Shown piece after piece: positions 1 through 64,000 of a stretch of DNA of 64,000 nucleotides (positions are counted from its first letter, which is position 1; each line of letters opens with the position of its first letter). The notes under the pieces are model-generated. The model saw nothing but the letters and a program-made list of their open reading frames with translations, ran no database searches and was not told where the DNA came from. The DNA lies in assembly GCA_000997385.1 (NCBI GenBank), contig LCBT01000004.1, positions 8,002-72,001 on the forward strand, in the 5' to 3' direction. The DNA is from Candidatus Daviesbacteria bacterium GW2011_GWA1_41_61. Its GTDB lineage: Bacteria; Patescibacteriota; Microgenomatia; Daviesbacterales; UBA10151. The translations under genes and the position numbers were made by a program.

Positions 1-80
1 AAACAGATGAGATTTAAATTAGTAACAGTTTTTGTGTTAATTATTTGCGCTGTTTAAATACCTGAAAGGAGGGAAGAAAA

Positions 81-323
81 ATGGAGGCTGAGAAGGATGA
101 GACTTTTTGGAAAGAGTTGGCCCGGGAACTGGAAGAGGGAATGAAAAGAGATCTTAGAGGGGATTCTAATAAAGAAGTTGGTGGAAGTTACGCGTCCTCC
201 AGAGATGATGCTTTTGATAGTTTTTATCAGAAAGCGGTCGTGAATCAGTTTATGGAAGGAATCGAAAGACGGGAAGATCCTTTTGGCAAGACAGAAAATG
301 ATCCCTATAGGGCAAGCTATTGA
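81..323 (+). CDS. hypothetical small acidic protein
   Basis: 80-aa ORF with strong SD (aaaggaggg) 8 nt upstream of ATG; no recognisable family. Confidence 0.35.
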   Translation: MEAEKDETFWKELARELEEGMKRDLRGDSNKEVGGSYASSRDDAFDSFYQKAVVNQFMEGIERREDPFGKTENDPYRASY

Positions 324-522
324 AGGAGTGGTGGAGGCCTATCACCAAATGGTGGCAGGGAGGTTTATTAGTGGAGCTATGGAGTGGGAGTGTGCTTTTG
401 CTAATATAAAAGATTCCCCTTCTGATGCTAAGTTAGAAGCTTTGTTGGATTTATCGGTGGCCCGTTTAGTGAAGGCTTTTTATGAAAAACATAGAAATAA
501 AAAGAAGGGAGGAGCTTCATGA
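283..522 (+). CDS. hypothetical protein; may be the out-of-frame continuation of the 81..323 ORF (frameshift or pseudogene)
   Basis: 79-aa ORF overlapping previous ORF by 41 nt in another frame, no SD before any in-frame Met; ends with ATGA overlap into the GntR gene. Confidence 0.2.
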   Translation: MARQKMIPIGQAIEGVVEAYHQMVAGRFISGAMEWECAFANIKDSPSDAKLEALLDLSVARLVKAFYEKHRNKKKGGAS

Positions 523-962
523 TGGAAAGAACAGATCTAGGAACAACAAAGTTACCATTATTTAGGCAATATGCCACAACTTTAATGGAAAGAATTAGCG
601 CCGGAGTTTATGCTGAAAAATTACCGCCGGAGCCAGATTTAGTTAAAGAAAGTCAATTAAGCCGGGGAACAGTTAGAGCAGCTCTGGCAATTTTAGAAGC
701 CAATGGTACAATTACCAGGTTTTCGGGCCGAGGAACTTTTATTAACACAAATCGTTCCAGAGATCTGCTAAGGGAATCTATAGAGATAGAAGAGCTGGGA
801 TTAAAGGTAAAACCCTATCCTGAGCACCCCTTCATGGATACTCTCCTCAGACTAACAACCCTTTTGAAGGATACAACTATCCCGGAGACTGTCAAAGGTG
901 GGTTAGTCAAGGTAATCAGTGCTCAGCTAGATTTGGTTGAGCAATTAAGGTATGTTTATTGA
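519..962 (+). CDS. GntR-family winged-HTH transcriptional regulator
   Basis: N-terminal motif LPPEPDLVKESQLSRGTVRAALAILEANGTI typical of GntR HTH; SD aagggaggag upstream. Confidence 0.55.
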   Translation: MMERTDLGTTKLPLFRQYATTLMERISAGVYAEKLPPEPDLVKESQLSRGTVRAALAILEANGTITRFSGRGTFINTNRSRDLLRESIEIEELGLKVKPYPEHPFMDTLLRLTTLLKDTTIPETVKGGLVKVISAQLDLVEQLRYVY

Positions 963-989
963 GTTGCCCTAAATGTATTTAAATAGTTA

Positions 990-1340
990 CTACTTTTTCT
1001 TGATCCTAAATTTGCCATCTTTTTCTGTTACAACCATAAAGCCCCTGATATCTTTGTGTTTTGAGAAGATCTCTTTGAGAGCTTCTATTTTATTGTCTGA
1101 CCTTTGGTTCGGTAGTCTTAAAAGAATGATCCCTCTGTGTGGCTGCCCATATTTGAAGATTAATTCTCCGAAGTCTTTGTCGGAAGTGAGGAGAATAGCA
1201 CCTTTAGATGTTGCTAAGGTCAAAACTTGAGCGTCTTCTGCTCCTGGACTAATTTGTTTGACACGAAGGACTAAGTGGCCAGATTGTTGTAAAAATTGGG
1301 CTACCTGTTTACCGAGGTTTTCGTCTAATAAAAATTTCAT
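990..1340 (-). CDS. DUF5615 (PIN-like, Mut7-C type) putative toxin
   Basis: MKFLLDENLGKQVAQFL...LLTSDKDFGEL matches DUF5615 consensus; overlaps upstream DUF433 partner. Confidence 0.6.
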   Translation of the reverse strand: MKFLLDENLGKQVAQFLQQSGHLVLRVKQISPGAEDAQVLTLATSKGAILLTSDKDFGELIFKYGQPHRGIILLRLPNQRSDNKIEALKEIFSKHKDIRGFMVVTEKDGKFRIKKK

Positions 1341-1560
1341 GCGCCACAGTGCGTTGTGCTGGGTAAGTTTTTTCTACCACCTTTTTAGCATACTCTAGCG
1401 CTGCCTTTACTTGATCTTCTGTTAAATCGTAATCTTCTATAATTTCTGGTACAGTTTGGCCGTTTTTGATCAAATTCAGGATTAATTCCACGGTAATTCT
1501 CGTCCCCTCAATTGTGGGCTTGCCTAACATGATATTAGGATCGGTAACGATTTTTTTCAT
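1309..1560 (-). CDS. DUF433 putative antitoxin (partner of DUF5615)
   Basis: LGKPTIEGTRITVELILNLIKNGQTVPEIIEDYDLTEDQVKAALEYA matches DUF433; six-frame track starts at TTG 1575, ATG at 1560 preceded by TGTATAAT (leaderless-like). Confidence 0.6.
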   Translation of the reverse strand: MKKIVTDPNIMLGKPTIEGTRITVELILNLIKNGQTVPEIIEDYDLTEDQVKAALEYAKKVVEKTYPAQRTVAHEIFIRRKPR

Positions 1561-1580
1561 AAAGTAATTATACAAAATTT

Positions 1581-1614
1581 GCGTTAATTTTGGCAGTAGT
1601 GTATAATACTTTCT
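1581..1614 (+). promoter_or_regulatory. sigma70-like promoter for pnp (TTGCGT-17-TGTATAAT, extended -10)
   Basis: ttgcgt taattttggcagtagtg tataat read directly; divergent from TA pair promoter. Confidence 0.35.
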
Positions 1615-1706
1615 AGGTTAGAGGTTTTGGAGATTGAAAAGAACCAATTAGTTAACTACTAGTTGCTTCTTCTGCAGTTTCCAACCCTTAACCACTTTAA
1701 TTTAAT

Positions 1707-3950
1707 ATGCAAAAAGTTGTTACCCGAGAGATTGATCTCGCTGGACGAAAGCTTAAACTGGAAACAGGCTTGCTGGCTCAGCAGGCAGATGCTTCAGTGG
1801 TGGCTTCTTGGGGTGAAACAGTAGTCCTTTGCACTGTGGCTACTAAGCCTTTGACCCAGGATATGGGTTACTTTCCTTTGTCAGTAGAGTATGTGGAGAA
1901 ATACTATGCCGGAGGCAGAATCACCGCTCAAAAGTTTATCAAAAGAGAAACCCGTCCTCCCGAAAAGGCTATTTTAGCCGGCAGAGCCATTGACCGGGCT
2001 ATCCGCCCTCTTTTTCCAAAAGATTTTTATAATGAGGTTCAAGTAGTGGTAACAATTTTGTCCTTTGATGGGGTCAACGATCCAGCTTTGACAGGTTTTA
2101 TTGGTACCTCTGCTGCTTTGGCTATCTCTTCAGTGCCTTGGGATGGGCCAATTGGTATAACCCGGGTTGGCCAGGCGAATGGTAGTTTTATCCTCAACCC
2201 TGATTTAGAAACTGAAGACCATCTTGATCTAAATACTTTGGTAGCTTCCACTAAGGATAAGGTAGTGATGCTGGAAACCGAAGGCAAAGAAATAGATGAG
2301 ACAACTGTCTTAGCAGCTATTAAAGAAGGGCATACTGCTGCCCAGCGGGTGATTGATTTCATTGCTGATTTTTCCAAAGAAGTGGGCCGGGAAAAGCAGC
2401 CCTACACTCCGGTGTCTGAAGATGTTGAACTTTCACTTTTGGCTGATGTTAAAGGTGAGTTCAAAGAAAAGATTGAAGCAGCTTTATTTGATACCCAACA
2501 TCCATGGCATGAAGCTACGGGGGATATGATCAAAGAAGAGCTGGCTATCAAATATGCTGAAAAGTTGACTCCCCAACAAGTTGGAACGATCTTTGATAAG
2601 GTTGCCAAAGAGCTGATGCTTGATTTTGTCTTAAATAAAGGCAAAAGGGTGGACTCCCGGGCTATGGATGAAATCCGTCCGATCTCCATAATACTAGGTT
2701 TACTTCCTCGGACTCATGGTTCAGCCATCTTTCAGCGGGGAGGAACCCAGGTTTTAGGCATAGCTACTTTAGGACCACTTTCTGCTTCTCAAATCCTGGA
2801 AGGAATGACGGGGGAAAGCACTAAAAGGTATATGCATCACTATAATATGGGCATTAACCCCTTTGCCACTGGCGAGGTGAAGAGGATTGGCAGTCCGGGC
2901 AGACGGGATATCGGTCACGGAGCCTTAGCAGAAAAAGCTTTAGTTAATGTTTTGCCCCCAGAGGAAGAGTTTCCCTATGCTATCAGAGTGGTTTCAGAAG
3001 TTTTAGGGGCTAATGCCTCAACTTCGATGGCTTCAGTCTGCGCTTCAACTTTATCTTTACTTAATGCCGGAGTGCCGCTGAAAAATCCGGTGGCAGGTAT
3101 CGCCATGGGACTTTTTTCCAATGAAGAGAAATTCCAAGTAATTACTGATATGCAGGCAGTGGAAGACTTTTATGGCCAGATGGACTTTAAAGTAGCAGGA
3201 ACTTTAAAAGGTATTACCGCTATTCAAATGGATACCAAGCTTCATGGTTTAACCTTGGTCATTATTGAAGAGGCCTTAAAACAGGGTAAAAAAGCCCGGG
3301 AATTTATTATTACCAAAATTAATGAAGCGGTTCCTGAGGTTTCCCAGCTTTCCAAGTATGCTCCTAAGATTGAGGTGACTCATATTAAGCCTGAGGATAT
3401 TGGCACTTTAATTGGCAGCGGCGGCAAAACCATTAACGGGATTATTGCTAAAACGGGAGCCCAGATTGATATCGAAGATGATGGAACAGTGATGATCTCG
3501 GCAGTTGACGAGGCAGCAGTACAAAGAGCATTAGAAGCAGTAGAAGGGATGTTTAGAGAGATCCAAGTAGGTGAGGTTTATGAAGGTAAGGTGGTAAGAA
3601 TTGCTCCTTTTGGAGCTTTCGTGGAGATTCTGCCAGGCAGGGATGGTTTGGTTCATGTTTCCCAAATGGCTCCCCATCGGGTAGAAAAGCCAGAAGATAT
3701 TGTCAGTGTGGGGCAAACTGTTAAAGTCAGGGTTACTGAGGTAGATAATATGGGGAAAATTGGTCTGTCGATGCTTTTTGGAGAGGACCGGAAAGAAGAC
3801 TCAGAGTCAAGGCCTCAAAGACGGGATTTTGGAGCCCGGGAAAGGTCTTTTGGTAGAGGTTCTGATAGAGGCCGGTTTGACCGGGACCGTAGTCCTTCAC
3901 GCCGGGGTTTTGGTGAGGGATCCGGTGGCCGACGGGACCGGCGGAGATAA
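1707..3950 (+). CDS. pnp: polynucleotide phosphorylase with C-terminal RG-rich tail
   Basis: Two RNase PH domains, KH (IGSGGKTINGI) and S1 (GKVVRIAPFGAFVEI) domains; last about 55 aa are Arg/Gly/Asp-rich low complexity. Confidence 0.95.
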   Translation: MQKVVTREIDLAGRKLKLETGLLAQQADASVVASWGETVVLCTVATKPLTQDMGYFPLSVEYVEKYYAGGRITAQKFIKRETRPPEKAILAGRAIDRAIRPLFPKDFYNEVQVVVTILSFDGVNDPALTGFIGTSAALAISSVPWDGPIGITRVGQANGSFILNPDLETEDHLDLNTLVASTKDKVVMLETEGKEIDETTVLAAIKEGHTAAQRVIDFIADFSKEVGREKQPYTPVSEDVELSLLADVKGEFKEKIEAALFDTQHPWHEATGDMIKEELAIKYAEKLTPQQVGTIFDKVAKELMLDFVLNKGKRVDSRAMDEIRPISIILGLLPRTHGSAIFQRGGTQVLGIATLGPLSASQILEGMTGESTKRYMHHYNMGINPFATGEVKRIGSPGRRDIGHGALAEKALVNVLPPEEEFPYAIRVVSEVLGANASTSMASVCASTLSLLNAGVPLKNPVAGIAMGLFSNEEKFQVITDMQAVEDFYGQMDFKVAGTLKGITAIQMDTKLHGLTLVIIEEALKQGKKAREFIITKINEAVPEVSQLSKYAPKIEVTHIKPEDIGTLIGSGGKTINGIIAKTGAQIDIEDDGTVMISAVDEAAVQRALEAVEGMFREIQVGEVYEGKVVRIAPFGAFVEILPGRDGLVHVSQMAPHRVEKPEDIVSVGQTVKVRVTEVDNMGKIGLSMLFGEDRKEDSESRPQRRDFGARERSFGRGSDRGRFDRDRSPSRRGFGEGSGGRRDRRR

Positions 3951-4029
3951 GGATTACAGTATAGTTTTCCTCTGATTAGTGCTAAAATTAAACTAGATAA
4001 GGATTTACGATTTAAATCTCTTAAAAGCT

Positions 4030-5091
4030 ATGGATACTGCTGCCCAAGGTAGTGATAACTCTTCAAACCAGGACCAAATTAGTAAACTTCGGGATTTGGT
4101 AAACAAAGTTTCCTTACCTTCCGGTTTAACCGAGAAATTAAATGAGCATTTAGATCGGCTGGCCCGGGCCATTGCCTCTTCAGGTTATAAAATTGAGTTT
4201 GATCGGGAGTTTGAATATATCCAATTTGTGGCTACATTGCCTTTTAATAAATCATCGGAAGATATTTTAGATTTAACTACAGCAGCTCAAATTTTGGATA
4301 AATACCATTTTGGACTGCGGGCAGCTAAGGAAAGAATTTTGGAGTATCTTTCGGTACTGATTTTAAATGCCCGGCAGGGAAAAAGTTTTCATTCCTCCGT
4401 GCTGTTTTTTGTGGGGTTAGTAGGAAGCGGTAAGACATCTTTGGCTTATTCTATTGCGGAAAGCTTAGGACGAAAGATCATCCGTATCCCCTTTGGAGGC
4501 TTGGGATCTGTCAAAGAACTGCGGGGGCAGTCTCGGGTCCGGGCAGAAGCTGAACCAGGAAGGCTGATACAATCAATCCAATCGGTGGGAGTCAACAACC
4601 CAGTTATCCTTTTGGATGAGTTAGACAGGGTAGCCACTGAATCGCGGGCTGATGTGATGGGAGTATTAGTAGAGCTTTTGGATCCGGAACAAAACTCTAC
4701 CTTTTTAGACCACTATGTAGATTATCCCTTTGATCTATCCAAGGTTTTATTTATCGGCACAGCGAATAACACCGCCAATATTGCCACGGCGGTGATGGAT
4801 CGATTGGAGATGATTGAAATGCCTTCTTACAGTGATGAAGAAAAGATTACTATTGGCCGGGATTATATCTTACCCAAGGTTTTAAAAGAATCTGGGCTGC
4901 CCGAGGGTACAGTTGCTTTAGACGTTGCCTTGTGGCCGCAAATTGTCCGCCCCTTAGGCTATGATGGTGGTATTAGGTCGCTACAGCGGACTATTCAAGG
5001 GGTGGTCAGAAAGGTAGCCAAAGAGGTAGTACAAGGGAACTTTGGACCTTATAATTTAACAGGAGAGAATATTAGTCGATATTTGGGATAA
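4030..5091 (+). CDS. Lon-like AAA+ ATPase lacking N-domain and protease domain
   Basis: Lon helical region (LDKYHFGL..KERILEYLSV), Walker A GLVGSGKTS, Walker B ILLDELDR, sensor-1 IGTANN; 353 aa, stops before protease domain; next gene is RNase J. Confidence 0.7.
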   Translation: MDTAAQGSDNSSNQDQISKLRDLVNKVSLPSGLTEKLNEHLDRLARAIASSGYKIEFDREFEYIQFVATLPFNKSSEDILDLTTAAQILDKYHFGLRAAKERILEYLSVLILNARQGKSFHSSVLFFVGLVGSGKTSLAYSIAESLGRKIIRIPFGGLGSVKELRGQSRVRAEAEPGRLIQSIQSVGVNNPVILLDELDRVATESRADVMGVLVELLDPEQNSTFLDHYVDYPFDLSKVLFIGTANNTANIATAVMDRLEMIEMPSYSDEEKITIGRDYILPKVLKESGLPEGTVALDVALWPQIVRPLGYDGGIRSLQRTIQGVVRKVAKEVVQGNFGPYNLTGENISRYLG

Positions 5092-5098
5092 AAAAATT

Positions 5099-6799
5099 AT
5101 GAATAAAAAATTTAGACCTCATTATGACAATAGAGCTGGAGTACTTACCCCTTTAAAGGTTATCCCTTTAGGTGGTGTGGGTGATGTGAGTAAAAATATG
5201 TATGTTTATGAGTATGGCCAGGATATTGTCATTGTTGACTGTGGGATTGGCTTTCCCGATGAAGCTATGCCTGGCATTGATTTGGTCATCCCGGACATCT
5301 CTTATTTGAAAGACAAAAAACACAAAATCCGGGGATTGGTTATTACTCATGCTCATGATGACCATATTGGCGGTATCCCCTATCTTTGGAAGGAGTTAGG
5401 TTTTCCTCCTATCTATGCTCAAAGATTGGCAGCCGCTTTTATTAAAAATAAACTGCATGAGTTTAACTTAAGCCAAAAGGGTCTTAACACCGTTAGTATT
5501 GATAGCCGTTTTAATCTGGGCCATTTTAATATCAGCTTTTATCAAGTTTCTCACTCAGTACCTGATTCAACAGGCATTGTTTTGGAAACTCCGGCTGGCA
5601 GGGTTATCCACCAGGCTGATTTTAAAGTCGATTGGACACCGATGAGTGGCCAGGTGATTGATGTGGGGAAGATTGCCCTGATGGGGGATAAAGGAGTAGC
5701 ATTGATGTTAATTGATGCTTTGAGGGTGGAAAAGCCTGGCTACACTTTATCAGAAAAAACGATTCAGCCAACTTTTGCCCGGATTGAGGCTGAAACTAAG
5801 GGTAAGGTGTTGATCACCACTGTATCTTCCAATATCGGACGGATCCAGCAGGCTATCAATGTGGCTGTAGATGCTGGAAGAAAAATTGCTTTTCTGGGTA
5901 GATCAATGGAGAGCAACTTCCAAATTGCTTGGGATTTAGGTTATCTCCAAGTTCCCTCGGGGATTGTGATTGCCCCGGAGGAGATTAAGAGGTTCCCCGA
6001 AAAGAAGTTGATGTTGATTGTGGCCGGTTCTCAAGGTCAACCCGGCTCATCTTTGTCCCGTATTGCCAATAACGATCACAAGTTTGCTTTTGTCACCCCC
6101 CGTGACAGTGTGGTTTTTTCTGCTGATCCCATTCCTTCCCGTGAAGCAGCCCAGCATGCTTTAATTGATAGGCTGACTAAATTGGGAGCCAATGTTTACT
6201 ACACCGAGATTACGGATGATCTTCATGTTTCAGGTCATGCCAGCGCTGAGGAGATAAAGATGATGATCAATCTAGCCAAACCGAAGTATCTGCTACCCAT
6301 TGGGGCTACTTTCAGACAGATGAAGGCTTTTTCTAAAATGGTCCAGCAGTTGGGGTATGAAGAAGAGAAGATTTTATTAGTCGAAGATGGCAAGGTAGTC
6401 ACCCTTAGCCAGGACAATGTTAAAGCAGATGGATTTGTGGAGGCTAAAAATGTTTATGTTGATGGACTGGGGGTGGGGGATATTGGTAGTGTGGTGTTGC
6501 GGGATAGGATGGTTATGGCCGAGGAGGGAATTGTTTTAGTCATTGTCCCGGTTGATGTCCGTACCAGCAAATTAACCGGAGAACCGGATATTGTCAGCCG
6601 GGGGTTTGTTTTTGAGAAACAATCGGAGGAGCTGTTAGATAAAGCTAAAAATATTGTTAAAGCAGCTTTAGCAGATCATCCTGATGCTGCTTTAGATTGG
6701 CGGTTTATCCGCCGCCATATTGAGGACAGTTTAGAGAAATTTTTCTATGAGGAGACCAAGAGAAGCCCGTTAATTTTGCCAGTAGTGATAGAAGTATAA
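5099..6799 (+). CDS. rnj: ribonuclease J (metallo-beta-lactamase/beta-CASP)
   Basis: HAHDDHIGG motif, about 560 aa RNase J architecture with C-terminal domain. Confidence 0.9.
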   Translation: MNKKFRPHYDNRAGVLTPLKVIPLGGVGDVSKNMYVYEYGQDIVIVDCGIGFPDEAMPGIDLVIPDISYLKDKKHKIRGLVITHAHDDHIGGIPYLWKELGFPPIYAQRLAAAFIKNKLHEFNLSQKGLNTVSIDSRFNLGHFNISFYQVSHSVPDSTGIVLETPAGRVIHQADFKVDWTPMSGQVIDVGKIALMGDKGVALMLIDALRVEKPGYTLSEKTIQPTFARIEAETKGKVLITTVSSNIGRIQQAINVAVDAGRKIAFLGRSMESNFQIAWDLGYLQVPSGIVIAPEEIKRFPEKKLMLIVAGSQGQPGSSLSRIANNDHKFAFVTPRDSVVFSADPIPSREAAQHALIDRLTKLGANVYYTEITDDLHVSGHASAEEIKMMINLAKPKYLLPIGATFRQMKAFSKMVQQLGYEEEKILLVEDGKVVTLSQDNVKADGFVEAKNVYVDGLGVGDIGSVVLRDRMVMAEEGIVLVIVPVDVRTSKLTGEPDIVSRGFVFEKQSEELLDKAKNIVKAALADHPDAALDWRFIRRHIEDSLEKFFYEETKRSPLILPVVIEV

Positions 6800-6865
6800 T
6801 TATCCTATAGTGCTTACAAGTATGATATAATACTTATAAAGTTAAAGTTTTGAGATAACTAAACT

Positions 6866-8971
6866 ATGTCTAGACGTCGTTCACCTTATTCTCTTCCTAA
6901 ACTAAAGCTGCACCAGAAAACTGTGGTGGCAGTGGGTTCTTTAGTAGCTTTAGTGCTAGCTGGCCTTTCCGGGGTGGCCCTTTTAACTGACACTCCAACG
7001 CTCAATTTTTGGCGGGAGTTTTTGCAGCAGTATTTGGGTTGGACGGCGATCTTTTCCCCAGCGCTGTTTTTAGTCACTGCCTTGGTCTTACAGAAATTTA
7101 AATGGTCAGCAGCTCAGCCTAATGTTTTGGTAGGCTTGGTAACTTTGGTGGTAGTTTTAAGTGGTTTAACTTCCCCTTTAGATTCTTCTCAGGCTGGGCA
7201 GATTGGCAATTTAGTGTGGGTAGAACTGGCCTCTCTTTTGACAAACTTTGGAGCGGGGGTAGTTTTGGCTGGAGCCTTTTTAGTGGGGGTGGTGGTGTTA
7301 TTTAATACCTCGATTACCACTATTTTAGGGATTTTTGTTCAAGGGGGGTTATTTTTAAAAGACAGAATTTTTGGGCCGATCTTGTCTTTGTTTAGCCGTG
7401 GGGAAGGTTTTGAACAAAGGAAGATCCCGATTAAAGTTTCCGGGGTGGATGATCTTAAACCTAAAGTTGCCTCAAGACAACAAGGGGCTGAAAGCCCGTT
7501 GGTTGCTGATGAATTGGTCCAAAATATAGCTGGTCAAGTGCGGATCTGGAAGTATCCGCCAGTGGCTTTGTTGTCTGATAAGATCGGTTCTGCGGCTGAT
7601 AGGGGGGATGTCAAAAGAAATGCGGCCACTATTGAAAAAACTCTGGATTCTTTTGGTATTCAAGCCCGGGTGGCGGAAGTCAATGGCGGCCCGGCAGTTA
7701 CCCAATATGCTTTAGAGATCTCTGCCGGGACCAAGATTGCTAAAATTGCCAACTTACAGCATGATATTGCTTTAGCTTTAGCTACCCCGACTGGAACAGT
7801 CCGGATTGAGGCTCCTATTCCTGGGAAATCTTTGGTAGGTATTGAGGTCCCCAACCGGTCACTGGAGGTGGTGGGTTTGAAAAGTATTTTATCTTCTGAA
7901 GAGATGACTAAAAACAAATCCAAGCTGGCAGTAGCTTTAGGGAGAGATACTTCTTCCCGTTCGGTGGTGGTAGATATTGCCAAGATGCCTCACTGTTTAA
8001 TTGCCGGGACTACTGGTTCTGGTAAATCTATTTTAATTAATGCTTTTATCACCACGTTGCTTTTTAGAAATTCCCCAGAAGAGTTAAAATTGATTTTAGT
8101 TGATCCTAAAAGAGTTGAGTTAAATAATTATAACGGTCTGCCTCATCTTTTAACCCCGGTTATCACCGAGCCAGAAAAAATCCTCTCTGCTTTAAAGTGG
8201 TCTATGGCCGAGATGGACCGCCGTTATAAGTTGTTCCAATCAGTGGGGGTGAGAAATATTGCCGGCTACAATGAGATGTCCGGTTTTCAGGCTTTGCCCA
8301 ATATTGTGATTTTAATTGATGAGTTGGCAGATTTAATGATATTTGCTCCGGTTGAGGTGGAGGCTGCCATTACCAGGATTGCTCAACTGGCCAGAGCCAC
8401 CGGTATTCATCTGGTGGTAGCAACACAGCGGCCATCAGTAGATGTGATTACGGGTTTAATCAAAGCCAATATCCCCTGCCGGATTGCTTTCAATGTTTCC
8501 TCAATGATTGATTCCCGGGTGATTATTGATCAGCCAGGAGCAGAGAAGCTGTTAGGCCGAGGTGATATGTTATTCCTCCCTCCTGATGCTTCCAAGCCCA
8601 TACGTATTCAAGGAGTTTTTGTCTCTGATGCTGAGATTAACAACCTGATTTTTTACTTAAAAGAGTTAGGCATTGCTCCCCAGTACACAACTGAGGTGAC
8701 AGAAATGCCATTAGGTAGGATGGGGAAGGGTGGGGACTTTGGAGATCGGGATGAATTATTTGAAGAAGCAGTCAGGACTGTCTGTCAGTATGACCGGGCT
8801 TCAGCTTCACTGCTACAAAGAAGGCTCAGGGTTGGATATGCCCGGGCTGCCAGGATGTTAGATGAATTGGAGGAATCTGGAATTGTTGGTCCAGGGGAGG
8901 GATCAAAACCCAGAGATGTCTTAGTCAGAAACGCTGAGGAATACCTTGCCCAAAGAGGAGGTTCAGAATAG
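6866..8971 (+). CDS. ftsK: DNA translocase FtsK/SpoIIIE
   Basis: N-terminal 4 TM helices, linker, motor domain with Walker A GTTGSGKS, C-terminal gamma winged-helix (LLQRRLRVGYARAARMLDELE). Confidence 0.9.
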   Translation: MSRRRSPYSLPKLKLHQKTVVAVGSLVALVLAGLSGVALLTDTPTLNFWREFLQQYLGWTAIFSPALFLVTALVLQKFKWSAAQPNVLVGLVTLVVVLSGLTSPLDSSQAGQIGNLVWVELASLLTNFGAGVVLAGAFLVGVVVLFNTSITTILGIFVQGGLFLKDRIFGPILSLFSRGEGFEQRKIPIKVSGVDDLKPKVASRQQGAESPLVADELVQNIAGQVRIWKYPPVALLSDKIGSAADRGDVKRNAATIEKTLDSFGIQARVAEVNGGPAVTQYALEISAGTKIAKIANLQHDIALALATPTGTVRIEAPIPGKSLVGIEVPNRSLEVVGLKSILSSEEMTKNKSKLAVALGRDTSSRSVVVDIAKMPHCLIAGTTGSGKSILINAFITTLLFRNSPEELKLILVDPKRVELNNYNGLPHLLTPVITEPEKILSALKWSMAEMDRRYKLFQSVGVRNIAGYNEMSGFQALPNIVILIDELADLMIFAPVEVEAAITRIAQLARATGIHLVVATQRPSVDVITGLIKANIPCRIAFNVSSMIDSRVIIDQPGAEKLLGRGDMLFLPPDASKPIRIQGVFVSDAEINNLIFYLKELGIAPQYTTEVTEMPLGRMGKGGDFGDRDELFEEAVRTVCQYDRASASLLQRRLRVGYARAARMLDELEESGIVGPGEGSKPRDVLVRNAEEYLAQRGGSE

Positions 8972-9292
8972 ATGATAGCTCAAGCACAAGCATTAAGGCT
9001 ACAATCCCGGATTGAAAGCACTTTTAATGTGTGTTTGCTTTTATCAAACTTCCGATGTTCGATTTTAATTGCCCCTGACATTTATGATTGATTCTTCTAT
9101 AGAAGGGAAACTGGTTGGGTAGCAGAATTCAGTTTAGAAATTATTCTGATAGACCAACAGTTTTAGGAAGGTTACTGCCGGATTCAATAACCTTAACAGC
9201 TAAGCTTTATTTAGAAGATATTGTTACCTCTGGAAAACGATAAAAGATGATTTACCGGTTCTTAAAGAACAGATTAGAAAGATAAAATCTTA

Positions 9293-10255
9293 TTAATACT
9301 GGGGGGTTTGGTTGGTAGGTGTTTGGGGAGTGGGAGGTAGAGTGGTTTCAGAAGAGGGAGCAGTAGGAGCAGGGAAAGAGGAAGAAGGAAGGGAATAAGT
9401 GGGTTGGGGAGCAGGTGAAATCTCAGGTGGAGTATAGGAAGGTTGGGAAGAGTAGTGGCCAGAAAAATCATTTAATAGATCAGCTACCCCTTTTTGATCT
9501 CCCGAGGGAGGTGCAGCGCTAAAATTTGTCTCAGATGGTGCAAATGGTGCAAACGGTGTTTCACCAGGCTGGGGGATAGTAGGGCTGATTGTTGTATCTT
9601 GCGGAAGCTGAGATATTTGTAAAGCAGGTTCTGCAGCTGGAGGAGTCTCTAGTCTGGGAATAGGCTCTTTGGCTATCTCCTGCAGATCTTCTTCTAAGGT
9701 ATCTGAGGCCTCAATTTTTTGTAAGACCTCATCAACAGGAGTCATCATTTCTGCAAACCGCTTCTCCTCTTCCTCTTTCCTTCTCCTTTCTACCTGCTCG
9801 TCAGCAGTAGTTTTAAACCTTTTAAACTGTTCCTGGGTTAAGTGCATATAAGCTAATATAATTTTTTCACTGCAGCCGTCTCTTATATCCTGAAGATTGG
9901 TAAAAAGCATGATATAAAAATCCTGGCCGGTCTCCGGTTGTTTACTGTGGCTGATTTCGACATGGTACTGTTTAAGTTCCATCCGGTAATGATCTTCAAT
10001 GGCGCTGGGATCAAATTGAGCTAAATCAGTATGATTAACCAGCAGTTTATTTTGATTGATCAGCTTGATCAGTTGGGAGAGATATTTTTCTGCCTTGGCA
10101 GAGTCACCACTGGGTGGAGGCAGATGGGCCATTTGAGATTTATCTTTGGGGTTGGAAATATCGGGCATTGGAATTATCTTACGAAGGTCAGGGCAAAAAG
10201 TCAACGGCAATAGTGCTATAATTTCGTAAGAAATTACTGTTCCGCATCCCGACAT
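9293..10255 (-). CDS. hypothetical protein with Pro/Ser/Thr-rich C-terminal low-complexity tail
   Basis: N-terminal about 190-aa globular part with acidic coiled coil, C-terminal about 120 aa P/T/S/Q-rich; true start may be the internal Met (MPDISNPKDK). Confidence 0.5.
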   Translation of the reverse strand: MSGCGTVISYEIIALLPLTFCPDLRKIIPMPDISNPKDKSQMAHLPPPSGDSAKAEKYLSQLIKLINQNKLLVNHTDLAQFDPSAIEDHYRMELKQYHVEISHSKQPETGQDFYIMLFTNLQDIRDGCSEKIILAYMHLTQEQFKRFKTTADEQVERRRKEEEEKRFAEMMTPVDEVLQKIEASDTLEEDLQEIAKEPIPRLETPPAAEPALQISQLPQDTTISPTIPQPGETPFAPFAPSETNFSAAPPSGDQKGVADLLNDFSGHYSSQPSYTPPEISPAPQPTYSLPSSSFPAPTAPSSETTLPPTPQTPTNQTPQY

Positions 10256-10305
10256 ATATCAGGAGAGGACTATAATTTTTCCTGAATTGACAGGATTATT
10301 ACCTT

Positions 10306-10944
10306 ATGCATACTGTGGGCCAGATTTTAAAAGAAACAAGAGAAGTCAAACTTTATACTTTAGAAGAGGTAGAAAAAGCGATCAAGATTAGAAAAGAACT
10401 TTTAATAGCCCTGGAAAAAGATGATTACTTAAAGCTTCCTCCCCCCACCTTTGTTAGAGGTTTTATCAGAAACTATGCCAAGTTTTTAGATTTGGATGGA
10501 GAGAAGCTGTTGGCTATCTATAGGAGGGAATTTTCCGAGAAAAAACACAAGCCTTATATTATGGATGCTTTTGTTAACCCAGTTAAAAAAAGGAAGCTAG
10601 ATATTACTCCCAGTAGGGTTTTAGGAGGGGTGGTATCTTTGATGATTATCACCTTTTTTGTTTACCTTTGGTTACAGTACCGCCAGTTTATTGGTCCTCC
10701 ACCGCTGACTGTGATCTCCCCTTCTGATCAGTTGACCACAGATAACCCCACGGTGATGGTGGAAGGCAAAACTGATCCGGAGGTGGTGGTGATGGTCAAC
10801 AGTCAGGAGATCCCAGTAGACAGCAGTGGAGAGTTTCAAAAGGAGATTACTTTATCCTCTCAAGTAAATAAATTAACTATTGTGGCTACTTCCAAATTTG
10901 GGCAAAAAACAGCACTTGAAAAAGTGGTTTATCTTAAGAGATAA
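10306..10944 (+). CDS. rodZ: RodZ-like cytoskeleton protein (XRE HTH + TM + C-terminal domain)
   Basis: N-terminal LGQILKETRE...IRKELLIALEKDDYLKLPPPTFVRGFIRNYAKFLDLD matches RodZ HTH region; single TM; C-terminal beta-rich domain. Confidence 0.6.
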   Translation: MHTVGQILKETREVKLYTLEEVEKAIKIRKELLIALEKDDYLKLPPPTFVRGFIRNYAKFLDLDGEKLLAIYRREFSEKKHKPYIMDAFVNPVKKRKLDITPSRVLGGVVSLMIITFFVYLWLQYRQFIGPPPLTVISPSDQLTTDNPTVMVEGKTDPEVVVMVNSQEIPVDSSGEFQKEITLSSQVNKLTIVATSKFGQKTALEKVVYLKR

Positions 10945-10954
10945 TAGTAGAAAT

Positions 10955-11254
10955 ATGGATATTTTGCAGTTATCTTTAGTTTTTCTAATTTCTTTAATTG
11001 CCATTTTGCTGGCCTTTTTAGGTACTCAGTTTTTCTATGTTTTAAAAGACTTAAGAGTTTCTTTGCAGAAGTTAAATAAAATTTTAGACAGTACCGGCAG
11101 TATTACTGAAAACATTCAAAAACCAGTAGAGGCAGCAGCTAATCTAACTTCTGCAGTTGAGGCAGGGGTGAAAGCTGTTAAAATGGGGATTGAAGGAAGT
11201 GAGCAGGTTAAAAAGCTTTTTAATAGAGACCACAAAGAATTTAAATCAAAGTAG
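10955..11254 (+). CDS. small membrane-anchored coiled-coil protein (DUF948-like)
   Basis: Start moved to ATG 10955 just after rodZ stop; N-terminal TM then coiled coil; ends overlapping alaS convergently. Confidence 0.4.
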   Translation: MDILQLSLVFLISLIAILLAFLGTQFFYVLKDLRVSLQKLNKILDSTGSITENIQKPVEAAANLTSAVEAGVKAVKMGIEGSEQVKKLFNRDHKEFKSK

Positions 11255-13151
11255 CATAAATTCTTCTTACTCCTGATCCAGCTGATTCTTCTTTGGTAAT
11301 ATTAAGGTGTCCTAACTGTGAGGTGTTTTTAACATGGGGTCCACCACAGATCTCTATTGAAAATGGAAATCCTTCGACTCGCTCCGCTCGCTCAGGATGA
11401 CTGTTTCCACCGATGGTGTAAACAGTCACTTTATCCCCATATTTGGCTCCAAACAACCCTAAAGCGCCTAATTTTAAAGCCTCTTTTTTATCCATCACCT
11501 CAGAGGTAACTGTTAAGTTTTCCTGAATTTTTTGATTAACCAAATTTTCCACTTGTTTACTCTGTTCCTCAGTTAATTTTTCCGGATGAGAAAAATCAAA
11601 CCTTAATCTTTCCGAAGTTATATTACTGCCCTTTTGAGTAACATGTTCTCCTAAAATCTGTCTTAAAGCAGCGTGAAGCAGGTGAGTAGCAGTGTGGTAT
11701 TTAATAGCTACTTCGGATTGATCCACCAAACCTCCCTTAAACATTCCCGTCGAAGCAGTCCTGGACAACTCCTTATGCTTTTCAAACTCAACCTGAAATT
11801 CTTCTTGATCAATTTTTTGCCCTTTTTCAGCCAGAAGTTCTTCAGTGACTTCTATTGGAAATCCATATGTTTGATATAAATCAAAAGCATTTTTGCCGTT
11901 AACTTCGCTTAGTTTTTCAATCTCTTTAAAACCTTTGACCAAAGACGAACCGAATTTTTTCATTTCTTCAACGATCGTTTGGTGTAACTGTTCTTTAGTC
12001 TGCAAACTGTTTTTATTAATAGAAAATAACCAATCATACATTTCTAGAATTCTGTCACATATGGTGGTAATTTCTTCTACAAACTTCAGATCTCCAGTTA
12101 GTTGATAAAATTTAATGGCTGATCTTCTAAGTAATCTTCTTAAGATATATCCTTGTAGTTTATTAGAGGGAAAAACCCCATTAATAATGAGAAATGTAGC
12201 ACCTTTTAAATGGTCAGTAATAATTTGCATAGAAGATCTATTATCGGTATATTTTTTGTTTGTTACTTTTTCAATTTCTTCTATAATTGACCAGAAAAGA
12301 TCAATTTTAAATACATCAGCATCTTTATTTGAGACAGCAACAAGTCTTTCTAATCCGCCTCCAAAATCAACATTTTTATTGGGTAACTTTTTTAAAGAGC
12401 CATCAGCTATTTTTTTGTACTCCATAAAAACAGAATTTCCTATTTCTAGAAAATGTCCACAGTCACAGTTGGGATGGCAATATTTTCCATATTTAGGATC
12501 ATGCTTTATTTCTTCAAATTCATAAAACATCTCTGAGTTGGGACCTCCTGGTTCTCCAGTAGGCATGGCCTCAATACTTCCAGTTCTACTCCACCAGTTT
12601 TTCTTTTGGTCATAATAAAAAATTCTCCCTCCCTGCATCCCTACCTCTGCAGCATACTCTAAAGAATCTAAGGCTACTTCTTTAGCTCCAACATTTTGTT
12701 GAGAAAATAACTCCTTCCAGATTTGGACAGATTCGGTATCTTTGGGAAGATGATATTTTTCATCTCCAGCAAAAACAGATACATAAAGTTTATTTGGATC
12801 AATACTAACCTCCTTTATCAGAAATTCAAAAATCCAAGGGAGCTGTTCCTTTTTAAAGTAATCTCCTAAAGACCAGTTCCCCAGCATTTCAAAGAGGGTG
12901 GTATGGCGGTTATTTCCAACATCTTCAATATCTTGGGCTCTAAAACATGGTTGAGAATTAACTAATCTGGTTCCTTCAGGGTGTTTCTGCCCTAAAAGAT
13001 AAGGAACCATTGGTTGCATCCCTGAGGAAGTAAAAAGAGTAGTGGGATCGTTTTCTGGTACTAGGGGAGCAGAGGGGATAACTTTGTGCCCCTTTTTAAT
13101 AAAGAAATCTAAATATTTTTGTCGGAGTTCCCTTGATGTCATATGAACCAA
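11241..13151 (-). CDS. alaS: alanine--tRNA ligase, compact form without C-Ala domain
   Basis: Class II catalytic core (FTSSGMQP, CFRAQDIEDVG), tRNA-recognition (FLIINGVFPSNKLQGYILRRLLRR), editing-site zinc motifs HTATHLLH and CGGPHV; ends at ...GVRRIYATLI, 636 aa. Confidence 0.9.
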   Translation of the reverse strand: MVHMTSRELRQKYLDFFIKKGHKVIPSAPLVPENDPTTLFTSSGMQPMVPYLLGQKHPEGTRLVNSQPCFRAQDIEDVGNNRHTTLFEMLGNWSLGDYFKKEQLPWIFEFLIKEVSIDPNKLYVSVFAGDEKYHLPKDTESVQIWKELFSQQNVGAKEVALDSLEYAAEVGMQGGRIFYYDQKKNWWSRTGSIEAMPTGEPGGPNSEMFYEFEEIKHDPKYGKYCHPNCDCGHFLEIGNSVFMEYKKIADGSLKKLPNKNVDFGGGLERLVAVSNKDADVFKIDLFWSIIEEIEKVTNKKYTDNRSSMQIITDHLKGATFLIINGVFPSNKLQGYILRRLLRRSAIKFYQLTGDLKFVEEITTICDRILEMYDWLFSINKNSLQTKEQLHQTIVEEMKKFGSSLVKGFKEIEKLSEVNGKNAFDLYQTYGFPIEVTEELLAEKGQKIDQEEFQVEFEKHKELSRTASTGMFKGGLVDQSEVAIKYHTATHLLHAALRQILGEHVTQKGSNITSERLRFDFSHPEKLTEEQSKQVENLVNQKIQENLTVTSEVMDKKEALKLGALGLFGAKYGDKVTVYTIGGNSHPERAERVEGFPFSIEICGGPHVKNTSQLGHLNITKEESAGSGVRRIYATLI

Positions 13152-13185
13152 TTATATATCATTTTTCGTTCTTACATTTGTCTGC

Positions 13186-13731
13186 TTGACTTTTACTATG
13201 GGTAGTAGTAAAAACTTCATAATAGTTATGAATGAAGTAGTTTTTATCACCGACCATTGTCATACTGGCCATTTAAAAGCAGCTTCGTACGAACTTAACA
13301 ATCGAAGCCGAGATATTGCTGAACAATGTGTTTATCGGATAGGGCAAGTAGACCCAGTGAAAAGTCCAAAACATATCTCTCTTAATCTAAGACTTGCGGT
13401 AAGCCGGGGAAGTCTTCCTGAAAAAGATAAGGAGAAGTGGCAAGGAGCTGAAAAGGAGTTAGTAAAATTAATGAAGACAGCTCATATAATGAAGTCTCTT
13501 ATTCGAGCCGAGATGAGGTTGGGGGAAATGCTGCAAGAAGTTCCGCAATTTTTATCTTTTCAAGAAGCTTTTTTATATTTTAAGTCTACTAGTTGGCGAT
13601 TGGACTACTTACTTTCTTCTCAAGCTCGGCAGAGACTGGACTCTGCGCGTTTGGTTTCTTATTCTTTCCTAGAGAGCTGGGTTTTAAGAAGGGCAATTTT
13701 TGAGGGAATCTATTTTACACAACCATCTTAG
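13186..13731 (+). CDS. doubtful hypothetical ORF in an 840-bp low-coding region
   Basis: 181-aa ORF with no SD and no family resemblance. Confidence 0.2.
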   Translation: MTFTMGSSKNFIIVMNEVVFITDHCHTGHLKAASYELNNRSRDIAEQCVYRIGQVDPVKSPKHISLNLRLAVSRGSLPEKDKEKWQGAEKELVKLMKTAHIMKSLIRAEMRLGEMLQEVPQFLSFQEAFLYFKSTSWRLDYLLSSQARQRLDSARLVSYSFLESWVLRRAIFEGIYFTQPS

Positions 13732-13994
13732 TGTTTTACTAAATAGTGCTTATCTCTCTTTTTTCGAGATTTCGGATTAGTTCAATAACATAATGAATAG
13801 TGAGGCCTTGTTTTTTGGCAATTTGGTGTTCCAATTTGGCTCCAGTGGACTACTCCCAACGATGGTCATATGAGCCGCAGATGAAACGGGAATTTACCAA
13901 ATACCTCAAAGACGTTTAGACGATCCCTGTTATACTTGACAACATCTTCTTTTAAGCTTTTACTTAGAGTATAGAGGGAAAGGGGGTGAGGTAA

Positions 13995-14501
13995 ATGCAA
14001 GTTAGTAAATTTTTCCCCATTCCTTTACTGGTGGCAGTTATAGCCTTTGTTTATATGTGGGCTGCTGCTCAATTTAACCTAATAGGTTGGATAGCCTTTA
14101 TTACCTGGGGTGGATACTTTCTCTCAGGTGTTAGTTCTAAAAGTGCTGTCAGGGAAGCCATTAGTGTCTCCCTGGGTATTATTTTGGGGGCAGTTATAGT
14201 TCTTTTGGCCACTGCCCTATCCTCTAGTTTAGGTACCTTAGCTGTTCCGATAATTGTAGCTGTAGCAGCTTTTGTCATTGTCTTTTTGGAGCTTGTCCCC
14301 TGGTTTGATATGGCTCCAGGATACTTTTTGGGAGCGGCAGTTTTCTTTGGAGCTGGAGCCAAGCCGGATATGGCAACTATCACCGCAGCCTGGATTCCAG
14401 CAGTTGTGGGTATTGTCCTAGGAGTGTTGACCGGTTATCTGCGGGGGTTGATCTTGAGTGCTCAGGGAGCACAGGATACCTTAAAGAAGGCAACAGCTTA
14501 A
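13995..14501 (+). CDS. small 4-5 TM membrane protein (possibly DUF1097-like)
   Basis: Strong SD agggggtgagg; hydrophobic Gly/Ala-rich helices throughout. Confidence 0.55.
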   Translation: MQVSKFFPIPLLVAVIAFVYMWAAAQFNLIGWIAFITWGGYFLSGVSSKSAVREAISVSLGIILGAVIVLLATALSSSLGTLAVPIIVAVAAFVIVFLELVPWFDMAPGYFLGAAVFFGAGAKPDMATITAAWIPAVVGIVLGVLTGYLRGLILSAQGAQDTLKKATA

Positions 14502-14586
14502 AAAGTTAAGGTGTTTTACTTTAGACAAGCCTCTCCATTTAATATGGGGAATTTGTCGTTGTTAAAAATTAAATTCTCTTAAAACT

Positions 14587-15936
14587 ATGGATACAAAAGA
14601 AAATAATCTTCTAACCAGTTCTCCAGCTGCGCTTAAGGCTACTAAAGTCCCCAAGTCTGTTGACCCTCCCCAAAAGACGGCAGAAGAGAAAGCTCCCCAG
14701 CAGGAAGACCGGGAAATAGAAGAACAGATTAAAGCTGACAACAAAAAGGTGGTGCATGCTGTCAGGATAGTGGTAGAAGCAGGGATGATTAGCGCCTTAT
14801 ATTTAAGTCGGAGTCCTTATTTCTTACCTTTGGCGTTGGTTATTACCCTTAACGAAGTTATAAGCCAGACCTTAATTTACCTTGCTAAGAGTAATCAGCT
14901 CATAAAAAAAATTACACCTTATGTTTATATATTTACTTCCATCAGCACTATTTCTTCTGTAGCCTATTTTACTGGGTGGGTGATAAATGATTTCTATTTA
15001 ATTTATTTAATTCATGTCTCCTCAGCTACAGTAGGGTATGGTTTAAAAGTGGGCCTGGTGAGCTTTCTTTTAGCTGTTGCTACCTATACTAGCTTACTGC
15101 ATCTGTATCAGGCTCCGTCTTTGACTTATCTGCGTCTGCCCATCCTCTCTATTTTAGTCTTCAGGTTATTGGTGACTCAAAGAAGATATGAAAAAATTGA
15201 AGGGTTGTTAAGTAATGTTTTGAATATTGAGAAAGCCAAAGGGGATTTTATCTCTATTGCCTCTCATAACCTAAGGACACCAGTCGCAGCCATTTATGGT
15301 TATATTGATTTACTTTTAAGAGGTGATACTGGCAAGCTGGGCCAAGAGCAGTCAGATTATGTTAAAAAGATTAAAAATAATAATACTGAACTGGAAAGGT
15401 TGACGGAACAGTTGTTACAGATTTCTATTTTAGAAGTGGGGAAGGAGGTTAATTTATTCAAGCAGCCCAGTCAGATAGAAGTAATCATTGAGGGGGTGGT
15501 GGATAATTTTGCTCCCGTAGCTTCAGCTAAGGGTGTGGAGATTGTATTTAAAAAGGAGAATTATCTGCTGTCTTTGGTGGATATAGATGTGGAAAAGATC
15601 AAAGCAGTCATTTTAAACTTAATTGACAATGCCGTAAAATACACCGATAAAGGGAAGGTCGAGATTAAAGCTAAAGAAGAGGGAGATTTTATAGCTGTTT
15701 CCGTTACCGATACTGGCAGCGGTATCTCCAAAGAAGATTTACCCAAACTGTTCACTAAATTTTTCCGCTCCGGTAATATTCTAGTCTATAATAAGGTAGG
15801 TACAGGACTAGGCCTTTATTTAGGAAAGAAAATTGTTGAACTTCATGGTGGGAGTATCAGGGTAGAGAGCGTAGAAGGAGTGGGTTCCACATTTATCTTT
15901 ACCATACCCATAGCCAAAACGAATAACTTCTTATGA
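14587..15936 (+). CDS. sensor histidine kinase with polytopic N-terminal membrane domain
   Basis: H-box IASHNLRTPVAAIYGY, N/G boxes (LIDNAVKYT, GTGLGLYLGKKIVELHGGSIRVES); several TM helices N-terminally. Confidence 0.85.
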   Translation: MDTKENNLLTSSPAALKATKVPKSVDPPQKTAEEKAPQQEDREIEEQIKADNKKVVHAVRIVVEAGMISALYLSRSPYFLPLALVITLNEVISQTLIYLAKSNQLIKKITPYVYIFTSISTISSVAYFTGWVINDFYLIYLIHVSSATVGYGLKVGLVSFLLAVATYTSLLHLYQAPSLTYLRLPILSILVFRLLVTQRRYEKIEGLLSNVLNIEKAKGDFISIASHNLRTPVAAIYGYIDLLLRGDTGKLGQEQSDYVKKIKNNNTELERLTEQLLQISILEVGKEVNLFKQPSQIEVIIEGVVDNFAPVASAKGVEIVFKKENYLLSLVDIDVEKIKAVILNLIDNAVKYTDKGKVEIKAKEEGDFIAVSVTDTGSGISKEDLPKLFTKFFRSGNILVYNKVGTGLGLYLGKKIVELHGGSIRVESVEGVGSTFIFTIPIAKTNNFL

Positions 15937-16556
15937 TGTATCTAATAGGGGCATTTTTAGCAGTTTCTATCATTACCTTGGAGATAATACTTTTCCAAAA
16001 GAGATCTTTTTATAAAAAAAATGTCTCTTTAATACACCGCCTTAATAAAAATTTAGAAATTCTTAAGGCTTTATCATTTCTCACTTCTTCCAAGGCCTCC
16101 TCTTTATCAGAGGATTTGCAACAATTGGCAATTTATTTTTCCCCGCAAGATTTATATCAGGATTTTACCGTAGTCTTATTAAAAGATACAGGAAAAGGTA
16201 TAAAGGGGGTGTTGAGATATCATTATAATCAGTCTTTGGAGTCAAAGCCAGAGATTAAGGAAGACTCTACTTTAACCAAAGCTGAAGATTGTTATTTAAA
16301 TAAGATAGAGAACAATTTTTCAGTAGTTGGCGACTCCTCGTCCTCTGTTTATCCTTTGGCAGCGCTGTTCCCTCTAAGATATTCCTCCCAAAACTGGGGA
16401 GTTTTAATGGTTTTTGCGACTAATGATTTTTCTAAACAGGACTTAGATTTTCTTAAGGCAGTGTCAGGTGTGGTCGTTTTATTGCTGAAAAAATTTGAAT
16501 TTAGACAGTCTTTGACAGACGGCGAGCAAGTAGCAGGAGTAGACCAAGAATGGTAA
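15933..16556 (+). CDS. membrane-anchored GAF-like domain protein
   Basis: N-terminal TM, degenerate GAF-like C-terminus; ATGA overlap with the kinase gene. Confidence 0.4.
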   Translation: MMYLIGAFLAVSIITLEIILFQKRSFYKKNVSLIHRLNKNLEILKALSFLTSSKASSLSEDLQQLAIYFSPQDLYQDFTVVLLKDTGKGIKGVLRYHYNQSLESKPEIKEDSTLTKAEDCYLNKIENNFSVVGDSSSSVYPLAALFPLRYSSQNWGVLMVFATNDFSKQDLDFLKAVSGVVVLLLKKFEFRQSLTDGEQVAGVDQEW

Positions 16557-17188
16557 TATTTTTGACCTTGGGTTTAGTATGGCTGATAATAGAGTTAGTC
16601 CGGGTATTTCTCCTATGGAAGAAAAACCGAAGAGCTCTGTCTGCTTTGGTGAAGAGTCAAGAAGAGCTAGGTTACCTCTCTTTTATCTTTAGCGAGGTTT
16701 TTGCTCAAAAGTATCCGGTGGAGGTGATTTTTCCCAAGCTGCTTAATCGCCTCAGGGAAAGCCTCGGTTGGACTTATCACAGCATTTTCCGTCTGGATGA
16801 GGAAAGGCAACTAATGATAGTCCGTTTTACTGGATACTTGCCTGATTGGTATATGGAAAAGTTTAGTACCAAGGTGTTGGTAAAAGTGGGCGATGCTGCC
16901 ATCGGCAGGGCAGTGTCCACCAGCCAACCGGTAATTATCAATGCTTCAATTGTTGATCCCCGCTTCAAAAGCGTTACTCAAGTAGCCCAGCAAACAGGTT
17001 ATAAATCCTTAACTTGTTGCCCGATGATTGGCAGGCTCAAAGTATATGGAGGTTTTTGTGCTTATAGTCAGTATGAGAATATCTTTACCCTTCACGATAG
17101 CCAATTTTTATTAACTTGCGCTTATCTTTATGGAGCCATCTTAGAAACGATTTTATTGCAAGAATATCTGAAAAAGAAGGATAAATAG
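16550..17188 (+). CDS. membrane-anchored GAF domain protein
   Basis: VGDAAIGRAVSTSQPVIINASIVDPRF resembles GAF ligand-binding core; 7-nt overlap with previous gene. Confidence 0.6.
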   Translation: MVIFLTLGLVWLIIELVRVFLLWKKNRRALSALVKSQEELGYLSFIFSEVFAQKYPVEVIFPKLLNRLRESLGWTYHSIFRLDEERQLMIVRFTGYLPDWYMEKFSTKVLVKVGDAAIGRAVSTSQPVIINASIVDPRFKSVTQVAQQTGYKSLTCCPMIGRLKVYGGFCAYSQYENIFTLHDSQFLLTCAYLYGAILETILLQEYLKKKDK

Positions 17189-17247
17189 CCTTAAGACCTT
17201 AAGATTAGACCTTGACACTACAGGTAAGTTTGTATATCCTCTAATTA

Positions 17248-17634
17248 ATGGATAATTCATCATCTAATAAGAAAAAGATTCTCATCGTGGAGGATGATTT
17301 TTTTATAAGAGACTTGTATGAGATACAAGCTCGTAAAACCGGTTATGAGGTGGTAACTGCCACTGACGGCGAAGAAGCTTTGGCTAAAGTAAAAGAGGAG
17401 CTTCCCAACCTGGTTATTTTGGATATTATGTTGCCTAAAATGGATGGGATCAGTGTTTTAAAATCCCTTAAAGCGGACGGGAAGTTGTCTGGGATTCCTT
17501 GTGTTTTGGTAACTAATCTGGAAGACCCTCTTAAAGAACGGGAAGCTATGCAGGAGGGAGCAGCAGCCTATTTTTTAAAGATTAAAACTACTCCGCAACA
17601 ACTTATCGGCACTGTAGCTCAGTATTTAACTTAG
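17248..17634 (+). CDS. stand-alone response-regulator receiver (CheY-like)
   Basis: KILIVEDDFFIRDL ... LVILDIMLPKMDG ... receiver fold, no output domain. Confidence 0.85.
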   Translation: MDNSSSNKKKILIVEDDFFIRDLYEIQARKTGYEVVTATDGEEALAKVKEELPNLVILDIMLPKMDGISVLKSLKADGKLSGIPCVLVTNLEDPLKEREAMQEGAAAYFLKIKTTPQQLIGTVAQYLT

Positions 17635-17654
17635 TGTTTGGTTTACAATCCTTA

Positions 17655-17732
17655 CTTAAACCCCAATATTTCTGTATTCAAATACTACAGGAGAACTATT
17701 TTAAAGTAACTTTTATCTTCTTGGGGTTTAAG
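17655..17732. repeat. perfect 12-bp inverted repeat (cttaaaccccaa / ttggggtttaag) separated by 54 bp in the intergenic region
   Basis: Read directly at 17655-17666 and 17721-17732. Confidence 0.7.
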
Positions 17733-17830
17733 AATATTGAGTTTAATGGTAAACTTAGTTTAGTAGTATGTTGACGGTGTTAGTGTGGCTTTTAGTAACT
17801 AGGGCCGAGGAGTGAATTTTAACGGCAATA

Positions 17831-20194
17831 TTGCCCATGAACTTTTTTGAAAATATCGCTGCCCAACTACCTTTTGGCAAGAAATCCGACCCAGCGGAGT
17901 ATTTCTTTGTCCTCAATATTGGTTTGTCGGAAGTTACAGCTGCTGTTTGGGCTATCTACGGACAGGAAATCGAGATTCTTAGCCAGGCCACTTTAACCTA
18001 TGAGGGAACAGATGATTTGTTGGAAAAAGGCTACCAGGTTTTAGATAAGTCATTGGGAGCTTTGGAAATTGAGCCACAAAAGGTGCTTTTCGGAGTTCCC
18101 GAAACCTGGAGCTTAGATGACGATCTGAAAGAACCTTATTTAAAACTTCTGAGGAAGATGCTTAAGAAATTTGGCCTTCAGCCTTTGGCTTATGTGACTA
18201 CTACCAACGCCCTCTCTTTCTTCTTACAAAGGCAAGAAGGAGCTCCTCAAACAGCTATCCTTATCGGGATTGGTGATTTTTTAGAAGTTACTTTGACCAA
18301 AGGCGGGAAGATGCTGGAAAGTCGAGCCGCCAAACGCTCGGGGTCTTTGTTTGAAGACATTGAAAAAATCCTTAGCCAGTTTACGGAAGTAGAGGTTTTG
18401 CCTTCAAAAATCCTTCTCTATCCCACTAACAAAGAAGAAGATTTGGCCAAAGTTAAAGATGATCTGATGTCTTTCCCCTGGATGCAAAGGCTTTCCTTCT
18501 TACACTTTCCCAAAATAGATCTTTTAAATGAAGATATTGCTCTTTCCTCAGTAGTGTTGTCAGCTGCTTGCGAGATGAATCCTCATATCAACTTTAAACA
18601 TCACTTTGTTTTATCAGCTTCTCCTTCCCCCTTACCTTCCCGCAGCCATAGTTTAAAACCGCCGGAGGAAGAATTGGGGTTTGTGGAAGGGGATATTAAG
18701 GAGCATTTGGGAAAAATCAAAGGAGATGAAAGTAAGTCCCAAAAGCCTTTAGAAAGTGAAGAGATGAGTGATCAAAAAGCGGGGTTTACCTCCCAATTAG
18801 TTTCTCCGGATTTGCCCGAAAGCGCCTATGAATCGGGACCAGAAGAGGAAGAATTGTTAGCTGATTCTGAAGACTTTGAATATTCCCGGCCTTTAACTGG
18901 ACGGTCTCATCATTCTGCTCCTGATTCATCCAAGTCTTTTGGTACTCAGTCCAGCTTTTCTTTACCGGCCGCTTTAGGGAAAGCCACCTCTTTGATGACT
19001 GCCCTAAAACCCAAAGAAGGAGTATCGGCAATATCCGGAAGATTACTAACAACCAAGCTGTTAATCCCGCCGGTTGTTTTGCTGCTTTTGGCCGGAGCTT
19101 ACCTTTTCTTCTCTCGCGCTGAGGTGGCCATTTTTGTAGAGCCAAAAGTATTAGAAAACAGCGCTGAGATTGTGGCTGATCCTAAAGCCACAGAGGTTAA
19201 TGAAGAAAAAAGGATTATTCCCGGTGTGATTATTGAAACTACCTTAAGCGGAACTGGTAAGGCTGTAGCTACGGGTAAAAAACAGATCGGCGATCCGGCT
19301 CGCGGCAAGGCTATAATTTACAATTTAACAGCTTCCAAAATTTCACTTTCCCAAGGGACAGTTTTAACCTCTTTCGAGGGCTTAAAGTTTGCTGTAGATT
19401 CTTCAGTGCAAATTGCTTCTCAATCATCTTCTGTTGGAGCAGACTTTACCACTGTTATTAAACCGGGAAAATCAGAGGCAGTGGGCGTTACCGCTAAAGC
19501 CATTGGCCCGGAAGGAAATTTGCCGGGAGGAACAGATCTTTTAGTGACGGGATATCAAAAGTCTCAGGTTGTTGCCCGGATAGAGGAGGCGTTGTCCGGA
19601 GGAACCTCCAAAGAAGTAACTGTTGTTACCTCCGATGACCAGAAGAAACTTCAGGCCAAAGTGTTGGATGACCTTCGCCAAAAAGCTCAGGAGGAGCTTA
19701 AGACTAAACAATCAGGGGATCAGAAGGTTATCGCTGAGGCTTTAAGTGTGGTCGAAGGCAAATATAAGTTTAATAAACAAATTGGGGATCAATCTAGTGA
19801 GTTTTCTCTAAATGCCACAGTTCATTTTAAGGGGATTGCTTACTCAGATACTGATCTTAAGACTGTGGTTTCTAAGTTAGTCCAAACCAATATTCCGGAA
19901 GGTTTTGGTTTAAGCCCGGCAGATATGGAAACTCAAGCTGACGTTTTTAAGGTAGATAAAGATGGAGGGCTTGTTTTTAAGGCTAAGTTTAAAGCAAAGC
20001 TTATGCCAAAATATAATCTGGAGGAGTTAAAAGCTAAGATAAAAGGAAAAACTGTTGAGGAAGTAGCAGCTCAAATTAAAGAGCTGGAAAGTGCTATTGG
20101 TTCGGAAATCAAGCTTAGCCCGAGCTTGCCTGCTCCGCTGGGCAGACTGCCCTTTGTGGAAAAAAATATCGCCATCTCCGTCTCTCCAAAATAG
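17831..20194 (+). CDS. FtsA/PilM-like actin-fold domain fused to disordered linker, one TM helix and a large extracytoplasmic domain
   Basis: N-terminal VLNIGLSEVTAAVWAIYG (phosphate-1-like) and ILIGIGDFLEVTL (phosphate-2-like) as in FtsA/PilM; Ser/Pro/Glu-rich linker; TM LLIPPVVLLLLAGAYLFF; about 350-aa C-terminal domain of unknown fold. Confidence 0.5.
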   Translation: MPMNFFENIAAQLPFGKKSDPAEYFFVLNIGLSEVTAAVWAIYGQEIEILSQATLTYEGTDDLLEKGYQVLDKSLGALEIEPQKVLFGVPETWSLDDDLKEPYLKLLRKMLKKFGLQPLAYVTTTNALSFFLQRQEGAPQTAILIGIGDFLEVTLTKGGKMLESRAAKRSGSLFEDIEKILSQFTEVEVLPSKILLYPTNKEEDLAKVKDDLMSFPWMQRLSFLHFPKIDLLNEDIALSSVVLSAACEMNPHINFKHHFVLSASPSPLPSRSHSLKPPEEELGFVEGDIKEHLGKIKGDESKSQKPLESEEMSDQKAGFTSQLVSPDLPESAYESGPEEEELLADSEDFEYSRPLTGRSHHSAPDSSKSFGTQSSFSLPAALGKATSLMTALKPKEGVSAISGRLLTTKLLIPPVVLLLLAGAYLFFSRAEVAIFVEPKVLENSAEIVADPKATEVNEEKRIIPGVIIETTLSGTGKAVATGKKQIGDPARGKAIIYNLTASKISLSQGTVLTSFEGLKFAVDSSVQIASQSSSVGADFTTVIKPGKSEAVGVTAKAIGPEGNLPGGTDLLVTGYQKSQVVARIEEALSGGTSKEVTVVTSDDQKKLQAKVLDDLRQKAQEELKTKQSGDQKVIAEALSVVEGKYKFNKQIGDQSSEFSLNATVHFKGIAYSDTDLKTVVSKLVQTNIPEGFGLSPADMETQADVFKVDKDGGLVFKAKFKAKLMPKYNLEELKAKIKGKTVEEVAAQIKELESAIGSEIKLSPSLPAPLGRLPFVEKNIAISVSPK

Positions 20195-20225
20195 TTTATG
20201 GTACACTACTTAAAACTTATAGAGT

Positions 20226-20606
20226 ATGAAATACTTAGGCGTTGATTGGGGCTTAAAAAGGGTTGGGTTGGCTATTTCCGAAGGGAAAATCGCTTCTCCT
20301 TTGGCTGTACTGAGTGTTAACAGTTTGCAGGATGGCTTAGACAAGCTAATCTCTTTTATCAAGAGGGAAGAAATTGATATAGTAGTCATCGGTAAACCTG
20401 AAGGGGAGTCAGGGAAAAGAGTTGAAGCGGTGGTCAAAAAACTAAAGAAAGTTGGGTTGAAGGTAATCGAAGCTGATGAAACCCTCTCTACCCAAGAAGC
20501 GAAAAAATTTCTGCTTCGGATAGGAGTAAGCCGAAAATCACGGCGACTGGATGACGCCTGGGCGGCAACCATTATTTTACAGAGGTTTTTAGATGAACAA
20601 CCTTAA
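20226..20606 (+). CDS. ruvX: Holliday junction resolvase-like YqgF/RuvX
   Basis: MKYLGVDWGLKRVGLAISEG... RNase H-like YqgF signature, 126 aa. Confidence 0.85.
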   Translation: MKYLGVDWGLKRVGLAISEGKIASPLAVLSVNSLQDGLDKLISFIKREEIDIVVIGKPEGESGKRVEAVVKKLKKVGLKVIEADETLSTQEAKKFLLRIGVSRKSRRLDDAWAATIILQRFLDEQP

Positions 20607-21600
20607 TCCAAGTTATCAAATAAAACATCGACAAAGGTGGCTTCTTTTAATTTTGTTTTTAGTGGTTATCTTGGCGGGGTTGAAATTTTATATAGATTAC
20701 TTGCTTTCCCCGGTGGATGCTCAAAAAACCACCTTACAAACTTTTGTCGTCGAGAGTGGAGAATCTACTTTAGGAGTAGCCCAAAGGTTAGAAAAGGAGG
20801 GTTTGATTAAATCAGCTAACGTTTTTGCTATTTTAGCCAGAAGCAGGAAAAGCCAAGGGCAAATTCAAGCCGGCGAGGTTGAGCTCTCTCCATCCTTAAA
20901 CGCTTCAGAGACTTTAAAAAAATTAATGCTGGGAGTATCTGACAAACGGACCACTTTAGTGGAAGGATGGAGAGTAGAAGAGATGGCCCAAGAACTAAAT
21001 TCCAAATTAAAAATTGAAAAGTCGGATTTTTTGGCGGTAGCGAAAGAGGGCTATATGTTCCCGGACACTTATTATTTTAGTCCCAAGGCTTCAGCTTCTG
21101 ATGTGGCTGATGTGATGAAAGATAATTTTAACCAAAAATATGATGAGAAGCTCCAAGCCAAAATTAAAAAATTAGGTCTAAGTGTAGATGAGGGAGTAAT
21201 TTTGGCTTCAATTGTGGAAAGAGAGGCTCGTTCAGAGGAGGATAGAAAGATGGTAGCCAGTATTTTACTCAAAAGGTTTAATATCGGCATGCCCTTGAAT
21301 GCTGATGCCACAGTGCAATATGCTTTAGTCCCCCAGGGAGCCAAAAGCCCGCCTGCCGGGGGATGGTGGAAAAGATATTTAACTAGAGATGATTTAAAAA
21401 TAGAGTCTGCCTTTAATACCTATCTTTATCCGGGCTTCCCGCCTGCTCCTATTGCCAATCCCGGGTTTTCTTCTATTCAAGCCGTGGCTGAGGCTAACAC
21501 GGCTACCCCTTACTTATATTACTATCATGATCCTCAAGGCCGGTCTTATTATGCTAAAACTTTGGAAGAACATAATGAGAATGTGGTCCGCTACCATTAG
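20593..21600 (+). CDS. mltG: endolytic murein transglycosylase MltG (YceG-like)
   Basis: N-terminal TM, YceG core, C-terminal YLYYYHD...AKTLEEHNENVVRY typical of MltG. Confidence 0.8.
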   Translation: MNNLNPSYQIKHRQRWLLLILFLVVILAGLKFYIDYLLSPVDAQKTTLQTFVVESGESTLGVAQRLEKEGLIKSANVFAILARSRKSQGQIQAGEVELSPSLNASETLKKLMLGVSDKRTTLVEGWRVEEMAQELNSKLKIEKSDFLAVAKEGYMFPDTYYFSPKASASDVADVMKDNFNQKYDEKLQAKIKKLGLSVDEGVILASIVEREARSEEDRKMVASILLKRFNIGMPLNADATVQYALVPQGAKSPPAGGWWKRYLTRDDLKIESAFNTYLYPGFPPAPIANPGFSSIQAVAEANTATPYLYYYHDPQGRSYYAKTLEEHNENVVRYH

Positions 21601-21691
21601 GGGTTGTAAGTTATACCAGGATCCAGGATAGATGATCACTTGATTGACACCAATCCCTCTTTGTGAGTTAATAAAAGTAGTGTCAAAGAAG

Positions 21692-24600
21692 ATGAATCCG
21701 TCTGAAACAAAACTAAATTCTATCCTCAGTAAACTCTCCTCCCAGCAAAATAAAAAGAGAAAGGTTGCTATTTTAATCTTCTTCCTTAGCTTAATTTCCT
21801 TTCTATCAATAACCACCTTTTCTCCCTTTAAAGATAAACTCTTTTCTTCTCTTTATCCCAAACGTTTTTCCTTTGCTGCTGGAAATACTTATTATGTTGC
21901 TACCATTGGTTCTGACTCAAATACCGGAACCATTGATCAACCCTGGCGTACTGTAAAGTATTCTTTGTCTAAACTTCAACCCGGTGATACCCTTTATCTT
22001 AGAGGTGGTACTTACTATAATGAAGGCGGTACTACCATCAGTTTGAAAGGTGCATCCACCAGTTGGATTATCTTACAATCCTACCCCGGAGAAAGGGCAA
22101 TCATTGACGGAGGCGTACCTGATTTTAGCAATGCTCCCAATAATGCCTGGGAACTGGTTGATTCCTCAACCGGCCTTTACAGGAGCGTAAGCAGCAATTT
22201 CAGCGGTTCTGATCTTTCCAGTAATGCCACGTTGGGCGGCTGGCTTCTTGATTCCAACACCCAACTTGTTCATTACGGCCATTCTACCAGCGAAAATCCT
22301 GATTCTTTAAACTCCCAGAACTATACTGTCAGTAAATTTAATCCTGTCTACATCGGGCCGGGTGTCCAGCTAAGAGGCGATGGTCATATATACATTCGTT
22401 TAACTCCCAATTCTTATAATCAAATTGCCCAGGATGGAAGCACCCTGCCGCAAATTCCCGCTGATACTAATCCCAACAACAACCGCATTTCGATCTTTAA
22501 TACCAGCACCCTTTATACTCTTAGCGGTGCCAGTTATCTGGCATTTAAAAATATTGATTTTGTTCACGCCGTTAAACTCTTTGATCTTCAAAACAGCACG
22601 AATCACATTCTTTTTGACCAAGATAAATTTAAATTTGGTTCATACGGCATCAACACCGAACCTACCTCGGGAACTTCTGATATTGAGGTAGCTTCCAGCG
22701 AATTTACGAACGGAGTACCTGACTGGTTGCGCTGGACCGACACTAAAAATATCGCTTATGATAGCTCTCCCGCTTATCCTGAGTTCCAATCAGTAGCCAT
22801 AGACGGCACTCCTTCGAATTTCTACATACACGACAATTATATGTACCGCCTCTTTGATGGTCTTCACTTTAAGGATGGGACGGCAAACACACAGTTTATC
22901 AACAACGTAATCGCTTTAAGCCACGATGATGCGTTTGAAATTAATCCTACGGTGCAAAATGTGGAGATTGCTCATAACATAATGCGCCATGTCCATAACG
23001 GTTTTGGCGTCAACCGCAGCAGCAGCTGTACCGGAGTGGGGGTTATCAATATGCACCATAATGTTATGGATACCTCAATGCCACAGCGCCAAGGCAGGGA
23101 AGGCAACTCCCGAATTTCTCAATATCCTCTCTGGTCACCCTATTCTCCTTTTGCCTCACACGGCAGCGGCTGTGATACCTACAAACTACGTTTTTACAAC
23201 AACACAATTGTGGGACGAAGGGCGACCAGCAGTTCTGATTCCTTAGGACCGAGAAACATGACCGCCTCCACAGACCTTTATGTCTACAACAATCTCTGGT
23301 ATGCCATCAATAATGTGAGCGCACTTTCTAACCATCAGGAAAGCTCTGGCGCTCACTATGACGGTGAAGCTTTCTGGCAGTCTAACCCTTCCGGTCAATC
23401 TTTACTTTTAAATTTCGGAAATGGCAGCAGTTTCACTTCTCTTTCCAGCTACACTTCAACAATCGGAACTACCTGGTTAAAATCAGGTATTCAAACCGAC
23501 CCGGGATTTTCTCTTTCTGCTATTGATTCTAATAACTATGACCCTGCGACAGTATGGAGCATTTATCAACCAACAAACCCTGCATTTTTTACTACCGAAG
23601 TTGACACCACAGGTCTGGGTTGGCCTGAGGCAGATGGCATTACTTACCGGGGGGCAGTTGGATTAAATTCTACACCCGCTGCAATAAACACCCCTTCTCC
23701 TACTCCTATTATTTCTACACCTACTCCTACTTCCCAACCCACTGCTACTCCTACCCCCACTCCTACTCCCAAACCTACTACTACACCCATTCCTATCTCT
23801 ACTCCCACGCCAACCTCATCTCCTTCAGATGCAGTAACCTTTAATCCTGTAGCCGACAGTTTCGTCGAGGCCTCCTATCCTGATAAAAACAATGGCAGTA
23901 GCAGTGCCTTGGGGGTTGATGGAAGTCCTATTGAAATAAGCTATCTCAACTTTGATTTTGGATCTTTAGCAGGTAAAACTGTTACTTCGGCAAAACTTCG
24001 TATATATTTAACAAATTTCTCCACAGGAACCCAAAATATTAAGTCAGTTACAAATACCAGTTGGAGTGAATCCAGCTTAACTTACAACAATAAGCCAACA
24101 ACCGGGACGACAATAGCTTCATTTGCCGGTAACAGTTCCAGTACCTGGAAAGAGGTTGATTTAACTCCATTTCTATCTGATAAAGCAGGACAAACCTTTT
24201 CCTTAGCAGTTGAACAGTCAGCTACAGATGGAATTGATTTCTCGTCTCGGGAAGCAATGAACAAACCTCAAATTGTAGTAACTTTAGCTGGCGGGATTAC
24301 AGGAAATACCTCTTCTCTGTTACCTACAGCTGATGCCGAAGTTGAGAAAAACTATCCTGATAAAAACTATGGCAGTTCAACTGCTTTAGAGGTAGATAAC
24401 AGCCCGGTAGAGATAAGTTATCTTAAATTTAATTTAACTCCTTTTGCAGGAAAAGAGATTGTTTCTGCTAAATTAAAACTAAGAGTCAGGAATTCTTCCA
24501 GCGGCATACAATATGTCAGACTTGTTGAAGATACAATTTGGAGTGAATCCAGCTTAACCTACAATAACAGGCCGCAAGCTTCAACTACAATCACCCAGTT

Positions 24601-24778
24601 AAATGGAGGAAAAAGTAGCACCTGGATTGAGATTGATGTAACTTCTGCAGTTTTGACAAAGCTTGGAGGATATCTCTCCCTCCTGGTTGATTCAACCTCA
24701 AGTGATGGTTTTGGTTTTTATTCAAAAGAAGCTTCAACATCAACATATAGACCGACATTAATTATTACAAATAAGTGA
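21692..24778 (+). CDS. secreted/surface right-handed beta-helix (pectate-lyase-fold) protein with Pro/Thr linker and two C-terminal carbohydrate-binding-like (DNRLRE-type) repeats
   Basis: Signal anchor; GNTYYVATIGSDSNTGTIDQPWRTVKYSLSKLQPGDTLYLRGGTY N-cap typical of beta-helix proteins; PT-rich linker (TPTPTSQPTATPTPTPTPKPTT); two about 150-aa repeats sharing YPDKN.GSS.AL.VD.SP.EISYL.F....AGK...SAKL......W.ESSLTYNN.P. Confidence 0.6.
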   Translation: MNPSETKLNSILSKLSSQQNKKRKVAILIFFLSLISFLSITTFSPFKDKLFSSLYPKRFSFAAGNTYYVATIGSDSNTGTIDQPWRTVKYSLSKLQPGDTLYLRGGTYYNEGGTTISLKGASTSWIILQSYPGERAIIDGGVPDFSNAPNNAWELVDSSTGLYRSVSSNFSGSDLSSNATLGGWLLDSNTQLVHYGHSTSENPDSLNSQNYTVSKFNPVYIGPGVQLRGDGHIYIRLTPNSYNQIAQDGSTLPQIPADTNPNNNRISIFNTSTLYTLSGASYLAFKNIDFVHAVKLFDLQNSTNHILFDQDKFKFGSYGINTEPTSGTSDIEVASSEFTNGVPDWLRWTDTKNIAYDSSPAYPEFQSVAIDGTPSNFYIHDNYMYRLFDGLHFKDGTANTQFINNVIALSHDDAFEINPTVQNVEIAHNIMRHVHNGFGVNRSSSCTGVGVINMHHNVMDTSMPQRQGREGNSRISQYPLWSPYSPFASHGSGCDTYKLRFYNNTIVGRRATSSSDSLGPRNMTASTDLYVYNNLWYAINNVSALSNHQESSGAHYDGEAFWQSNPSGQSLLLNFGNGSSFTSLSSYTSTIGTTWLKSGIQTDPGFSLSAIDSNNYDPATVWSIYQPTNPAFFTTEVDTTGLGWPEADGITYRGAVGLNSTPAAINTPSPTPIISTPTPTSQPTATPTPTPTPKPTTTPIPISTPTPTSSPSDAVTFNPVADSFVEASYPDKNNGSSSALGVDGSPIEISYLNFDFGSLAGKTVTSAKLRIYLTNFSTGTQNIKSVTNTSWSESSLTYNNKPTTGTTIASFAGNSSSTWKEVDLTPFLSDKAGQTFSLAVEQSATDGIDFSSREAMNKPQIVVTLAGGITGNTSSLLPTADAEVEKNYPDKNYGSSTALEVDNSPVEISYLKFNLTPFAGKEIVSAKLKLRVRNSSSGIQYVRLVEDTIWSESSLTYNNRPQASTTITQLNGGKSSTWIEIDVTSAVLTKLGGYLSLLVDSTSSDGFGFYSKEASTSTYRPTLIITNK

Positions 24779-25206
24779 TTAAGATGAGAAGAAAATTAAA
24801 AAACCAAGGATTTTCAGCCATAATTCTACTTGTGCTTATCGCTGCAATAAGCATTTTGCTGATTTATTTTTACTATTTTAAGAGTAGCGGAAAGATAGAA
24901 GAATGGGTTAAAAAATACACACCTCAAACTAGTAAGAGCGAACAAACTGTTGTTGAAACTAATGTCAAAATTACCAAAGAGGGTTTTGTCCCCCAAATAA
25001 TTAAGGTCAAAATAGGAACAGAAGTAACTTGGATAAATGAAGACAAAAATTCCCACCAAGTAATTTCTGATTTAGAAGGTCTTGATAGTGATGAACCTCT
25101 GCTTGCTAACGATTCATTCAGTTTTAAATTTGAAAAAACAGGCACCTTTTCTTATTATGATGATTTAAATCCTCAAAAATTCAAAGGAACAGTAGTTGTG
25201 GAGTGA
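24775..25206 (+). CDS. membrane-anchored cupredoxin-like fold protein without copper ligands
   Basis: N-terminal hydrophobic anchor; EGFVPQIIKVKIGTEVTWINEDKNSHQV pattern of cupredoxin-like domains; no Cys in domain. Confidence 0.45.
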   Translation: MIKMRRKLKNQGFSAIILLVLIAAISILLIYFYYFKSSGKIEEWVKKYTPQTSKSEQTVVETNVKITKEGFVPQIIKVKIGTEVTWINEDKNSHQVISDLEGLDSDEPLLANDSFSFKFEKTGTFSYYDDLNPQKFKGTVVVE

Positions 25207-25288
25207 AAAACCACTACTAAAGTTTTTTATACAGCTACCCTAATTTAGTGCCTTGACAGGTAGTTAAAAATATTTTAATTTAATATTA

Positions 25289-26017
25289 ATGAATAAAACT
25301 GCTCAAGCAGGAATAGTTTCCCCCTTGCTGCTTTTGGCTTTGGCTGCTATGGGAGTATTATCTTTTATTTTAGTCACTCAATTTGCTCCCTTCCAAAAAA
25401 CTGAAGTGGCCCAGCTTTATCCAAAGGAGGAACCCCAGGCTCAAATAAAAACTACAGGAAGTGGAGCCCCATCAGGGACTCATTATAATTTAAATATTAT
25501 TGGGGCACCCAAAGGAAAAACAGCTTCCTTGACTGAAAGCAGCGGCCATCGGATCTTTGTCCCCCTAACAGGAAGCTGTAAGATTAAGTTATCCATGGGA
25601 GATTTTGCAGTCCTGGATGGTAATTGCACTGATGGACCGGCATCTTTCCAACTGCCAAGTCCTGATCCGGATAATGATGGGATAACCACCTATTCAGTCT
25701 GGGTAAGAGCTTTAGGTAAACCGGGTGGCAAATCCACCATGACACCCTGCGCTACTTATATTGATCCCACTACAGGTGTAGCAGAGGAGTGGTGTTCTAC
25801 CTCTCAGTTGGTCTCAGTCAGAACTTCCGGCAAACAATCCTTTAGTGATGTTTCTAAGCTGTTGCTTTATGTCTATGTTGATCTGGATGGAGATGGGACT
25901 ATTGAAAGATATCCACTCTTTGATCCAACCCTGCAGGATTATTTCTGGAGCTATGATAATCAGGGTCTGAAGCTTCTACAGATGAGATTTTATCCCATCC
26001 CCTCCAACGTTAACTAA
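25289..26017 (+). CDS. secreted hypothetical protein (signal peptide, 4 Cys)
   Basis: TTGACA promoter 25249; N-terminal signal peptide LLLLALAAMGVLSFILV; no family recognised. Confidence 0.5.
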   Translation: MNKTAQAGIVSPLLLLALAAMGVLSFILVTQFAPFQKTEVAQLYPKEEPQAQIKTTGSGAPSGTHYNLNIIGAPKGKTASLTESSGHRIFVPLTGSCKIKLSMGDFAVLDGNCTDGPASFQLPSPDPDNDGITTYSVWVRALGKPGGKSTMTPCATYIDPTTGVAEEWCSTSQLVSVRTSGKQSFSDVSKLLLYVYVDLDGDGTIERYPLFDPTLQDYFWSYDNQGLKLLQMRFYPIPSNVN

Positions 26018-26171
26018 ACTGTCAGCTTTAAAATATTTACAATTAAGGACTGATTGTTTTGTGGTATAATTAATGCAGCCAAAAACTGAGGAGAGAGTTT
26101 TTGAAGGGTGCCTCTTGACAGGCTGTTTTTGTTGTGGTTAAATTATCCACAGCTTAATAACCTAAATATTG

Positions 26172-26200
26172 GCATACAGGGTTGTATGCTTTATTTTGTT
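26172..26200 (+). terminator. rho-independent terminator/attenuator hairpin in rpoB leader
   Basis: gcataca-gggt-tgtatgc followed by tttattttgtt, about 40 nt upstream of rpoB ATG and downstream of extended -10 elements tgtggtataat (26060s) and TTGACA (26117). Confidence 0.4.
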
Positions 26201-26240
26201 GTGTCCATAGATTTAGGGGCTTTGGGGGAACCATCTACTA

Positions 26241-29200
26241 ATGCCTGATAAAAATACTAACACAGCCGGAACCCGGGTTTACTGGGGAAATAGAAAAAAT
26301 ATTGACCAAAAATTTGACCTGACATACCTGCAAAAGGAGTCTTATGAACGGTTTATTAAAGAGGGTATCGGGGAGATTTTGTCTTCTGTCAACCCCGTGG
26401 TTGATTTTACGGGTAAAAACTGGAAATTAGAATTCGGCGATTATTCCTTGGGTAAACCCCGCTACACTTTTGAACAGGCAATTTTAAAAGGCGTGTCTTA
26501 TGAAGCTCCTCTTCGGGTGGAGATTACTTTAACCCACCTCCAGACTAACCAACAATATAAGCAAGAAGTTTTTTTAGGAGACATCCCTCAAATGACTGAA
26601 AAGGGGACGTTTATTATCAATGGTATCGAGAGGGTCGTAGTCAATCAGATTGTCCGTTCTCCGGGTGTGTTTTTCTCTTCTTCCCAAGATCCCATCACCG
26701 GGAGGGTAGTTTATTCGGCTGAACTTCGTCCAGCCCATGGATCATGGTTGGAATTTTCTGTTTCCCGGACCGATGTGATTACTGTCAAAATTGACCGGCG
26801 ACGGAAATTTGCAGCCACCACTTTTTTGCGGGCTATTGGTTATGAAGACGAACAGACACTTAACGGACTTTTTACGGGAGTGGATAACCATGAAGATCAC
26901 CATTATCTTGAAGCAACTTTAGCTAAGGACACCACTAAAAATCAAGAAGAAGCGCTTCTGGAAATCTACCGTAAGATGAGACCCGGTGATCCAGTAGTTT
27001 TGGAAAACGCTAAGAATATGTTAAACAACATGTTTTTCAATGCCCGCCGTTATGATTTAACCCGCGTCGGTAGATTTAAGATCAATAAAAAATTAAAAGT
27101 TGATATTGCTAACAGCTCCGAGAATTGGATTTTGAAAAATGAAGATATCGTAGCCACTATTACCTATCTGATTGGCTTGCAAAATGGCAAAGGGAAGGTG
27201 GACGATATTGATCATTTAGCCAACAGACGTGTCAGGCGGGTGGGAGAGTTGGTAGCCCAAAACGCTTTTTGGGTGGGGATGTTGAGGCTGGAGAGAGTCA
27301 TTAAAGAAAGGATGAGCCTGCTTTCCTCCGAAGAAGAGATTAACCCCGGAGGACTGGTCAATGCCCGGCCGATTATCGCCGCGGTAAATGAGTTTTTCCG
27401 GTCTTCGCAACTTTCCCAAATTTTGGATCAAACCAACCCGCTTTCCGAAACCGACCATTTAAGAAGGATTACTGTTACCGGGCAGGGTGGTATTACCAGG
27501 GAAAGAGCCTCTTTTTCGATCCGGGATATTAATCACTCTCAATACGGCCGGATTGATCCTATTAGATCTCCGGAAGGACCCAATATTGGTTTAGTGACTT
27601 ATTTGGCTCTCTATTCGTGGATTAACGAGTATGGGTTTTTAGAGACTCCCTATTATAAAGTAGTCTTAGTTGGGGGTAAGCCCAAGATTACCGATGAGGT
27701 TGTCTATATGTCCGCTGATGATGAAGAGGATTATTACATTACTGAAGCGACAGTTGAAGTTGACCAAAAGGGTTTTATCACTCAAACCAGAGTCCCGGTG
27801 CGTTACAATGGGAGTTTCTTTGAGGTTGATTCTAAGGTAATTAACTTTATTGATGTTTCACCTCAACAGATTACCGGAATTTCGGCGTCCTTAATTCCTT
27901 TCTTAGCTCATGATGATGCCAACCGGGCTTTAATGGGCAGTACCATGCAGAATCAGGCTGTGCCGTTGCTCCTTCCTGCGGCGCCGATTGTCGGCACAGG
28001 GATGGAAAAAGTGGTGGCGGAGAATATGGGACGTGTAGTGCGGGCTCCCTTTGACGGGGTAGTGACTGCGGTGGATGCCACAGTCGTGACTGTCGAGGGC
28101 AAAGAGGGAAAGAAAAGCTGGGAAATTAAAAAATTTGTTAATACTTCCGACAATACTAGCTATAGCCAACGACCGGTAGTAGCTTTGGGGCAAAAGATTA
28201 AAGTAGGAGATCTGTTAATTGATGGCACTGCTACTGATAATGGTGAGTTAGCCTTAGGCCAAAACTTACTAATTGCCTATATGAACTATGAAGGTTTAGG
28301 TTATGAAGATGCCATTGTTATTTCTAATCGGTTGGTGCGGGAGGATGTGCTCTCTTCAGTCTATATTGAAGAGTATGTTACTGATGTTGTCGAAACTAAA
28401 CTGGGACCAGATGAGTTAACCCGGGATATCCCTAATGTAGCTGAAGAAAATCTGGCTAATTTAGACGAAGGCGGTATTGTCCGTATTGGAGCTAAAGTCG
28501 GGCCGAATGATATTTTAGTCGGTAAAGTCCAGCCTAAGGGAGAGACTGAGCTCAGCGCTGAGGAAAGATTGCTTAGAGCTATTTTTGGCGAAAAAGCCAA
28601 AGAGGTCCGTGACACTTCCCTGCGGATGCCACACGGCGAACGGGGTACAGTTATTGGCATTCAAATTCTTTCCCGTGAGGAGGGAGATGAGTTGGATGCT
28701 GGGACAATCAAGAGAATCAAGGTTAAGGTGGCTCAGTTGAGAAAGATCTCCGTGGGGGATAAATTAGCTGGACGGCATGGGAATAAAGGAGTAATTTCTA
28801 AGATTGTGTCGGAGGTGGATATGCCCCATCTGGAAGATGGAACGCCGGTAGATATTGTTATCTCCCCCGTGACCATCCTTTCCCGTATGAATTTAGGACA
28901 GTTACTTGAGGCTCATTTGGGGTTGGCCGCTGAGAAGTTAGGCATTAAGGTAGCTGCGCCGGTATTTGAAAAGATCCCCGAGAATATCATTGTCGAGCAG
29001 CTTAAGAAAGCTGGACTTCCAGAAAATGGTAAGATGAAACTGATTGATGGAAGATCTGGAGAGTACTTTGATCAAGATATTGTAGTGGGGAAAGCTTATC
29101 TTCTAAAGCTGCACCATATGGTGGAGGATAAACAGCATGCCCGTTCTACAGGACCATATTCTATGGTTACTCAGCAACCATTAGGCGGGAAAGCCCAAAT

Positions 29201-29573
29201 GGGAGGACAGAGATTGGGAGAGATGGAGGTTTGGGCCCTGGAGGCTTATGGCGCCGCCCATATTTTACAGGAGATGTTGACTATTAAATCTGATGATGTG
29301 GTGGGCCGGACTAAAGCTTATCAGGCTATCATTCAAGGTGAGGATATCCCCCAAGCTTTAGTCCCAGAATCTTTTAAAGTGTTGGTAAAGGAACTGCAGT
29401 CTTTGGGAGTTAGTGTGGAAACAATCAACCCCACCATAGCAGCTGTAGTAGCAGAGGAGATTAAACCAGAGATAGCTTCCGAGATGGGGGCAGCAACTAT
29501 AGTCCAACCAGAAGAGCTGGGAGAAGGTTCGGGGATTGAAGTTGAAGAGATAGAAAACCTTGAAGCAGAATAG
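26241..29573 (+). CDS. rpoB: DNA-directed RNA polymerase beta subunit
   Basis: 1110 aa, canonical beta motifs (NMQRQAVPL..., GDKLAGRHGNKG). Confidence 0.97.
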   Translation: MPDKNTNTAGTRVYWGNRKNIDQKFDLTYLQKESYERFIKEGIGEILSSVNPVVDFTGKNWKLEFGDYSLGKPRYTFEQAILKGVSYEAPLRVEITLTHLQTNQQYKQEVFLGDIPQMTEKGTFIINGIERVVVNQIVRSPGVFFSSSQDPITGRVVYSAELRPAHGSWLEFSVSRTDVITVKIDRRRKFAATTFLRAIGYEDEQTLNGLFTGVDNHEDHHYLEATLAKDTTKNQEEALLEIYRKMRPGDPVVLENAKNMLNNMFFNARRYDLTRVGRFKINKKLKVDIANSSENWILKNEDIVATITYLIGLQNGKGKVDDIDHLANRRVRRVGELVAQNAFWVGMLRLERVIKERMSLLSSEEEINPGGLVNARPIIAAVNEFFRSSQLSQILDQTNPLSETDHLRRITVTGQGGITRERASFSIRDINHSQYGRIDPIRSPEGPNIGLVTYLALYSWINEYGFLETPYYKVVLVGGKPKITDEVVYMSADDEEDYYITEATVEVDQKGFITQTRVPVRYNGSFFEVDSKVINFIDVSPQQITGISASLIPFLAHDDANRALMGSTMQNQAVPLLLPAAPIVGTGMEKVVAENMGRVVRAPFDGVVTAVDATVVTVEGKEGKKSWEIKKFVNTSDNTSYSQRPVVALGQKIKVGDLLIDGTATDNGELALGQNLLIAYMNYEGLGYEDAIVISNRLVREDVLSSVYIEEYVTDVVETKLGPDELTRDIPNVAEENLANLDEGGIVRIGAKVGPNDILVGKVQPKGETELSAEERLLRAIFGEKAKEVRDTSLRMPHGERGTVIGIQILSREEGDELDAGTIKRIKVKVAQLRKISVGDKLAGRHGNKGVISKIVSEVDMPHLEDGTPVDIVISPVTILSRMNLGQLLEAHLGLAAEKLGIKVAAPVFEKIPENIIVEQLKKAGLPENGKMKLIDGRSGEYFDQDIVVGKAYLLKLHHMVEDKQHARSTGPYSMVTQQPLGGKAQMGGQRLGEMEVWALEAYGAAHILQEMLTIKSDDVVGRTKAYQAIIQGEDIPQALVPESFKVLVKELQSLGVSVETINPTIAAVVAEEIKPEIASEMGAATIVQPEELGEGSGIEVEEIENLEAE

Positions 29574-29657
29574 AAACAAGAAGCTGAGAAGGAAGCAGAA
29601 GGTGCAGGCCTTCTTAAATCAGCCTAGATATGATAGATTTACAGCTGTCCATTTGCT

Positions 29658-32600
29658 ATGAATGATTTATTAGATTTTGAATCTTTAAAAGTTACTATTG
29701 CTAGTCCAGGACAGGTTAAAGCCTGGTCTTTTGGGGAGGTTACTAAGCCGGAAACCATTAACTACCGGACCTTAAAACCGGAAAAAGACGGTCTTTTTGC
29801 TGAAAATATCTTTGGCCCAACCAAAGATTATGAATGTTACTGCGGCAAATACAAACGGATTCGTTACCGTGGTGTAATTTGTGACAAATGCGGTGTTGAG
29901 GTTACCCAAAGCAAGGTCAGACGTGAAAGGTTGGGCCATATCACCTTAGCTGCTCCGGTGGCTCACAATTGGTTTGTCAAAGGGGCTCCTTCCAAACTTT
30001 CCTTAGTTTTGGACTTGTCCTTAAAGAGTCTGGAAGCGGTGATCTATTTTGCTTCTTATTTGGTGATCGAGGTTGATGATCAGGGGAGAACTCAATCTTT
30101 AAGCAAACTAGAAGCAGATTTAGAGGCTAAGAAAAAGCAGGCTTCGGATAATATCGACAAAGGCATCGCGGCTTTGCAATCTGACTTGCGTCGGCAGTTG
30201 GTCGAACTTAAAGGTAAGGGGAGCGAAAATCAGGAGATAGCAGCTGCTGATTTGGAGCTTAAAAGCAAGCAGGAAATTCAAAAGCTACGGGATAACCTGG
30301 CGGTGGAACACAGTCAGCTGGAGCAGATCTTTAAGGCGGTATCTGATCTGACAAAGAGTATTAGTTTCCTCCGGGTTCTCTCCGAAGATGAGTATTTAAA
30401 GCTGGAAGAGTATGGGGTGGCTGATTTTCTCAAGGTTGGTATGGGGGCGGAGGGTTTATTGGAAGTTTTGAAGAAAATTGATCTTAATAAGCTCTCGGCT
30501 GAACTTCGGGAAGAGGTGAGAAAGACTTCAGGACAGCGTCATATCAAAGCCACTAAAAGGTTGCGGGTTATTGAAGGGATGAGGATTGCCAGTATCTCCC
30601 CGGAATGGATGATCATGCAAATTTTGCCGGTTATTCCGCCAGATCTTAGGCCGATGGTTCAACTTCCAGGAGGCCGTTTTGCTACTTCGGACTTAAATGA
30701 CTTGTACCGGCGGGTGATTAACCGTAATAATCGCTTAAAAAGGCTTATTGATTTAGGAGCTCCGGAGATTATTTTGCGTAATGAAAAACGGATGCTTCAG
30801 GAAGCCGTGGACGCTTTGATTGATTCTAATCTCAAAACTACCCGGCGTGGAGCAGGTGGCGGTCATGTTCTGCGCTCTTTGTCCGACATGCTGCGTGGTA
30901 AGCAGGGAAGGTTCAGACAAAACCTGTTGGGTAAACGGGTAGACTATTCGGGCCGGTCAGTTATTGTGGTTGGGCCTCAGTTGAAACTTAATCAAGTGGG
31001 GTTGCCCAAAGAGATGGCTTTGGAGATGTTTAAGCCTTTTGTGTTGCGGGAAGTGATTGCCCGGGGGTTGGCGGCCAATATCAAAGGAGCTAAAAATGTT
31101 TTGGAGATACGATCTTCTGAAGTCTGGGATATTTTGGAAGAGGTTATCTTCGGTCATCCGGTGTTGATCAACCGGGCTCCGACACTGCACCGTTTGGGGA
31201 TTCAGGCTTTCTTCCCAGTGTTAATTGATGGCAGTGCTATCCAAATCCATCCTAGTATCTGTGCCGGATTTGGAGCAGACTTTGATGGGGATCAGATGGC
31301 AGTCCATGTTCCCTTAAGTAAAAAATCCCAGGAAGAGGCAGTCCGTTTAATGATGGCTAAGGAAAATATCTTAAAACCAGCTTCCGGACAGCCGGTGATC
31401 GGCCATAATCGGGAGATGGCTTTAGGGATTTACTATGCCACTTCTGTTGATGAAACCATTATGCCTATTGAAGATCGGGTTTTTATTCCCGATGAAGCGG
31501 TATTAGCTTTCCAGATCGGTAAGATTAAGCTCAGGCAGCAGATTAAAGTTCATCTTAAGGGAGAAGTAACCGAGACAGTGGTGGGAAGAATTTTATTAAA
31601 CCGTCTTTTGCCGGAAAGCATGCGTTTTATTAATAAAACTATTGGTGCCAAAGAAGCGCAATCTATTGTTATGGACGCTTTTAATAAATTAGAACGGGAG
31701 GAAGCAGCTAAATTAATTGATGATCTGAAAGATTTCGGGTTTTGGGGGGTAACTATCTCCGGAGTCTCAGTGGCAGTTTTTGACAACACCATCATTAAGG
31801 AGAAGGATAAAATGATCAAAGACGGCGATAAAGAGGTGGCTGAGATTGAATCTAACTTTAAAAAGGGACTGATTACTAATGAAGAGAGAAAAATTTTAAC
31901 TGAAGAGGTTTGGACTAGAATTGGTGATGAGATCGCCCGCAAGACCTTAGGTTCGCTTGATGCTAATAATCCAGTCAGTGTTATTATGAAATCCGGGGGA
32001 GCCAGAGCTACTACAGAACAGATCAAACAACTTTCCGGTATGCGGGGTTTTTCGGTGGATCCAACTGGAAAGATTGTGGAGTTACCTACCAAATCTAACT
32101 ACCGGCAGGGATTTGCTGTTTTTGAGTATTTCACTTCTTGCCGAGGAGCCAGAAAAGGTGTAGCTGATAAAGCCCTAAAGACTGCTGATGCCGGGTATTT
32201 AACCAGAAGGTTAGTTGATGTGGCGCATGAGGCGATTATCCGAGCTGAAGGGTGTAGTGACAAAGAAGGGGTTAGTCTGCCAGTTCCTACCTCTCTACCA
32301 GCTGTCCTCTCCCGTTTTGTCGGCCGAAAGCTGTCGGCTAAAGTAGTTGACCCCAAAAGCAAAAAAGTCTTGGCTTCAGAAGGCGAGTTTGTTGATGAAG
32401 AAATTTTAAAAAATATTGTTGAGGCAAGAATAGAAAACATCTCTATTTTTTCATCTTTGACCTGTAAGACTAAATTCGGCCTTTGTGCTAAATGTTATGG
32501 TTGGGATTTAACTACTAGGAAAGTTGTTCAGATAGGGGTGCCGGTGGGGGTGGTAGCAGCTCAAAGCATCGGTGAACCCGGGACACAGCTCACGATGAGA

Positions 32601-33338
32601 ACTTTCCATACCGGAGGAGTTGTCGGTGTTGATATTACCATGGGTTTGCCTCGGGTAGAAGAGCTTTTTGAAGCTAGAACCCCCAAGAGTGTCTCCCCAC
32701 TTTCCGAGATTTCCGGCAAAGTTTCCGTCATTGAAGGAGATATGGGTACTAAGATCCGTATTAGAACTACAATTAAACCTTATGAAGAGCGAGAGTATGC
32801 CATTTCGGCTACGGCCACTGTTTTAGTAGAGGATGGACAGTTGATAGCTGCCGGAACACAACTGGCCAGTGGCCACCTTGATATTAAAGAGGTGGTGAGG
32901 GTTAATGGCCTTAAAGCGGCTCAAAGATATATTGTTGACCAAGCTCGGGAGGTATATGCTTCTCAGGGTGTACAAATTAACGATAAACACTTTGAAGTTA
33001 TTGTCCGCAAGATGTCGGATAAGGTTAGAGTAGAGACTCAAGGGGATACTAATTTACTGCCGGGGGAGATTATTGACCGGGTAAGATTTGAAGAAGAAAA
33101 CCAGCGGGTTTTAGCAGCGGGAGGAGATCCGGCTACGGCCTCAGCTATTATTCTGGGTATAACCCGGGCCTCGCTGCTGACGGAATCGTTCCTTTCCGCA
33201 GCTTCGTTCCAAGAAACAACCACTGTTTTGGCTGATGCTGCAGCCTCAGGTAAGGTTGACCGCTTGCTGGGACTTAAGGAAAACGTTATAATTGGACGTT
33301 TGATTCCGACTGATCCTAGCAGGGTCAAAGTGAGATAA
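29658..33338 (+). CDS. rpoC: DNA-directed RNA polymerase beta' subunit
   Basis: 1226 aa; zinc finger [33 protein letters not shown] catalytic motif. Confidence 0.97.
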
Positions 33339-33411
33339 ATATAATAAGCCTTTTGTAATAGCCTGAATCTCGTTTTTTGGGTAGTTGCAGTAAAAAGTCC
33401 AAATAAAATAT

Positions 33412-33837
33412 ATGCCAACGATAAATCAATTAGTCAGAAAAGGGCGGCGGGAAGCCCGCAAAAAGGTTAAAGCTAGTGCTCTGCGGCGCAGCTTTAATGC
33501 TTTGGACAGAAAATATATACCAACTTTTAATCCTCAAAAAAGGGGAGTGGTGACGGTGGTCAAAACTATGACCCCTAAAAAGCCTAACTCCGCTCTTCGT
33601 AAAGTAGCTAGGGTGAGGTTGTCCAATAAAACAGAGGTAACAGCTTATATTCAAGGCATTGGGCATGATCTGTCGGAGCACGGGATTGTTTTAATAAGAG
33701 GCGGTAGGGTTAAAGATTTGCCAGGGGTTAAATATCATATCGTCCGTGGGAGGCTGGATATGAGCGGGGTGCAAAAACGGATGACCAGTAGATCTAAATA
33801 TGGATCAAAGAGAATGTCAGGAGGAACAAAAGTTTAA
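33412..33837 (+). CDS. rpsL: 30S ribosomal protein S12 (with about 13-aa N-terminal-region insertion)
   Basis: [11 protein letters not shown]...[16 protein letters not shown]...[20 protein letters not shown]; 141 aa vs 124 typical. Confidence 0.95.
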
Positions 33838-33843
33838 ATAACC

Positions 33844-34326
33844 ATGCCTAGATCAGGAAAAATTACCAAGAGAGTTGTTTTGCCAGATCCAGTTTATAAC
33901 TCTCGTCTTTTAAGCAGGTTTATCAACCGGATGATGTTTTCCGGTAAAAAAACAGTGGCTCAAAACTTGGTCTATCAAGCCCTGGAAGAGATTGAAAAAA
34001 CTGCTGGCAAAAATCCCCTGACTGTCTTTGAGGCAGCGATCTCGAATGTTATGCCCAGGATGGAAGTACGGCCAAGAAGGATTGGCGGAGCTTCTTATCA
34101 AATCCCGGTTGAGGTAAGAGGAGACCGCAAGGAGGCTTTAGCGGTTCGCTGGATAATTGAGGCTGCCAGAAACCGTTCTAATAAAGAATACCACACCTTT
34201 GATAAAAAGTTGGCTGCTGAATTTTTAGATGCCTCTGAAGGCAAGGGCGCAGCTATTAAGAAGAAAGAAGATACCCTACGGGTAGCAGAAGCCAACCGGG
34301 CTTTCAGCCATTTCAAATGGCAGTAA
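33844..34326 (+). CDS. rpsG: 30S ribosomal protein S7
   Basis: Conserved S7 sequence, 160 aa. Confidence 0.95.
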   Translation: MPRSGKITKRVVLPDPVYNSRLLSRFINRMMFSGKKTVAQNLVYQALEEIEKTAGKNPLTVFEAAISNVMPRMEVRPRRIGGASYQIPVEVRGDRKEALAVRWIIEAARNRSNKEYHTFDKKLAAEFLDASEGKGAAIKKKEDTLRVAEANRAFSHFKWQ

Positions 34327-34342
34327 ATTTTTCCTAAAGTAT

Positions 34343-34371
34343 TTGACTTTCTATTCAAACTTGGGTAATAT
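34343..34371 (+). promoter_or_regulatory. sigma70-like promoter TTGACT-17-TAATAT downstream of rpsG
   Basis: ttgact ttctattcaaacttggg taatat read directly. Confidence 0.4.
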
Positions 34372-34404
34372 TACCCTGTAAGACAGCTTAAAAAGCTGGT
34401 GGTA

Positions 34405-34431
34405 GAGCCTCCTAAAAGAGGAGGCTTTTTA
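34405..34431 (+). terminator. intrinsic terminator-like hairpin (gagcctcct-aaaag-aggaggctt + T5) between promoter and SD of the Gre-N gene
   Basis: 8-9 bp GC-rich stem with 5-nt loop followed by ttttt, then SD aaggagg and ATG 34455. Confidence 0.55.
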
Positions 34432-34454
34432 AATGTTTAAGGAGGAATAATTGA

Positions 34455-34688
34455 ATGGATAAATTAAGTTTGGAAAAGATTAATATGTGGAAGGGAAAAC
34501 TGCAAAAACTCCAAAAAGAGTACGAGGAGATTATGCAAAAAAGAGGTGAAGCCATGCAGATGGGAGATCTGAGAGAGAATGCTGCTTTCCAATCTTTATC
34601 TGAAGATGCTGATACCTGGCGGGCCAGAATGGAAGAGCTAAAAAATATTATTACCAAACTGGAACATGAAAACCCGGGAGCCAAATAA
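34455..34688 (+). CDS. Gre-factor N-terminal coiled-coil domain-only protein (77 aa)
   Basis: [30 protein letters not shown] aligns to GreA [30 protein letters not shown] incl. acidic tip D..E; no C-terminal FKBP-like domain; strong SD; TAATG overlap with fusA. Confidence 0.7.
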
Positions 34689-36829
34689 TGGCTGTAGCAA
34701 CTCAAACCAAAAGGGATTTTCCCTTAGATAGAATTAGAAATATCGGCATCATCGCCCATATTGATGCTGGAAAAACTACCACCACCGAAAGAATCCTTTT
34801 TTATACCGGTAGAACTTATAAAATCGGCGATATTGATGAGGGTACTACCACTACTGACTGGATGGAGCAGGAAAAAGAGAGGGGAATCACCATTGTTTCC
34901 GCTGCCATTACTACTTTTTGGATCCCTAAATCTGGGCCTTTTGAGGGTCAGGAAACCAGAATTAATATTATCGATACTCCGGGGCACGTTGACTTTACTG
35001 CTGAGGTAGAAAGGTCACTGCGGGTTTTAGACGGGGGAGTAATTGTGCTGGATGCAGCTTCCGGTGTTCAATCCCAAACTGAAACTGTCTGGAGACAGGC
35101 TAACAAATATAAAGTCCCTTTAGTGGCTTTTGCCAACAAGATGGATGTGGTGGGGGCAGATTTTTTAGCTACCATCCAATCAGCCAGAGATAGGTTAGGA
35201 GCCAATGCCTTGCCTTATAATCTGCCGATTGGCAGTGAAAATGATTTTAAAGGGGTGGTTGATCTTTTAACTAAAAAAGCCTATATCTGGGAGGGTGATC
35301 AAACTGGAGCCAAGTTTAATGAAGCAGAGATTCCTGCCCGGATGGTTGATCTGGTTGCTACCTGGCGGGATAAGTTGGTGGAAGAGATCTCCGGGACTGA
35401 TGATGTCTTGATGGAAAAGTATTTGAATGGGGAAGAGATCAGTGTTGAGGAGCTTAAAAAATCCTTAAGACAAGCGGTCATTGATAATAAAATTGTCCCA
35501 GTAATGGCTGGGTCATCTCTTAGGAATAAAGGTGTCCAGCCGATGCTGGATGCAGCAGTAGAGTTTTTGCCTTCCCCTCAGGATGTTTCGGAAGTGGTAG
35601 GAGAAAATCCCCGTTCCGGTGAACAAGAGATTAGAAAAGCTGACCCTAAATCCCCTTTGTCAGCCTTAGCTTTTAAGATTCAAGTTGATCCCCATGTGGG
35701 GAAGCTAACTTATCTGCGGGTTTATTCGGGGACTATTCAATCTGGTTCTTATCTTTATAACTCCTCCAAAGGCATTAAAGAAAGAGTCGGTCGCTTAATG
35801 TTGATGCATGCCAATGACCGGGAGGAGATTGAGGAAGCTTACGCCGGAGAGATTGTGGCAGCAGTGGGCTTAAAAGAGACTATTACCGGCAACACTTTAT
35901 GTGATGAAAACGCCCCGATTGTTTTAGAGTCCATTACTTTTCCTGATCCGGTGATCTCTTTAGCTATTGAACCTAAAACCAAATCTGACCAGGAAAAATT
36001 AGGCACGGCACTATCAAGGTTATCAGAAGAAGATCCTACCTTCAGAGTCAAAGTCGACCAGGAAACCGGCCAGACCATTATTGCCGGAATGGGAGAGTTA
36101 CAGCTGGAGGTGCTAGTAGATAGGATGAGGCGGGAGTTTAAAGTGGAGGCTAATGTCGGCCAACCTCAAGTAGCTTATAAAGAGACTATCACTCAAACTG
36201 CCAGCGGTGAGGGTAAATACATCCGTCAAACTGGAGGACGGGGTCAATACGGGCATTGTTTTCTAAGAATTGAACCTCTTCCCCGGGGGCAAGGCCGGGA
36301 GTTTGCCTCAGCGATTGTTGGCGGAGCCATACCTCGGGAGTTTATCCCAGCTATTGAAAAGGGGGTTTTAGAAAAAGAAGATACCGGTATTTTGGCAGGT
36401 TATCCTGTCACCGATATTAAGGTGGCAGTTTATGATGGATCTTTCCATGATGTGGATTCTTCAGAGATGGCTTTTAAGATTGCCGGTTCCCTAGGGCTTT
36501 CTGAAGCTGCCAAAAAGGCTGAAATGGTGTTACTTGAGCCTATCATGAAGGTGGAGGTCACCACTCCGGAGGAGTTTTTGGGAGACATGATTGCTGATTT
36601 ATCTTCTAAAAGGGCGCAGATTCAATCTACGGAGATGAGAGGTAATGCCAGGGTAGTACTAGCTTTAGTTCCCTTAGCTGAGATGGGTGGTTATGCTACT
36701 ACTATCAGAAGTATGTCTCAAGGAAGAGCTACTTACTATATGGAAGCAGATCACTATGAGGAAGTTCCCAAAAATATTACCCAAAAGATCGTTGAATCCT
36801 CCGGCTTCACCGGCAGGGTAGAACACTAA
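34688..36829 (+). CDS. fusA: elongation factor G
   Basis: 713 aa, G-domain motifs [21 protein letters not shown]. Confidence 0.97.
36800..36829. repeat. direct repeat copy A (3' end of fusA, tccggcttcaccggcagggtagaacactaa)
   Basis: 29/30 identical to 39097-39126. Confidence 0.85.
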
Positions 36830-36834
36830 AAAAG

Positions 36835-39042
36835 TTACTTTTTCTCTTTAAGCTTAACTCCTGCAATAATCATAGCCTCAATGAAAGATTGTCTACCTTC
36901 TGCAGTAACAACGTCTATAATCTTAGATATATTCTTTCTTTTTTCAAAATATTCGGGGTGTTCTTGCTCTAACCTAGCCTTTACCTGCAAGGCTATTGAA
37001 GATAGTCGAGATTCCCTACCCGTAAAAATTAGATGTAGGATGGACTGCGTTAGTGGCAAATCTGCTTCACGAACTTGCTGAATAGTAGTGTCTTTTAGTT
37101 TTTCCCCTGCAGCTACCATTGCGTTAATAAATATTTGTCTACCTTCAAAGGTGACTGCGTCTACTATAAAAGACCCGTTCATTCTTTTTTTAAAATATTC
37201 AGGGTACTCGCTCTCTAATCTCTCTTTTACCTCTTTAACTCTTAGTGATAACCTTGTTCCATCACCTATAAAAACCAATTTTACACTCTCCCATGTTAAA
37301 GCCATATCTGTATCCTTAAGTTCCTGGATATCTTTGTCTTGCAGCGCTATACCCGCGGCTAACATTTCTTCAATAAAAGCTTGTTTGCCTTCAAGGGTAA
37401 CGATTGAGATCACATTCGGCCCACTCCTTCTTTTAGAAAAATATTCTGGATGCTCAGTTTCCATTCTTGTTTTTACTTGTAGGGCCAGAGGAGATAACTT
37501 CTCAAACCCGCCCCTAAAGACCTCTGTCAAACCAGCATGCGATAGTGGGATTTCTCCAGCTATAACATCTATTAGTAACCCCTTCCCAAGATCTGAAATA
37601 TCTACCGAGTCGCCTTTCCTTCTTATGTTTTGCACTACATCAAGTTCAGTTAATCCTGCAATGTCCTGCTCGGGCCCAAGGTATAATAGACCACTCGGTA
37701 GTTGTCTAACACTTCCTTTCATCCACATACCCATGTTATATGACCAGCCATATTGATTGGTTTGGTAGAGGAAGTCTAGATTAAGACCAAATAATTTACC
37801 TTCAAAGCGGCGAGCTAGTCTTCCAACGTATTGGGTATAACGTAGGTCGGAATCGGTAGGAGAAGCCCAAACTAAAACTTCAGTAAATGGAGCATCAAAT
37901 CCTTCTGATGCAACATAGGGAGATATTAAAACCTGAATGGAACGAGGGTCGCTTTGTGCAAGTTTATATCTTTCAATAGTGTCGAGAGCTGGAATTTCCT
38001 CATTATGAATTTGTCTTGCAGCTTGCTGGTTGACAGCAACACCTACCTTAATACCTTTAGCATTTAGAAGTTGTGCCAATTCTTGAGCCTCCCAGACAAA
38101 GTTTACAGCCACAACAGTTTTGTATTCTTTTTCACCATCTCTGATGATATTTGCAACCTTATCTGCAATAAATGGCCTCAGTTCTGGACTTTTCTTTAAA
38201 ATTTGCTCGAGCTTTCGATAATCAATCTGTCCATTTAGTTTAGTGGGGATCTCTTCTACTAGACCTGTTGTATTAATTTGCATTCCCAAAAGAGGAGGAA
38301 GTAATCTTGACTCTTGTGCTTCGGGCAAAGGGAAATTATAAGCAACCTCAAAACCATATTGTTCTGGCCTCTTCATTTGACCACTGTGTCTGTGGGGAGT
38401 AGCAGTGAACCCTATTACATTTGGGAATTGACAAACTGCGGAAGCTCGTTGAGCGGTTCCGATATTGTGAACCTCGTCAACAATCACTAAATCAAATTCT
38501 GCTGGATCAAGCTGACCTCTTTTGTAGGCTGATTGAATAGTTTGGATTGTTGCCACTCTCACATCGACGTCTTTATCCTTAAATCTTCCTACCCGATAAA
38601 ATGGAAGATCCTCTTGTTCGATTTCAAGAACTTCCTCGACGTCCTCTGTTTCTGTGGTATCTCTTTCTAACTCCTCTGACTCAGTATAGTCAACATAGTC
38701 AACACCACCATTAGATTCTTCTTGATACCTTATTAAAGCAGCATGCGCTTGTTGCACTAAAGTCAACTTTGTTCCGGCGATAAAAAGTACTCTTGCTCCA
38801 GGGTTTCTGCTTCTCCATCTTTCAATAACTTCATGCTCAACCCTTGTTTTACCGATACCTGTTGCCATAGCAGCGATAGGAAAATGGCTGCCTACTTCTC
38901 TTCTCTCAAGATGATCTAAAACTGTCTGAGCTGCCTCATACTGTTTTTGGTCTAACAGGGTTTGTAAATCTGGGGTCAGAAGACCATCTCCACCAACCTC
39001 ACCTGTCAAGCCACGAATTTTTTGCTCACCACTTCTTTCCAT
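36835..39042 (-). CDS. SF2 DEVH-box helicase (ResIII/COG1061-like) with three C-terminal about 80-aa tandem repeats
   Basis: Motif I ATGIGKT, motif II VIVDEVHN, motif III GFTATP, motif VI QYVGRLARR; C-terminal triple repeat (L.VK.RLE.EHPEYF.KR......D.VT.EG.Q.FI.AM..AG.KL); six-frame track ORF runs to 39123 through repeat copy B, start probably ATG 39042 preceded by tgatataat. Confidence 0.75.
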   Translation of the reverse strand: MERSGEQKIRGLTGEVGGDGLLTPDLQTLLDQKQYEAAQTVLDHLERREVGSHFPIAAMATGIGKTRVEHEVIERWRSRNPGARVLFIAGTKLTLVQQAHAALIRYQEESNGGVDYVDYTESEELERDTTETEDVEEVLEIEQEDLPFYRVGRFKDKDVDVRVATIQTIQSAYKRGQLDPAEFDLVIVDEVHNIGTAQRASAVCQFPNVIGFTATPHRHSGQMKRPEQYGFEVAYNFPLPEAQESRLLPPLLGMQINTTGLVEEIPTKLNGQIDYRKLEQILKKSPELRPFIADKVANIIRDGEKEYKTVVAVNFVWEAQELAQLLNAKGIKVGVAVNQQAARQIHNEEIPALDTIERYKLAQSDPRSIQVLISPYVASEGFDAPFTEVLVWASPTDSDLRYTQYVGRLARRFEGKLFGLNLDFLYQTNQYGWSYNMGMWMKGSVRQLPSGLLYLGPEQDIAGLTELDVVQNIRRKGDSVDISDLGKGLLIDVIAGEIPLSHAGLTEVFRGGFEKLSPLALQVKTRMETEHPEYFSKRRSGPNVISIVTLEGKQAFIEEMLAAGIALQDKDIQELKDTDMALTWESVKLVFIGDGTRLSLRVKEVKERLESEYPEYFKKRMNGSFIVDAVTFEGRQIFINAMVAAGEKLKDTTIQQVREADLPLTQSILHLIFTGRESRLSSIALQVKARLEQEHPEYFEKRKNISKIIDVVTAEGRQSFIEAMIIAGVKLKEKK
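36838..37497 (-). repeat. three tandem about 240-bp coding repeats (helicase C-terminal modules)
   Basis: Protein-level repeats of 84, 82 and 54 aa with shared EHPEYF.KR / EG.Q.FI.AM motifs. Confidence 0.5.
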
Positions 39043-39096
39043 GAGGCTAATTATATCAGAAGGTATTAGAGCATACAAATTATAGGATATCTGACT

Positions 39097-39126
39097 TCCG
39101 GCTTCACCGGCAGAGTAGAACACTAA
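39097..39126. repeat. direct repeat copy B (tccggcttcaccggcagagtagaacactaa)
   Basis: Duplicates last 9 codons + stop of fusA with 1 mismatch, 2297 bp downstream of copy A. Confidence 0.85.
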
Positions 39127-39132
39127 TATTGG

Positions 39133-39161
39133 TGTTGACTAAACGTACGGAATAACGTACA
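39133..39161 (+). promoter_or_regulatory. sigma70-like promoter TTGACT-17-TACAAT with CGTACG dyad, 8 nt before the Phd/YefM-like ATG
   Basis: ttgact aaacgtacggaataacg tacaat; acgtac repeated twice (possible autoregulatory operator). Confidence 0.5.
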
Positions 39162-39169
39162 ATACCCTC

Positions 39170-39367
39170 ATGACTACAGTTTCTGCCACAACTGCCAGAG
39201 AAAAATTATATGATCTCATTGAAGAGGTGAATAGGTCTGGGAAAATGATTGGTATTACTAACAGGGGGGTGTTAAAAGCTGTATTGATTAGTCAAAAGGA
39301 ATACGAGTTCATGGTGAATATTGTTTTTAAGATATCAAAAAGAGAGTTAAAAAATGTAAGATTTTAG
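39170..39367 (+). CDS. Phd/YefM-family antitoxin-like protein
   Basis: TTAREKLYDLIEEVNRSGKMIGITNRGVLKAVLISQKEYEFM matches Phd/YefM N-terminal fold consensus. Confidence 0.65.
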   Translation: MTTVSATTAREKLYDLIEEVNRSGKMIGITNRGVLKAVLISQKEYEFMVNIVFKISKRELKNVRF

Positions 39368-39368
39368 A

Positions 39369-39920
39369 GTGGCTCAATCTAATTTCTGGACCATTGCTGA
39401 CAATTTACCACCAAGACCTGATTGTTTAGTAGTTATATCCTACTCTGTTAAAGATAAAAGTGAACCTACAAGACAAACCAAAGCTTTAATAAAAGAAGCT
39501 TTTGGATGGTGGAAAAAATTTCCCCAAGCTAAAATTATTATGTCTACTGGAGATAATCAGGGACTAGGATTGCCTAATTCTAAAGTCATGGCAGACTATG
39601 GTGTTAGTCTAGGTCTTCCCAGGAAAAATATTATTGAGGAGGAGAAATCTCAAGATACTTATGAGAACCTACTTTATTCCAGGAAGATTATTCAAAAAGA
39701 GGGGTTTAAACAACCTACCTTAGTAGTTTTAGATCTTCATAGTAGAAGAGCTCTAGCCCTAGCCAGAAAGTTGAGCTGGAAAAATTTCTACTGGATAACT
39801 GTTTTTAGTCAAGGTGAATCAGGATATGGGAAAAAAGCTCTCCAGACTTCCTCCCGCCCTGTGATCTTAATCTATGAGATGCTAGCTTATGTTTATAATA
39901 TGCTAAAAGGAGAGTTATAG
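39369..39920 (+). CDS. DUF218/YdcF (SanA/ElyC)-like domain protein
   Basis: DCLVVIS...AKIIMSTGD...MADYGVSLGLPRKNIIEEEKSQDTYENLLYSRKII...LVVLDLHSRRA matches DUF218 motifs; GTG start 1 nt after Phd-like stop. Confidence 0.65.
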   Translation: MAQSNFWTIADNLPPRPDCLVVISYSVKDKSEPTRQTKALIKEAFGWWKKFPQAKIIMSTGDNQGLGLPNSKVMADYGVSLGLPRKNIIEEEKSQDTYENLLYSRKIIQKEGFKQPTLVVLDLHSRRALALARKLSWKNFYWITVFSQGESGYGKKALQTSSRPVILIYEMLAYVYNMLKGEL

Positions 39921-39971
39921 TCTTTATAAATCAGATCTTGCTTTTTTGAGAGAAATAGTGTAAAAATAAGA

Positions 39972-40024
39972 TGCAAATTAAGAAACTTAATTTGCAGACC
40001 CGCTTGTGGAAAGTGGGTTTTTAA
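39972..40024 (+). terminator. tandem hairpins: 11-bp perfect stem (tgcaaattaag-aaa-cttaatttgca) then intrinsic terminator (acccgctt-gtgga-aagtgggt + T5)
   Basis: Read directly downstream of the DUF218 gene. Confidence 0.55.
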
Positions 40025-40096
40025 TGGGCTTGAAATGTAGGACTTGATTTTTCAAGTAATCTTGTTTAAACTACTTTATCAAGTAAGAGGTTGTGC

Positions 40097-40153
40097 TGGA
40101 TGATTTGGCAGTACAAACTTTAGAAAAAATAAAGGAAAAGTCCAAATCATCCA
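40097..40153 (+). promoter_or_regulatory. perfect 12-bp inverted repeat (tggatgatttgg / ccaaatcatcca) with 33-nt purine-rich loop ending 7 nt before tuf ATG
   Basis: Read directly; potential 5'UTR hairpin or operator. Confidence 0.4.
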
Positions 40154-40159
40154 AAATAT

Positions 40160-41344
40160 ATGGCAGAGGCAAAAAAATTTGAAAGAACCAAACCGCACGT
40201 GAACATTGGTACCATGGGTCATGTTGACCATGGTAAGACCACTTTAACGGCGGCTATCATGACAGTGTTGGCCGGTAAGGGAATGGCCCAGAAGTCTTCT
40301 GTTGATGATATTGATAACGCTCCTGAAGAGAAGGCCCGCGGTATTACTATTAATATTTCCCACCGCGAATATGAGACCGAAAAGAGACATTATGCTCACA
40401 TTGACATGCCGGGTCATGCTGATTACATCAAAAACATGATTACCGGCGCTGCTCAAACGGATGGAGCTATTTTGGTAGTTTCGGCTCCCGATGGCCCAAT
40501 GCCCCAAACTCGAGAGCATTTACTCTTAGCCAGACAGGTAGGGGTTCCAGCAATTGTAGTTTACCTAAACAAAACTGACCAGGTTTCTGATCCCGAACTT
40601 TTGGAACTGGTGGAAGAAGAGATCCGCGATCTTTTGGCCAAATACCAATTCGATAAAAACTCCCCCATTATTAAAGGTTCAGCTTTGAAGGCCTTAGAAG
40701 GTGACACGGAAGCTGTTAAATCTATTGAAGAGCTGATGAAAGCTGTTGATGAGTGGATCCCTACTCCTACCCGGGATGTTGATAAACCATTCCTGATGGC
40801 TGTAGAAGATGTTTTCTCTATCAAGGGAAGAGGAACTGTTGTTACAGGGAGGATTGAAAGAGGTAAAGTTAAGATTAACGAGGAAATTGAAATTGTAGGA
40901 ATCAGACCAACGAAGAAAAGCGTTGTGACTGGAGTAGAAATGTTTCATAAAATGCTGGATGAAGGTCAAGCTGGAGATAATGCCGGGATACTTCTTCGGG
41001 GTATTGAAAAAGATGATGTGGAGCGTGGTCAGGTTTTAGCTAAACCGGGCTCAATCACACCCCACTCTGAATTTGAAGCTGAAGTTTATGTCCTTTCTAA
41101 GGAAGAGGGTGGAAGACATACCCCGTTCTTTAAAGGCTACAGACCGCAATTCTATATTAGAACTACTGATGTGACCGGTGAGGTTATCTTACCGGAAGGT
41201 CTGGAGATGGTTATGCCGGGTGATACTACTAAGATGAATGTTAAGTTAATTACTCCGGTAGCTATGGAGGAGGGGTTAAGATTTGCTGTCCGGGAGGGTG
41301 GTAAGACCGTTGGAGCTGGAGTCATTACTAAGATTCTTAAATAA
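40160..41344 (+). CDS. tuf: elongation factor Tu
   Basis: 394 aa, [22 protein letters not shown]. Confidence 0.97.
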
Positions 41345-41446
41345 GAATCTTGCGATAGTTCCGCCGATAAATAAACGAAGTTTGTAAATCGGCGTAGTAA
41401 CTATCTAAAAATTAATAAGTAGTATATTCCTGAATGAGGTTTGACC

Positions 41447-41472
41447 AAAAAGGGCCGCAAAGGCCCTTTTTT
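41447..41472 (+). terminator. rho-independent terminator after tuf (aaaagggcc-gcaaa-ggccctttttt)
   Basis: GC stem 5 bp + loop + T6, A-tract upstream (bidirectional). Confidence 0.8.
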
Positions 41473-41479
41473 GATGTTT

Positions 41480-41511
41480 GAGTGTTTTGTGGCTATTTTT
41501 GTGATATAATG
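41480..41511 (+). promoter_or_regulatory. extended -10 promoter (tgatataat) for the S10 operon
   Basis: TGaTATAAT at 41502-41510, 28 nt before rpsJ ATG; same motif recurs upstream of ftsK and the helicase. Confidence 0.35.
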
Positions 41512-41538
41512 TTCGCACCTTAATAGGTTTACTATACT

Positions 41539-41850
41539 ATGGCTAAAGGACGAGTCAGAATCAAACTTAAAAGTTATGACCATCGGGTTTTAGATGGCGC
41601 TTCAGAGCAGCTTTTAGACACTGCTTTACGTACCGGTGCCAAAATTGTTGGTCCGATCCCCCTTCCTACTAAAACAGAAAAGTTTACTGTTATCAGAGGT
41701 ACCTCTTCTAACGCAAAAAATTCCCAAGAAGCATTTGAAATTAAAACCCACAAAAGATTGGTGGAAATCGTTGAACCTACAGAAAAAACTATTGATGCCC
41801 TAATGCATCTAGAGTTACCCGCCGGTGTTGACATTGAAGTTAAGATGTAA
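41539..41850 (+). CDS. rpsJ: 30S ribosomal protein S10
   Basis: RVRIKLKSYDHRVLD... 103 aa. Confidence 0.95.
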   Translation: MAKGRVRIKLKSYDHRVLDGASEQLLDTALRTGAKIVGPIPLPTKTEKFTVIRGTSSNAKNSQEAFEIKTHKRLVEIVEPTEKTIDALMHLELPAGVDIEVKM

Positions 41851-42046
41851 CTTCTCTTCACACTTTGGCCCTTTGTTCCAGCCAAAGGAGAGATCCTTTT
41901 CCTAATCAAGATAGTTGCATTTTGAGCGTAGTTCATGGTAGAATCTTTTCTAGGCCATGCAAATGGTAAAAATTTAAACTGGCTTTAAAAAAATCAGTAG
42001 ATCGCGCGTCGGAAAAAGATACGGCGACTCAAAATAGCGAGATACT

Positions 42047-42086
42047 GAGTGAGAGTCTGAGAGAATTGGACCTCACTCTTTTTCTT
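42047..42086 (+). terminator. terminator-like hairpin (gagtgag-18 nt loop-ctcactc + T-run) in 253-bp rpsJ-rplC spacer
   Basis: Read directly; 20 nt upstream of rplC SD. Confidence 0.35.
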
Positions 42087-42103
42087 GGCTAAAAAGGAGA
42101 AAG

Positions 42104-42889
42104 ATGATGATAGATACTTTACTTGGTGTTAAAAAATATATGACTTCTACCTATGATGCTCGGGGACGCCGGGTAGGTGTAACCGTGATTGAAGTCCAGC
42201 CTAACATGATAACTCAGATCAAGAGTGATGACAGCAAAGATGGCTATCAGGCTGTGCAGCTGGGATATGGAGCTAAAAAATCAGTTAAAAAGCCTCAGCT
42301 AGGGCATTTAAAGAAAGCTAAAGTAGCAGGGAGACTCAGATGGCTTAAAGAGATCAGAGGTGAAGAGAAAGGTGCGTCTTTAGGTGAGCAAATTGAAGTA
42401 AGCAAGATCTTTAAAAAAGGCGATGCGGTTAAAGTAAGCGGTCTTAGTAAAGGCCGGGGTTTTCAAGGAGGAGTTAAAAGATATGGTTTTGCCGGAGGTC
42501 CTAAAACTCATGGTCAATCAGATAGGCACCGGGCTCCAGGATCAATTGGTTCAGGAACAACTCCAGGCAGGGTTCTAAAAGGTAAAAGAATGGCTGGACA
42601 TATGGGAGCTTCCCAAGTTTCCGTCCGGGGTTTGGAAGTGATATCAGTAGACAAGCTGAATAATTTTTTGGTAGTCAAAGGTGGAGTTCCGGGACATCCA
42701 GGAGCTTTGCTGAGGATCCAAAATATCGGTAAGATTAAAGGATATACTCCACCGCCTGAGGAAAAAGAAGATGAAGAGGAATCCGACGCTAAAGCTTTGG
42801 CGGACAAAGGAGATGAAGTGGCTGAGACAAGAGAGCCTGTGGAAGTTATAAAAGAGGAAGGATCTGAGGAGGGAACCGAAAATGCCTAG
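42104..42889 (+). CDS. rplC: 50S ribosomal protein L3 with acidic C-terminal extension
   Basis: L3 core; about 45-aa Glu/Asp-rich tail. Confidence 0.95.
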   Translation: MMIDTLLGVKKYMTSTYDARGRRVGVTVIEVQPNMITQIKSDDSKDGYQAVQLGYGAKKSVKKPQLGHLKKAKVAGRLRWLKEIRGEEKGASLGEQIEVSKIFKKGDAVKVSGLSKGRGFQGGVKRYGFAGGPKTHGQSDRHRAPGSIGSGTTPGRVLKGKRMAGHMGASQVSVRGLEVISVDKLNNFLVVKGGVPGHPGALLRIQNIGKIKGYTPPPEEKEDEEESDAKALADKGDEVAETREPVEVIKEEGSEEGTENA

Positions 42890-43595
42890 AACCAAGAAGG
42901 AAACTAAACAAGAAGTCTCTGAGGGAAGGACAAAAAGGACTACTAAATCAAATGATTTGACAGTCACAACTTATTCTTTAAAAGGCCAGGAAGTGGGGAC
43001 AGCTGACCTGCCAAAAGAAATTTTTGGGGGTAAAATCAATAAAGCACTTTTGGCTCAGGCAGTAAGAGTGTACCTAAATAACTTAAAGGGGCACTTCTCT
43101 CATACTAAAACCCGAAGTGAAGTTAAAGGGTCTACCCGGAAAATCCGGGTCCAAAAAGGCACCGGAGGCGCCCGCCATGGTTCTATCCGCGCTCCAATTT
43201 TTGTCAAGGGAGGAGTGGCTTTAGGCCCAAAGTTTAGAAAAGTGGAATTTAAGCTGCCTAAAAAGATGAAAAGAGCTGCCTTGATTTCCGCCCTCTCTGA
43301 TAAGGCTAAAATGGGTGAAGTCTTGGTTTTACAAGGTGTGGAAAAGGTTTCCGGGAAGACTAAACAGATGCAGGAGCTTTTAGACAAATTGTCTAAGCAG
43401 AATATCTTAATTGTCAATGAGGGGAAAAATGAAATGCTGATGCGGTCAGTGAGGAATTTGCCAACTATTAAAGCTATAGCTTTTGACCAGCTTAATGTTT
43501 TGGAGATTGTAGCCCATCAAACAGTGCTGTTTACTAAAGAAGCAGTAGAGAAACTTGAATCTAAGATGGTGGGTAAAGAAAAGGAGTCAAAGTAA
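42882..43595 (+). CDS. rplD: 50S ribosomal protein L4
   Basis: L4 core with about 25-aa N-terminal basic extension. Confidence 0.9.
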   Translation: MPRTKKETKQEVSEGRTKRTTKSNDLTVTTYSLKGQEVGTADLPKEIFGGKINKALLAQAVRVYLNNLKGHFSHTKTRSEVKGSTRKIRVQKGTGGARHGSIRAPIFVKGGVALGPKFRKVEFKLPKKMKRAALISALSDKAKMGEVLVLQGVEKVSGKTKQMQELLDKLSKQNILIVNEGKNEMLMRSVRNLPTIKAIAFDQLNVLEIVAHQTVLFTKEAVEKLESKMVGKEKESK

Positions 43596-44008
43596 TGGAG
43601 ATCGTTTTAAGAAAACCAGTAGTGACGGAAAAATCAATGAAGTTGGCTGCTTTGGGCTGGTACACCTTTGTGGTAAATAAAAAAGCCCGTAAGCCAGTTA
43701 TTGCCAGGGCTGTAGAAGAATCCTTCGGGGTCAATGTAGCGGAGATAAAAACTACCACCTTTAAACCTGAAACAAAGATGCAAAGATCCAAACGCCATCC
43801 TTATCAGGTTCCAGGATATAAAAAAGCTGTGGTTAAGCTTAAAGAAGGACAAAAAATTGCTTTGTTTGAAACAGAAACCGGAGATAAAGAGGAAAAATCT
43901 ACTCCAGAAGTTAAAGAGAAGAAAAGCTTACTTAAAGGAACAAAAGTGAAGATAGAAAGAGGCGGAAAAGAGAAGGAGACCGAAGTGGGAGGAGAAAGGA
44001 ATGTCTAA
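43595..44008 (+). CDS. rplW: 50S ribosomal protein L23 with Lys/Glu-rich C-terminal extension
   Basis: L23 core (about 95 aa) + about 40-aa charged tail. Confidence 0.9.
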   Translation: MEIVLRKPVVTEKSMKLAALGWYTFVVNKKARKPVIARAVEESFGVNVAEIKTTTFKPETKMQRSKRHPYQVPGYKKAVVKLKEGQKIALFETETGDKEEKSTPEVKEKKSLLKGTKVKIERGGKEKETEVGGERNV

Positions 44009-44858
44009 AAATATGGCTTTAGCGCAGTATGAGCGAAGCTCTAAACTGGTCGCTTACAAGGAAAAAACTAATACCAGAAGGTTTACCTCAAAGCTTTTAA
44101 GACCTGCTAAAAGCGGTCAGGAAATAAGGGGTTTAAGGGTTATTTTACCCAAAAAGAGCGGTCGTTCAGGCGGTAAAATTACGGTGCGTCATCAAGGAGG
44201 CCGGCACAAAAGACAATACCGTCTGATAGATTTTAAGCGGGGCAAATGGGGAATTGAGGGCACAGTGGCAGCTTTAGAGTATGACCCAAACCGTAATGTC
44301 AATATCGCTTTGGTAAAGTATACTGATGGAGAGTTTCGCTATATTCTGGCTCCCCAGGGGCTGAAAGCAGGGTCTAAGGTCGAAGCTGGAAATAAGGTGG
44401 AGGTTAAGGTTGGTAATGCCATGAAATTAAAGAGTTTGCCGGTGGGAACGGTTGTTCATAATGTTGAACTGACGCCGGGCAAGGGAGGCCAAATTGGCCG
44501 CAGCGCTGGTACTTCTTTAACTTTGCAAGCTAAACAGGCACCCTTTGCACACTTGAAAATGCCTTCAGGTGAGATTAGAATGGTTCCTTTAGAATCTGTG
44601 GCAACTGTTGGGGTATTAGGAAATGAGGAATGGAAGCATCTTAAGTTTGGAAAAGCGGGAAGAGTAAGGCATATGGGTATCCGCCCGACAGTCCGGGGAA
44701 CTGCCCAAGACCCGCGTTCTCATCCTCATGGAGGTGGTGAAGCTCGCTCTGGAGTGGGAAGAAAGAAACCAATGACCAAATATGGCCGGCCAGCAGTAGG
44801 GAAGACCAGGCAGAAAGGAAAACTGAGTAATAGATTCATAATAAAGAGACGCCGTTAA
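44001..44858 (+). CDS. rplB: 50S ribosomal protein L2
   Basis: 285 aa, conserved L2. Confidence 0.95.
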   Translation: MSKNMALAQYERSSKLVAYKEKTNTRRFTSKLLRPAKSGQEIRGLRVILPKKSGRSGGKITVRHQGGRHKRQYRLIDFKRGKWGIEGTVAALEYDPNRNVNIALVKYTDGEFRYILAPQGLKAGSKVEAGNKVEVKVGNAMKLKSLPVGTVVHNVELTPGKGGQIGRSAGTSLTLQAKQAPFAHLKMPSGEIRMVPLESVATVGVLGNEEWKHLKFGKAGRVRHMGIRPTVRGTAQDPRSHPHGGGEARSGVGRKKPMTKYGRPAVGKTRQKGKLSNRFIIKRRR

Positions 44859-44876
44859 AAAAAGGAGATAAAAATT

Positions 44877-45158
44877 ATGGCACGAAGTTTAAAAAAAGGA
44901 CCGTATATAGACGAAAAATTAATGAAAAAAATAATGGCTCAAAAAACTGGGCAAAAATCGCCTATTAAAACTTGGGCTAGATCTTCCCAGATTGCTCCCG
45001 AGTTTGTGGGGCATACTTTGATGATTCACAATGGGAGGAATTTTATCTCAGTATTTATTACTGAATCAATGGTCGGTCACCGGGTGGGAGAGTTTGCTCC
45101 CACCAGGACTTTTAAGGGACATGGGAAGATGACTGAAAAATCGACATCAAAAACATAA
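44877..45158 (+). CDS. rpsS: 30S ribosomal protein S19
   Basis: 93 aa. Confidence 0.95.
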
Positions 45159-45167
45159 GGAGAGATT

Positions 45168-45533
45168 ATGGAAATTGGACACACACAAAAATATATACAT
45201 ACTTCGCCTAGGAAACTGAAGCTGGTAGCAGATATGGTCAGATCAATGGAACCGCTTAAGGCTATAAAAATTTTGGAGATGACCAATAAAGCTGCGGCCT
45301 TATCTTTGGCTAAAGCCATTAAAACCGCTGTGGCTAATGCCAGGCAGCAAAAATTGCCGGAGGAGGGCCTTTCTTTTAAGAGTTTAGAGATTAATTCTGC
45401 TTCAACCAGAAGGGGTGTTACAGGCCGTTTTCATGCCCAAGCTAGAGGCCGGGTCAGCCCTTATAAAAAAAGACAAAGCCATATCAGAATAATTTTAAGT
45501 GACGAAGGAGGCAGCAATGGGTCAAAAAATTAA
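45168..45533 (+). CDS. rplV: 50S ribosomal protein L22
   Basis: 121 aa. Confidence 0.9.
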   Translation: MEIGHTQKYIHTSPRKLKLVADMVRSMEPLKAIKILEMTNKAAALSLAKAIKTAVANARQQKLPEEGLSFKSLEINSASTRRGVTGRFHAQARGRVSPYKKRQSHIRIILSDEGGSNGSKN

Positions 45534-46158
45534 TCCGGTAGGCTTTAGAATGGGGGGAACGGCCTTTTGGCAGTCCCGGTGGTTTGCGGATGATAAAAAA
45601 TACCGGCAGTTTATTGCCGAGGATATGAAAATCCGCAACCTTTTAATGAAGAAACTCCGGCCTGCCGGAGTGGCCAGGGTTGAAATAGAGAGATCGATCA
45701 ATAAAGTGAAAATTATTATCTTTGTGGCTCGACCGGGAGTACTTATTGGCCGGGGTGGGACCGGGCTTTTAGATCTGAAGAAGTTGTTGATGAAACAGCT
45801 GGATATAAAAAATGAGAATACTTTAGAGGTAATGCCGATGGACGTCAAATCACCGGATCTGTCAGCATACCTCGTGGCTCAGAATGTGGTTGAGCAACTA
45901 ATTAGAAGACTTCCCGCCCAACGGGTGATGAATCAGACGATAGAAAGAGTGATGCGGGCTGGTGCTAAAGGCGTTAAGGTAGTTTTATCGGGGAGGATCG
46001 GCGGAGCGGAGATTGCCAGACGGGAAAGGAAAGCAGCTGGAACAATGCCGCTTCACACCCTGCGCCAGGATATTGATTTTGCTTCTGTCCCGGCTTTAAC
46101 TAAATCTGGATATGTTGGGGTAAAGGTTTGGATTAATAAGGGGGAGGCGGAGGTTTAA
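45517..46158 (+). CDS. rpsC: 30S ribosomal protein S3
   Basis: Start set at ATG 45517 ([11 protein letters not shown]) with SD gaaggagg. Confidence 0.95.
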
Positions 46159-46159
46159 T

Positions 46160-46591
46160 ATGGCACTACTGGTTCCAAGTAGAGCAAAATTTAGAAAAGC
46201 TTTTCGGGGCAAGAGAAAAGGTTTGGCTAGCCGGGGAAATGCTTTATCTTTTGGCAGCTTTGGCTTAAAGTCTGAAGAAGCTGGGTGGATCTCTTCCCGT
46301 CAACTTGAGGCTGCCAGGAGGGCTGTGACCCATTATACCGCCCGAGGCGGGAGGCTCTGGATCCGCTTATTCCCCGATAAGCCGGTGACTAAACATCCGG
46401 CTGAGGCAAGAATGGGGTCTGGTAAGGGGGTAGTGATCGGATATGTGGCGGTGGTCAAACCAGGGAGTTTGATCTTTGAAATGGGAGCGGTTTCCGAAGA
46501 GGTAGCCAGAGAAGCCTTAAGATTAGCTTCTCATAAGCTACCGATTAAGACACATTTTATCAGTAACATTAATTTAAAAAAAGAAAGCTAA
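46160..46591 (+). CDS. rplP: 50S ribosomal protein L16
   Basis: 143 aa. Confidence 0.95.
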
Positions 46592-46597
46592 ATAGCG

Positions 46598-46858
46598 ATG
46601 AAAAAAAACAATCTGGCAGAAATTAAAAAGATGGAAGTGCCGGCAATTAGGGAAAGAGTCAAAAAGATCCAAAGGGAGGTTGCGGTTTTGGTAATGGATA
46701 AAAATACAAATAAGTTAACTAATTTAAAAATTATTAAAAACAAGAGGAGAGATTTAGCCCAGATGATGACGGTCATAAGACAAAAAAACTTGTTAGCCCA
46801 AATGGAGGCAAAATCTTCCTTGAAGGAAGGTCAGGAGAAACCAAAAGATGCCAAGTAA
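46598..46858 (+). CDS. rpmC: 50S ribosomal protein L29
   Basis: 86 aa, L29 helical hairpin sequence. Confidence 0.85.
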   Translation: MKKNNLAEIKKMEVPAIRERVKKIQREVAVLVMDKNTNKLTNLKIIKNKRRDLAQMMTVIRQKNLLAQMEAKSSLKEGQEKPKDAK

Positions 46859-47300
46859 GAAGCTTAAAACTAATCCAGCCGAGGGTCTTCTGTCAACCGG
46901 AGTTTCTCTAATAAGGGGAAGAGTAGTGGCGGCTAAACAGCCAAAGACAGTAACTGTTTTAGTAGAGAGAAAAAAGACTCATCCTTTTTATAAAAAATCT
47001 TTTATGAGAAGAAAAAAATATCTGGTTCATGATGAGCTGGGAGTTTTGGAGGGTGATGTGGTTGAAATTGTCAAAATCAAGCCAATATCCAAAAATAAAC
47101 ATTTTGGAGTAGTCCGGGTCGTGGGTAAAGATATCGAAGTGATGGTCTCCCAGCACCTCAAAGAAGAAGCAGCCGCCGAGATTGCTGAAGTCATGTCAGA
47201 AGAAAAAGAGTCTAGTGTCGAGAGTCTAGAGTCAAGTAAAGAAGTATCGATAGAGGAAAAGGTATTAAGGGTGTCAAAAGTCAGAAAGGAGAAAGTCTAG
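46848..47300 (+). CDS. rpsQ: 30S ribosomal protein S17 with acidic C-terminal extension
   Basis: S17 OB core then about 60 aa Glu/Ser-rich tail. Confidence 0.9.
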   Translation: MPSKKLKTNPAEGLLSTGVSLIRGRVVAAKQPKTVTVLVERKKTHPFYKKSFMRRKKYLVHDELGVLEGDVVEIVKIKPISKNKHFGVVRVVGKDIEVMVSQHLKEEAAAEIAEVMSEEKESSVESLESSKEVSIEEKVLRVSKVRKEKV

Positions 47301-47309
47301 TCGCTAACT

Positions 47310-47678
47310 ATGGTACAGCACAGATCGATGGTTAAAGTAGCTGATAATAGCGGGGCTAAAATAGTCCAGGTCATTCAGCCTTTGGGAGGGTCAGGGAAAC
47401 GTTTGGCTCATTTAGGAGAGATTTTTGTCGGAGTGGTCAAAAGTGCCGATCCTAACTATCAAGTGAAAGACGCGGAAATTGTCCGGGCAGTTTTGGTCAG
47501 GGCCAAAAAGGAGTATCGTCGTCTGGACGGCTCTTATATCAAATTTGATGAGAATGCGGCAGTGATTATTGACAAAGACGGTAATTTACGGGGTACCAGG
47601 GTTTTTGGGCCGATTGCTAAAGAAGTCAAAGACCGGGGTTTTACTAAGATTGCCTCGTTGGCACCGGAGGTTTGGTAA
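47310..47678 (+). CDS. rplN: 50S ribosomal protein L14
   Basis: 122 aa. Confidence 0.95.
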   Translation: MVQHRSMVKVADNSGAKIVQVIQPLGGSGKRLAHLGEIFVGVVKSADPNYQVKDAEIVRAVLVRAKKEYRRLDGSYIKFDENAAVIIDKDGNLRGTRVFGPIAKEVKDRGFTKIASLAPEVW

Positions 47679-48005
47679 ATGATCAGTAGAAATTATTCTT
47701 TCAAAATTAAAAAAGGCGATGAGGTCAGGATTCTTTTAGGTAAGGACAGAGGCCGAAATGGCAAGGTGATACGTCTTTTGACTAAGGCGGGGAAGATACT
47801 GGTGGAAGGAATTAATTTATCAAAAAGACATGTCCGCAAAAGCAAGGAACGGGAAGGTGGAGTGATTGAGTTAGTCAAACCGATTGATATAAGTAATGTG
47901 GCTTTAATCTGTAGTCATTGTAAACAACCAACCAGGGTGGGTTTTGAGATGAATGGCAAAGTCAAACAAAGGATTTGCCGGAAATGTCGGGAGGCAGTTA
48001 TATAA
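47679..48005 (+). CDS. rplX: 50S ribosomal protein L24 with C-terminal Cys4 zinc-ribbon-like extension
   Basis: KOW domain then CSHCKQPTRVGFEMNGKVKQRICRKCREAVI. Confidence 0.9.
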   Translation: MISRNYSFKIKKGDEVRILLGKDRGRNGKVIRLLTKAGKILVEGINLSKRHVRKSKEREGGVIELVKPIDISNVALICSHCKQPTRVGFEMNGKVKQRICRKCREAVI

Positions 48006-48556
48006 TGGCCGTAAGACTAAAAGCTAAATACCAAGAGGAAATTAAGCCCCAACTTAAGGAAGAGTTTGGGATCAGCAATGATCTATCCGTACCTAAGCTG
48101 GAAAAGGTGGTTGTCAATGTGGGTATGGGTGAGGCCAAAGATAACCGGGATGTTTTAGATAAAGCTGTAGAGAATCTTACCGCCTTAGCCGGTCAAAAGC
48201 CAGTGATCACTCGGGCTAAAAAATCGATCTCTAACTTTAAGCTGTCCAAAGGGCAAGCAGTGGGGGCCAGGGTAACTTTAAGAGGGAATAGAATGTATGA
48301 GTTTTTAGATAAATTAGTCAGCCTGGTTTTACCCAAGGTTCGGGATTTTAGAGGAGTGTCAACTGATTCTTTTGACAATCAGGGTAATTTTACTTTGGGG
48401 TTGCGGGAACAGGTCATCTTCCCGGAAGTAAGCTTCCAAGGCGGAGCGGTTTCCGGTAAAATAAGAGGCTTGGAGATTTCTGTTATCACCACTGCCAAAA
48501 ATAAAGAACAGGGGAAGAGATTGTTAGAGCTTTTAGGAATGCCGTTTAAAAAGTAA
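48005..48556 (+). CDS. rplE: 50S ribosomal protein L5
   Basis: Start set at ATG 48005 (TAATG overlap with rplX). Confidence 0.95.
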
Positions 48557-48564
48557 AAATAAAT

Positions 48565-48744
48565 ATGGCGAAGAAAAGTAACGTCGTAAAAGCTAAAGAG
48601 AAATTTGCAGTTCGTTATCATAGCCGTTGTGTGCGGTGCGGCAGGACACGCTTTATTTTTCGCAAATTTGGCCTGTGTCGGATTTGTTTTAGAGAGTTGG
48701 CTCACGCTGGGCAACTACCAGGAGTGAAAAAGTCCAGTTGGTAA
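48565..48744 (+). CDS. rpsZ: 30S ribosomal protein S14 type Z (zinc-binding, 59 aa)
   Basis: [45 protein letters not shown]...; below the 60-aa cutoff so missing from six-frame track. Confidence 0.85.
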
Positions 48745-48753
48745 GGAGGTTGT

Positions 48754-49128
48754 ATGGATAAAGTAGCAGACTTGTTAATTAGAATTAAAAATGGGTATAT
48801 GGCTTCCCGCAAGGAGGTTACAGTTTCCTATTCAAACTTAGGAAAAGCTATCTTGGCACTTTTGCAGCAAGAAGGCTATATTGAAAGCTATGAAGCTTTG
48901 GAGAGAGAGATAAAGGTGGTTTTAAAATATGAGAACCGTCTGCCGGTGCTGACTGATGTAAAGAGAGTTTCCAAGCCGGGACGCCGGGTTTATAAAGGAA
49001 GCCGGGTTTTACCTTGGGTTTATGATGGATTGGGAATTGCTATTGTTTCTACTCCTAAAGGAGTAATGAGTGATAAACAAGCTAGGAAGGAGGGTGTAGG
49101 CGGCGAAGTTATGGCCTACATTTGGTGA
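48754..49128 (+). CDS. rpsH: 30S ribosomal protein S8
   Basis: 124 aa. Confidence 0.95.
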   Translation: MDKVADLLIRIKNGYMASRKEVTVSYSNLGKAILALLQQEGYIESYEALEREIKVVLKYENRLPVLTDVKRVSKPGRRVYKGSRVLPWVYDGLGIAIVSTPKGVMSDKQARKEGVGGEVMAYIW

Positions 49129-49676
49129 TGTCTAGAGTTGGAAATGTACCTATTATCATACCGTCTCAAGTAAGTGTTGAAGTTGATGGGCAGAAGATCT
49201 TGGTAAAAGGTTCTTTAGGGCAGTTGATGATGGAATTTTTGCCCCAAGTGACGGTAACAGTAGAAGATAATCAAGTGGTTATTAAGCGGAAAAGAGAAGA
49301 CCGTGTCTCCAAATCCCTGCATGGTTTGACCCGCTCTCTACTAGCTAATATGGTTATCGGAGTAGAAAAAGGATGGGAGAAAAAATTGGAACTGATAGGA
49401 GTGGGATTTAGAGCTCAAACTGCAGGAGATAAGCTTACCTTGGCAGTGGGGTATTCCCATCCGGTAGAGATCCAAGCGCCTCCCGGGATTAAGTTTGATG
49501 TGGCTGATAATACTAAAATAACAGTATCAGGAATTGATAAGGCGTTAGTCGGACAAGTAGCAGCGTCTATTAGGAAAGTTAGGCCTCCTGAACCTTATCA
49601 AGGTAAAGGGATTCGTTATAGCGGTGAATACGTTAGAAGAAAGGCCGGTAAGGCTTCAAAAGTAGGAGCTAAGTAA
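49122..49676 (+). CDS. rplF: 50S ribosomal protein L6
   Basis: 184 aa. Confidence 0.95.
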
Positions 49677-49677
49677 T

Positions 49678-50016
49678 ATGTCTAAATTGGCGAAAGAAAG
49701 AAGACATCAAAGAGTGAGGAAATTTATATCCGGGTCAGCGGGTCGTCCCAGGTTGGCTGTTTTTAGGTCAAACCAGCATATTTATGCTCAAATCATTGAT
49801 GATAAAAGCGGTAAGACACTGATTTCCCAATCAGATCTAAAACTGGCTAAGAAAGGGTTAAAAACAGAGATAGCTTATGAAGTGGGGAAGAGGTTAGCGG
49901 CAAAAGCCGCCGCCCAGGGTATTAAGGTGGTAGTTTTTGACCGGGGTGGATTTTTATATCATGGAAGAGTTGCTAAACTGGCTGAAGGTGCCCGAGAAGG
50001 AGGTTTACAGTTTTAA
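49678..50016 (+). CDS. rplR: 50S ribosomal protein L18
   Basis: 112 aa. Confidence 0.9.
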
Positions 50017-50017
50017 T

Positions 50018-50578
50018 ATGAATAACGAGATTAACCAGCAAGAATATTTTGAGAAAGTGGTTCAGGTAAACCGCGTTTCTAAAAAGACCAAAGGGGGGAA
50101 TAAAAGATCCTTATCAGTTTTGGTGGTGGCGGGAGATAGGAGAGGTCAGGTGGGGGTGGGGCTAGGCAAGGCGTCAGATGTCCAATCAGCAGTGCGCAAA
50201 GCTACAAGCTACGCCAGGAAACATTTGATTAATGTGCCTTTAGTGGATAACCGCACTATCCCCCACTCTATTTTAATTAAAAGAGGCGCAGCTAAGGTTA
50301 TACTTAAGCCAGCTAGAGCTGGAACTGGTATTATCGCTGGTGGAGCAGTCCGGGTAGTGGTAGAAGCAGTAGGAATTTCTGACATTGTCTCCAAAATTTT
50401 AGGTACCAGAAACCGGGCTTCTAATGTTTATGCCACATTGGAGGCTTTAAGCAGACTGAAAACCAGGTCTAATAAGGGGATAACTGACAAAGAGGGGGTT
50501 AAAGAGGCTGTCAAGGAATCTAGAACGAGGGTTGTAAAAAAAGTGAGGAAGGCAGGACCAGCAAATGCAGCTGCATAA
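50018..50578 (+). CDS. rpsE: 30S ribosomal protein S5
   Basis: Start set at ATG 50018 (SD gagaaggagg); followed directly by rplO with no L30 gene. Confidence 0.95.
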   Translation: MNNEINQQEYFEKVVQVNRVSKKTKGGNKRSLSVLVVAGDRRGQVGVGLGKASDVQSAVRKATSYARKHLINVPLVDNRTIPHSILIKRGAAKVILKPARAGTGIIAGGAVRVVVEAVGISDIVSKILGTRNRASNVYATLEALSRLKTRSNKGITDKEGVKEAVKESRTRVVKKVRKAGPANAAA

Positions 50579-51005
50579 ATTGTTCAAAACTACTGATAAG
50601 AAAGCCAAAAGAGTGGGCCGGGGTTTGGGTTCAGGCAAAGGCAAGACCTCAGGCAGAGGGATGAAGGGTCAAAAATCCCGGGAGAACATTCCGGCCGGAT
50701 TCATTGGTGGGACCTTACCGCTGTATAAAAAACTGCCTTACCGTCGGGGGTTAGGAAATCCTAAGCAAAGCCCTAAAACTGTAGTTATTCCGGTGGCTAA
50801 ACTCGCTGCTTTTCCCGCTGGTTCGACAGTTGATATCCAAAGTGTCATTGACAAAGGGTTAGTCAGTAAAAAGTCGGCTTTAAAACGGGGAGTTAAGGTT
50901 ACTTCAGACGGGAGCTTGGCAGTTGCCTTGACGGTCAATTTACCCGTAACAGCATCGGCAGCGGAAAAGATTGAAAAAGCAGGAGGGAAGGTTACTAGTG
51001 GCTAA
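50565..51005 (+). CDS. rplO: 50S ribosomal protein L15
   Basis: 146 aa. Confidence 0.9.
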
Positions 51006-52284
51006 CCTGTTTGCTCCGATAATCAACTCTTTTAAGATTCGGGAGCTTCGCAAAAAAATTATCCTCACTGCTGTCATTATCATCATTTATCGTATTGCAG
51101 CTCATATTCCGGTAGGAGGAGTAGACAGAGAGGCTCTGCAAGCTTTATTTTCGGGGAGTCAGCTGTTGGGGCTTTTGGATCTTTTTTCCGGGGGTACTTT
51201 GGCCAACTTTTCCATTATTGCTTTGGGCTTAAACCCCTATATTAATGCTTCCATTATTATACAGCTTTTGACCATGGTTTTTCCTACTTTGGAGGCTTTA
51301 TCCAAAGAAGGGGAATATGGAAGACAAAAGATTAACCAATATACCCGCTATCTGACTGTGCCTTTAAGCATTCTACAAGCCATCGGGGTGTTTGTTTTGC
51401 TACGGAATCAAGGGATTATTACTCAAATGACTCCGCTTTCTATTTTAACCATTATGGTTACCATGGTGGCGGGGACAATTTTTGCCATGTGGCTGGGAGA
51501 GCTGATTACCGAATATGGTATTGGACAGGGTATCTCCATACTTATCTTTGCCGGGATTGTAGCCCGGACACCCGTTGCCCTAGCCCAGACCTTTTCCATC
51601 GTCGATCAGCAACAGATGCTAAACCTTCTTTTGTTTGCGGTTTTAGGTATAGTGATTACTGCCGGTATTGTCTTTGTCAATGAAGGAAGAAGACAGATTA
51701 TGGTTCAATATGCCAGGCGTTTTATTGGGGGGAGAGAGGTAGGAGGGGCTTCTACTTATTTACCGCTGCGGGTGAACCAGGCAGGGGTGATCCCTATCAT
51801 TTTTGCTGTCTCTTTGGTGTTAATCCCTTCTTTTGCCGGGCAGTTTTTGTCCCAACTGCCTCAACCTCTATTTCAAAGTGCGGGAAGGTTTTTTATATCT
51901 CATTTCCGGGTAGATTCAATTGCCTATAATGTTGTTTATTTCCTGTTGGTGGTAGGCTTTACCTATTTTTACACCGCCGTTATCTTTAATCCTAAGAAGA
52001 TCTCCGAGGATATTAAAAAAACCGGGGCTTTTATACCCGGAATTAGACCGGGTACCGCCACTGCAGCTTATTTAAACTATATCTTATTAAGGATTACCCT
52101 GGTGGGAGCTATCTTCTTAGGGCTAGTGGCCATCTTACCTTCCATTGCTTCTGGTTTTACCGGTATTACTACTTTAGCCTTAGGGGGAACCGGGCTTTTG
52201 ATCGTAGTTTCAGTAATTTTAGATACGGCCAAGCAGTTTGAAAGCAGATTAGTAGAGAGAAATTACGAAGGGTTTTTAAAGTGA
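50971..52284 (+). CDS. secY: preprotein translocase SecY
   Basis: 10 TM SecY; true start may be GTG 50997 overlapping rplO stop. Confidence 0.95.
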
Positions 52285-52889
52285 TTAACTGGTTAAAGTT
52301 GATGATGGGGAGTTTTTTAAAAGGAACACCTTCTGTTAAAAGTCAGAAGATTATGATTACTGGTCCTCAAGGGTCAGGGAAAACTACTCAGGCAAAGAAG
52401 ATAGCCAAAAAGATAGATGTTTATTTTGTGGGGGCAGGTGATTTGCTGCGTCAATTTGCAAAAGAAAGTAGCGGGATGGCCGCAAAGGTGAAAAATGATC
52501 TTGAAAGCGGTCGTTTAGTTGATAACGAAATTATAGGTAATTTGCTGAGAAAAACATTATCTCAACCCGAGTACCGGAAAGGTTTTGTGGCTGACGGCTA
52601 CCCGAGGTCTTTGTCCCAGCTTGAGGTTTACAATCCTGATTATGATAGGGTTGTCTATCTTAAGGTTTCAGACGAGGAGGCAGAGAGGAGACTTTTAGAT
52701 AGAAGCAGAGAAGATGATACCTCTGAGGCAATTAAGGAGAGACTGAGTTGGTATCATAAAGAAACAGCACCGTTGTTGGAATATTATCAAAAACAGAAGA
52801 AGCTCGTTACTATAGATGGAGAACGATCTATTGAGGAGGTGGCAGCTGATATTGAAGACAAGTTAAGGGTTGAGGGTAAAAATGACTAA
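52281..52889 (+). CDS. adk: adenylate kinase, short form without LID insertion
   Basis: [25 protein letters not shown]...TAPLLEYY; P-loop GPQGSGKTT (atypical vs GxPGxGKGT); start may be internal ATG 52353. Confidence 0.85.
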
Positions 52890-53652
52890 GACGGCAGCGT
52901 CAATCCGAAACCAAGAAGAGCTGAAATTAATGCGAAAGAGCGGGCAGATATCAGCTTTAGCTTTAAAAAAGGTTTTAGAAAGTGTTCGGCCGGGGATTTC
53001 TTTACGGCAGTTAAACAGAGTAGCTGAGGAGGAAATTTTAAGGTTAGACGGTAAACATTCTTTTAAAGCCGTTCCGGGGTATCTTTGGGGAAGTTGTCTA
53101 AATATTAATGAGGAGGTAGTGCATGGTATCCCCCGGGATATTACCCTTAAGGCGGGGGATGTCTTAAAAGTTGATTTGGGCGCTGTTTATAAAGGATGGC
53201 ATACCGATACTGCCTGGACAGTAGTGGTGGGAGAAGATGCTGACCCGCAAAAAAAGCAGTTTTTGAAGTCTGGTGAGGAGTCTTTATGGGCAGCTGTCAA
53301 CCAGGCTGTGGAGGGCCATAGAATCGGGGATATCTCTTCTGCGATGCAACAGGTTATAGAGGAAGCTGGTTATTCGGTGGTCAAAAGCTTGGCTGGGCAT
53401 GGAGTAGGCAGGTCAGGTCATGAAGAGCCAGAAGTGCCTACCTATGGCCAAAGGGGGACAGGTTTAATCTTAAAAAAGGGAATGACTTTAGCTGTGGAGG
53501 TGATCTATGCAGCCGGAAGAGGAGAGATCTACCAAAAGGCAGATGGTTGGACTTTAGCGACGAAGGATGGCAGTTTAGGAGGGATTTTTGAGATGAGTTT
53601 AATAGTGGGGGATAGGAAAGCAGAAGTATTAACTGATTGGAGAAAAGTATAA
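52870..53652 (+). CDS. map: methionine aminopeptidase type I
   Basis: Pita-bread fold metal ligands (D..D..H..E..E context), 260 aa. Confidence 0.9.
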   Translation: MRVKMTKTAASIRNQEELKLMRKSGQISALALKKVLESVRPGISLRQLNRVAEEEILRLDGKHSFKAVPGYLWGSCLNINEEVVHGIPRDITLKAGDVLKVDLGAVYKGWHTDTAWTVVVGEDADPQKKQFLKSGEESLWAAVNQAVEGHRIGDISSAMQQVIEEAGYSVVKSLAGHGVGRSGHEEPEVPTYGQRGTGLILKKGMTLAVEVIYAAGRGEIYQKADGWTLATKDGSLGGIFEMSLIVGDRKAEVLTDWRKV

Positions 53653-53749
53653 GCGTGAACACACTTAGGTGTAACTGCTTGCGCAGTTATAGGTTGTGTT
53701 TTGAATTAGTTTTTGTTAAAATTACAAATTGCCTGTTTAAACAATTAAG

Positions 53750-53989
53750 ATGGACCAAGATATTATCGAAGTAGAAGGTAAAATTTTAGAAGTACTGCCA
53801 AGTACCCTCTTTAGGGTGGAGATTGACCGTGCTGAAATTCCAGAACTGGTAGGGAAGGTGATTTTAGCTCACATTTCCGGTAAAATGCGGATGCATTATA
53901 TTAAATTAATGACAGGAGACAGAGTCAGGATGGAAATGAGTCCAAAGTATGATTTGACTAAAGGCAGGATCACTTTTAGATTAAAATAG
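53750..53989 (+). CDS. infA: translation initiation factor IF-1
   Basis: 79 aa S1-like. Confidence 0.95.
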
Positions 53990-54109
53990 AGTCAAGGAAT
54001 ATATAAAGACCTGCTCGTGCGTCGGTATGAGAAATTATACCTTGTACTCGCAGAACCTTGCCTTTTTAATTCTTTTTATCGGTAAATAAAGAAAGGTAGA
54101 ATTAAAAAC

Positions 54110-54226
54110 GTGAAAGTGCAAGCATCAATAAAAACACGATGTAAGTTTTGTAAAATAGTTAAGCGGGAGGGCATCTTGTATGTCGTCTGTCCGCGTAATC
54201 CACGACACAAACAACGTCAAGGATAA
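54110..54226 (+). CDS. rpmJ: 50S ribosomal protein L36
   Basis: GTG start; (M)[37 protein letters not shown]; too short for the ORF track. Confidence 0.8.
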
Positions 54227-54234
54227 AATAAAAT

Positions 54235-54627
54235 ATGAGAATTGCCGGAGTGGATTTACCAGACAATAAAAGAGTGGATATTGGCTTAACCTATATCTAT
54301 GGGATAGGGAGGTCTAATGTGCTTAAGGTGATAACAGATGCCGGCGTAGAGGGGGCTAAAAGAATTAAAGATTTAACTGAGGAAGAGGTGGGAAAGATAC
54401 AAAAAGCCTTGGACCAGTTTAAGGTAGAGGGAGATTTGAGACAAGAAGTGACCCAAAATATTAGAAGATTAGAAGAGATTAACGCTTATCGGGGAATAAG
54501 GCATCGCCGTGGCCTGCCAGTACGGGGACAAAGAACCCGTTCTAATGCCAGGACTAGAAGAGGTAAGAGAAAAACTATGGGAACTGTCCGAAAAGAAGTA
54601 GTGGCTAAAATTGGGGGAAGCAAATAA
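54235..54627 (+). CDS. rpsM: 30S ribosomal protein S13
   Basis: 130 aa. Confidence 0.95.
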
Positions 54628-55031
54628 TGGCTAAGAAACAAACCATCAAAGTAAAAGCGGTTAAAAAGTCAGTTGAGCAAAAACAGATCCCTACTGGGAG
54701 AGTTTATGTGACAGCTACCTTTAATAATACTTTAGTTACTTTAACTGATGTTCTAGGTAATACTTTAGCTTGGAGTTCTTCTGGAGCTTCCGGGTTTAAA
54801 GGAGCGAGGAAAGCCACCCCCTTTGCCGCTATTTCTGCTGTTGAATCGGTAGTCAATAAGGCCAAAAGCGTTGGTATGACGGCAGTAGAGGTTTATATTA
54901 AAGGTCCTGGATCTGGTCGTGATTCTTCTCTTCGAGCCTTAAGGAGCGCTGGTTTAAATATTACCATGATTGCTGATGTCACCCCTGTACCTTTTGGAGG
55001 ACCAAGAGCTAAAAAGAAGAGGAGAGTATAA
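54627..55031 (+). CDS. rpsK: 30S ribosomal protein S11
   Basis: 134 aa. Confidence 0.95.
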   Translation: MAKKQTIKVKAVKKSVEQKQIPTGRVYVTATFNNTLVTLTDVLGNTLAWSSSGASGFKGARKATPFAAISAVESVVNKAKSVGMTAVEVYIKGPGSGRDSSLRALRSAGLNITMIADVTPVPFGGPRAKKKRRV

Positions 55032-55633
55032 TGGGACGCTATACAGGACCAAAAAGAAGACTGAGTAGGAGAGAAGGAGTGGCCATTTTTGCCAAAGATG
55101 CAGCCTACATTGAACGTAAAGGAGCAGTGGCTCCCGGTCAACATGGAGCTCGAAGCAGAAGGAGAATCTCTGAGTTTGGCGTACAACTTAGAGAAAAACA
55201 AAAGGCTAAAAGAACTTATGGACTTTTAGAAAAACAATTTGCCAGGTATTATCAGATGGCCAGTAAGAAGGTTGGTAATACCGGAGAGGTTTTAATGCAG
55301 CTTTTAGAAACCCGTCTAGACAATGTTGTCTATAGGCTAGGTCTGGCTTCTTCCCGGGCTGCTGCCAGACAACTTGTCTCCCACGGTCATATCCTAGTTG
55401 ATAACAAAAAAGTTAATATCCCTTCCTTTCAGGTAAAAACTGGGTCAACTGTTGCTATTTCCCATAAAATGTTGGATAATACTCAGGTCAAAAAGAATTT
55501 GACAATTGCGCAAACCTTGCCAGAGTGGCTTGATAGGAAAGCTATAGTAGGCAAGGTTTTAAGGTTGCCTAAGCGGGATGAGGCTGAGCAGGGAATTAGC
55601 GAACAGCTGATAGTAGAATACTATAGCAGATAA
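55031..55633 (+). CDS. rpsD: 30S ribosomal protein S4
   Basis: 200 aa. Confidence 0.95.
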   Translation: MGRYTGPKRRLSRREGVAIFAKDAAYIERKGAVAPGQHGARSRRRISEFGVQLREKQKAKRTYGLLEKQFARYYQMASKKVGNTGEVLMQLLETRLDNVVYRLGLASSRAAARQLVSHGHILVDNKKVNIPSFQVKTGSTVAISHKMLDNTQVKKNLTIAQTLPEWLDRKAIVGKVLRLPKRDEAEQGISEQLIVEYYSR

Positions 55634-55639
55634 CTCTTT

Positions 55640-56548
55640 ATGATTAATTTTAAAGTAACAACAACAACTAATTCAGATACAGAGGGCGCTTTTATAGTTG
55701 AACCTCTGGAGGCAGGTTTTGGTCATACTCTGGGTAACTGTTTAAGAAGGGTGCTCTTGACTAGTTTAGAAGGATCAGCAATTTCTTTTATTAAAATTGA
55801 TGGAGTATCTCATCAGTTTTCCGTCATCTCTGGCATTTCTGAGGACGTGACCGAGATTATTCTAAATCTTAAGCAGGTCCGTTTAAAGATTTTTTCTGAT
55901 AAACCTATAAAGATGAGACTCCAAGCTTCAGGAAAAGGGGAAGTAAAAGCCCGGGATATTGATACCCTGGGGGGAGCAGAGATTATTAACCCTGATCTAC
56001 ATATCGCTTCACTAAACTCTCCTTCAGCTAAATTAAACATTGAAATGACAGCTGAAAAAGGAGTGGGTTATTTAGGGGCAGATGAGAAAAAAGCCGAAGA
56101 GATTGGAGTTATTTCTATTGATTCTATATACTCTCCAGTGGTTTTGGTTAACTATAAAGTTGAACCTACCAGGGTAGGCAGAAGTAGCAATTTTGATAAG
56201 TTGATTTTAAATATTACGACCGATGGGACAATCAAACCTGAAGAGGCCTTAAATGAAAGTGCCAGGATTTTAAGTGTTTATTTTAAGCAGATCTTTGAAC
56301 CTACTTTTGAAGGGGAAGAGGTAGTTGAGCCGGCTATCTCTAATGATGTTTTGAAGTTAAGTGTGGAGGAATTAGACTTGCCGGTCCGTATTACTAACGC
56401 TTTAAAGGCTGTTGATATTGACACTGTAGAAAATCTCATTACTACTTCCCGCACTCAGCTTCTTAAAGCTAAAAATTTAGGAGTTCAATCTCTTTCCTTA
56501 ATTTCTCAAAAGCTTTCAGAAAGGGGCTTGATCTTAAGTGAGGCATAG
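55640..56548 (+). CDS. rpoA: DNA-directed RNA polymerase alpha subunit
   Basis: 302 aa, NTD + CTD. Confidence 0.95.
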   Translation: MINFKVTTTTNSDTEGAFIVEPLEAGFGHTLGNCLRRVLLTSLEGSAISFIKIDGVSHQFSVISGISEDVTEIILNLKQVRLKIFSDKPIKMRLQASGKGEVKARDIDTLGGAEIINPDLHIASLNSPSAKLNIEMTAEKGVGYLGADEKKAEEIGVISIDSIYSPVVLVNYKVEPTRVGRSSNFDKLILNITTDGTIKPEEALNESARILSVYFKQIFEPTFEGEEVVEPAISNDVLKLSVEELDLPVRITNALKAVDIDTVENLITTSRTQLLKAKNLGVQSLSLISQKLSERGLILSEA

Positions 56549-57035
56549 GGTTTATGGTAAACACCTCGGTCGTGATAAAAATCAACGGACAGCCCTCTTT
56601 AGGGGTTTAATTCGTAGTCTCTTTTTAAACGAAAGCATTATCACCACTTCTACTAAAGCCAAAGCTATCAAGGGTTTAGTAGACCGGTTAATTTCCAAAA
56701 GTATCAGCAATACTGAGGCTTCCAGAAGGGTAGTTTTATCAGTTCTTCCTCAACAGGAAGTCAGCAGTAAACTTTTCAAAGAGATTGCTCCCCGATATAA
56801 AAACCGCACCTCAGGGTTTACCAATATCGTCAAATTAGGACAACGGGCTGGTGACGGGGCCCTGAAGGTCAGAATGAGTTTGGTAGAAGGGGATAGGGAA
56901 ATAAGCAGTAAGGGAAAAGTAGCACGTATTAAGGGAGAAGAGAAAGAGGCAGTTGCGGAAAAAGTTTCAGTAAAGGAAATTTCTAAAGAAGAGAAAAAGA
57001 CCAAATCTAAAAAAGGAAAAATCACCAGGGGATAA
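56538..57035 (+). CDS. rplQ: 50S ribosomal protein L17 with Lys/Glu-rich C-terminal extension
   Basis: L17 core + about 50-aa charged tail. Confidence 0.9.
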   Translation: MRHRVYGKHLGRDKNQRTALFRGLIRSLFLNESIITTSTKAKAIKGLVDRLISKSISNTEASRRVVLSVLPQQEVSSKLFKEIAPRYKNRTSGFTNIVKLGQRAGDGALKVRMSLVEGDREISSKGKVARIKGEEKEAVAEKVSVKEISKEEKKTKSKKGKITRG

Positions 57036-57044
57036 ATTCAATTT

Positions 57045-57476
57045 ATGTCTACTAATAAAGTTTCAGCTAAAGATATTCAAAGACAATGGCATTTGATTGA
57101 TGCTAAAAATAAAATTTTAGGCAGGTTAGCCACAGAGGTGGCAACGCTTTTAATGGGTAAAGGTAGGCCTAACTATGTGCCCTATTTGGACATGGGTGAC
57201 AATATAGTAGTGATAAATGCTGGTAAAATAAAGGTTACAGGAAGAAAAGAACAACAGAAAAAATACGTCAGACACTCCGGCTACCCTGGAGGGCTTAAAG
57301 AGGAAACCCTAGAAGGTTTGCGGACAAGAAAACCAGAAGAGGTTGTTATTCATGCTATTTCTGGTATGATACCTAAAAGCAAATTAGGCCGGCAGATAAT
57401 TAAAAAGCTACATGTTTACTCTGGATCAGAGCATCCTTTTAAAAAGGAACTAAAGGAGGAAAAAGGAGATGAATGA
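57045..57476 (+). CDS. rplM: 50S ribosomal protein L13
   Basis: 143 aa. Confidence 0.95.
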   Translation: MSTNKVSAKDIQRQWHLIDAKNKILGRLATEVATLLMGKGRPNYVPYLDMGDNIVVINAGKIKVTGRKEQQKKYVRHSGYPGGLKEETLEGLRTRKPEEVVIHAISGMIPKSKLGRQIIKKLHVYSGSEHPFKKELKEEKGDE

Positions 57477-57867
57477 CTCTAAGGGGGCTCAAGGCATTGG
57501 TAGAAGGAAAGAGGCAGTAGCCCGGGTAAGAGTTTTGGAGGGTAACAGTCCAATTATAGTTAATGGGAGACCTATCTCAGAAGTTTTTCGAGGCATAGTC
57601 TATCAAAAGGCTTATCAAAGACCATTTGAGATAACCAAAACTTTGGGTAAATATACTGCCACTGTCAAAATCAAAGGTGGAGGGGTCGTTTCACAGCTTG
57701 GGGCTTTGGCCCATGGGGTGGCCAGATCTTTGGCGAAGATTTCCCCACAATACCGTTTGCTTTTAAAACAAGCTGGGTTATTAACCCGGGATCCCAGAGT
57801 TAAAGAGAGAAGAAAATACGGTCTAGCCCACAAAGCCAGAGCCAAAAAGCAATCTCCAAAGAGATAA
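57469..57867 (+). CDS. rpsI: 30S ribosomal protein S9
   Basis: 132 aa. Confidence 0.95.
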   Translation: MNDSKGAQGIGRRKEAVARVRVLEGNSPIIVNGRPISEVFRGIVYQKAYQRPFEITKTLGKYTATVKIKGGGVVSQLGALAHGVARSLAKISPQYRLLLKQAGLLTRDPRVKERRKYGLAHKARAKKQSPKR

Positions 57868-57882
57868 TATCCTAGAGTAGTT

Positions 57883-57911
57883 GACAAGGGGGTATTATTC
57901 TGTTATACTTT
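57883..57911 (+). promoter_or_regulatory. sigma70-like promoter TTGACA-17-TATACT with short leader
   Basis: ttgaca agggggtattattctgt tatact ttaccttc ATG. Confidence 0.5.
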
Positions 57912-57917
57912 ACCTTC

Positions 57918-58331
57918 ATGAAAATAAAATTAATTTTGAGCTTATTTTTACTTCTCTTGGGAGGAATTGTTTTATCCCAACAGATTAAAACTGTGGTAGC
58001 TCAGCAAACAGAAAATACCAACACCTCTGCTATTACCAGTCCTATAAGTTATTTTGCTGTAAGTGGTCAAGTTACCTATAAAGCCTTTGGTAAAATTATT
58101 CCTGCTGGGAATGTCTGGGTTAGAATTAATAGAATCGAATCAGGCAGCTGGTATTATGTTAGCACTAACTCTCAAGGCTATTATTCTGCCTTGGTCAGAA
58201 GTGGAAACTATGTTATTAGTGCTATTGATTCTTTAGGCACCCAATTTAAGCCTTCTTCCCGTTTTGTTACCGTCTCTGATAGTAATATAGACAACATTTC
58301 ATTTCAGGGCAGACTCCAGACTAAAAAATAA
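57918..58331 (+). CDS. secreted carboxypeptidase-regulatory-like (transthyretin-fold) domain protein
   Basis: Signal peptide; VSGQVTYKAFGKIIPAGNVWV...GYYSALVRSGNYVISA pattern of CarbopepD_reg-like domains. Confidence 0.55.
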   Translation: MKIKLILSLFLLLLGGIVLSQQIKTVVAQQTENTNTSAITSPISYFAVSGQVTYKAFGKIIPAGNVWVRINRIESGSWYYVSTNSQGYYSALVRSGNYVISAIDSLGTQFKPSSRFVTVSDSNIDNISFQGRLQTKK

Positions 58332-58351
58332 TCTGTTAAGATTAAAGCAGG

Positions 58352-59476
58352 GTGATTAAATATTTAACCTTTTTCCTTTTGTTTGGACTTCCCTTTATAG
58401 TTTTACCTTTTGGAGCTTCACCTTTTGAGATTCCTAAAGTTTTCCTAGCCGAGATAACTATTATTCTACTGACTCTTATCTGGATTTTTCAAAAAAACCA
58501 TACCTGGAAAAGTTTTTCCCTAAAAGAATGGTGGCCTTTTGCAGTATTAATTCTTTTAGGTTTAACCCACCTGATCTTTTTAAACACCCCTACAACCTTT
58601 TTTGGTAATACTTTTAGACTGCAAGGAGTTTTTTTGTTGTGGAATTTACTTATCTTTGCTTACCTTGCTTTACCAGTTAAGACAAATAAAATTCCCTTTT
58701 ACCTGCCGCTACTTGCTTTGGTTGGGTTAGTTGGGAGTTCTTTTTTGGTTTCTGGCAATGAAGTTAGTAGAGGAGTGGGAACTTTAGGAGAGCCTAATTC
58801 TTTAGCTGCTGCAGGAATTTTTCTTTGGTCCTTTCTATTTTTTAGTCAGAGTAAATTGATCTGGAGATTGATTGGGCCTATTTTGGCTCTGGCGCTAGTA
58901 TTTGCCTCCGGATCACGTTCAGGACTGGTGGCTTTGGGCCTGCAAATTTTTTTTCTGTTCCTGATAAAATTCATCAAGTTATCTCACCTTAAATCGCTGA
59001 TAACAACTCTTTGTCTTTTAATCTTGAGCTGGTCTCTGTCATTGATAGAAGGAGGGGGGTGGTTTGAAAATAGAGCTGAGATTTGGCAGACAGCTGCCCT
59101 TTCTGGACTAGAAAGTCCTCTTTTGGGTCATGGATTGGGTAACATTGAGCAGTCTTTAAAAGAGACTTCCCAACTGCTAAATAACAATATCCGGTATCAG
59201 TATGTGGACAGCGCCCACAACTTTCTATTAGATTATTGGGTCCAAGGTGGAATTGTTGGTATAGCAGTAATCATTTGGTTGCTAGGTCAAACCTTTAAGA
59301 AATTCAGTTCTCAGAGGAAAAATTTAGAAGCTGCTTCATTAATAGGTCTTTTAACGATGATGTCATTTAACCCAATGAGTGTGGTAATTTTAATCTACTT
59401 TTGGTGGCTGATAGGACAAGGATTGGTAAAAAAGGAGGAAGTCTATCTCTATGATGCTAGTGACCCCAGATCTTGA
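58352..59476 (+). CDS. O-antigen ligase / Wzy_C-family polytopic membrane protein
   Basis: About 10 TM helices with the family-typical loop ...FASGSRSGLVALGLQIFFL... Confidence 0.6.
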   Translation: MIKYLTFFLLFGLPFIVLPFGASPFEIPKVFLAEITIILLTLIWIFQKNHTWKSFSLKEWWPFAVLILLGLTHLIFLNTPTTFFGNTFRLQGVFLLWNLLIFAYLALPVKTNKIPFYLPLLALVGLVGSSFLVSGNEVSRGVGTLGEPNSLAAAGIFLWSFLFFSQSKLIWRLIGPILALALVFASGSRSGLVALGLQIFFLFLIKFIKLSHLKSLITTLCLLILSWSLSLIEGGGWFENRAEIWQTAALSGLESPLLGHGLGNIEQSLKETSQLLNNNIRYQYVDSAHNFLLDYWVQGGIVGIAVIIWLLGQTFKKFSSQRKNLEAASLIGLLTMMSFNPMSVVILIYFWWLIGQGLVKKEEVYLYDASDPRS

Positions 59477-59521
59477 CATTTTGTTTGGTTGATATATCCT
59501 AGATTATAGGGGGTGAGGAAG

Positions 59522-59563
59522 ATGGCTCGAAAAGCTAAGAAATCTAAAAAGAGTAAGAAATAG
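59522..59563 (+). other. 13-codon Lys-rich mini-ORF (MARKAKKSKKSKK) with strong SD
   Basis: tagggggtgaggaag ATG; SD identical to that of the 13995 gene; TTGACA at 59473. Confidence 0.2.
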
Positions 59564-59582
59564 TGTAACCTAATGGTTATAA

Positions 59583-60920
59583 CTAAGTTAATTTGGGATC
59601 GTTAATAATCCCCATAAATAAAATGGTTTCTAAGCGGTTATCCCTGACGGCAAAGAAAAAAGGTTTATTAATTTGTATAGAAAATGGTTTGGCTGCTTTA
59701 TCAGGGGTTTGCATACTACTAACACCGGAAGCATTTATCCCTTCTTCACTGACCTCAATATAAGTTTTCTGTTTGACTGTACTAAGATATATATCTTTAG
59801 CTAGGTTATCAAAATTAGCCTTGGCCCCAAAAGCTATCCCCATCCCTAAGTTAATCAGAGGATTCTTTAACTCTTTCTCATATTCCATTTTAAATTTAGG
59901 TAAAATAATTGTCCCTTCTGTTTCCCTAAATTCTTCCATCCACCCATTCCAACTTTGAGCACTTAAAGTGGCAGTAAACTGTTTTAACCCATATTTGGGT
60001 AAAAAAAGATACATACTAAACCTACCCTCTTGCCCATAAGGGAGATCTATGGCCTGAAAATCATCATTTTCTAAATATTTAAAGGTCCCTTTTTGCTCCA
60101 TCATCGGATGTTGCTTTTTTAATTTATTGGCTGCAGTGAAGTCTTGATCTTTGGTTAGTTTTTTATCAAACTCCTTTGTCCAGATTCCTTTAAAATAAAC
60201 AGCATTAATAAGATATAAAACAGTATTTTTAGGAAATGGAGAGCTGACAATTTGGGCAATTTTGTTTTTAGTGTTTTCTTTTACCCAATTATTAATAGTG
60301 GCAGCAGCATTTGGTTGAGTAAAATCTAAATTTTTGACTTGAGCCTGGTAGTATTTTTGGTTGGTATCTATAAAATCTTGATTAAACTTTATATCCTTCT
60401 TTCCCCAAATAGAGTTAGCAACAGAGATTTCTACTTTAGGGTCAGTACTTTTTAAAATATTTAACAGATCCTGGTTGTTTTTGTTCAAATCTTCTTTAAA
60501 AATATCTTGAATATTTAAAGTTTGGGTTAGGGCATCTTTGGTTTGGTCTAAAGCTCCTTGGTAAACCATGGAAAGGGCTAAAGAGATGCCCGAGGGGGAA
60601 ATAAAGATATTTTTTAAAGAGTCAACTTTGACAAGTTCTTGGAAAAGTTTAAAGCTAAAGTTATTTTGAGCCGAGACAAATTTTTGGTCTAACCCAGGAG
60701 GCAATAATGGGGGAGTAGGATCCTTCTTTATCTGGGTTACTCCGGGTTGGGATTTCGGAGTGATTGGCTTATGTTTAGGAATAGAGGAGAGTTTGTTGAC
60801 TAAAGAAGGATGGTTGGCTTTAAGATAAAAAGCCCCTCCTACTATGGAGGCAGAGGTAATAAATAGACCAACGATAAAAAGAATCAAGGCAAAACCCGTC
60901 TGGTATTTGGGCAGATCCAC
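59583..60920 (-). CDS. membrane-anchored serpin (serine protease inhibitor)
   Basis: Serpin hinge/RCL SEEGINASGVSSMQTPDK and C-terminal FFFAVRDNRLETILFMGIINDP signature; N-terminal TM anchor + Pro-rich linker. Confidence 0.8.
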   Translation of the reverse strand: MDLPKYQTGFALILFIVGLFITSASIVGGAFYLKANHPSLVNKLSSIPKHKPITPKSQPGVTQIKKDPTPPLLPPGLDQKFVSAQNNFSFKLFQELVKVDSLKNIFISPSGISLALSMVYQGALDQTKDALTQTLNIQDIFKEDLNKNNQDLLNILKSTDPKVEISVANSIWGKKDIKFNQDFIDTNQKYYQAQVKNLDFTQPNAAATINNWVKENTKNKIAQIVSSPFPKNTVLYLINAVYFKGIWTKEFDKKLTKDQDFTAANKLKKQHPMMEQKGTFKYLENDDFQAIDLPYGQEGRFSMYLFLPKYGLKQFTATLSAQSWNGWMEEFRETEGTIILPKFKMEYEKELKNPLINLGMGIAFGAKANFDNLAKDIYLSTVKQKTYIEVSEEGINASGVSSMQTPDKAAKPFSIQINKPFFFAVRDNRLETILFMGIINDPKLT

Positions 60921-61034
60921 AGATTTATTATAACAAAAAGAGCTAAATTAATACATTTTCCTTACCAAACATTTATCAAAGTTTACTATTTTCTGTATAT
61001 CTTGAAAGAATAATATGCGGGGAGTTTATCGAGT

Positions 61035-61505
61035 ATGAAATTGACAAGTACTGCTTTTTTAAATGGGGAGATTATTCCTATCGAGTATACCTGTGATGGT
61101 GATGATACTAACCCTCTTTTAACCATGATCGAAGTTCCTCCTGAGGCAGTTAGTCTAGCCTTGATTGTGGATGACCCTGATGCCCCCGAGGGGACTTTTA
61201 CTCATTGGCTGGTGTGGAATATTGATCCTATTATTGAGGAAATTGAGGAGGGAGAGATTCCAACTGGAGCGGAAGTGGGTTTAAACAGTGCCGGCATGCG
61301 CTCCTATACAGGTCCCTGTCCGCCTTCCGGACAACACCGTTATTTTTTTAAACTGTATGCTTTAGACAGTGAGTTGGACGTTTCCATAAGTGCACAAAGA
61401 GAAGAGATAGATAAGGCGATGGAGCCTCATATCATTGCCCGGGCAGAGCTCTTGGGAATCTATGGACGGGGAGAAGAAGGTGAGTTTAACTCGGAGGAGG
61501 TGTGA
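61035..61505 (+). CDS. PEBP/YbhB-family (Raf kinase inhibitor-like) protein
   Basis: DPDAPEGTFTHWLVWNI and GPCPPSGQHRYFFKLYALD family motifs. Confidence 0.8.
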   Translation: MKLTSTAFLNGEIIPIEYTCDGDDTNPLLTMIEVPPEAVSLALIVDDPDAPEGTFTHWLVWNIDPIIEEIEEGEIPTGAEVGLNSAGMRSYTGPCPPSGQHRYFFKLYALDSELDVSISAQREEIDKAMEPHIIARAELLGIYGRGEEGEFNSEEV

Positions 61506-61517
61506 TATCATATTGAT

Positions 61518-61715
61518 ATGAAAACAGGTAAATTATACCGTAGCAAAAATGACCGGTTGATGGCAGGTGTTTTTGGGGGGCTCGGCCACTATTTGAATGT
61601 TGATTCCACCATTTTACGTTTAGCTTGGGTATTAATAACTGTCTTTACCGGTTTTGTCCCAGGGGTAATTGCCTATATTTTGGCAGCAGTGGTCATCCCT
61701 CCTGAGGAGAAATAA
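61518..61715 (+). CDS. PspC-domain small membrane protein
   Basis: LYRSKNDRLMAGVFGGLGHYLNVDSTILRLAWVL + TM. Confidence 0.7.
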   Translation: MKTGKLYRSKNDRLMAGVFGGLGHYLNVDSTILRLAWVLITVFTGFVPGVIAYILAAVVIPPEEK

Positions 61716-61826
61716 TCATATTGCCGTGTCCAAAGAATCCGAAGACACTGTCCTTCTGATCGATGATGATGGGGATTGTTGTGAACTTGTAAAGACCCCG
61801 TCTTAACTCCCTGAATATGTTAATAT

Positions 61827-62471
61827 ATGGATATGGAAGCAGATTTAGGGAAACAGCCAGGAGCAACAACTTCTCCGCTTGAACAGATTGATCGGACCCC
61901 TATATATACTGCAGGAGGGAGAAGAAATAAGTTAGACATAGTAAGGAGATTATTTGAGCAGTTATGGGGGAAGGGAGAGGAAAGACCTCGGGTCCAGATG
62001 TCAAGAGAGGACTATTTAGACCAGCTAAGGGAATGGTCTTTGGCAAACTATGCTAATGTCCTGGCAATTATAAAAGATTTGGAAAATAGAGATGTACCCA
62101 TAGGTGGTAGCCTAGTAGCTATTGGTAGTAGCGTAGTAGAGAGTGTAGAAAAGTTAAAAGGTAGATATGTGAAGGACATTGATTTAAAGGTACTAGCAGA
62201 CAGAACTTCTTTGACTGATAAAGTTAATCAGGCAGTCATAGAAATTATTAAAGGTAATGGGAAATTTAGTGTTAAGCCCAATCGATCTAGAGTTACCAAC
62301 AGATTAAACGATTTAAGAGATTCACTGTCTCTTCAACCTCTTCAAAAACCTAAGGGAGAAGGAGCTGTCACCCCGGTACATGTAATTCTGTTTGACTCTG
62401 AATGGGATGAAGATGCTGGCTATTATCTAACTCATGAAAAGAGAAAATTTGTCCTACTTTGTAGATTCTAG
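61827..62471 (+). CDS. hypothetical protein, possible minimal nucleotidyltransferase fold
   Basis: IGGSLVAIGS...YVKDIDLKV resembles hG[GS]x9-13[DE]h[DE]h of Pol-beta-type NTases; weak. Confidence 0.35.
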   Translation: MDMEADLGKQPGATTSPLEQIDRTPIYTAGGRRNKLDIVRRLFEQLWGKGEERPRVQMSREDYLDQLREWSLANYANVLAIIKDLENRDVPIGGSLVAIGSSVVESVEKLKGRYVKDIDLKVLADRTSLTDKVNQAVIEIIKGNGKFSVKPNRSRVTNRLNDLRDSLSLQPLQKPKGEGAVTPVHVILFDSEWDEDAGYYLTHEKRKFVLLCRF

Positions 62472-62498
62472 CAAAAAGAAAGTTTTTATCTGTACAAC

Positions 62499-63773
62499 TT
62501 AATCTCCGGCTGTCATATCCATCAGGGAGGCAGCAGACCAGGCCTGGTGACGGCATCCAGTTTGTCCATAAGGAGAAAGATATTCCACAAAACCAGTCTG
62601 ATCTTTGATATAAAGTTCAATAGGACAACCAAAATGAATGATGGGTAAAAGCGAGGCCTCTTTTAGTCTTTGAGCCTCATCAAAGTAACCGAAGTTTTCC
62701 AAACCCTCAACAATTAAACCATTGAGCATGGGCCAAAAACTGCCGTTGTGATATGAGTCCCGGTTAGGGTTAAACGTAGGTGAGGTAGAGCTCATGGTTC
62801 TTATCCCCGCATCTGTCACAAATAAGTCATCCTGAAAAGCTCTCTTTACAAAATCATCGATCAATTTTTGATCTAAGATTGATTCTGTTTGTTTGTCTTC
62901 TTGGAAGCTCGCCCAAAGGGTCAGTAGTGGATTGGCTGTAATAGTCGTAAGCTGCTTTTTCTTCCCGTCCAGAGCTTGAACACCGTAATATAATCCTTGA
63001 TTTTGGAAGATAAATTTGGCGTTGAAAATCTTTTTCATTTTATCTGCAAAGTCCAAAATTTTTTGGGCAAAAGTGGGAGAATGAAATGAATAAAATTGTC
63101 CCCAATACTTTAAAGCTAGCCAACTGAAAGCTTGTACTTCTATTGGAGCAATAGGATACCTAGGAAATTTTCCATTTGGTTTGATGATTGATTGATGAGA
63201 ATCTGTCCAAGAGTGAACGGTCAGTCCTCCATATTTTCGAGATTTAGGGAGACTATATTCGACTAAGAAGTCATTGTCAACATCTCCAAATTTGAGTATC
63301 CAGTTTAGCCCTGTTTCCACTGATGGAAGAACCGTCATCAGAAACTCATTATCCTCAGTTGTCTGCCAATATTTATAAAGGGCAATTAAAGTTAGAGGTG
63401 TTGAATCGATACTATCATAGTTTCGTAAGAGCCCGTCAGGATAGACAAACCAAGGTTTGTTTCCTTTAAGCAGGTGTTCATAACGGTTTTTACGAAACTC
63501 ATGGATAATCTTCCCTGGTTCCTCTCCGCTTTCAAGATTAAATTCTTTTCCTTGTAGAGAGACTAAATCCAGCAACGTTTTCTTAGAGATCTCCAGAAGC
63601 AAAGGAAGGGGTTTTTTGCGGTGAGCTTTTAAGACCTTGAGAACAGTAATGGCACTGTCTCGGCCAAAGGTACACCCAAAAGCTTCCTCTCGGCCCGAGG
63701 CGTTGATGCCCTCCTCCGTGACTAGATCGAGAAGACACTTGTATGCTAGCTGAAAAAGATGTTGTTTATCCAT
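62499..63773 (-). CDS. amylo-alpha-1,6-glucosidase / glycogen-debranching-enzyme-like (alpha/alpha)6 glycoside hydrolase
   Basis: EPGKIIHE and YHNGSFWP motifs typical of GDE_C-type six-hairpin glycosidases. Confidence 0.7.
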   Translation of the reverse strand: MDKQHLFQLAYKCLLDLVTEEGINASGREEAFGCTFGRDSAITVLKVLKAHRKKPLPLLLEISKKTLLDLVSLQGKEFNLESGEEPGKIIHEFRKNRYEHLLKGNKPWFVYPDGLLRNYDSIDSTPLTLIALYKYWQTTEDNEFLMTVLPSVETGLNWILKFGDVDNDFLVEYSLPKSRKYGGLTVHSWTDSHQSIIKPNGKFPRYPIAPIEVQAFSWLALKYWGQFYSFHSPTFAQKILDFADKMKKIFNAKFIFQNQGLYYGVQALDGKKKQLTTITANPLLTLWASFQEDKQTESILDQKLIDDFVKRAFQDDLFVTDAGIRTMSSTSPTFNPNRDSYHNGSFWPMLNGLIVEGLENFGYFDEAQRLKEASLLPIIHFGCPIELYIKDQTGFVEYLSPYGQTGCRHQAWSAASLMDMTAGD

Positions 63774-63844
63774 CGGCAGTTTTAGATGAGGTGAAAGTTT
63801 ATCACAGTGGAAATGGATAACAAGGGGTATTTAAACTATAAGAT

Positions 63845-64000
63845 TTAGTGAGTCAGTGAAGAGGAAACAAAAACCGCTGGTGTCCTGTCCTTAACAGCTA
63901 ATTTTTTTTCTTGAAGGATTTTCCAGTAGATTTGTTCGTAGCTGTCAGCCATTTTTTGAGCACTGAAATTTTCCAAAGCATATTTTCTGCATTGAGCCCG
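63845..64000 (-). CDS. glycosyltransferase family 1 (C-terminal end, partial; gene runs off window)
   Basis: Reverse-strand translation ...RAQCRKYALENFSAQKMADSYEQIYWKILQEK* resembles GT1 C-terminus. Confidence 0.5.
   Translation of the reverse strand, partial: RAQCRKYALENFSAQKMADSYEQIYWKILQEKKLAVKDRTPAVFVSSSLTH

What the first reader, a model, noticed from the sequence alone, without database searches (positions are those of the whole stretch)
17831..20194. Actin-fold (FtsA/PilM-like) domain fused through a disordered linker and TM helix to a 350-aa extracytoplasmic domain
The N-terminal 250 aa carry phosphate-1 and phosphate-2-like motifs of FtsA/PilM/MreB-type ATPases. Then follow about 130 aa rich in Ser, Pro and Glu, one TM helix, and a large external domain with no obvious family. 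This single-polypeptide cytoskeletal-to-envelope fusion is not a standard architecture. It sits next to ruvX and mltG (cell-wall remodelling).
Basis: partly seen in the sequence, partly recalled or inferred. Interest (0 to 1): 0.55.

Follow-up and report, generated by a model that had tools for sequence, protein, structure and literature searches.

The report
FtsA-derived domain fused to envelope protein
This gene from an uncultured groundwater bacterium (Candidatus Daviesbacteria) joins a stripped-down copy of the cell-division protein FtsA, through the membrane, to an outside domain shaped like a phage baseplate part; related bacteria encode the two halves as separate neighbouring genes, which points to an undescribed FtsA partner in this large group of tiny bacteria.

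Summary
The ORF is real. From the ATG at 17837 it is 785 aa and 100% identical to KKR80715.1 (Candidatus Daviesbacteria, "hypothetical protein").

Architecture, all checked:
- Cytoplasmic minimal actin-fold (ASKHA) domain: AF2 pLDDT 86; Foldseek top hits PilM and FtsA.
- Acidic disordered linker, then one TM helix.
- A 360-aa ectodomain whose barrel belongs to the phage Baseplate_J / GlxA-barrel superfamily.

At least 110 full-length representatives keep this layout, so it is not a chimera.

Main new result: in other CPR bacteria (e.g. Saccharibacteria) the same TM+ectodomain protein has only a small N-domain. It lies directly downstream of a separate, complete ftsA-like gene in the same alaS–…–ruvX–mltG cluster (46 of 55 loci). 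The fused N-domain is specifically homologous to that FtsA-like protein (hhalign E 2e-6; plain HMMER hits on 15 loci). However, it has lost the 1C/2B-sized insertions, and its nucleotide-binding motifs are not conserved.

In most Microgenomates the gene overlaps a sortase gene by 4 nt; this window lacks that sortase.

Best reading: a Rosetta-stone fusion marking a CPR-wide, undescribed FtsA-coupled envelope scaffold, probably acting in division and wall remodelling. The function is inferred, not shown.

The parts
17837..20194 (+). Coding sequence of the fusion protein 'X' (785 aa from ATG 17837). The mechanical ORF starts at TTG 17831 and gives 787 aa. Residue numbers in this report use the 787-aa numbering.
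   Evidence: ORF listing. 100% identity of the 785-aa product to KKR80715.1/P0381. Met3 conserved in at least 90% of homologues.
17891..18580 (+). Cytoplasmic minimal ASKHA (actin-fold) domain, aa 21-250. It has two RNase-H-like lobes with no 1C/1B/2B-sized insertions, is FtsA-derived, and its nucleotide-binding motifs are not conserved.
   Evidence: AF2 model and secondary structure. Foldseek against PDB. hhalign to CPR FtsA-like proteins, E 2e-6 to 4e-6. hmmsearch with the FtsA-like profile hits X ORFs. Motif frequencies.
18611..19030 (+). Acidic, Ser/Pro/Glu-rich variable linker (aa 261-400), presumably disordered.
   Evidence: Composition. Low conservation and high gap fraction. Family-wide median net charge -8 and length 50-215 aa.
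18671..18700 (+). Short conserved linker motif ELGFVEGDIK (aa 281-290), a candidate linear binding motif.
   Evidence: G283, F284, G287 and D288 are conserved in at least 90% of Daviesbacteria members. GFxxGD occurs in 114 of 348 family members, and an 'LGFS..EE' variant occurs in others. It is also present in sister proteins P0390, P0391 and P0393, but in only 1 of 51 FtsA-coupled split proteins.
19043..19111 (+). Single transmembrane helix (aa 405-427), oriented N-in/C-out.
   Evidence: Hydropathy. Single segment in 335 of 348 members, with flanking K+R bias N-side > C-side in 248 versus 33.
19112..20191 (+). Extracytoplasmic domain (aa 428-787). It resembles Baseplate_J wedge proteins along its whole length in the 3Di alphabet. 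It ends in two beta-beta-beta-alpha repeats.
   Evidence: AF2 pLDDT 86.2, pTM 0.53. Foldseek against PDB: 340-380-column alignments to wedge proteins of cyanophage A-1(L), XM1, phi812, diffocin, Mu and Pa193, E 2e-6 to 2e-4, but TM only ~0.2. Foldseek against BFVD: top hits are Baseplate J-like.
19295..19615 (+). Beta-barrel sub-domain (aa 489-595) of the Baseplate_J / GlxA-barrel type. This is the only part with sequence-level family signal.
   Evidence: Pfam PF04865 E 1.4e-3 to 2.2e-4. 21 of 31 members hit PF04865. PHROG_6 'baseplate wedge subunit' E 1.2e-3. Local Foldseek hit to GlxA, E 3e-6. Sister proteins pass the Pfam threshold for PF21110 GlxA barrel or PF04865. hhalign to Mu gp47 picks the equivalent region but is weak, E 0.05.
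19595..19708 (+). Invariant SGGTSK motif followed by a long amphipathic helix (aa 589-626). It sits at the position of the 'GG + helix' element that follows the barrel in wedge proteins.
   Evidence: Conservation. Helix H177-202 in the model. Register with 'fSGGa' of Mu gp47.
20226..20606 (+). ruvX (YqgF-family nuclease), 31 nt downstream of X. It is an operon partner in nearly all loci.
   Evidence: Pfam RuvX E 6e-24. Present downstream in 77 of 85 loci. Small gaps.
20593..21600 (+). mltG (YceG-like lytic transglycosylase), overlapping ruvX by 14 nt.
   Evidence: Pfam YceG E 6e-76. Present in 75 of 85 loci and also downstream of the split version.
11241..13151 (-). alaS, the upstream synteny anchor of the cluster. 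It is inverted here, and a two-component module lies between it and X.
   Evidence: Pfam tRNA-synt_2c. AlaRS lies next to X in 78 of 85 loci and upstream of ftsA-like/ECTO in the split lineages.

Best explanation
X is a Rosetta-stone fusion of two proteins that other CPR/Patescibacteria encode as adjacent genes, overlapping or closely spaced in many loci. The first is an FtsA-type actin-like protein. The second is a bitopic envelope protein ('ECTO': small cytoplasmic head, acidic linker, one TM helix, Baseplate_J/GlxA-barrel-like ectodomain).

In Microgenomates (Daviesbacteria, Collierbacteria and relatives) the FtsA-like part has been reduced to a ~230-aa two-lobed ASKHA core. It has no 1C- or 2B-sized insertions and lacks the C-terminal tail that looks like a membrane-targeting amphipathic helix in the stand-alone proteins. 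Its phosphate-1, phosphate-2 and adenosine motifs are not conserved.

It therefore most likely acts as a nucleotide-independent docking module, permanently membrane-anchored, rather than as an ATPase or dynamic filament.

Proposed mechanism (inferred):
- The cytoplasmic FtsA-like core plugs into the FtsA/FtsZ division scaffold or an equivalent cytoplasmic partner.
- The flexible acidic linker and TM helix carry that positional information across the membrane.
- The wedge-like ectodomain, which may self-associate through its long helix and C-terminal repeats, organises wall-acting enzymes encoded in the same operon. These are MltG in all lineages, a translationally coupled sortase in most Microgenomates, and a LysM-CHAP hydrolase in the three split-lineage loci examined.

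Shown here: fold of both halves, topology, family-wide conservation of the fusion, homology to the stand-alone FtsA-like protein, the split arrangement, and operon structure.

Inferred: interaction with FtsA/FtsZ, loss of ATP binding, oligomerisation, and a role in division or wall remodelling.
For: 1. Fold: the N-domain is ASKHA, with PilM and FtsA as best structural matches.
2. Specific homology to CPR stand-alone FtsA-like proteins. hhalign gives prob 87-89%, E 2e-6 to 4e-6 over up to 129 columns, including a shared 'LPSKILL ... W..KLPF..P' block. Plain hmmsearch with the FtsA-like profile hits only X ORFs in 1.04 Mb of Microgenomates loci (15 hits, E 3e-6 to 5e-4).
3. Those stand-alone proteins are true FtsA homologues: TIGR01174 E 1e-34, Pfam FtsA, and hhalign to E. 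coli FtsA prob 98.6%, E 6e-16 over 351 columns.
4. The split arrangement exists. In L090 and L091 ftsA-like and ECTO overlap by 1 nt, followed by ruvX-mltG. Of 55 metagenomic loci with enough sequence, 46 have ECTO downstream of ftsA-like and 6 more are divergent neighbours. The commonest order is alaS-ftsA-ECTO-ruvX-mltG.
5. The same ectodomain is in both forms: the C-domain HMM scores E 1e-23 to 1e-77 on the relatives found.
6. No separate ftsA-like gene lies near X in 87 loci.
7. The fusion is invariant. All 110 full-length representatives among the top 150 of 1,383 clusters have TM plus ectodomain.
8. Nucleotide motifs are not conserved. The P1 Asp position is E 51% / N 26%, and the P1 and P2 glycines are below 45%. 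The FtsA-like relatives keep DIGGGTTD and CGGGTGLP.
9. Operon with wall enzymes: X-sortase overlap of 4 nt in 38 of 65 loci, and active-site TLxTC sortases with an N-terminal anchor. mltG is always downstream, and ftsK and a RodZ-like gene lie upstream.
10. In TM7x the annotated ftsA and ftsZ have distant locus tags. This fits ftsA residing in this cluster rather than beside ftsZ.
Against: - No experimental or localisation data exist for any member.
- Sequence homology to FtsA covers only the second lobe (aa 105-235). X against E. coli FtsA directly is not significant (E 0.44).
- Foldseek does not separate PilM/FtsA from Ppx/GppA, ROK kinases or CoaX.
- X lacks the 2B-sized insertion. From textbook knowledge, 2B binds the FtsZ tail and 1C recruits late divisome proteins, so any interaction cannot be the canonical one.
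- No ftsZ or ftsQ lies within 5 kb of the split ftsA-like genes. Whether that gene is the cell's only FtsA is unknown.
- Whether Microgenomates keep another stand-alone FtsA elsewhere could not be checked.
- Conserved gene order in small CPR genomes may partly be inheritance rather than function.
- The ectodomain's Baseplate_J similarity has TM-scores of only ~0.2. No pairwise sequence match to any phage was found.
Confidence: 0.55

Rival explanations
1. X is primarily a platform for a sortase or for surface-protein and pilus anchoring. The ectodomain positions or activates the co-translated sortase. The cytoplasmic ASKHA domain couples this to secretion or some other cytoplasmic cue, with no role in division.
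For: The X stop codon overlaps the sortase start by 4 nt in 38 of 65 loci and lies within 6 nt in 50 of 65. The X-sortase pair persists in L088, where ruvX and mltG are not downstream. The sortases have an N-terminal anchor and TLxTC catalytic motifs, so they face the same side as the ectodomain. A sortase family is reported as near-ubiquitous in Microgenomates but patchy elsewhere in CPR (PMC6744442), which parallels the distribution of the fused form.
Against: The window itself and about 20 of 85 loci lack the sortase at this position. The split ftsA-ECTO lineages show no sortase in the cluster at all, so the sortase link is lineage-specific and secondary. X has no LPXTG-like sorting signal (0 of 348).
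Confidence: 0.2
2. The N-domain is still a working actin-like ATPase or filament former: a membrane-integrated FtsA or MreB-like cytoskeletal element anchored by a real TM helix instead of an amphipathic helix.
For: ASKHA fold with FtsA and PilM as top hits. The window protein retains 'NIGLSEV' and 'GIGD' remnants of the phosphate loops. The interdomain-cleft-proximal residues W40, G88, P90, W93, P191, W217, F223, H225, P227 and K228 are invariant and could bind some ligand.
Against: Across 348 members the catalytic Asp and loop glycines are not conserved. The adenosine-motif 'GGG' of the FtsA-like relatives is replaced by 'Y-x-T-K'. There are no 2B- or 1C-sized insertions. No Pfam or NCBIfam ASKHA model detects the domain.
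Confidence: 0.1
3. X is a GspL/PilM-PilN-type assembly-platform protein of a type IV filament machine (pilus or competence).
For: The topology is the same as GspL and BfpC, and the best single Foldseek hit is PilM (PMC4471445).
Against: No pil or gsp genes were detected in the window ORFs scanned or in the annotated homologous loci. CPR type IV pilus loci already contain their own PilM/PilN/PilO (PMC6744442; PMC7143001). The ectodomain is not the ferredoxin-like PilN/GspL type. Profile homology is to FtsA-like proteins, which score far better on ftsA than on pilM models.
Confidence: 0.05
4. The gene is a phage-derived element: a prophage remnant, contractile-injection-system part, phage receptor or exclusion factor.
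For: Baseplate_J-like ectodomain. Some public records name homologues 'baseplate J/gp47 family protein'.
Against: It lies between alaS and ruvX-mltG-rpoBC in a fixed housekeeping context in all loci examined. No other tail or baseplate genes are nearby. There is no tblastn match in 50,697 phage records, none in IMG/VR, and no PADLOC hit. The barrel also occurs in the cellular protein GlxA.
Confidence: 0.03

Closest known systems
FtsA (bacterial actin-like division protein; TIGR01174 / PF14450)
   Same: ASKHA fold. The second lobe of X is profile-homologous to CPR stand-alone FtsA-like proteins, which in turn align along their full length with E. coli FtsA. X occupies the genomic position that ftsA-like plus its partner gene occupy in sister lineages. 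By eye, the N-terminal 'KLL.K ... ALDIGTEFVKA' of the FtsA-like proteins resembles 'DKLTAQ ... ALNIGLSEVTA' of X.
   Different: X is ~170 aa shorter. It has no 1C (SHS2)- or 2B-sized insertions and no C-terminal tail of the kind that looks like an amphipathic membrane helix in the FtsA-like proteins; a linker plus a true TM helix takes its place. Nucleotide motifs are degenerate. No FtsA, SHS2_FTSA, PilM or MreB model detects it. It is not next to ftsZ.
GspL (T2SS), BfpC, and the PilM-PilN pair (type IV filament assembly platforms)
   Same: Same logic and topology: a cytoplasmic actin-like, non-catalytic domain, one TM helix and an outside domain. GspL is regarded as the fused equivalent of PilM+PilN (PMC4471445), just as X is the fused equivalent of FtsA-like+ECTO. 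PilM is the top Foldseek hit.
   Different: The ectodomain is different (Baseplate_J/GlxA-barrel-like rather than ferredoxin-like). There is no pilus or secretion gene context. CPR pilus loci have their own PilM/N/O.
Baseplate wedge protein J family (P2 gpJ, Mu gp47, T4 gp6, T6SS TssF; PF04865)
   Same: The barrel (aa 489-595) gives Pfam and PHROG signals at or near threshold. Foldseek alignments span nearly the whole ectodomain with prob ~1.0. An 'SGG' motif plus a long helix follows the barrel, as in Mu gp47.
   Different: TM-scores are ~0.2, so sub-domain arrangement differs. There is no pairwise sequence match to any phage. It is membrane-tethered and extracytoplasmic rather than part of a tail. 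No partner baseplate genes are present. The genomic context is core housekeeping.
GlxA beta-barrel domain (PF21110; membrane-bound copper oxidase of Streptomyces)
   Same: Local structural match of ~140 columns at E 3e-6. Sister ECTO proteins pass the Pfam threshold for PF21110. GlxA is likewise an N-terminally anchored extracytoplasmic protein of a monoderm (own knowledge).
   Different: GlxA's catalytic propeller is absent. Only the barrel is shared.
Bitopic divisome and elongasome linkers (FtsN, FtsQ/DivIB, ZipA, RodZ)
   Same: One-pass membrane proteins whose cytoplasmic end binds a cytoskeletal protein (FtsA, FtsZ or MreB) and whose outer domain acts in the wall compartment. This is textbook knowledge. 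A RodZ-like gene and ftsK lie in the same conserved region.
   Different: No sequence or fold similarity to any of them was detected. The functional analogy is inferred from gene coupling only.

Membership tests
ASKHA (actin/Hsp70/sugar-kinase) superfamily | Two RNase-H-like lobes, each beta-beta-beta-alpha-beta-alpha-beta-alpha | tested here: met
   AF2 secondary-structure order E23-30, E34-43, E46-56, H59-75, E84-89, H103-114, E117-123, H124-134, then E141-147, E150-157, E160-168, H173-182, E193-198, H205-213, E228-231, H236-249. 625 PDB matches at E<=1e-3; all 50 listed are ASKHA proteins.
ASKHA (actin/Hsp70/sugar-kinase) superfamily | Conserved phosphate-1 (DxG), phosphate-2 (DxGGG) and adenosine (GG) motifs for ATP/Mg binding | tested here: not met
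   Across 348 members the P1 Asp position is E 51% / N 26%, the P1 Gly is H 33% / G 32%, and the P2 glycines are 43% and 32%. The adenosine 'GGG' of relatives is replaced.
FtsA | Recognised by FtsA models (TIGR01174, PF14450) or homologous to bona fide FtsA | tested here: inconclusive
   No direct hit, and E. coli FtsA gives E 0.44. The link is significant only through CPR FtsA-like intermediates (E 2e-6), which themselves match FtsA.
FtsA | 1C (SHS2) subdomain inserted in lobe I and 2B subdomain in lobe II | tested here: not met
   The lobes are 112 and 109 aa with no insertions. hhalign places a ~50-aa insertion in the FtsA-like protein opposite a gap in X. There is no SHS2_FTSA hit.
FtsA | C-terminal amphipathic membrane-targeting helix; gene beside ftsZ/ftsQ | tested here: not met
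   X continues into a linker plus a true TM helix. No ftsZ or ftsQ was seen in the loci examined.
PilM / GspL-type platform proteins | PilM_2/GspL model hit and co-location with pilN/O, pilB/C or gsp genes | tested here: not met
   No Pfam or NCBIfam hit. No such genes in any locus. The structural resemblance to PilM is only at fold level.
PilM / GspL-type platform proteins | Topology: cytoplasmic actin-like domain, single TM helix, extracytoplasmic domain | tested here: met
   This is a resemblance in design, not evidence of membership.
Baseplate_J (PF04865) wedge proteins | Pfam model at or above the gathering score (21.1 bits) | tested here: inconclusive
   The window protein scores 18.4 bits as a whole and 21.0 bits as the isolated domain. 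21 of 31 members hit at E<=0.1. Some relatives pass: P0386 at 27.5 bits, and P0113 and P0116 in precomputed annotations.
Baseplate_J (PF04865) wedge proteins | Overall wedge-protein fold | tested here: inconclusive
   Foldseek gives prob ~1.0, E 1e-6 to 1e-4 and 340-380 aligned columns, but TM ~0.2 and rmsd 25-37 A. Only the barrel aligns compactly (117 columns, rmsd ~7 A).
Baseplate_J (PF04865) wedge proteins | Encoded with other baseplate/tail genes (gp25/W-like, gpI/TssG-like, hub, sheath, tube) | tested here: not met
   Housekeeping neighbours only. No match in phages or IMG/VR.
GlxA beta-barrel domain (PF21110) | Pfam model at or above the gathering score (27 bits) | tested here: inconclusive
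   Not reported for the window protein. Met by sister ECTO proteins P0397, P0398 and P0399 at 31-33 bits. There is a structural local match to GlxA.

The most novel reading that the evidence does not exclude
The TM+ectodomain protein ('ECTO') is a previously unrecognised, CPR-wide core partner of FtsA. It would be a lineage-specific link between the cytoplasmic division scaffold and extracellular wall remodelling, filling the role that FtsN or FtsQLB-type proteins play elsewhere. It would be built from a fold otherwise known from phage and contractile-injection-system baseplate wedges. The Microgenomates fusion would be the natural Rosetta stone proving a direct FtsA-ECTO contact. Its wedge-like ectodomain may assemble into a ring-like platform that also recruits the sortase.
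Probability: 0.3. Interest if true: 0.85.

Novelty: new variant of a known kind. Interest (0 to 1): 0.66.

Why it matters
CPR/Patescibacteria make up a large share of bacterial diversity, yet their cell biology is almost unknown. It is unclear how their division scaffold is coupled to cell-wall remodelling.

This locus gives a concrete, testable candidate. A bitopic protein is genetically coupled to ftsA across CPR lineages, and in Microgenomates it is physically fused to an FtsA-derived domain. Fusion/split pairs are among the strongest purely genomic predictors of physical interaction.

The locus also shows a baseplate-wedge/GlxA-type barrel used as a core extracytoplasmic module in a housekeeping operon with MltG and, in most Microgenomates, a sortase. 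This widens the known uses of that fold.

Finally, it warns that 'baseplate J/gp47 family protein' annotations in CPR genomes are not prophage markers. Cultivable Saccharibacteria carry the split version, so the hypothesis can be tested experimentally now.

Tried and rejected
- Chimeric assembly: rejected. The same architecture occurs in hundreds of independent assemblies.
- Direct family assignment of the N-domain by sequence: nothing from Pfam, NCBIfam, PDB sequence profiles, or per-member Pfam scans at E<=10.
- Recent phage origin of the ectodomain: no tblastn hit in GenBank phages and none in IMG/VR. There was no defence-system hit either.
- Type IV pilus PilM role: rejected on context and on the literature.
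- A 'naturally split' Microgenomates version (P0208 plus a 378-aa gene in L088): this turned out to be a single frameshift inside the linker, and frame 0 reads through. Short family members such as P0121 are contig-end fragments.
- X as a sortase substrate: 0 of 348 members have an L[PA]xT[GAS] motif in the last 60 residues.
- Small N-domain of split ECTO as a remnant of ASKHA beta4-alpha2-beta5-alpha3: hhalign chooses that register, but E is 0.23 and prob 0.3%, so it is unsupported. There was no PDB sequence match either.
- GFVxGxD linker motif as ancestral to all ECTO proteins: only partly true. It is present in X (114 of 348) and in P0390, P0391 and P0393, but in only 1 of 51 FtsA-coupled split proteins.
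- hhalign of the ectodomain against Mu gp47 alone: weak (E 0.05) and covers only the barrel.
- Literature searches for Baseplate_J in CPR or non-phage contexts, and for CPR FtsA partners, found nothing relevant.

Full report

Yes. The window has an uninterrupted ORF at 17831..20194 (+), 787 aa from a TTG. Homologues align from the third codon (Met3 conserved in at least 90%). The 785-aa product from ATG 17837 is 100% identical to public protein P0381, which is KKR80715.1, KKR83336.1, KKR93233.1 and KKS14721.1 from Candidatus Daviesbacteria. NCBI calls it 'hypothetical protein' and UniRef calls it 'Baseplate protein J-like domain-containing protein'.

Residue numbers below use the 787-aa numbering. 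The protein has four zones:
- A conserved N-domain, aa 1-260.
- A variable, gappy linker, aa 261-400 (Ser 18%, Glu 12%, Pro 8.7%).
- A single hydrophobic segment, aa 405-427.
- A conserved C-domain, aa 428-787.

Across 348 family members, 335 have exactly one such segment. Flanking Lys/Arg favour an N-in, C-out orientation in 248 members against 33.

ruvX follows at 20226-20606 and mltG/YceG at 20593-21600.

**2. It is not an assembly chimera**

- The first homologue search returned 483 proteins, most covering 100% of the query at 700-830 aa, from Daviesbacteria and other Microgenomates.
- A scan of species-representative genomes found 119 relatives.
- An exhaustive HMM search with the N-domain alone found 1,383 clusters at 50% identity (632 at E<=1e-30). 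Among the 150 listed, all 110 proteins of at least 650 aa also have the TM segment and the C-domain.
- A divergent member used as query leads to Collierbacteria.

The fusion is therefore an old, fixed feature of the Microgenomates group.

**3. The N-domain**

No sequence method recognises it: Pfam, NCBIfam, PDB sequence profiles and per-member Pfam scans all fail.

With a 32-sequence alignment, AlphaFold2 gives a confident model (pLDDT 86.2, pTM 0.84). It consists of two beta-beta-beta-alpha-beta-alpha-beta-alpha lobes of about 110 residues each, with no room for accessory subdomains.

Foldseek against the PDB returns only ASKHA proteins among the 50 listed. PilM is first (5eou_A, E 5e-10, TMq 0.58) and FtsA is close (3wt0, 3wqt; TMq 0.53-0.61). 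Ppx/GppA, ROK kinases and CoaX score similarly. The fold is certain, but fold search alone does not settle the sub-family.

The canonical nucleotide-binding motifs are not conserved:
- The phosphate-1 Asp position is Glu 51% / Asn 26%.
- Its glycine is His 33% / Gly 32%.
- The phosphate-2 glycines reach only 43% and 32%.

A different set is invariant: W40, G88, P90, W93, P191, W217, F223, H225, P227 and K228. I infer a non-catalytic docking module. This inference was not tested.

**4. The C-domain**

AlphaFold2 gives pLDDT 86.2 but pTM 0.53, as expected for an elongated multi-subdomain protein.

Foldseek against the PDB gives 340-380-column alignments at prob ~1.0 and E 2e-6 to 2e-4. The targets are baseplate wedge 'J' proteins of cyanophage A-1(L), XM1, phi812, diffocin, Mu and Pa193. 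The viral library gives the same picture. TM-scores are only ~0.2 (rmsd 25-37 A), so the order of elements is shared but their spatial arrangement is not.

Sequence support is limited to the barrel at aa 489-595:
- Pfam Baseplate_J scores 18.4-21.0 bits against a threshold of 21.1.
- 21 of 31 members hit it.
- PHROG_6 'baseplate wedge subunit' scores E 1.2e-3.

A comparison with Mu gp47 alone is weak (E 0.05). It does pick the equivalent barrel and ends at the shared 'SGG' motif, which precedes a long helix.

The same barrel matches the N-terminally anchored Streptomyces oxidase GlxA. Sister proteins pass the Pfam threshold for the 'GlxA beta barrel domain' PF21110.

There is no pairwise match to any of 50,697 phage records or to IMG/VR contigs, and no defence-system match. 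This is a deep cellular branch of the fold, not a prophage remnant.

**5. Genomic context in Microgenomates**

Across 85 loci the order is strongly conserved: (RNase J)-ftsK-RodZ-like-alaS-X-[sortase]-ruvX-mltG-(rpoB-rpoC).

A sortase lies between X and ruvX in 65 of 85 loci.
- The X stop codon overlaps the sortase start by 4 nt in 38 of 65, and the gap is at most 6 nt in 50 of 65.
- The sortase-to-ruvX gap has a median of 2 nt.
- These sortases have an N-terminal anchor and TLxTC-type active sites.
- X has no sorting signal (0 of 348).

The window belongs to the minority without the sortase, and none was detected anywhere in its 64 kb. Uniquely among the 85 loci, it has a two-component module inserted between alaS and X.

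[quoted passage not shown] They also report that CPR type IV pilus loci carry their own PilM/N/O (PMC6744442). A complete Microgenomates genome has PilM inside its single pilus locus (PMC7143001). X is therefore not the pilus PilM.

**6. The decisive finding: a split version**

Searching with the most divergent ectodomain found (from L088) reached proteins of 430-650 aa in other CPR lineages. One is from Candidatus Saccharibacteria.

Most of these proteins have the same TM+ectodomain (C-domain HMM E 1e-23 to 1e-77). In place of the ASKHA domain they have a conserved head of about 85 aa ('IYLE.DEEITSVIDKLK...') followed by an acidic linker. A few of the hits are N-terminally truncated or fused-type X proteins.

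In their genomes this gene lies immediately downstream of a separate 420-430-aa gene, overlapping it by 1 nt in L090 and L091. It is followed by ruvX, mltG and a LysM-CHAP hydrolase, with alaS upstream.

That upstream gene is a divergent but complete FtsA:
- TIGR01174 E ~1e-34, the best of all ASKHA models.
- Pfam FtsA E 1e-13 to 1e-15.
- hhalign to E. coli FtsA prob 98.6%, E 6e-16 over 351 columns.
- Intact DIGGGTTD and CGGGTGLP motifs.

A metagenome scan with this FtsA-like profile shows the arrangement is general. Of 55 loci with at least 1.5 kb downstream, 46 have the ectodomain gene downstream on the same strand (37 within 157 nt). Six more have it as a divergent neighbour. The commonest pattern is alaS-ftsA-ECTO-ruvX-mltG. 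No ftsZ or ftsQ lies within 5 kb. In TM7x the annotated ftsA and ftsZ have distant locus tags.

**7. X's N-domain derives from that FtsA-like protein**

- hhalign of the X N-domain profile against single FtsA-like sequences gives prob 87%, E 4e-6.
- Against a three-sequence profile it gives prob 89%, E 2e-6 over 129 columns (X 105-235 against FtsA-like 203-379).
- The alignment includes a distinctive shared block, 'LPSKILL...W..KLPF..P'. It places the FtsA-like 'CGGGTGLP' opposite X's 'Y-x-T-K', and a ~50-aa insertion (2B-like) opposite a gap.
- As a control, X against E. coli FtsA is not significant (E 0.44).
- Independently, plain hmmsearch with the FtsA-like profile over 1.04 Mb of Microgenomates loci plus the window hits only X ORFs (15 loci, E 3e-6 to 5e-4). 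It finds no separate ftsA-like gene near X.

Three lines of evidence now agree: an equivalent genomic position, a shared ectodomain, and specific homology of the cytoplasmic part. X is therefore best explained as a fusion of the ftsA-like gene with its downstream partner, accompanied by reduction of the FtsA part.

**8. Mechanism (inferred)**

Fusion/split pairs predict physical interaction. In split lineages FtsA probably binds the cytoplasmic head of ECTO. In Microgenomates the contact has become covalent.

The reduced FtsA-like core would act as a fixed docking module toward the division scaffold. The linker and TM helix relay position across the membrane. The wedge-like ectodomain would organise the wall enzymes of the operon, namely MltG, the sortase and CHAP hydrolases.

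A short motif in the linker (ELGFVEGDIK, aa 281-290) is a candidate peptide ligand. It occurs in 114 of 348 members and has variants in others. It is not universal, being found in only 1 of 51 split proteins.

Rival readings are listed separately with their evidence: a sortase platform unrelated to division, a still-active ATPase or filament, a GspL-like pilus platform, and a phage element.

**9. Comparison with known systems and novelty**

In design X parallels GspL, the fused equivalent of PilM+PilN (PMC4471445). It also parallels bitopic divisome linkers such as FtsN, FtsQ, ZipA and RodZ. It is a member of none of them.
- It fails FtsA's defining 1C/2B subdomains, membrane helix, model hits and ftsZ adjacency.
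- It fails the PilM/GspL context.
- It meets Baseplate_J only at the barrel and fold-order level, without any baseplate gene context.

Searches of the held literature found no description of this family, of Baseplate_J outside phage, contractile-injection-system or T6SS contexts, or of a CPR FtsA partner. The library is incomplete, so prior description elsewhere cannot be excluded.

I rate it a new variant of a known kind, namely actin-like/bitopic envelope couplers. Interest is moderate to high because it nominates a testable, lineage-wide division and wall component for the CPR.

Noticed in passing
window 14587-17634: A two-component-like module sits between alaS and X: a histidine kinase (HisKA+HATPase_c), two small GAF or GAF-like proteins with overlapping starts and stops, and a receiver-only response regulator. 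Among 85 homologous loci, only this window has a response regulator at this position.
   Followed up: partly
window 20195-20225 (X-ruvX intergenic) and the whole window: The sortase gene that is translationally coupled to X in 65 of 85 related loci is absent here. No sortase was detected anywhere in the 64 kb by tblastn at E<1e-5. The loci lacking it mostly also have alaS inverted, which suggests one rearrangement event.
   Followed up: partly
window 1-64000: GC skew is persistently positive (+0.1 to +0.3) over most of the window, and most ORFs of at least 100 aa lie on the + strand. This resembles the strand compositional disparity reported for another Microgenomates genome (title of PMC7143001).
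   Followed up: no
window 21644-24778: A 1,044-aa predicted secreted protein lies directly after mltG. It has a pectate-lyase-like beta-helix N-terminal region, a Pro/Thr-rich linker and two CBM96 carbohydrate-binding modules (E 1e-64). It is not present at this position in the other loci examined.
   Followed up: no
window 10306-10944 and 6866-8971: A RodZ-like protein (HTH_25 + Glucodextran_B domain) and ftsK are conserved upstream of alaS and X in most loci (62 and 27 of 85 within the fetched flanks). The whole region looks like a division and cell-wall neighbourhood.
   Followed up: partly
window 17837-17890 (aa 3-20 of X): The N-terminal peptide 'M.F.(D/E).(I/L)(T/A)AQLPFGKK' is highly conserved in Daviesbacteria, yet it is modelled as disordered (pLDDT <50). 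By eye it resembles the N-terminal 'KLL.K' extension of the stand-alone CPR FtsA-like proteins. It may be a second linear motif.
   Followed up: no
L088:1234-3440: One divergent family member appears split into a 294-aa and a 378-aa gene. A single frameshift in the linker restores one ORF, which includes a 'DLGF' motif. This is probably a sequencing or assembly error or a recent pseudogenisation. In this locus X-sortase is followed by NUDIX and HD genes instead of ruvX-mltG.
   Followed up: yes
L089:10412-11602, L090:10567-11529, L091:4196-4787: In the split (Saccharibacteria-type) lineages a LysM-CHAP peptidoglycan hydrolase follows mltG. In L089 and L090 this is followed by obg. It is another wall-cleaving enzyme in the same cluster.
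   Followed up: no
record titles (e.g. L006, L011, L012): Many species-representative MAGs carrying this Daviesbacteria-type gene are titled 'uncultured Gammaproteobacteria bacterium' in their TPA records, and one homologue is labelled 'Spirochaetia bacterium' (P0338). These look like placeholder names or mis-binning, not real taxonomic spread.
   Followed up: no

Follow-up and report, generated by a model that had tools for sequence, protein, structure and literature searches.

A gene for a protein of only 77 residues lies between rpsG and fusA in the genome of Candidatus Daviesbacteria bacterium GW2011_GWA1_41_61 (CPR/Patescibacteria, Microgenomates), and its translation resembles the N-terminal coiled coil of GreA and GreB. 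The question raised by this locus is whether such a protein, which would lack the globular domain by which Gre factors hold RNA polymerase (RNAP), is a genuine product under selection and, if so, what it might do at RNAP and why it stands directly ahead of the gene for EF-G. We analysed a 64,000-nt stretch of this genome (the window), in which the following features are relevant to the question.

26241-29573: rpoB, upstream of the small gene
29658-33338: rpoC, upstream of the small gene
33412-34326, + strand: rpsL (33412-33837) and rpsG (33844-34326), the upstream neighbours of the small gene here
34343-34371, + strand: candidate sigma-70-type promoter, TTGACT-17 nt-TAATAT, located by consensus scan
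34406-34430, + strand: leader hairpin from folding, AGCCUCCU-AAAAG-AGGAGGCU and then U5, with an 8-bp GC-rich stem
34433-34450, + strand: mini-ORF of five codons (MFKEE, then a stop), which starts 8 nt after the AGGAGG of the hairpin and contains the real Shine-Dalgarno (SD) sequence
34455-34688, + strand: small-protein gene ('GreN' type 1), ATG to TAA, encoding a stand-alone Gre N-terminal domain of 77 aa
34688-36829, + strand: fusA (EF-G, 713 aa), the downstream partner of the small gene

The original prediction had placed a 77-aa ORF at 34455-34688 and had claimed that its end overlaps the start of fusA; the frame was found exactly there, on the + strand from ATG to TAA, and the overlap is borne out by the TAATG at 34685-34689, in which the stop of the small gene and the fusA start share a nucleotide. 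An SD sequence, AAGGAGG, lies at 34439-34445, 9 nt 5' of the ATG. The identical 77-aa protein, KKS14731.1, encoded on a contig of 630,552 bp, is on record for this organism as a hypothetical protein at NCBI, UniRef carries the automatic label 'GreA/GreB N-terminal domain-containing protein', and one homologue is labeled 'GreA/GreB family factor' at JGI. Since these automatic labels already name the domain, the domain call is not new.

Homology to the Gre N-terminal domain was assessed with profile searches. The Pfam GreA_GreB_N profile, which the original prediction had named as the check on its claim of full-length homology, aligns residues 5-68 of the protein with profile positions 4-68 of 71 (E 3.7e-7) and, at 30.7 bits, exceeds the gathering cut-off of 24.5 bits, while the remaining Pfam matches are sub-threshold coiled-coil noise. 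The NCBIfam GreA models match the protein with their N-terminal halves alone, at 18-32 bits versus cut-offs of 139-714 (e.g., TIGR01462, 31.6 bits with a cut-off of 139). In a profile-profile comparison (hhalign) of the 54-member family described below with full-length CPR GreA, columns 2-74 align with columns 3-75 of 155 with one single-residue indel (probability 98.7%, E 1.7e-16). At the level of sequence profiles, the 77-aa protein is thus confirmed as an end-to-end homologue of the GreA N-terminal domain. The protein, which contains no cysteines, gives no Pfam or NCBIfam match to a DksA/TraR zinc finger (zf-dskA_traR), not even with E allowed to rise to 10.

The protein is an antiparallel helical hairpin matching GreA residues about 3-76, modeled by AlphaFold2 with the family alignment at a pLDDT of 87.4 and composed of the following predicted elements.

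Residues 3-34: helix
Residues 35-42: tip loop (QMGDLREN)
Residues 43-72: helix

In Foldseek, E. coli GreA (1grj) superposes on this model with an rmsd of 1.3 Å over 60 residues, and Gfh1 and a GreA/Gfh1 chimera are also among the top matches. The E-values are not significant, and equal scores go to unrelated hairpins, those of the LSD1 tower and SerRS; the fold is therefore consistent with Gre without being diagnostic, and the sequence profiles carry the case.

Conservation in the family was compared, column by column, against E. coli GreA and the N-domains of 226 canonical GreAs. Residues M27, R30, G31, A33, G37, D38, E41, and N42 are invariant in the family, and K8, W12, K15, L16, Y23, E32, M36, L39, R40, A43, A44, F45, Q46, E50, D51, A52, R56, E61, and I65 are at least 90% conserved. 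The tip G37-D38-L39-x-E41-N42 is common to canonical GreA (E. coli G40-D41-L42-x-E44-N45), as are L16, A33, E50, and E61. The acidic tip that had been predicted as GDLRENAAF is seen at residues 37-45, and its D38 and E41, invariant in 54 family members, align with D41 and E44, the residues through which E. coli GreA acts on the catalytic Mg2+ (PMC7527559); the antipause activity, too, resides in the GreA N-domain (PMC7527559). Conservation is densest around the tip, at residues 27-52, as expected of a protein that reaches the active site and not of a coiled coil with a structural role only. Relative to canonical GreA, about 17 positions show conservation peculiar to the family, including replacements of near-invariant canonical residues (canonical to type 1): L14 to W12, E17 to K15, R26 to Y23, S/K43 to R40, E47 to A44, Y48 to F45, Q55 to A52, and E59 to R56. 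In E. coli GreA, R26 and E59 form a described inter-helix salt bridge (PMC7527559), so that their joint replacement by Y23 and R56 is a coordinated change at contacting positions.

The reading that we favor, with a confidence only a little above even, is that the protein is a needle-only Gre derivative of the RNAP secondary channel that is co-expressed with EF-G and whose level is set at a promoter-proximal terminator. The helical hairpin would enter the secondary channel and, like GreA, bring D38 and E41 to the active site, and would there stimulate cleavage of backtracked RNA or, at minimum, occupy the channel. Without a rim-helix-binding C-domain, its binding to RNAP is expected to be weak and transient. 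This weakness might be offset if the protein were abundant, by being co-transcribed and often translationally coupled with EF-G, which is among the most highly expressed proteins. A second offset may come from the family-specific W12, K15, and Y23/R56 (in place of the canonical L, E, and R26-E59 salt bridge) together with R30-G31-E32, the family-specific surface residues being predicted to sit at the open end of the hairpin.

Several points count against this reading. We infer RNAP binding from the sequence, and the bacterial secondary-channel factors described so far all bind RNAP through a globular C-domain (2015 review, PMC4598747), with GreA, GreB, DksA, TraR, Gfh1, and Rnk described as needing a globular domain to hold RNAP; specific RNAP binding is reported to need both GreA domains (PMC7527559). 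The helical hairpin is, as the Foldseek comparison illustrates, a generic fold. In type 1, moreover, several residues that hardly vary among canonical GreAs are substituted (E47 to A, Y48 to F, Q55 to A, E17 to K, S43 to R), so the activity may differ from cleavage stimulation. That the 77-aa protein stimulates RNA cleavage is accordingly proposed tentatively, at somewhat less than an even chance, and inhibition is considered beside it because type 1 has lost E47, the Y48 hydroxyl, and Q55.

An inhibitor or competitor would plug the secondary channel and modulate catalysis or the access of a canonical GreA encoded elsewhere in the genome, much as Gfh1 or Rv3788 does; we regard this as unlikely, although it is the most probable of the alternatives. 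The replaced residues E47, Y48, and Q55 flank the tip, and Gfh1 and Rv3788 inhibit although their acidic tip residues are kept (PMC4598747). Other CPR lineages have canonical GreA, and Daviesbacteria may therefore have it too. However, the known inhibitors prevail over Gre by high-affinity binding of the C-domain (PMC4598747), which the 77-aa protein does not possess, a catalytic role would equally predict that D38, E41, and N42 do not vary, and the ~84 kb of this genome that we inspected contains no canonical GreA.

We followed the genomic context in 17 related loci of genomic and metagenomic origin (L001-L008 and L010-L018; 18 loci with the window); those with a named source come from Daviesbacteria or unclassified Patescibacteria. 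In each of the 16 loci that have downstream sequence, fusA comes immediately after the small gene, with a spacing from overlap to 110 nt. A position between rpsG and fusA, as originally predicted, is correct for the window, and of the two flanking genes it is the link to fusA that is conserved: about 1-3 kb is inserted between rpsG and the small gene in L003, L004, L006, L012, L013, L014, and L017, no rpsG is found within 6 kb in L007, and adjacency to rpoC is likewise not conserved. The unit that travels is therefore the small gene plus fusA. A programmed frameshift that would fuse the small protein to EF-G was rejected because the stop-to-start spacing varies over this same range.

The strict linkage to fusA could instead indicate a role in translation, with the protein, for instance, partnering EF-G or the ribosome, or coupling transcription to translation, and with the tip kept for another ligand. 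The adjacency in 16 of 16 loci, often with stop/start overlap and with rpsG and rpoC adjacency not kept, is what such a role would predict; yet the best-conserved part of the protein is the Gre catalytic loop G-D-L-x-E-N, common to canonical GreA, and no EF-G partner is known to have such a fold. Transcription-factor genes, moreover, often sit in ribosomal or translation operons, as nusG does with rplK-rpoBC and nusA with infB, the latter two being adjacent in this genome as well. On balance, we consider a translation-linked role improbable.

Other observations at these loci concern the neighborhood of the pair. The metagenome-assembled genomes with L007 and L008 are titled 'uncultured Gammaproteobacteria bacterium', and they carry the small gene together with an EF-G that is 78-88% identical to that of the window; these labels are presumably wrong. 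In L015 (a 567-kb JGI contig), fusA is broken at about 6004-6007 by a frameshift with an in-frame stop (VVV, then the stop), probably an assembly error and possibly a pseudogene. The fusA-tuf junction is an insertion hotspot: tuf directly follows fusA in L005, L013, and L017, different inserts are found in other relatives, and in the window fusA and tuf are separated by an inserted DUF218 gene and an inserted helicase gene (36835-39123, - strand; 762 aa, ResIII/DEAD-type, ending in three repeated C-terminal modules). Elsewhere in the window, 59583-60920 (- strand) encodes a serpin of full length (368 bits with Pfam Serpin) whose N-terminus is extended by ~80 aa, in a very small CPR genome; its gene adjoins one for a PEBP-family protein.

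In three of the loci, a second gene for an N-terminal domain only stands in tandem between the first copy and fusA. The coordinates of this type 2 paralogue are as follows.

L002, 6167-6412: type 2 paralogue
L010, about 2115-2290: type 2 paralogue
L014, about 3014-3232: type 2 paralogue

The type 2 proteins pass Pfam GreA_GreB_N at 29-43 bits, have the tip GDW[HQ]ENAE[FY]EDAE and keep the canonical E47/Y48-like residues that are lost from type 1. Types 1 and 2 may be an analogue of the GreA/GreB pair.

The claim that the globular domain at the C-terminus is missing holds in every search that we made. PF01272 has no match in the 77-aa protein, which ends at residue 77; with E. coli GreA and GreB as phmmer queries over all ORFs of the window, the 77-aa ORF is the sole match; no GreA C-domain is present in the window in any frame; and Pfam recognizes no GreA among the candidate window ORFs of 130-240 aa. 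Neither GreA nor its C-domain occurs in the 10 kb past either end of the window, which brings the genome inspected to a total of ~84 kb. A tblastn search with seven CPR GreA C-domains against the flanks of the 17 related loci (4-6 kb either side) found none, the one match, in L009, being to an ordinary Chloroflexota GreA in a locus with no family member. The original prediction had named a frameshift fusing the protein to a C-terminal domain elsewhere as a finding that would refute it, and no frameshifted remnant of that kind is seen in the ORF, the window, or the flanks.

A split GreA, in which the C-terminal domain is encoded by a separate gene elsewhere and the halves reassemble non-covalently, is conceivable to the extent that the N- and C-terminal domains of E. 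coli GreA can be expressed as separate stable fragments (PMC7527559). The searches above find no C-domain gene for it to pair with in the window, the 10 kb beyond, or the flanks of the 17 loci. The halves of split genes are usually adjacent. The open-end residues that would face a C-domain have diverged (W12, I65), and the tandem duplication yielded a second copy of the N-terminal domain rather than a C-domain; we hold the split arrangement to be highly improbable.

Canonical two-domain GreA is common in other CPR (Parcubacteria, Saccharibacteria, 'Pacebacteria', Harrisonbacteria). Database searches with CPR GreA returned none named as Daviesbacteria among the matches listed, all being of the Parcubacteria/Saccharibacteria type, which is no proof of absence. 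In the only two such CPR loci inspected (one Parcubacteria-group, one labeled Pacebacteria), canonical greA lies directly 5' of a class II aminoacyl-tRNA synthetase (aaRS) gene (tRNA_anti-codon + tRNA-synt_2; L019 3090-4884, L020 6001-8028), and in L019 it comes right after secY-adk-map. This context might serve to look for a loss of greA in Daviesbacteria; the window is without lysS or serS, so the comparison has no counterpart there.

The family itself is narrow. A word-indexed search gave 54 homologues, every one 62-88 aa long, confined almost entirely to Daviesbacteria-like genomes, and an exhaustive profile search gave 62 matches among 1.84 billion representatives. The roughly two dozen cluster representatives with E < 1e-5 in the latter are nearly all 48-102 aa, the longer exceptions being P0057 (126 aa, extended at the N-terminus) and P0076 (130 aa, with GreA C-domain sequence). 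P0079-P0081 (105-152 aa, E about 2e-5), which are among the weakest matches, carry GreA C-domain sequence, and intact full-length GreAs (146-160 aa) start only at E about 2e-5, with no close full-length intermediate. The needle-only family is therefore a discrete clade and not a recent truncation. No family members were found on viral contigs. Some database proteins (P0063, P0064, P0072) are divergent short members without the D-x-x-E tip, e.g., TNLGDDSAL and NGEDEDSAL, and this suggests that function has drifted further in some lineages.

The small gene is under strong purifying selection: codon analysis gives a dN/dS of about 0.04-0.15 (closest pairs L012/L013 0.04, L003/L010 0.14, L001/L002 0.15), with synonymous sites near saturation (pS 0.5-0.99, pN 0.03-0.38). 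A decaying greA fragment, a frameshift product, or a mis-called ORF with chance coiled-coil similarity, which might be suspected because the ORF is short, is hypothetical at NCBI, and belongs to a class of folds that draws spurious matches, is ruled out for practical purposes by the length and frame kept in >50 homologues, the dN/dS values, the strong SD sequence and the conserved predicted promoter of the gene itself, and the profile-profile E-value of 1.7e-16.

The preferred reading, a needle-only Gre derivative made together with EF-G, also depends on the leader of the small gene. The original prediction had placed the gene inside the rpoBC-str superoperon; its position there is correct, but a putative promoter and a terminator-like leader of its own make the small gene more than a simple internal cistron. 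A promoter-like element of the form TTGAC[TA]-17/18-TAnnAT lies upstream of the small gene in 18 of 18 loci, and in every one of them a hairpin with a T-run is found (stems of 6-11 bp, dG -7.3 to -13.5 kcal/mol), which begins 9-16 nt past the -10 element in 17 loci and 35 nt past it in the window. The window hairpin folds at -13 kcal/mol, and the entire leader has a z of -3.3 versus shuffles. The 18 loci have 18 different hairpin sequences, which argues that structure is maintained rather than sequence. There are 11 strict promoter matches in the window, and only that of the small gene has such a hairpin after it, the background of such hairpins being 2.3% per 41-nt interval.

The window hairpin has the same architecture as two ordinary terminators that follow genes (39998-40018 and 41447-41471), but whereas those come before the next promoter (of tuf and rpsJ), the small-gene hairpin comes after its promoter. 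The distance from the end of the stem to the ATG is 10-42 nt in 16 of the 18 loci and about 107 nt in L001 and L003; the short distance leaves no space for a further promoter ahead of the small gene. Together with the overlap or abutment with fusA, it implies that all transcripts of the small gene and fusA, including read-through from rpoBC-rpsLG, cross the hairpin. Since EF-G is essential and abundant, the hairpin must be leaky or regulated, hence an attenuator, and from its sequence, with the U-run, we infer a leaky terminator. Crossed in this way, the hairpin would set or regulate the level of the small protein and EF-G, and a possible autoregulatory loop, by analogy with the action of E. 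coli GreA on the terminator in its own leader (GraL), can be envisaged. Both the termination in the leader and the autoregulation are deduced from the nucleotide sequence, which counts against the preferred reading.

Alternative roles for the hairpin are a 5'-terminal stabilizing stem-loop or purely the sequestration of the SD sequence. The arms are polar, the 5' arm being C/U-rich and anti-SD-like (often CCUCC) and the 3' arm G/A-rich and SD-like (often GGAGG). In six of the related loci, only the 3' arm resembles an SD sequence, and it is 10-13 nt away from the ATG, so that the hairpin there would be expected to sequester the SD sequence as well. No Rfam family matches the leader at threshold; the sub-threshold match to Phe_leader (29 bits vs 55) is regarded as generic terminator similarity.

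Two further observations on leaders were made. The five-codon mini-ORF between hairpin and ATG in the window probably arose when the SD/start region was locally duplicated, and in L001 (about 5895-5921; MNEVTKQK, then a stop) and L003 (about 5908-5949; MDKKLQAEKLSHT, then a stop) remnant ORFs repeat the N-terminus of the protein, with an insert of about 100 nt after each; these mini-ORFs suggest repeated local duplications or insertions. At 26115-26197 of the window, 5' of rpoB, a promoter-like TTGACA-18-TAAATT precedes a weaker hairpin (GCATACA-ggg-TTGTATGC) and a T-rich run, and this site may be a second promoter-proximal attenuator; in E. coli, such an attenuator is known between rplL and rpoB.

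A broader scenario can be drawn from these elements, and we judge it quite unlikely as a whole. In it, Daviesbacteria would have replaced canonical GreA by needle-only Gre factors of 75-80 aa, in some genomes as two paralogues analogous to GreA/GreB, that dispense with rim-helix docking and whose synthesis with EF-G is set by a Gre-sensitive promoter-proximal terminator, coupling transcript rescue to translation elongation. Literature searches on GreA in Patescibacteria/Microgenomates, on PF03449, and on truncated or N-terminal-domain-only Gre found no relevant description, and a family of N-terminal domains only, with two paralogue types, obligatory fusA linkage, and a promoter-proximal attenuator, was not found in the searchable literature. 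If the needle functions alone, it would define a minimal Gre factor and a tool for probing the active site; otherwise, the needle would have been put to new use as a regulator or as a plug of the channel. That the small gene is obligatorily paired with fusA, beneath a conserved, putative promoter-proximal terminator, makes a compact and testable case of co-regulation of a transcription-quality-control factor and a translation-elongation factor, in ultra-small CPR genomes for which genetics is not yet possible. The importance of the 77-aa protein would grow if it were the sole functional Gre factor of these organisms.

Among known systems, the protein is most like the N-domain of GreA/GreB (PF03449 + PF01272; 1grj), with which it shares an antiparallel coiled coil of the same length and the identical tip G-D-L-x-E-N. 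However, it wholly lacks the globular C-terminal domain by which the beta' rim helices are bound, the canonical near-invariant E17, R26, E47, Y48, Q55, and E59 are replaced, and the small gene is fixed 5' of fusA, whereas canonical greA was seen 5' of a class II aaRS gene (two CPR loci). Because the two-domain architecture is not present, the protein should not be filed as GreA. The engineered N-terminal domain of E. coli GreA (residues 1-75) is nearly the same polypeptide segment, and, as far as the account of Koulich et al. 1998 cited in PMC7527559 goes, it bound RNAP poorly, the N-terminal domain being reported to hold the cleavage/antipause determinant. That construct is a laboratory truncation, whereas the 77-aa protein is natural, selected, and independently evolving. 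TraR, a DksA homologue of 73 aa from the F plasmid, is a precedent for a drastically shortened (~75 aa) yet functional secondary-channel factor; it keeps the globular part, whereas the 77-aa protein shows the reverse, with the coiled coil kept and the globular domain lost. Gfh1, Rv3788, and Rnk are Gre paralogues in the secondary channel with altered function and no cleavage activity, and the first two keep their acidic tips; all three retain the C-terminal domain and bind by it, its orientation controlling binding in the Gfh1/Rv3788 type, in contrast to the single-domain protein described here.

For the leader, the closest parallel is that of E. coli greA, in which two-thirds of the transcripts end at an intrinsic terminator, giving GraL, and through which GreA inhibits its own expression in cis (PMC2836576, PMC6829880). 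Both arrangements have a strong promoter, which in Daviesbacteria is a predicted one, and then an intrinsic terminator, likewise predicted there, within tens of nucleotides, 5' of a Gre-family gene. The Daviesbacteria leader differs in that it has no sequence similarity to GraL and no Rfam match, in that its hairpin begins at about +2 to +10 of the transcript, with a 3' arm that often doubles as the SD sequence, and in that the regulated unit would include fusA.

Follow-up and report, generated by a model that had tools for sequence, protein, structure and literature searches.

A helicase cassette flanked by duplicate fusA 3′ ends in Candidatus Daviesbacteria: probable insertion with long target duplication

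How did a helicase gene come to stand between two copies of the end of fusA? The question arises from a 64-kb stretch of DNA (hereafter the window) of Candidatus Daviesbacteria bacterium GW2011_GWA1_41_61, and it bears on gene exchange in CPR/Patescibacteria, which is poorly understood because genomes are tiny and recognisable mobile elements few. The source is an uncultured groundwater bacterium, and fusA is an essential gene. In the window, fusA (34688–36829, + strand) encodes a 713-aa EF-G, the identical protein being named EF-G of this organism, and its live 3′ end (copy A, 36800–36829, +; TCCGGCTTCACCGGCAGGGTAGAACACTAA) comprises the last nine codons plus stop, reading SGFTGRVEH, a C-terminus kept across ~120 Daviesbacteria EF-G proteins. 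As the first-pass annotation had noticed, this 30-mer recurs downstream with one G-to-A change (copy B, 39097–39126, +; 39094–39126 as a profile match, nhmmer E = 4e-8). The change turns AGG into AGA, both Arg, and is thus synonymous, leaving the copies 29/30 identical. Copy B has no ORF because an in-frame TAG stands at 39067–39069, and we regard it as non-coding, a relic of a fusA 3′ end that was once in place and has since been displaced.

The repeat is neither a coincidence nor an artifact. With up to three mismatches allowed, the 30-mer has two matches in the window against 0.00 expected (100 shuffles), and the A/B pair is the sole intergenic-type direct repeat of at least 22 nt in the 64 kb. 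The identical layout occurs in at least 20 contigs from independent metagenome assemblies (ENA, JGI, Logan) that differ in sample and assembler, which excludes the misassembly named in the first-pass annotation as a potential refuter. Chance repeat or chimeric assembly, for which the metagenomic source and nothing further speaks, has a vanishingly small probability considering these identical junctions, the absence of expected matches (on which the chance repeat was rejected), and the homologous structures in many related species.

Between the copies lie 2.27 kb, well below the 20 kb that bounds inserts in insertion with long target duplication (PMC2853133), that hold one gene and no integrase, transposase or mobile-element genes. 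That gene, the minus-strand helicase already seen in the first pass, encodes an SF2 helicase (36835–39042, −; 735 aa from ATG; Pfam PF04851 ResIII, E = 2e-21) whose stop codon is, as stated there, 5 nt from that of fusA. Its ResIII and helicase C core (residues ~30–430) is followed by three C-terminal repeats of ~82 aa, visible in the DNA as 246-nt spaced repeats, and its likeness to RadD, Hef and the type IV REase helicase is limited to the helicase core. Homologs with 40–68% identity exist elsewhere in Microgenomates genomes, without relics. An extended −10-like element, TGATATAAT (39050–39058, −), read from the sequence 7 nt upstream of the ATG in a leaderless-type arrangement, is a putative helicase promoter element; the layout TATAAT-N6/7-ATG is also found in minus-strand cassettes of loci L098 and L141. 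Among the Daviesbacteria loci compared, the helicase cassette occurs in one species only. Within that species no empty-site allele was found (21/21 contigs with identical EF-G carry the helicase), and the closest relatives without it belong to other species (90–91% EF-G identity). Any spread of this particular cassette is therefore hypothetical, and with copies 29/30 identical the event may have been either an in-situ duplication or an import from a very close relative. The helicase cassette is young—younger than the Phd-ParE-type cassette and the DUF218 gene to its right.

These right-hand features make the spacer a composite rather than the single 3.3-kb island first proposed, only the helicase segment lying between repeats. 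Next to copy B stands the promoter and operator of a Phd-ParE-type toxin–antitoxin (TA) cassette (39135–39163, +), promoter-like by sequence: TTGACT, 17 nt and TACAAT form the best promoter match in the region (10/12), with the dyad CGTACG-GAATAA-CGTACA (CGTACG-N6-CGTACA), and the motif is kept upstream of phd in nine other Daviesbacteria loci (L013, L126, L133, L135, L158, L161, L167, L170, L151). It is followed by a truncated, orphan Phd/YefM antitoxin of 65 aa (39170–39367, +; PF02604, E = 1.8e-11, Pfam residues 1–54 only). Full-length relatives have 87–110 aa and are followed by ParE, intact pairs existing in relatives; here the adjacent gene is DUF218, not ParE, and the full antitoxin with cognate toxin that defines a type II TA system is absent. 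As judged by its domain coverage, the window's Phd has retained the predicted N-terminal DNA-binding part and has lost the toxin-binding C-terminal half together with ParE. The DUF218/YdcF gene (39369–39920, +; 183 aa; PF02698, E = 3.4e-17) is an even older resident of the fusA-tuf spacer, since the relative L095 has an ortholog (80% aa identity) at the same site, between fusA and tuf and directly behind a decayed relic. Two tandem hairpins come next (39972–40022, +; hairpin span 39972–40018; −23.6 kcal/mol, z = −4.8), the second carrying a U-run and the whole being terminator-like, and tuf (EF-Tu ORF, 40160–41344, +) is the right border of the variable spacer. The first-pass premise that fusA and tuf are normally adjacent does not hold in this clade, where the gap ranges from ~300 nt to >4.7 kb. 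On this layout, copy B is most readily understood as an earlier functional fusA end that adjoins the promoter of the older Phd-ParE-type cassette.

Such relics are common in Ca. Daviesbacteria. Of the 46 distinct fusA ends for which 1 kb or more of downstream sequence is available, 18 (~40%) have one or two fusA-end relics, all on the same strand and all downstream of fusA (best opposite-strand match, E = 2.1). Their right boundary is the stop codon and their left boundaries are continuous from −23 to −65, the repeats in relatives measuring 44–65 nt versus exactly 30 bp (33 by profile) in the window. Double-relic arrays occur in L141, L161 and L140, and L175/L128, L143 and 28 other loci have just one copy of the fusA end. 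The cargo adjoining relics is Phd-ParE, DUF433-DUF5615, HicAB or a GIY-YIG gene, with a TA module as the usual cargo on the left side of the relic. Four loci have GIY-YIG genes (PF01541, E = 3e-18) between fusA and tuf, and the 492-nt cassette enclosed by fusA-end copies in L138/L162 carries one such gene and no other cargo. The junction between the ParE stop and the relic is kept across genomes, and the relic bodies differ synonymously. The rpsJ 3′ end behaves alike: the relic in L146 is 50 nt long with 4/4 differences synonymous, and that in L169 is shorter.

The differences between live ends and relics are mostly silent. Across 18 unique pairs, 73 of 95 differences fall at codon position 3, and the 82 changed codons comprise 65 synonymous and 17 non-synonymous changes, so that the two copies appear to have diverged as functional alleles in different genomes. 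The distance from B to the A of its own genome (5.7/30) is about that from A to A between genomes (5.6/30). Even in the young pairs (L113, L116 and L158, with two to three differing positions) the differences away from the left boundary of the repeat are synonymous in 5/5 cases. Mobility is also indicated by phylogeny. L126 and L151 share 96% identity in Phd and 87% in EF-G, and L175 lacks the cassette, yet its EF-G (C-terminal 300 aa) is 98% identical to that of L126; with the Phd cassette phylogeny in conflict with that of EF-G, the cassettes are evidently mobile. For the window and L095, fusA identity rises from 0.74–0.85 elsewhere to 0.88–0.89 in the last 350 nt, which suggests a crossover inside fusA.

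We favor, with modest confidence, an origin by insertion with long target duplication and later spread via host homologous recombination, a process that would need no dedicated recombinase. The helicase gene would have been put at the fusA end, 30 nt before the stop codon, in an event viable only because an intact 30 nt (copy A) came to complete the fusA reading frame; the earlier end (copy B) would have shifted 2.3 kb downstream, still adjoining the promoter of the older Phd-ParE cassette, which may have arrived by the same route and lost its toxin later. This event would be part of a three-step process across the clade. At its origin, which would be rare, a gene or TA module would be joined illegitimately within the last 23–65 nt of a highly conserved gene, with duplication of that segment. 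Spread would then require only DNA taken up from a relative, a left crossover in the fusA body and a right crossover in the relic, since fusA sequence on both flanks should let ordinary host homologous recombination insert the cassette; the gene end that the recipient had before would take the place of the relic's distal part. Retention would follow where loss via A × B recombination kills the cell, which may be why TA modules are enriched beside relics. Patescibacteria possess competence and homologous-recombination genes (PMC12455944). Against this explanation, right homology arms of 30–65 nt and a between-species fusA nucleotide identity of only ~75–85% are poor for RecA-type recombination, a non-specific process does not fully account for the clustering of junctions in the last 65 nt of fusA, and the 21 contigs with identical EF-G yield no empty-site allele.

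The first-pass annotation had instead read the locus as site-specific integration with target duplication. Recombinational insertion at the fusA 3′ end, with one copy regenerating the gene end and the other left as a displaced relic, is upheld; site-specificity is disfavored. The 64-kb window has no integrase or transposase, as the annotation itself had observed, and no recombinase or mobility gene was found in ~25 related cargo regions; the left boundaries form a continuum, not one crossover point; the unrelated rpsJ end behaves likewise; and viral contigs yielded no attP-like copy of the fusA end. Nor was an inverted-repeat core seen in the 30-mer. An integrase-mediated island or CIME is disfavored by this lack of a fixed crossover and, across the window and the cargo regions, of a cognate tyrosine/serine recombinase; an integron gene cassette was rejected because there is no integrase and the repeated unit is the end of a coding gene without dyad symmetry. 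A recombinase encoded elsewhere or on a helper element could still act in trans, with the fusA 3′ end as attB and the cassettes integrase-less, cis-mobilisable or integron-like, and accreting in tandem. Reuse of the same short fusA region in 18/46 loci, the double-relic arrays and the conserved ParE/relic junction are what such an enzyme would leave, and A and B from different functional alleles are expected if attP brings a replacement gene end; against the evidence above, we nonetheless consider it unlikely.

Still less probable is a purely local event, in which a staggered break or transposase-like target-site duplication in situ was followed by vertical inheritance and neutral decay of the relic. 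The near-identity of the window's copies, the other young pairs and the restriction of the helicase cassette to one species are consistent with it. However, had B been duplicated in situ and decayed neutrally, ~42% of the changes should be synonymous (our own estimate from synonymous-site counts), far from the proportion in the 18 pairs, and the synonymous differences of the young pairs and the conflicting phylogenies of Phd cassette and EF-G also speak against it. A transposon, IS or casposon was rejected since there is no transposase or Cas1, no terminal inverted repeats were found at cassette ends, and the duplication of 30 nt is variable among relatives; duplications of 30–65 nt, moreover, far exceed transposon target-site duplications. 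We think it quite improbable that free-standing GIY-YIG homing endonucleases drive the spread by cutting cassette-free fusA ends, repair then copying the cassette and the donor fusA end: while GIY-YIG genes in four spacers, and as sole cargo in L138/L162, fit such a role, a nuclease gene is missing from most cassettes, that of the window among them, gene conversion alone creates no duplicated target end, and these small proteins are without demonstrated site specificity.

One may speculate—and we do so tentatively—that Ca. Daviesbacteria, perhaps CPR generally, possess a cassette-exchange system that is integron-like in function yet integrase-free, in which essential translation genes (fusA, rpsJ) offer their 3′ ends as attachment sites, with the gene-end relic as a portable homology arm, and DNA uptake with host recombination as the means of moving between species. 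Each move of a cassette, typically a TA module, would then replace the end of the recipient's essential gene. The window locus and ~20 related loci offer a concrete, testable route of gene exchange: cassettes bordered by two copies of a universally conserved gene's end, which bear the signature of function in different genomes. The recurrence of this pattern, in the absence of an integrase from all sites examined, points to the swapping of gene cassettes at conserved-gene ends. It would extend insertion with long target duplication from restriction-modification (R-M) genes to TA modules and ordinary genes, and the natural series of young and old events allows testing of a mechanism that has been unresolved since 2000. 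Ends of fusA, tuf and rpsJ serve as phylogenetic markers and syntenic anchors; recombination at these ends can lead either application astray.

Among known systems, CIMEs beside ICESt1/3 in fda are integrase-less, att-flanked elements at a gene 3′ end that undergo tandem accretion. SGI1-type islands in trmE, yicC or dusA are described as integrating at the 3′ terminus of conserved protein-coding genes and as stabilised by TA modules (PMC8409611, PMC5006074). Both resemble the present cassettes in the direct repeat that restores a conserved gene's 3′ end and in tandem accretion; unlike these, however, they are much larger and need a tyrosine integrase with a fixed crossover, where here none was found and boundaries vary. 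Casposons carry genes for Cas1 and PolB, are bounded by terminal inverted repeats and produce short target-site duplications, all absent here. In thaumarchaea their most common integration target is the gene for EF-2 (PMC6563490), the archaeal counterpart of EF-G. Homology-facilitated illegitimate recombination in natural transformation anchors one end of the incoming DNA by homology and joins the other illegitimately (PMC3240628). A conserved-gene anchor and no need for element-encoded enzymes would be shared with our cassettes. It is not known to yield a recurrent, reusable duplicated gene end.

Insertion with long target duplication was described for R-M systems (Nobusato et al., 2000; Furuta et al., 2010, PMC2853133), mostly in naturally competent species; the units lack mobility genes, and their repeats, variable and >30 bp, often include a stop codon, so that the target gene stays intact (PMC2853133). 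The Daviesbacteria cassettes share the lack of mobility genes, the direct-repeat flanks of variable length and, often, addiction-module cargo; repeats there are single-copy in other genomes, as the fusA end is in relatives without a relic. They differ from the R-M class in their host, a CPR bacterium; in their cargo, here a helicase and in relatives type II TA, GIY-YIG and other genes; in the repeated use, across many species and within arrays, of one target, the fusA end (and likewise the rpsJ end); and in repeat copies that usually differ synonymously, which argues for exchange between genomes. The window's repeat, at exactly 30 bp (33 by profile), sits at the published cut-off of >30 bp. 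Taken together, the pattern fits insertion with long target duplication better than site-specific integration.

The final 30 nt of fusA (TCCGGCTTCACCGGCAGGGTAGAACACTAA, 36800–36829; copy A), which encode SGFTGRVEH and the stop codon, recur at 39097–39126 (copy B) with a single G-to-A change that turns AGG into AGA and leaves Arg in both. Allowing up to three mismatches, the 64-kb window matches the 30-mer twice and no more, versus 0.00 expected from shuffles, and no further direct repeat of the intergenic type reaches 22 nt there. The sole gene between the copies encodes an SF2 helicase of 735 aa (36835–39042, minus strand; Pfam ResIII, E=2e-21, and a weak Helicase_C match), its stop codon 5 nt from that of fusA. 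An extended −10-like element, TGATATAAT (39050–39058, minus strand; read by eye), lies 7 nt 5′ of the helicase ATG and would serve as its promoter. Copy B is not coding, as an in-frame TAG stands nine codons upstream. Some gene callers start the helicase at a GTG within copy B and so report a 762-aa ORF; this is an artefact, since the opposite strand of the repeat simply stays open. A 19-nt inverted repeat (17/19 complementary) between 38696–38714, within the helicase gene, and 39123–39141, which joins the end of copy B to the −35 region of the Phd promoter, is probably due to chance.

With 29/30 positions identical and two matches against none expected, the duplicated fusA end that the first-pass annotation described around the helicase is real: a segment was inserted within the final 30 nt of fusA and those 30 nt were duplicated. 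Misassembly does not account for it, since at least 20 contigs from varied samples and assemblers (ENA, JGI, Logan; the longest 630 kb) encode the exact helicase and EF-G proteins, arranged alike; the identical EF-G is recorded under the name of Candidatus Daviesbacteria bacterium GW2011_GWA1_41_61, a groundwater member of the CPR/Microgenomates. ORF inspection and Pfam scans of unassigned ORFs likewise bore out the absence of integrase and transposase genes from the window. Exact-protein look-ups of EF-G and helicase returned occupied sites only and no empty-site allele; the predicted empty-site junction would read fusA...GGCAGRGTAGAACACTAA joined straight to TATTGGTGTTGACTAAACG, and that of a circle would join 39096 to 36830 across a single repeat copy.

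What had been taken for a single 3.3-kb island comprises at least three layers. To the right of copy B, and starting 8 nt past it, is a promoter-like site (39135–39163, plus strand; TTGACT, 17 nt, TACAAT) that is the region's best sigma-70-like match (10/12) and contains a CGTACG-GAATAA-CGTACA dyad. There follow a 65-aa Phd/YefM-like ORF (39170–39367, plus strand; Pfam match confined to residues 1–54), a DUF218/YdcF ORF (39369–39920, plus strand; assigned by Pfam), two tandem hairpins, the second with a U-run (−23.6 kcal/mol, z=−4.8), and tuf, which starts at 40160. All Phd-ParE cassettes found at fusA in relatives share the promoter/operator TTGACA-nn-CGTACGGAATAACGTACACT, which in the simplest cases lies 11–12 nt past a copy of the fusA end (in L170 this copy is the live fusA stop, in L167 a relic lying upstream; L-numbers denote loci or contigs of relatives, mostly Daviesbacteria, and a relic is a non-coding duplicate of a gene's 3′ end downstream of that gene). 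Because the same motif stands 8 nt past copy B, we take copy B to be a former functional fusA end followed by an old Phd-ParE cassette, from which ParE, the cassette's own distal relic and the half of Phd that binds the toxin have disappeared (65 aa in the window vs. 87–110 aa in full-length relatives). The DUF218 gene is older still, as L095 has it at the same site. The helicase is the last arrival, and is missing at fusA in the nearest relatives (L095, L175/L128 and L177; EF-G 90–91% identical) and in every other sampled locus. Nor are fusA and tuf “normally adjacent,” as first supposed: in this clade the gap runs from ~300 nt (L143) to >4.7 kb.

Together with homologs of 40–68% identity, which occur throughout Microgenomates in unrelated chromosomal contexts, the helicase forms one family. 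Its likeness to RadD, Hef and a type IV restriction-enzyme helicase is confined to the helicase core, and its C-terminal third (36835–37580, minus strand) consists of three ~82-aa repeats (246-nt spacing; motif ...EHPEYF.KR...V/I..VT.EG.Q.FI..M..AG..L) without a Pfam match. Homologs carry two to five such repeats and hence vary in length from 650 to 1150 aa. We rejected the helicase as a self-mobile gene, in that homologs in L093, L094, L178 and L179 adjoin rpsB, recR/cysS and other genes without flanking direct repeats or fusA relics; nothing points to the helicase mediating its own insertion, and it has no viral relatives. Both the helicase homologs and minus-strand cassette genes carry TATAAT (often TGnTATAAT) 6–7 nt 5′ of the ATG, without space for a Shine-Dalgarno sequence (e.g., window 39050–39058 and 1576–1590; L098, L141, L179), a layout that, judged from sequence, suggests leaderless transcripts.

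The interest of the window rests mainly on the clade-wide pattern to which it led. A 51-nt fusA pseudo-end lies 4.7 kb downstream of the gene in L013 (EF-G 80% identical), and a decayed one lies 1.1 kb downstream in L095 (EF-G 91%), immediately 5′ of an 80%-identical DUF218 gene. A JGI metagenome scan for DNA encoding SGFTGRVEH-stop yielded 77 Daviesbacteria loci, eight of them with two exact matches in direct orientation. Searched with a profile of the final 66 nt of fusA, and with duplicates removed to leave 59 distinct fusA ends, one or two relics were found in 18 of the 46 ends with at least 1 kb of downstream sequence and in 14/30 of those with at least 2.5 kb. Extra copies occurred solely downstream of fusA (450–4660 nt away) and solely on the same strand, the top opposite-strand match having E=2.1. 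The duplicated segment ends at the stop codon in every case, and its left boundaries form a continuum relative to the gene end (−65, −61, −59 to −54, −49, −46, −44, −39, −35 to −28). A few Daviesbacteria EF-G proteins (among database entries P0162–P0281) end differently after ...SGFTGR (e.g., VATAI, MSTV, VANA, VAST), and a few exceed the usual 712–713 aa, the longest having 737 aa; the changed termini may mark insertions within the final codons after which the original end was not regenerated.

The genes directly left of a relic usually form a type II toxin-antitoxin (TA) module. Plus-strand Phd-ParE, whose ParE stop abuts the relic, occurs in L013, L126, L133, L135/137, L158, L161, L167 and L170; DUF433 plus DUF5615 (PIN-like) lies on the minus strand in L098/173, L155, L120, L141, L171 and L140; and HicAB occurs in L141. 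A 95-aa GIY-YIG gene is the sole cargo of a 492-nt cassette in L138/L162, and other cargo includes a small zinc-ribbon ORF, a histidine kinase, gpsA and unknown ORFs. None of the cargo regions inspected held a recombinase gene, and the sole mobility-type gene met, an IS200-like Y1_Tnp ORF in L013, lies beyond the relic. The zinc-ribbon ORF (62–70 aa, CxxC...CxxC, matching no Pfam family) is conserved and recurs in fusA-tuf cassettes next to the DUF5615 toxin gene (L013 12835–13047 and 13087–13731, L098 7878–8066, L155 3122–3310, L171 480–668, L140 1636–1824); in L013 it adjoins the Y1_Tnp gene.

Live ends and their relics differ in the way that coding sequences do. Across 18 unique pairs, 73/95 differences fall at codon position 3, and codon changes are synonymous in 65 cases and non-synonymous in 17, with Arg appearing as AGA, AGG, CGC, CGT, CGG and CGA; an in-situ copy in which the relic decayed neutrally and the live end changed only synonymously would look ~42% synonymous (our own estimate, from ~8 synonymous sites in 30). 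The average distance of a relic from the fusA end of its own genome (5.7/30) matches that between fusA ends taken from separate genomes (5.6/30). Given these distances and the mostly synonymous changes, the two copies normally derive from two different functional alleles joined by recombination. Young pairs differ at one position (window), two (L113) or three (L116, L158 and L141-B1). For the window, the copies agree at 29/30 positions and no other species is known to carry the helicase cassette, so an origin in situ cannot be distinguished from import out of a very close relative.

Cassettes also move horizontally. Phd is 96% identical between L126 and L151 (first 50 aa) vs. 87% for EF-G, and 90% vs. 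85% between L135 and L170; conversely, L170 and L151 share 94% in EF-G and 71% in Phd, and L175 has no cassette despite an EF-G 98% identical to that of L126 (C-terminal 300 aa). Alignment of occupied L126 with empty L175 found no spacer homology beyond the genes, so that the insertion could not be delimited. The junction between ParE stop and relic is constant among Phd-ParE genomes bar small deletions, and relic bodies differ synonymously, as would fit crossovers inside the relic. Between the window and L095, fusA identity is 0.88–0.89 in the final 350 nt (36480–36829) vs. 0.74–0.85 elsewhere, a rise that the other comparators lack and that suggests, though it does not prove, a crossover inside fusA.

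The first-pass annotation proposed site-specific integration into the fusA 3′ end. Integration at that end was right in outline; a dedicated site-specific system is not favoured, given the continuous left boundaries (−65 to −28) and the same structure at an unrelated gene. The rpsJ (S10) 3′ end is duplicated in L146 (4460–4509 and 5552–5601, a 50-nt relic 1092 nt downstream, 4/4 differences synonymous), where the cargo ends in a DUF2283-type pair abutting the relic, and as a shorter relic in L169 (5120–5146 and 5805–5831, 685 nt downstream); the phenomenon is the one seen at fusA. A virus-borne attP was rejected, as two scans of viral contigs (exact and degenerate fusA-end pattern) found no copy. 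Relics above shuffled controls were likewise lacking for the rpsG end beside TA insertions upstream of fusA (L175, L095) and for the GntR-gene end beside the window's DUF433-DUF5615 pair (990–1575), so TA insertion need not bring a duplication with it. That pair, on the minus strand between a GntR-family gene and pnp, is of the family found in fusA-relic cassettes elsewhere. A direct repeat in L163 (27/27) was rejected as a relic, being a C-terminal domain common to two paralogous proteins.

The rpsG-fusA spacer is variable too, holding a Gp49/HTH (HigBA-like) pair and an HD-domain gene in L175 (6089–6681), a signal peptidase and Phd-ParE in L095 (5782–6286), and in the window nothing but a GreA_N-like ORF. 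This 77-aa ORF (34455–34688) matches only the GreA N-terminal coiled-coil domain (PF03449), overlaps the fusA start by ATGA and, as it is also found 5′ of fusA in L013, L095, L175 and L177, is a clade-specific str operon member. Elsewhere, rplB is split into two ORFs (73 + 197 aa) in ANAN16 scaffold_148 (L005 19326–20179), probably an assembly frameshift error; it is a single 285-aa gene in other assemblies (L004 19314–20171) and in the window (44001–44858).

We instead favor a model in which illegitimate insertions close to where an essential gene ends would be rare and would survive only if that end is duplicated. A cassette thus bracketed by fusA sequence could then be transferred by ordinary homologous recombination following DNA uptake, with the left crossover in fusA, the right one in the relic, and the recipient's former end refreshing the distal part of the relic; competence and recombination genes have been reported in Patescibacteria (PMC12455944). 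TA modules would build up beside relics because recombinational deletion between live end and relic would be counter-selected.

Our literature search found nothing specific, for CPR bacteria, on DNA inserted between fusA and tuf or on TA cassettes beside fusA. What is seen here lacks a defining feature of integrase-dependent islands at the 3′ ends of genes, of integron cassettes, of transposons and of casposons; the last are reported to target EF-2 (PMC6563490). The closest described class is the “insertion with long target duplication” of restriction-modification systems (Nobusato 2000; Furuta 2010, PMC2853133), in which variable repeats of >30 bp arise without mobility genes, mostly in competent species, and often span stop codons (PMC2853133). 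Compared with that class, what is new here is the host group (CPR Daviesbacteria), the cargo (TA modules, the helicase and others), the reuse of the same essential-gene end, including in arrays, and a synonymous divergence that demonstrates exchange between genomes.
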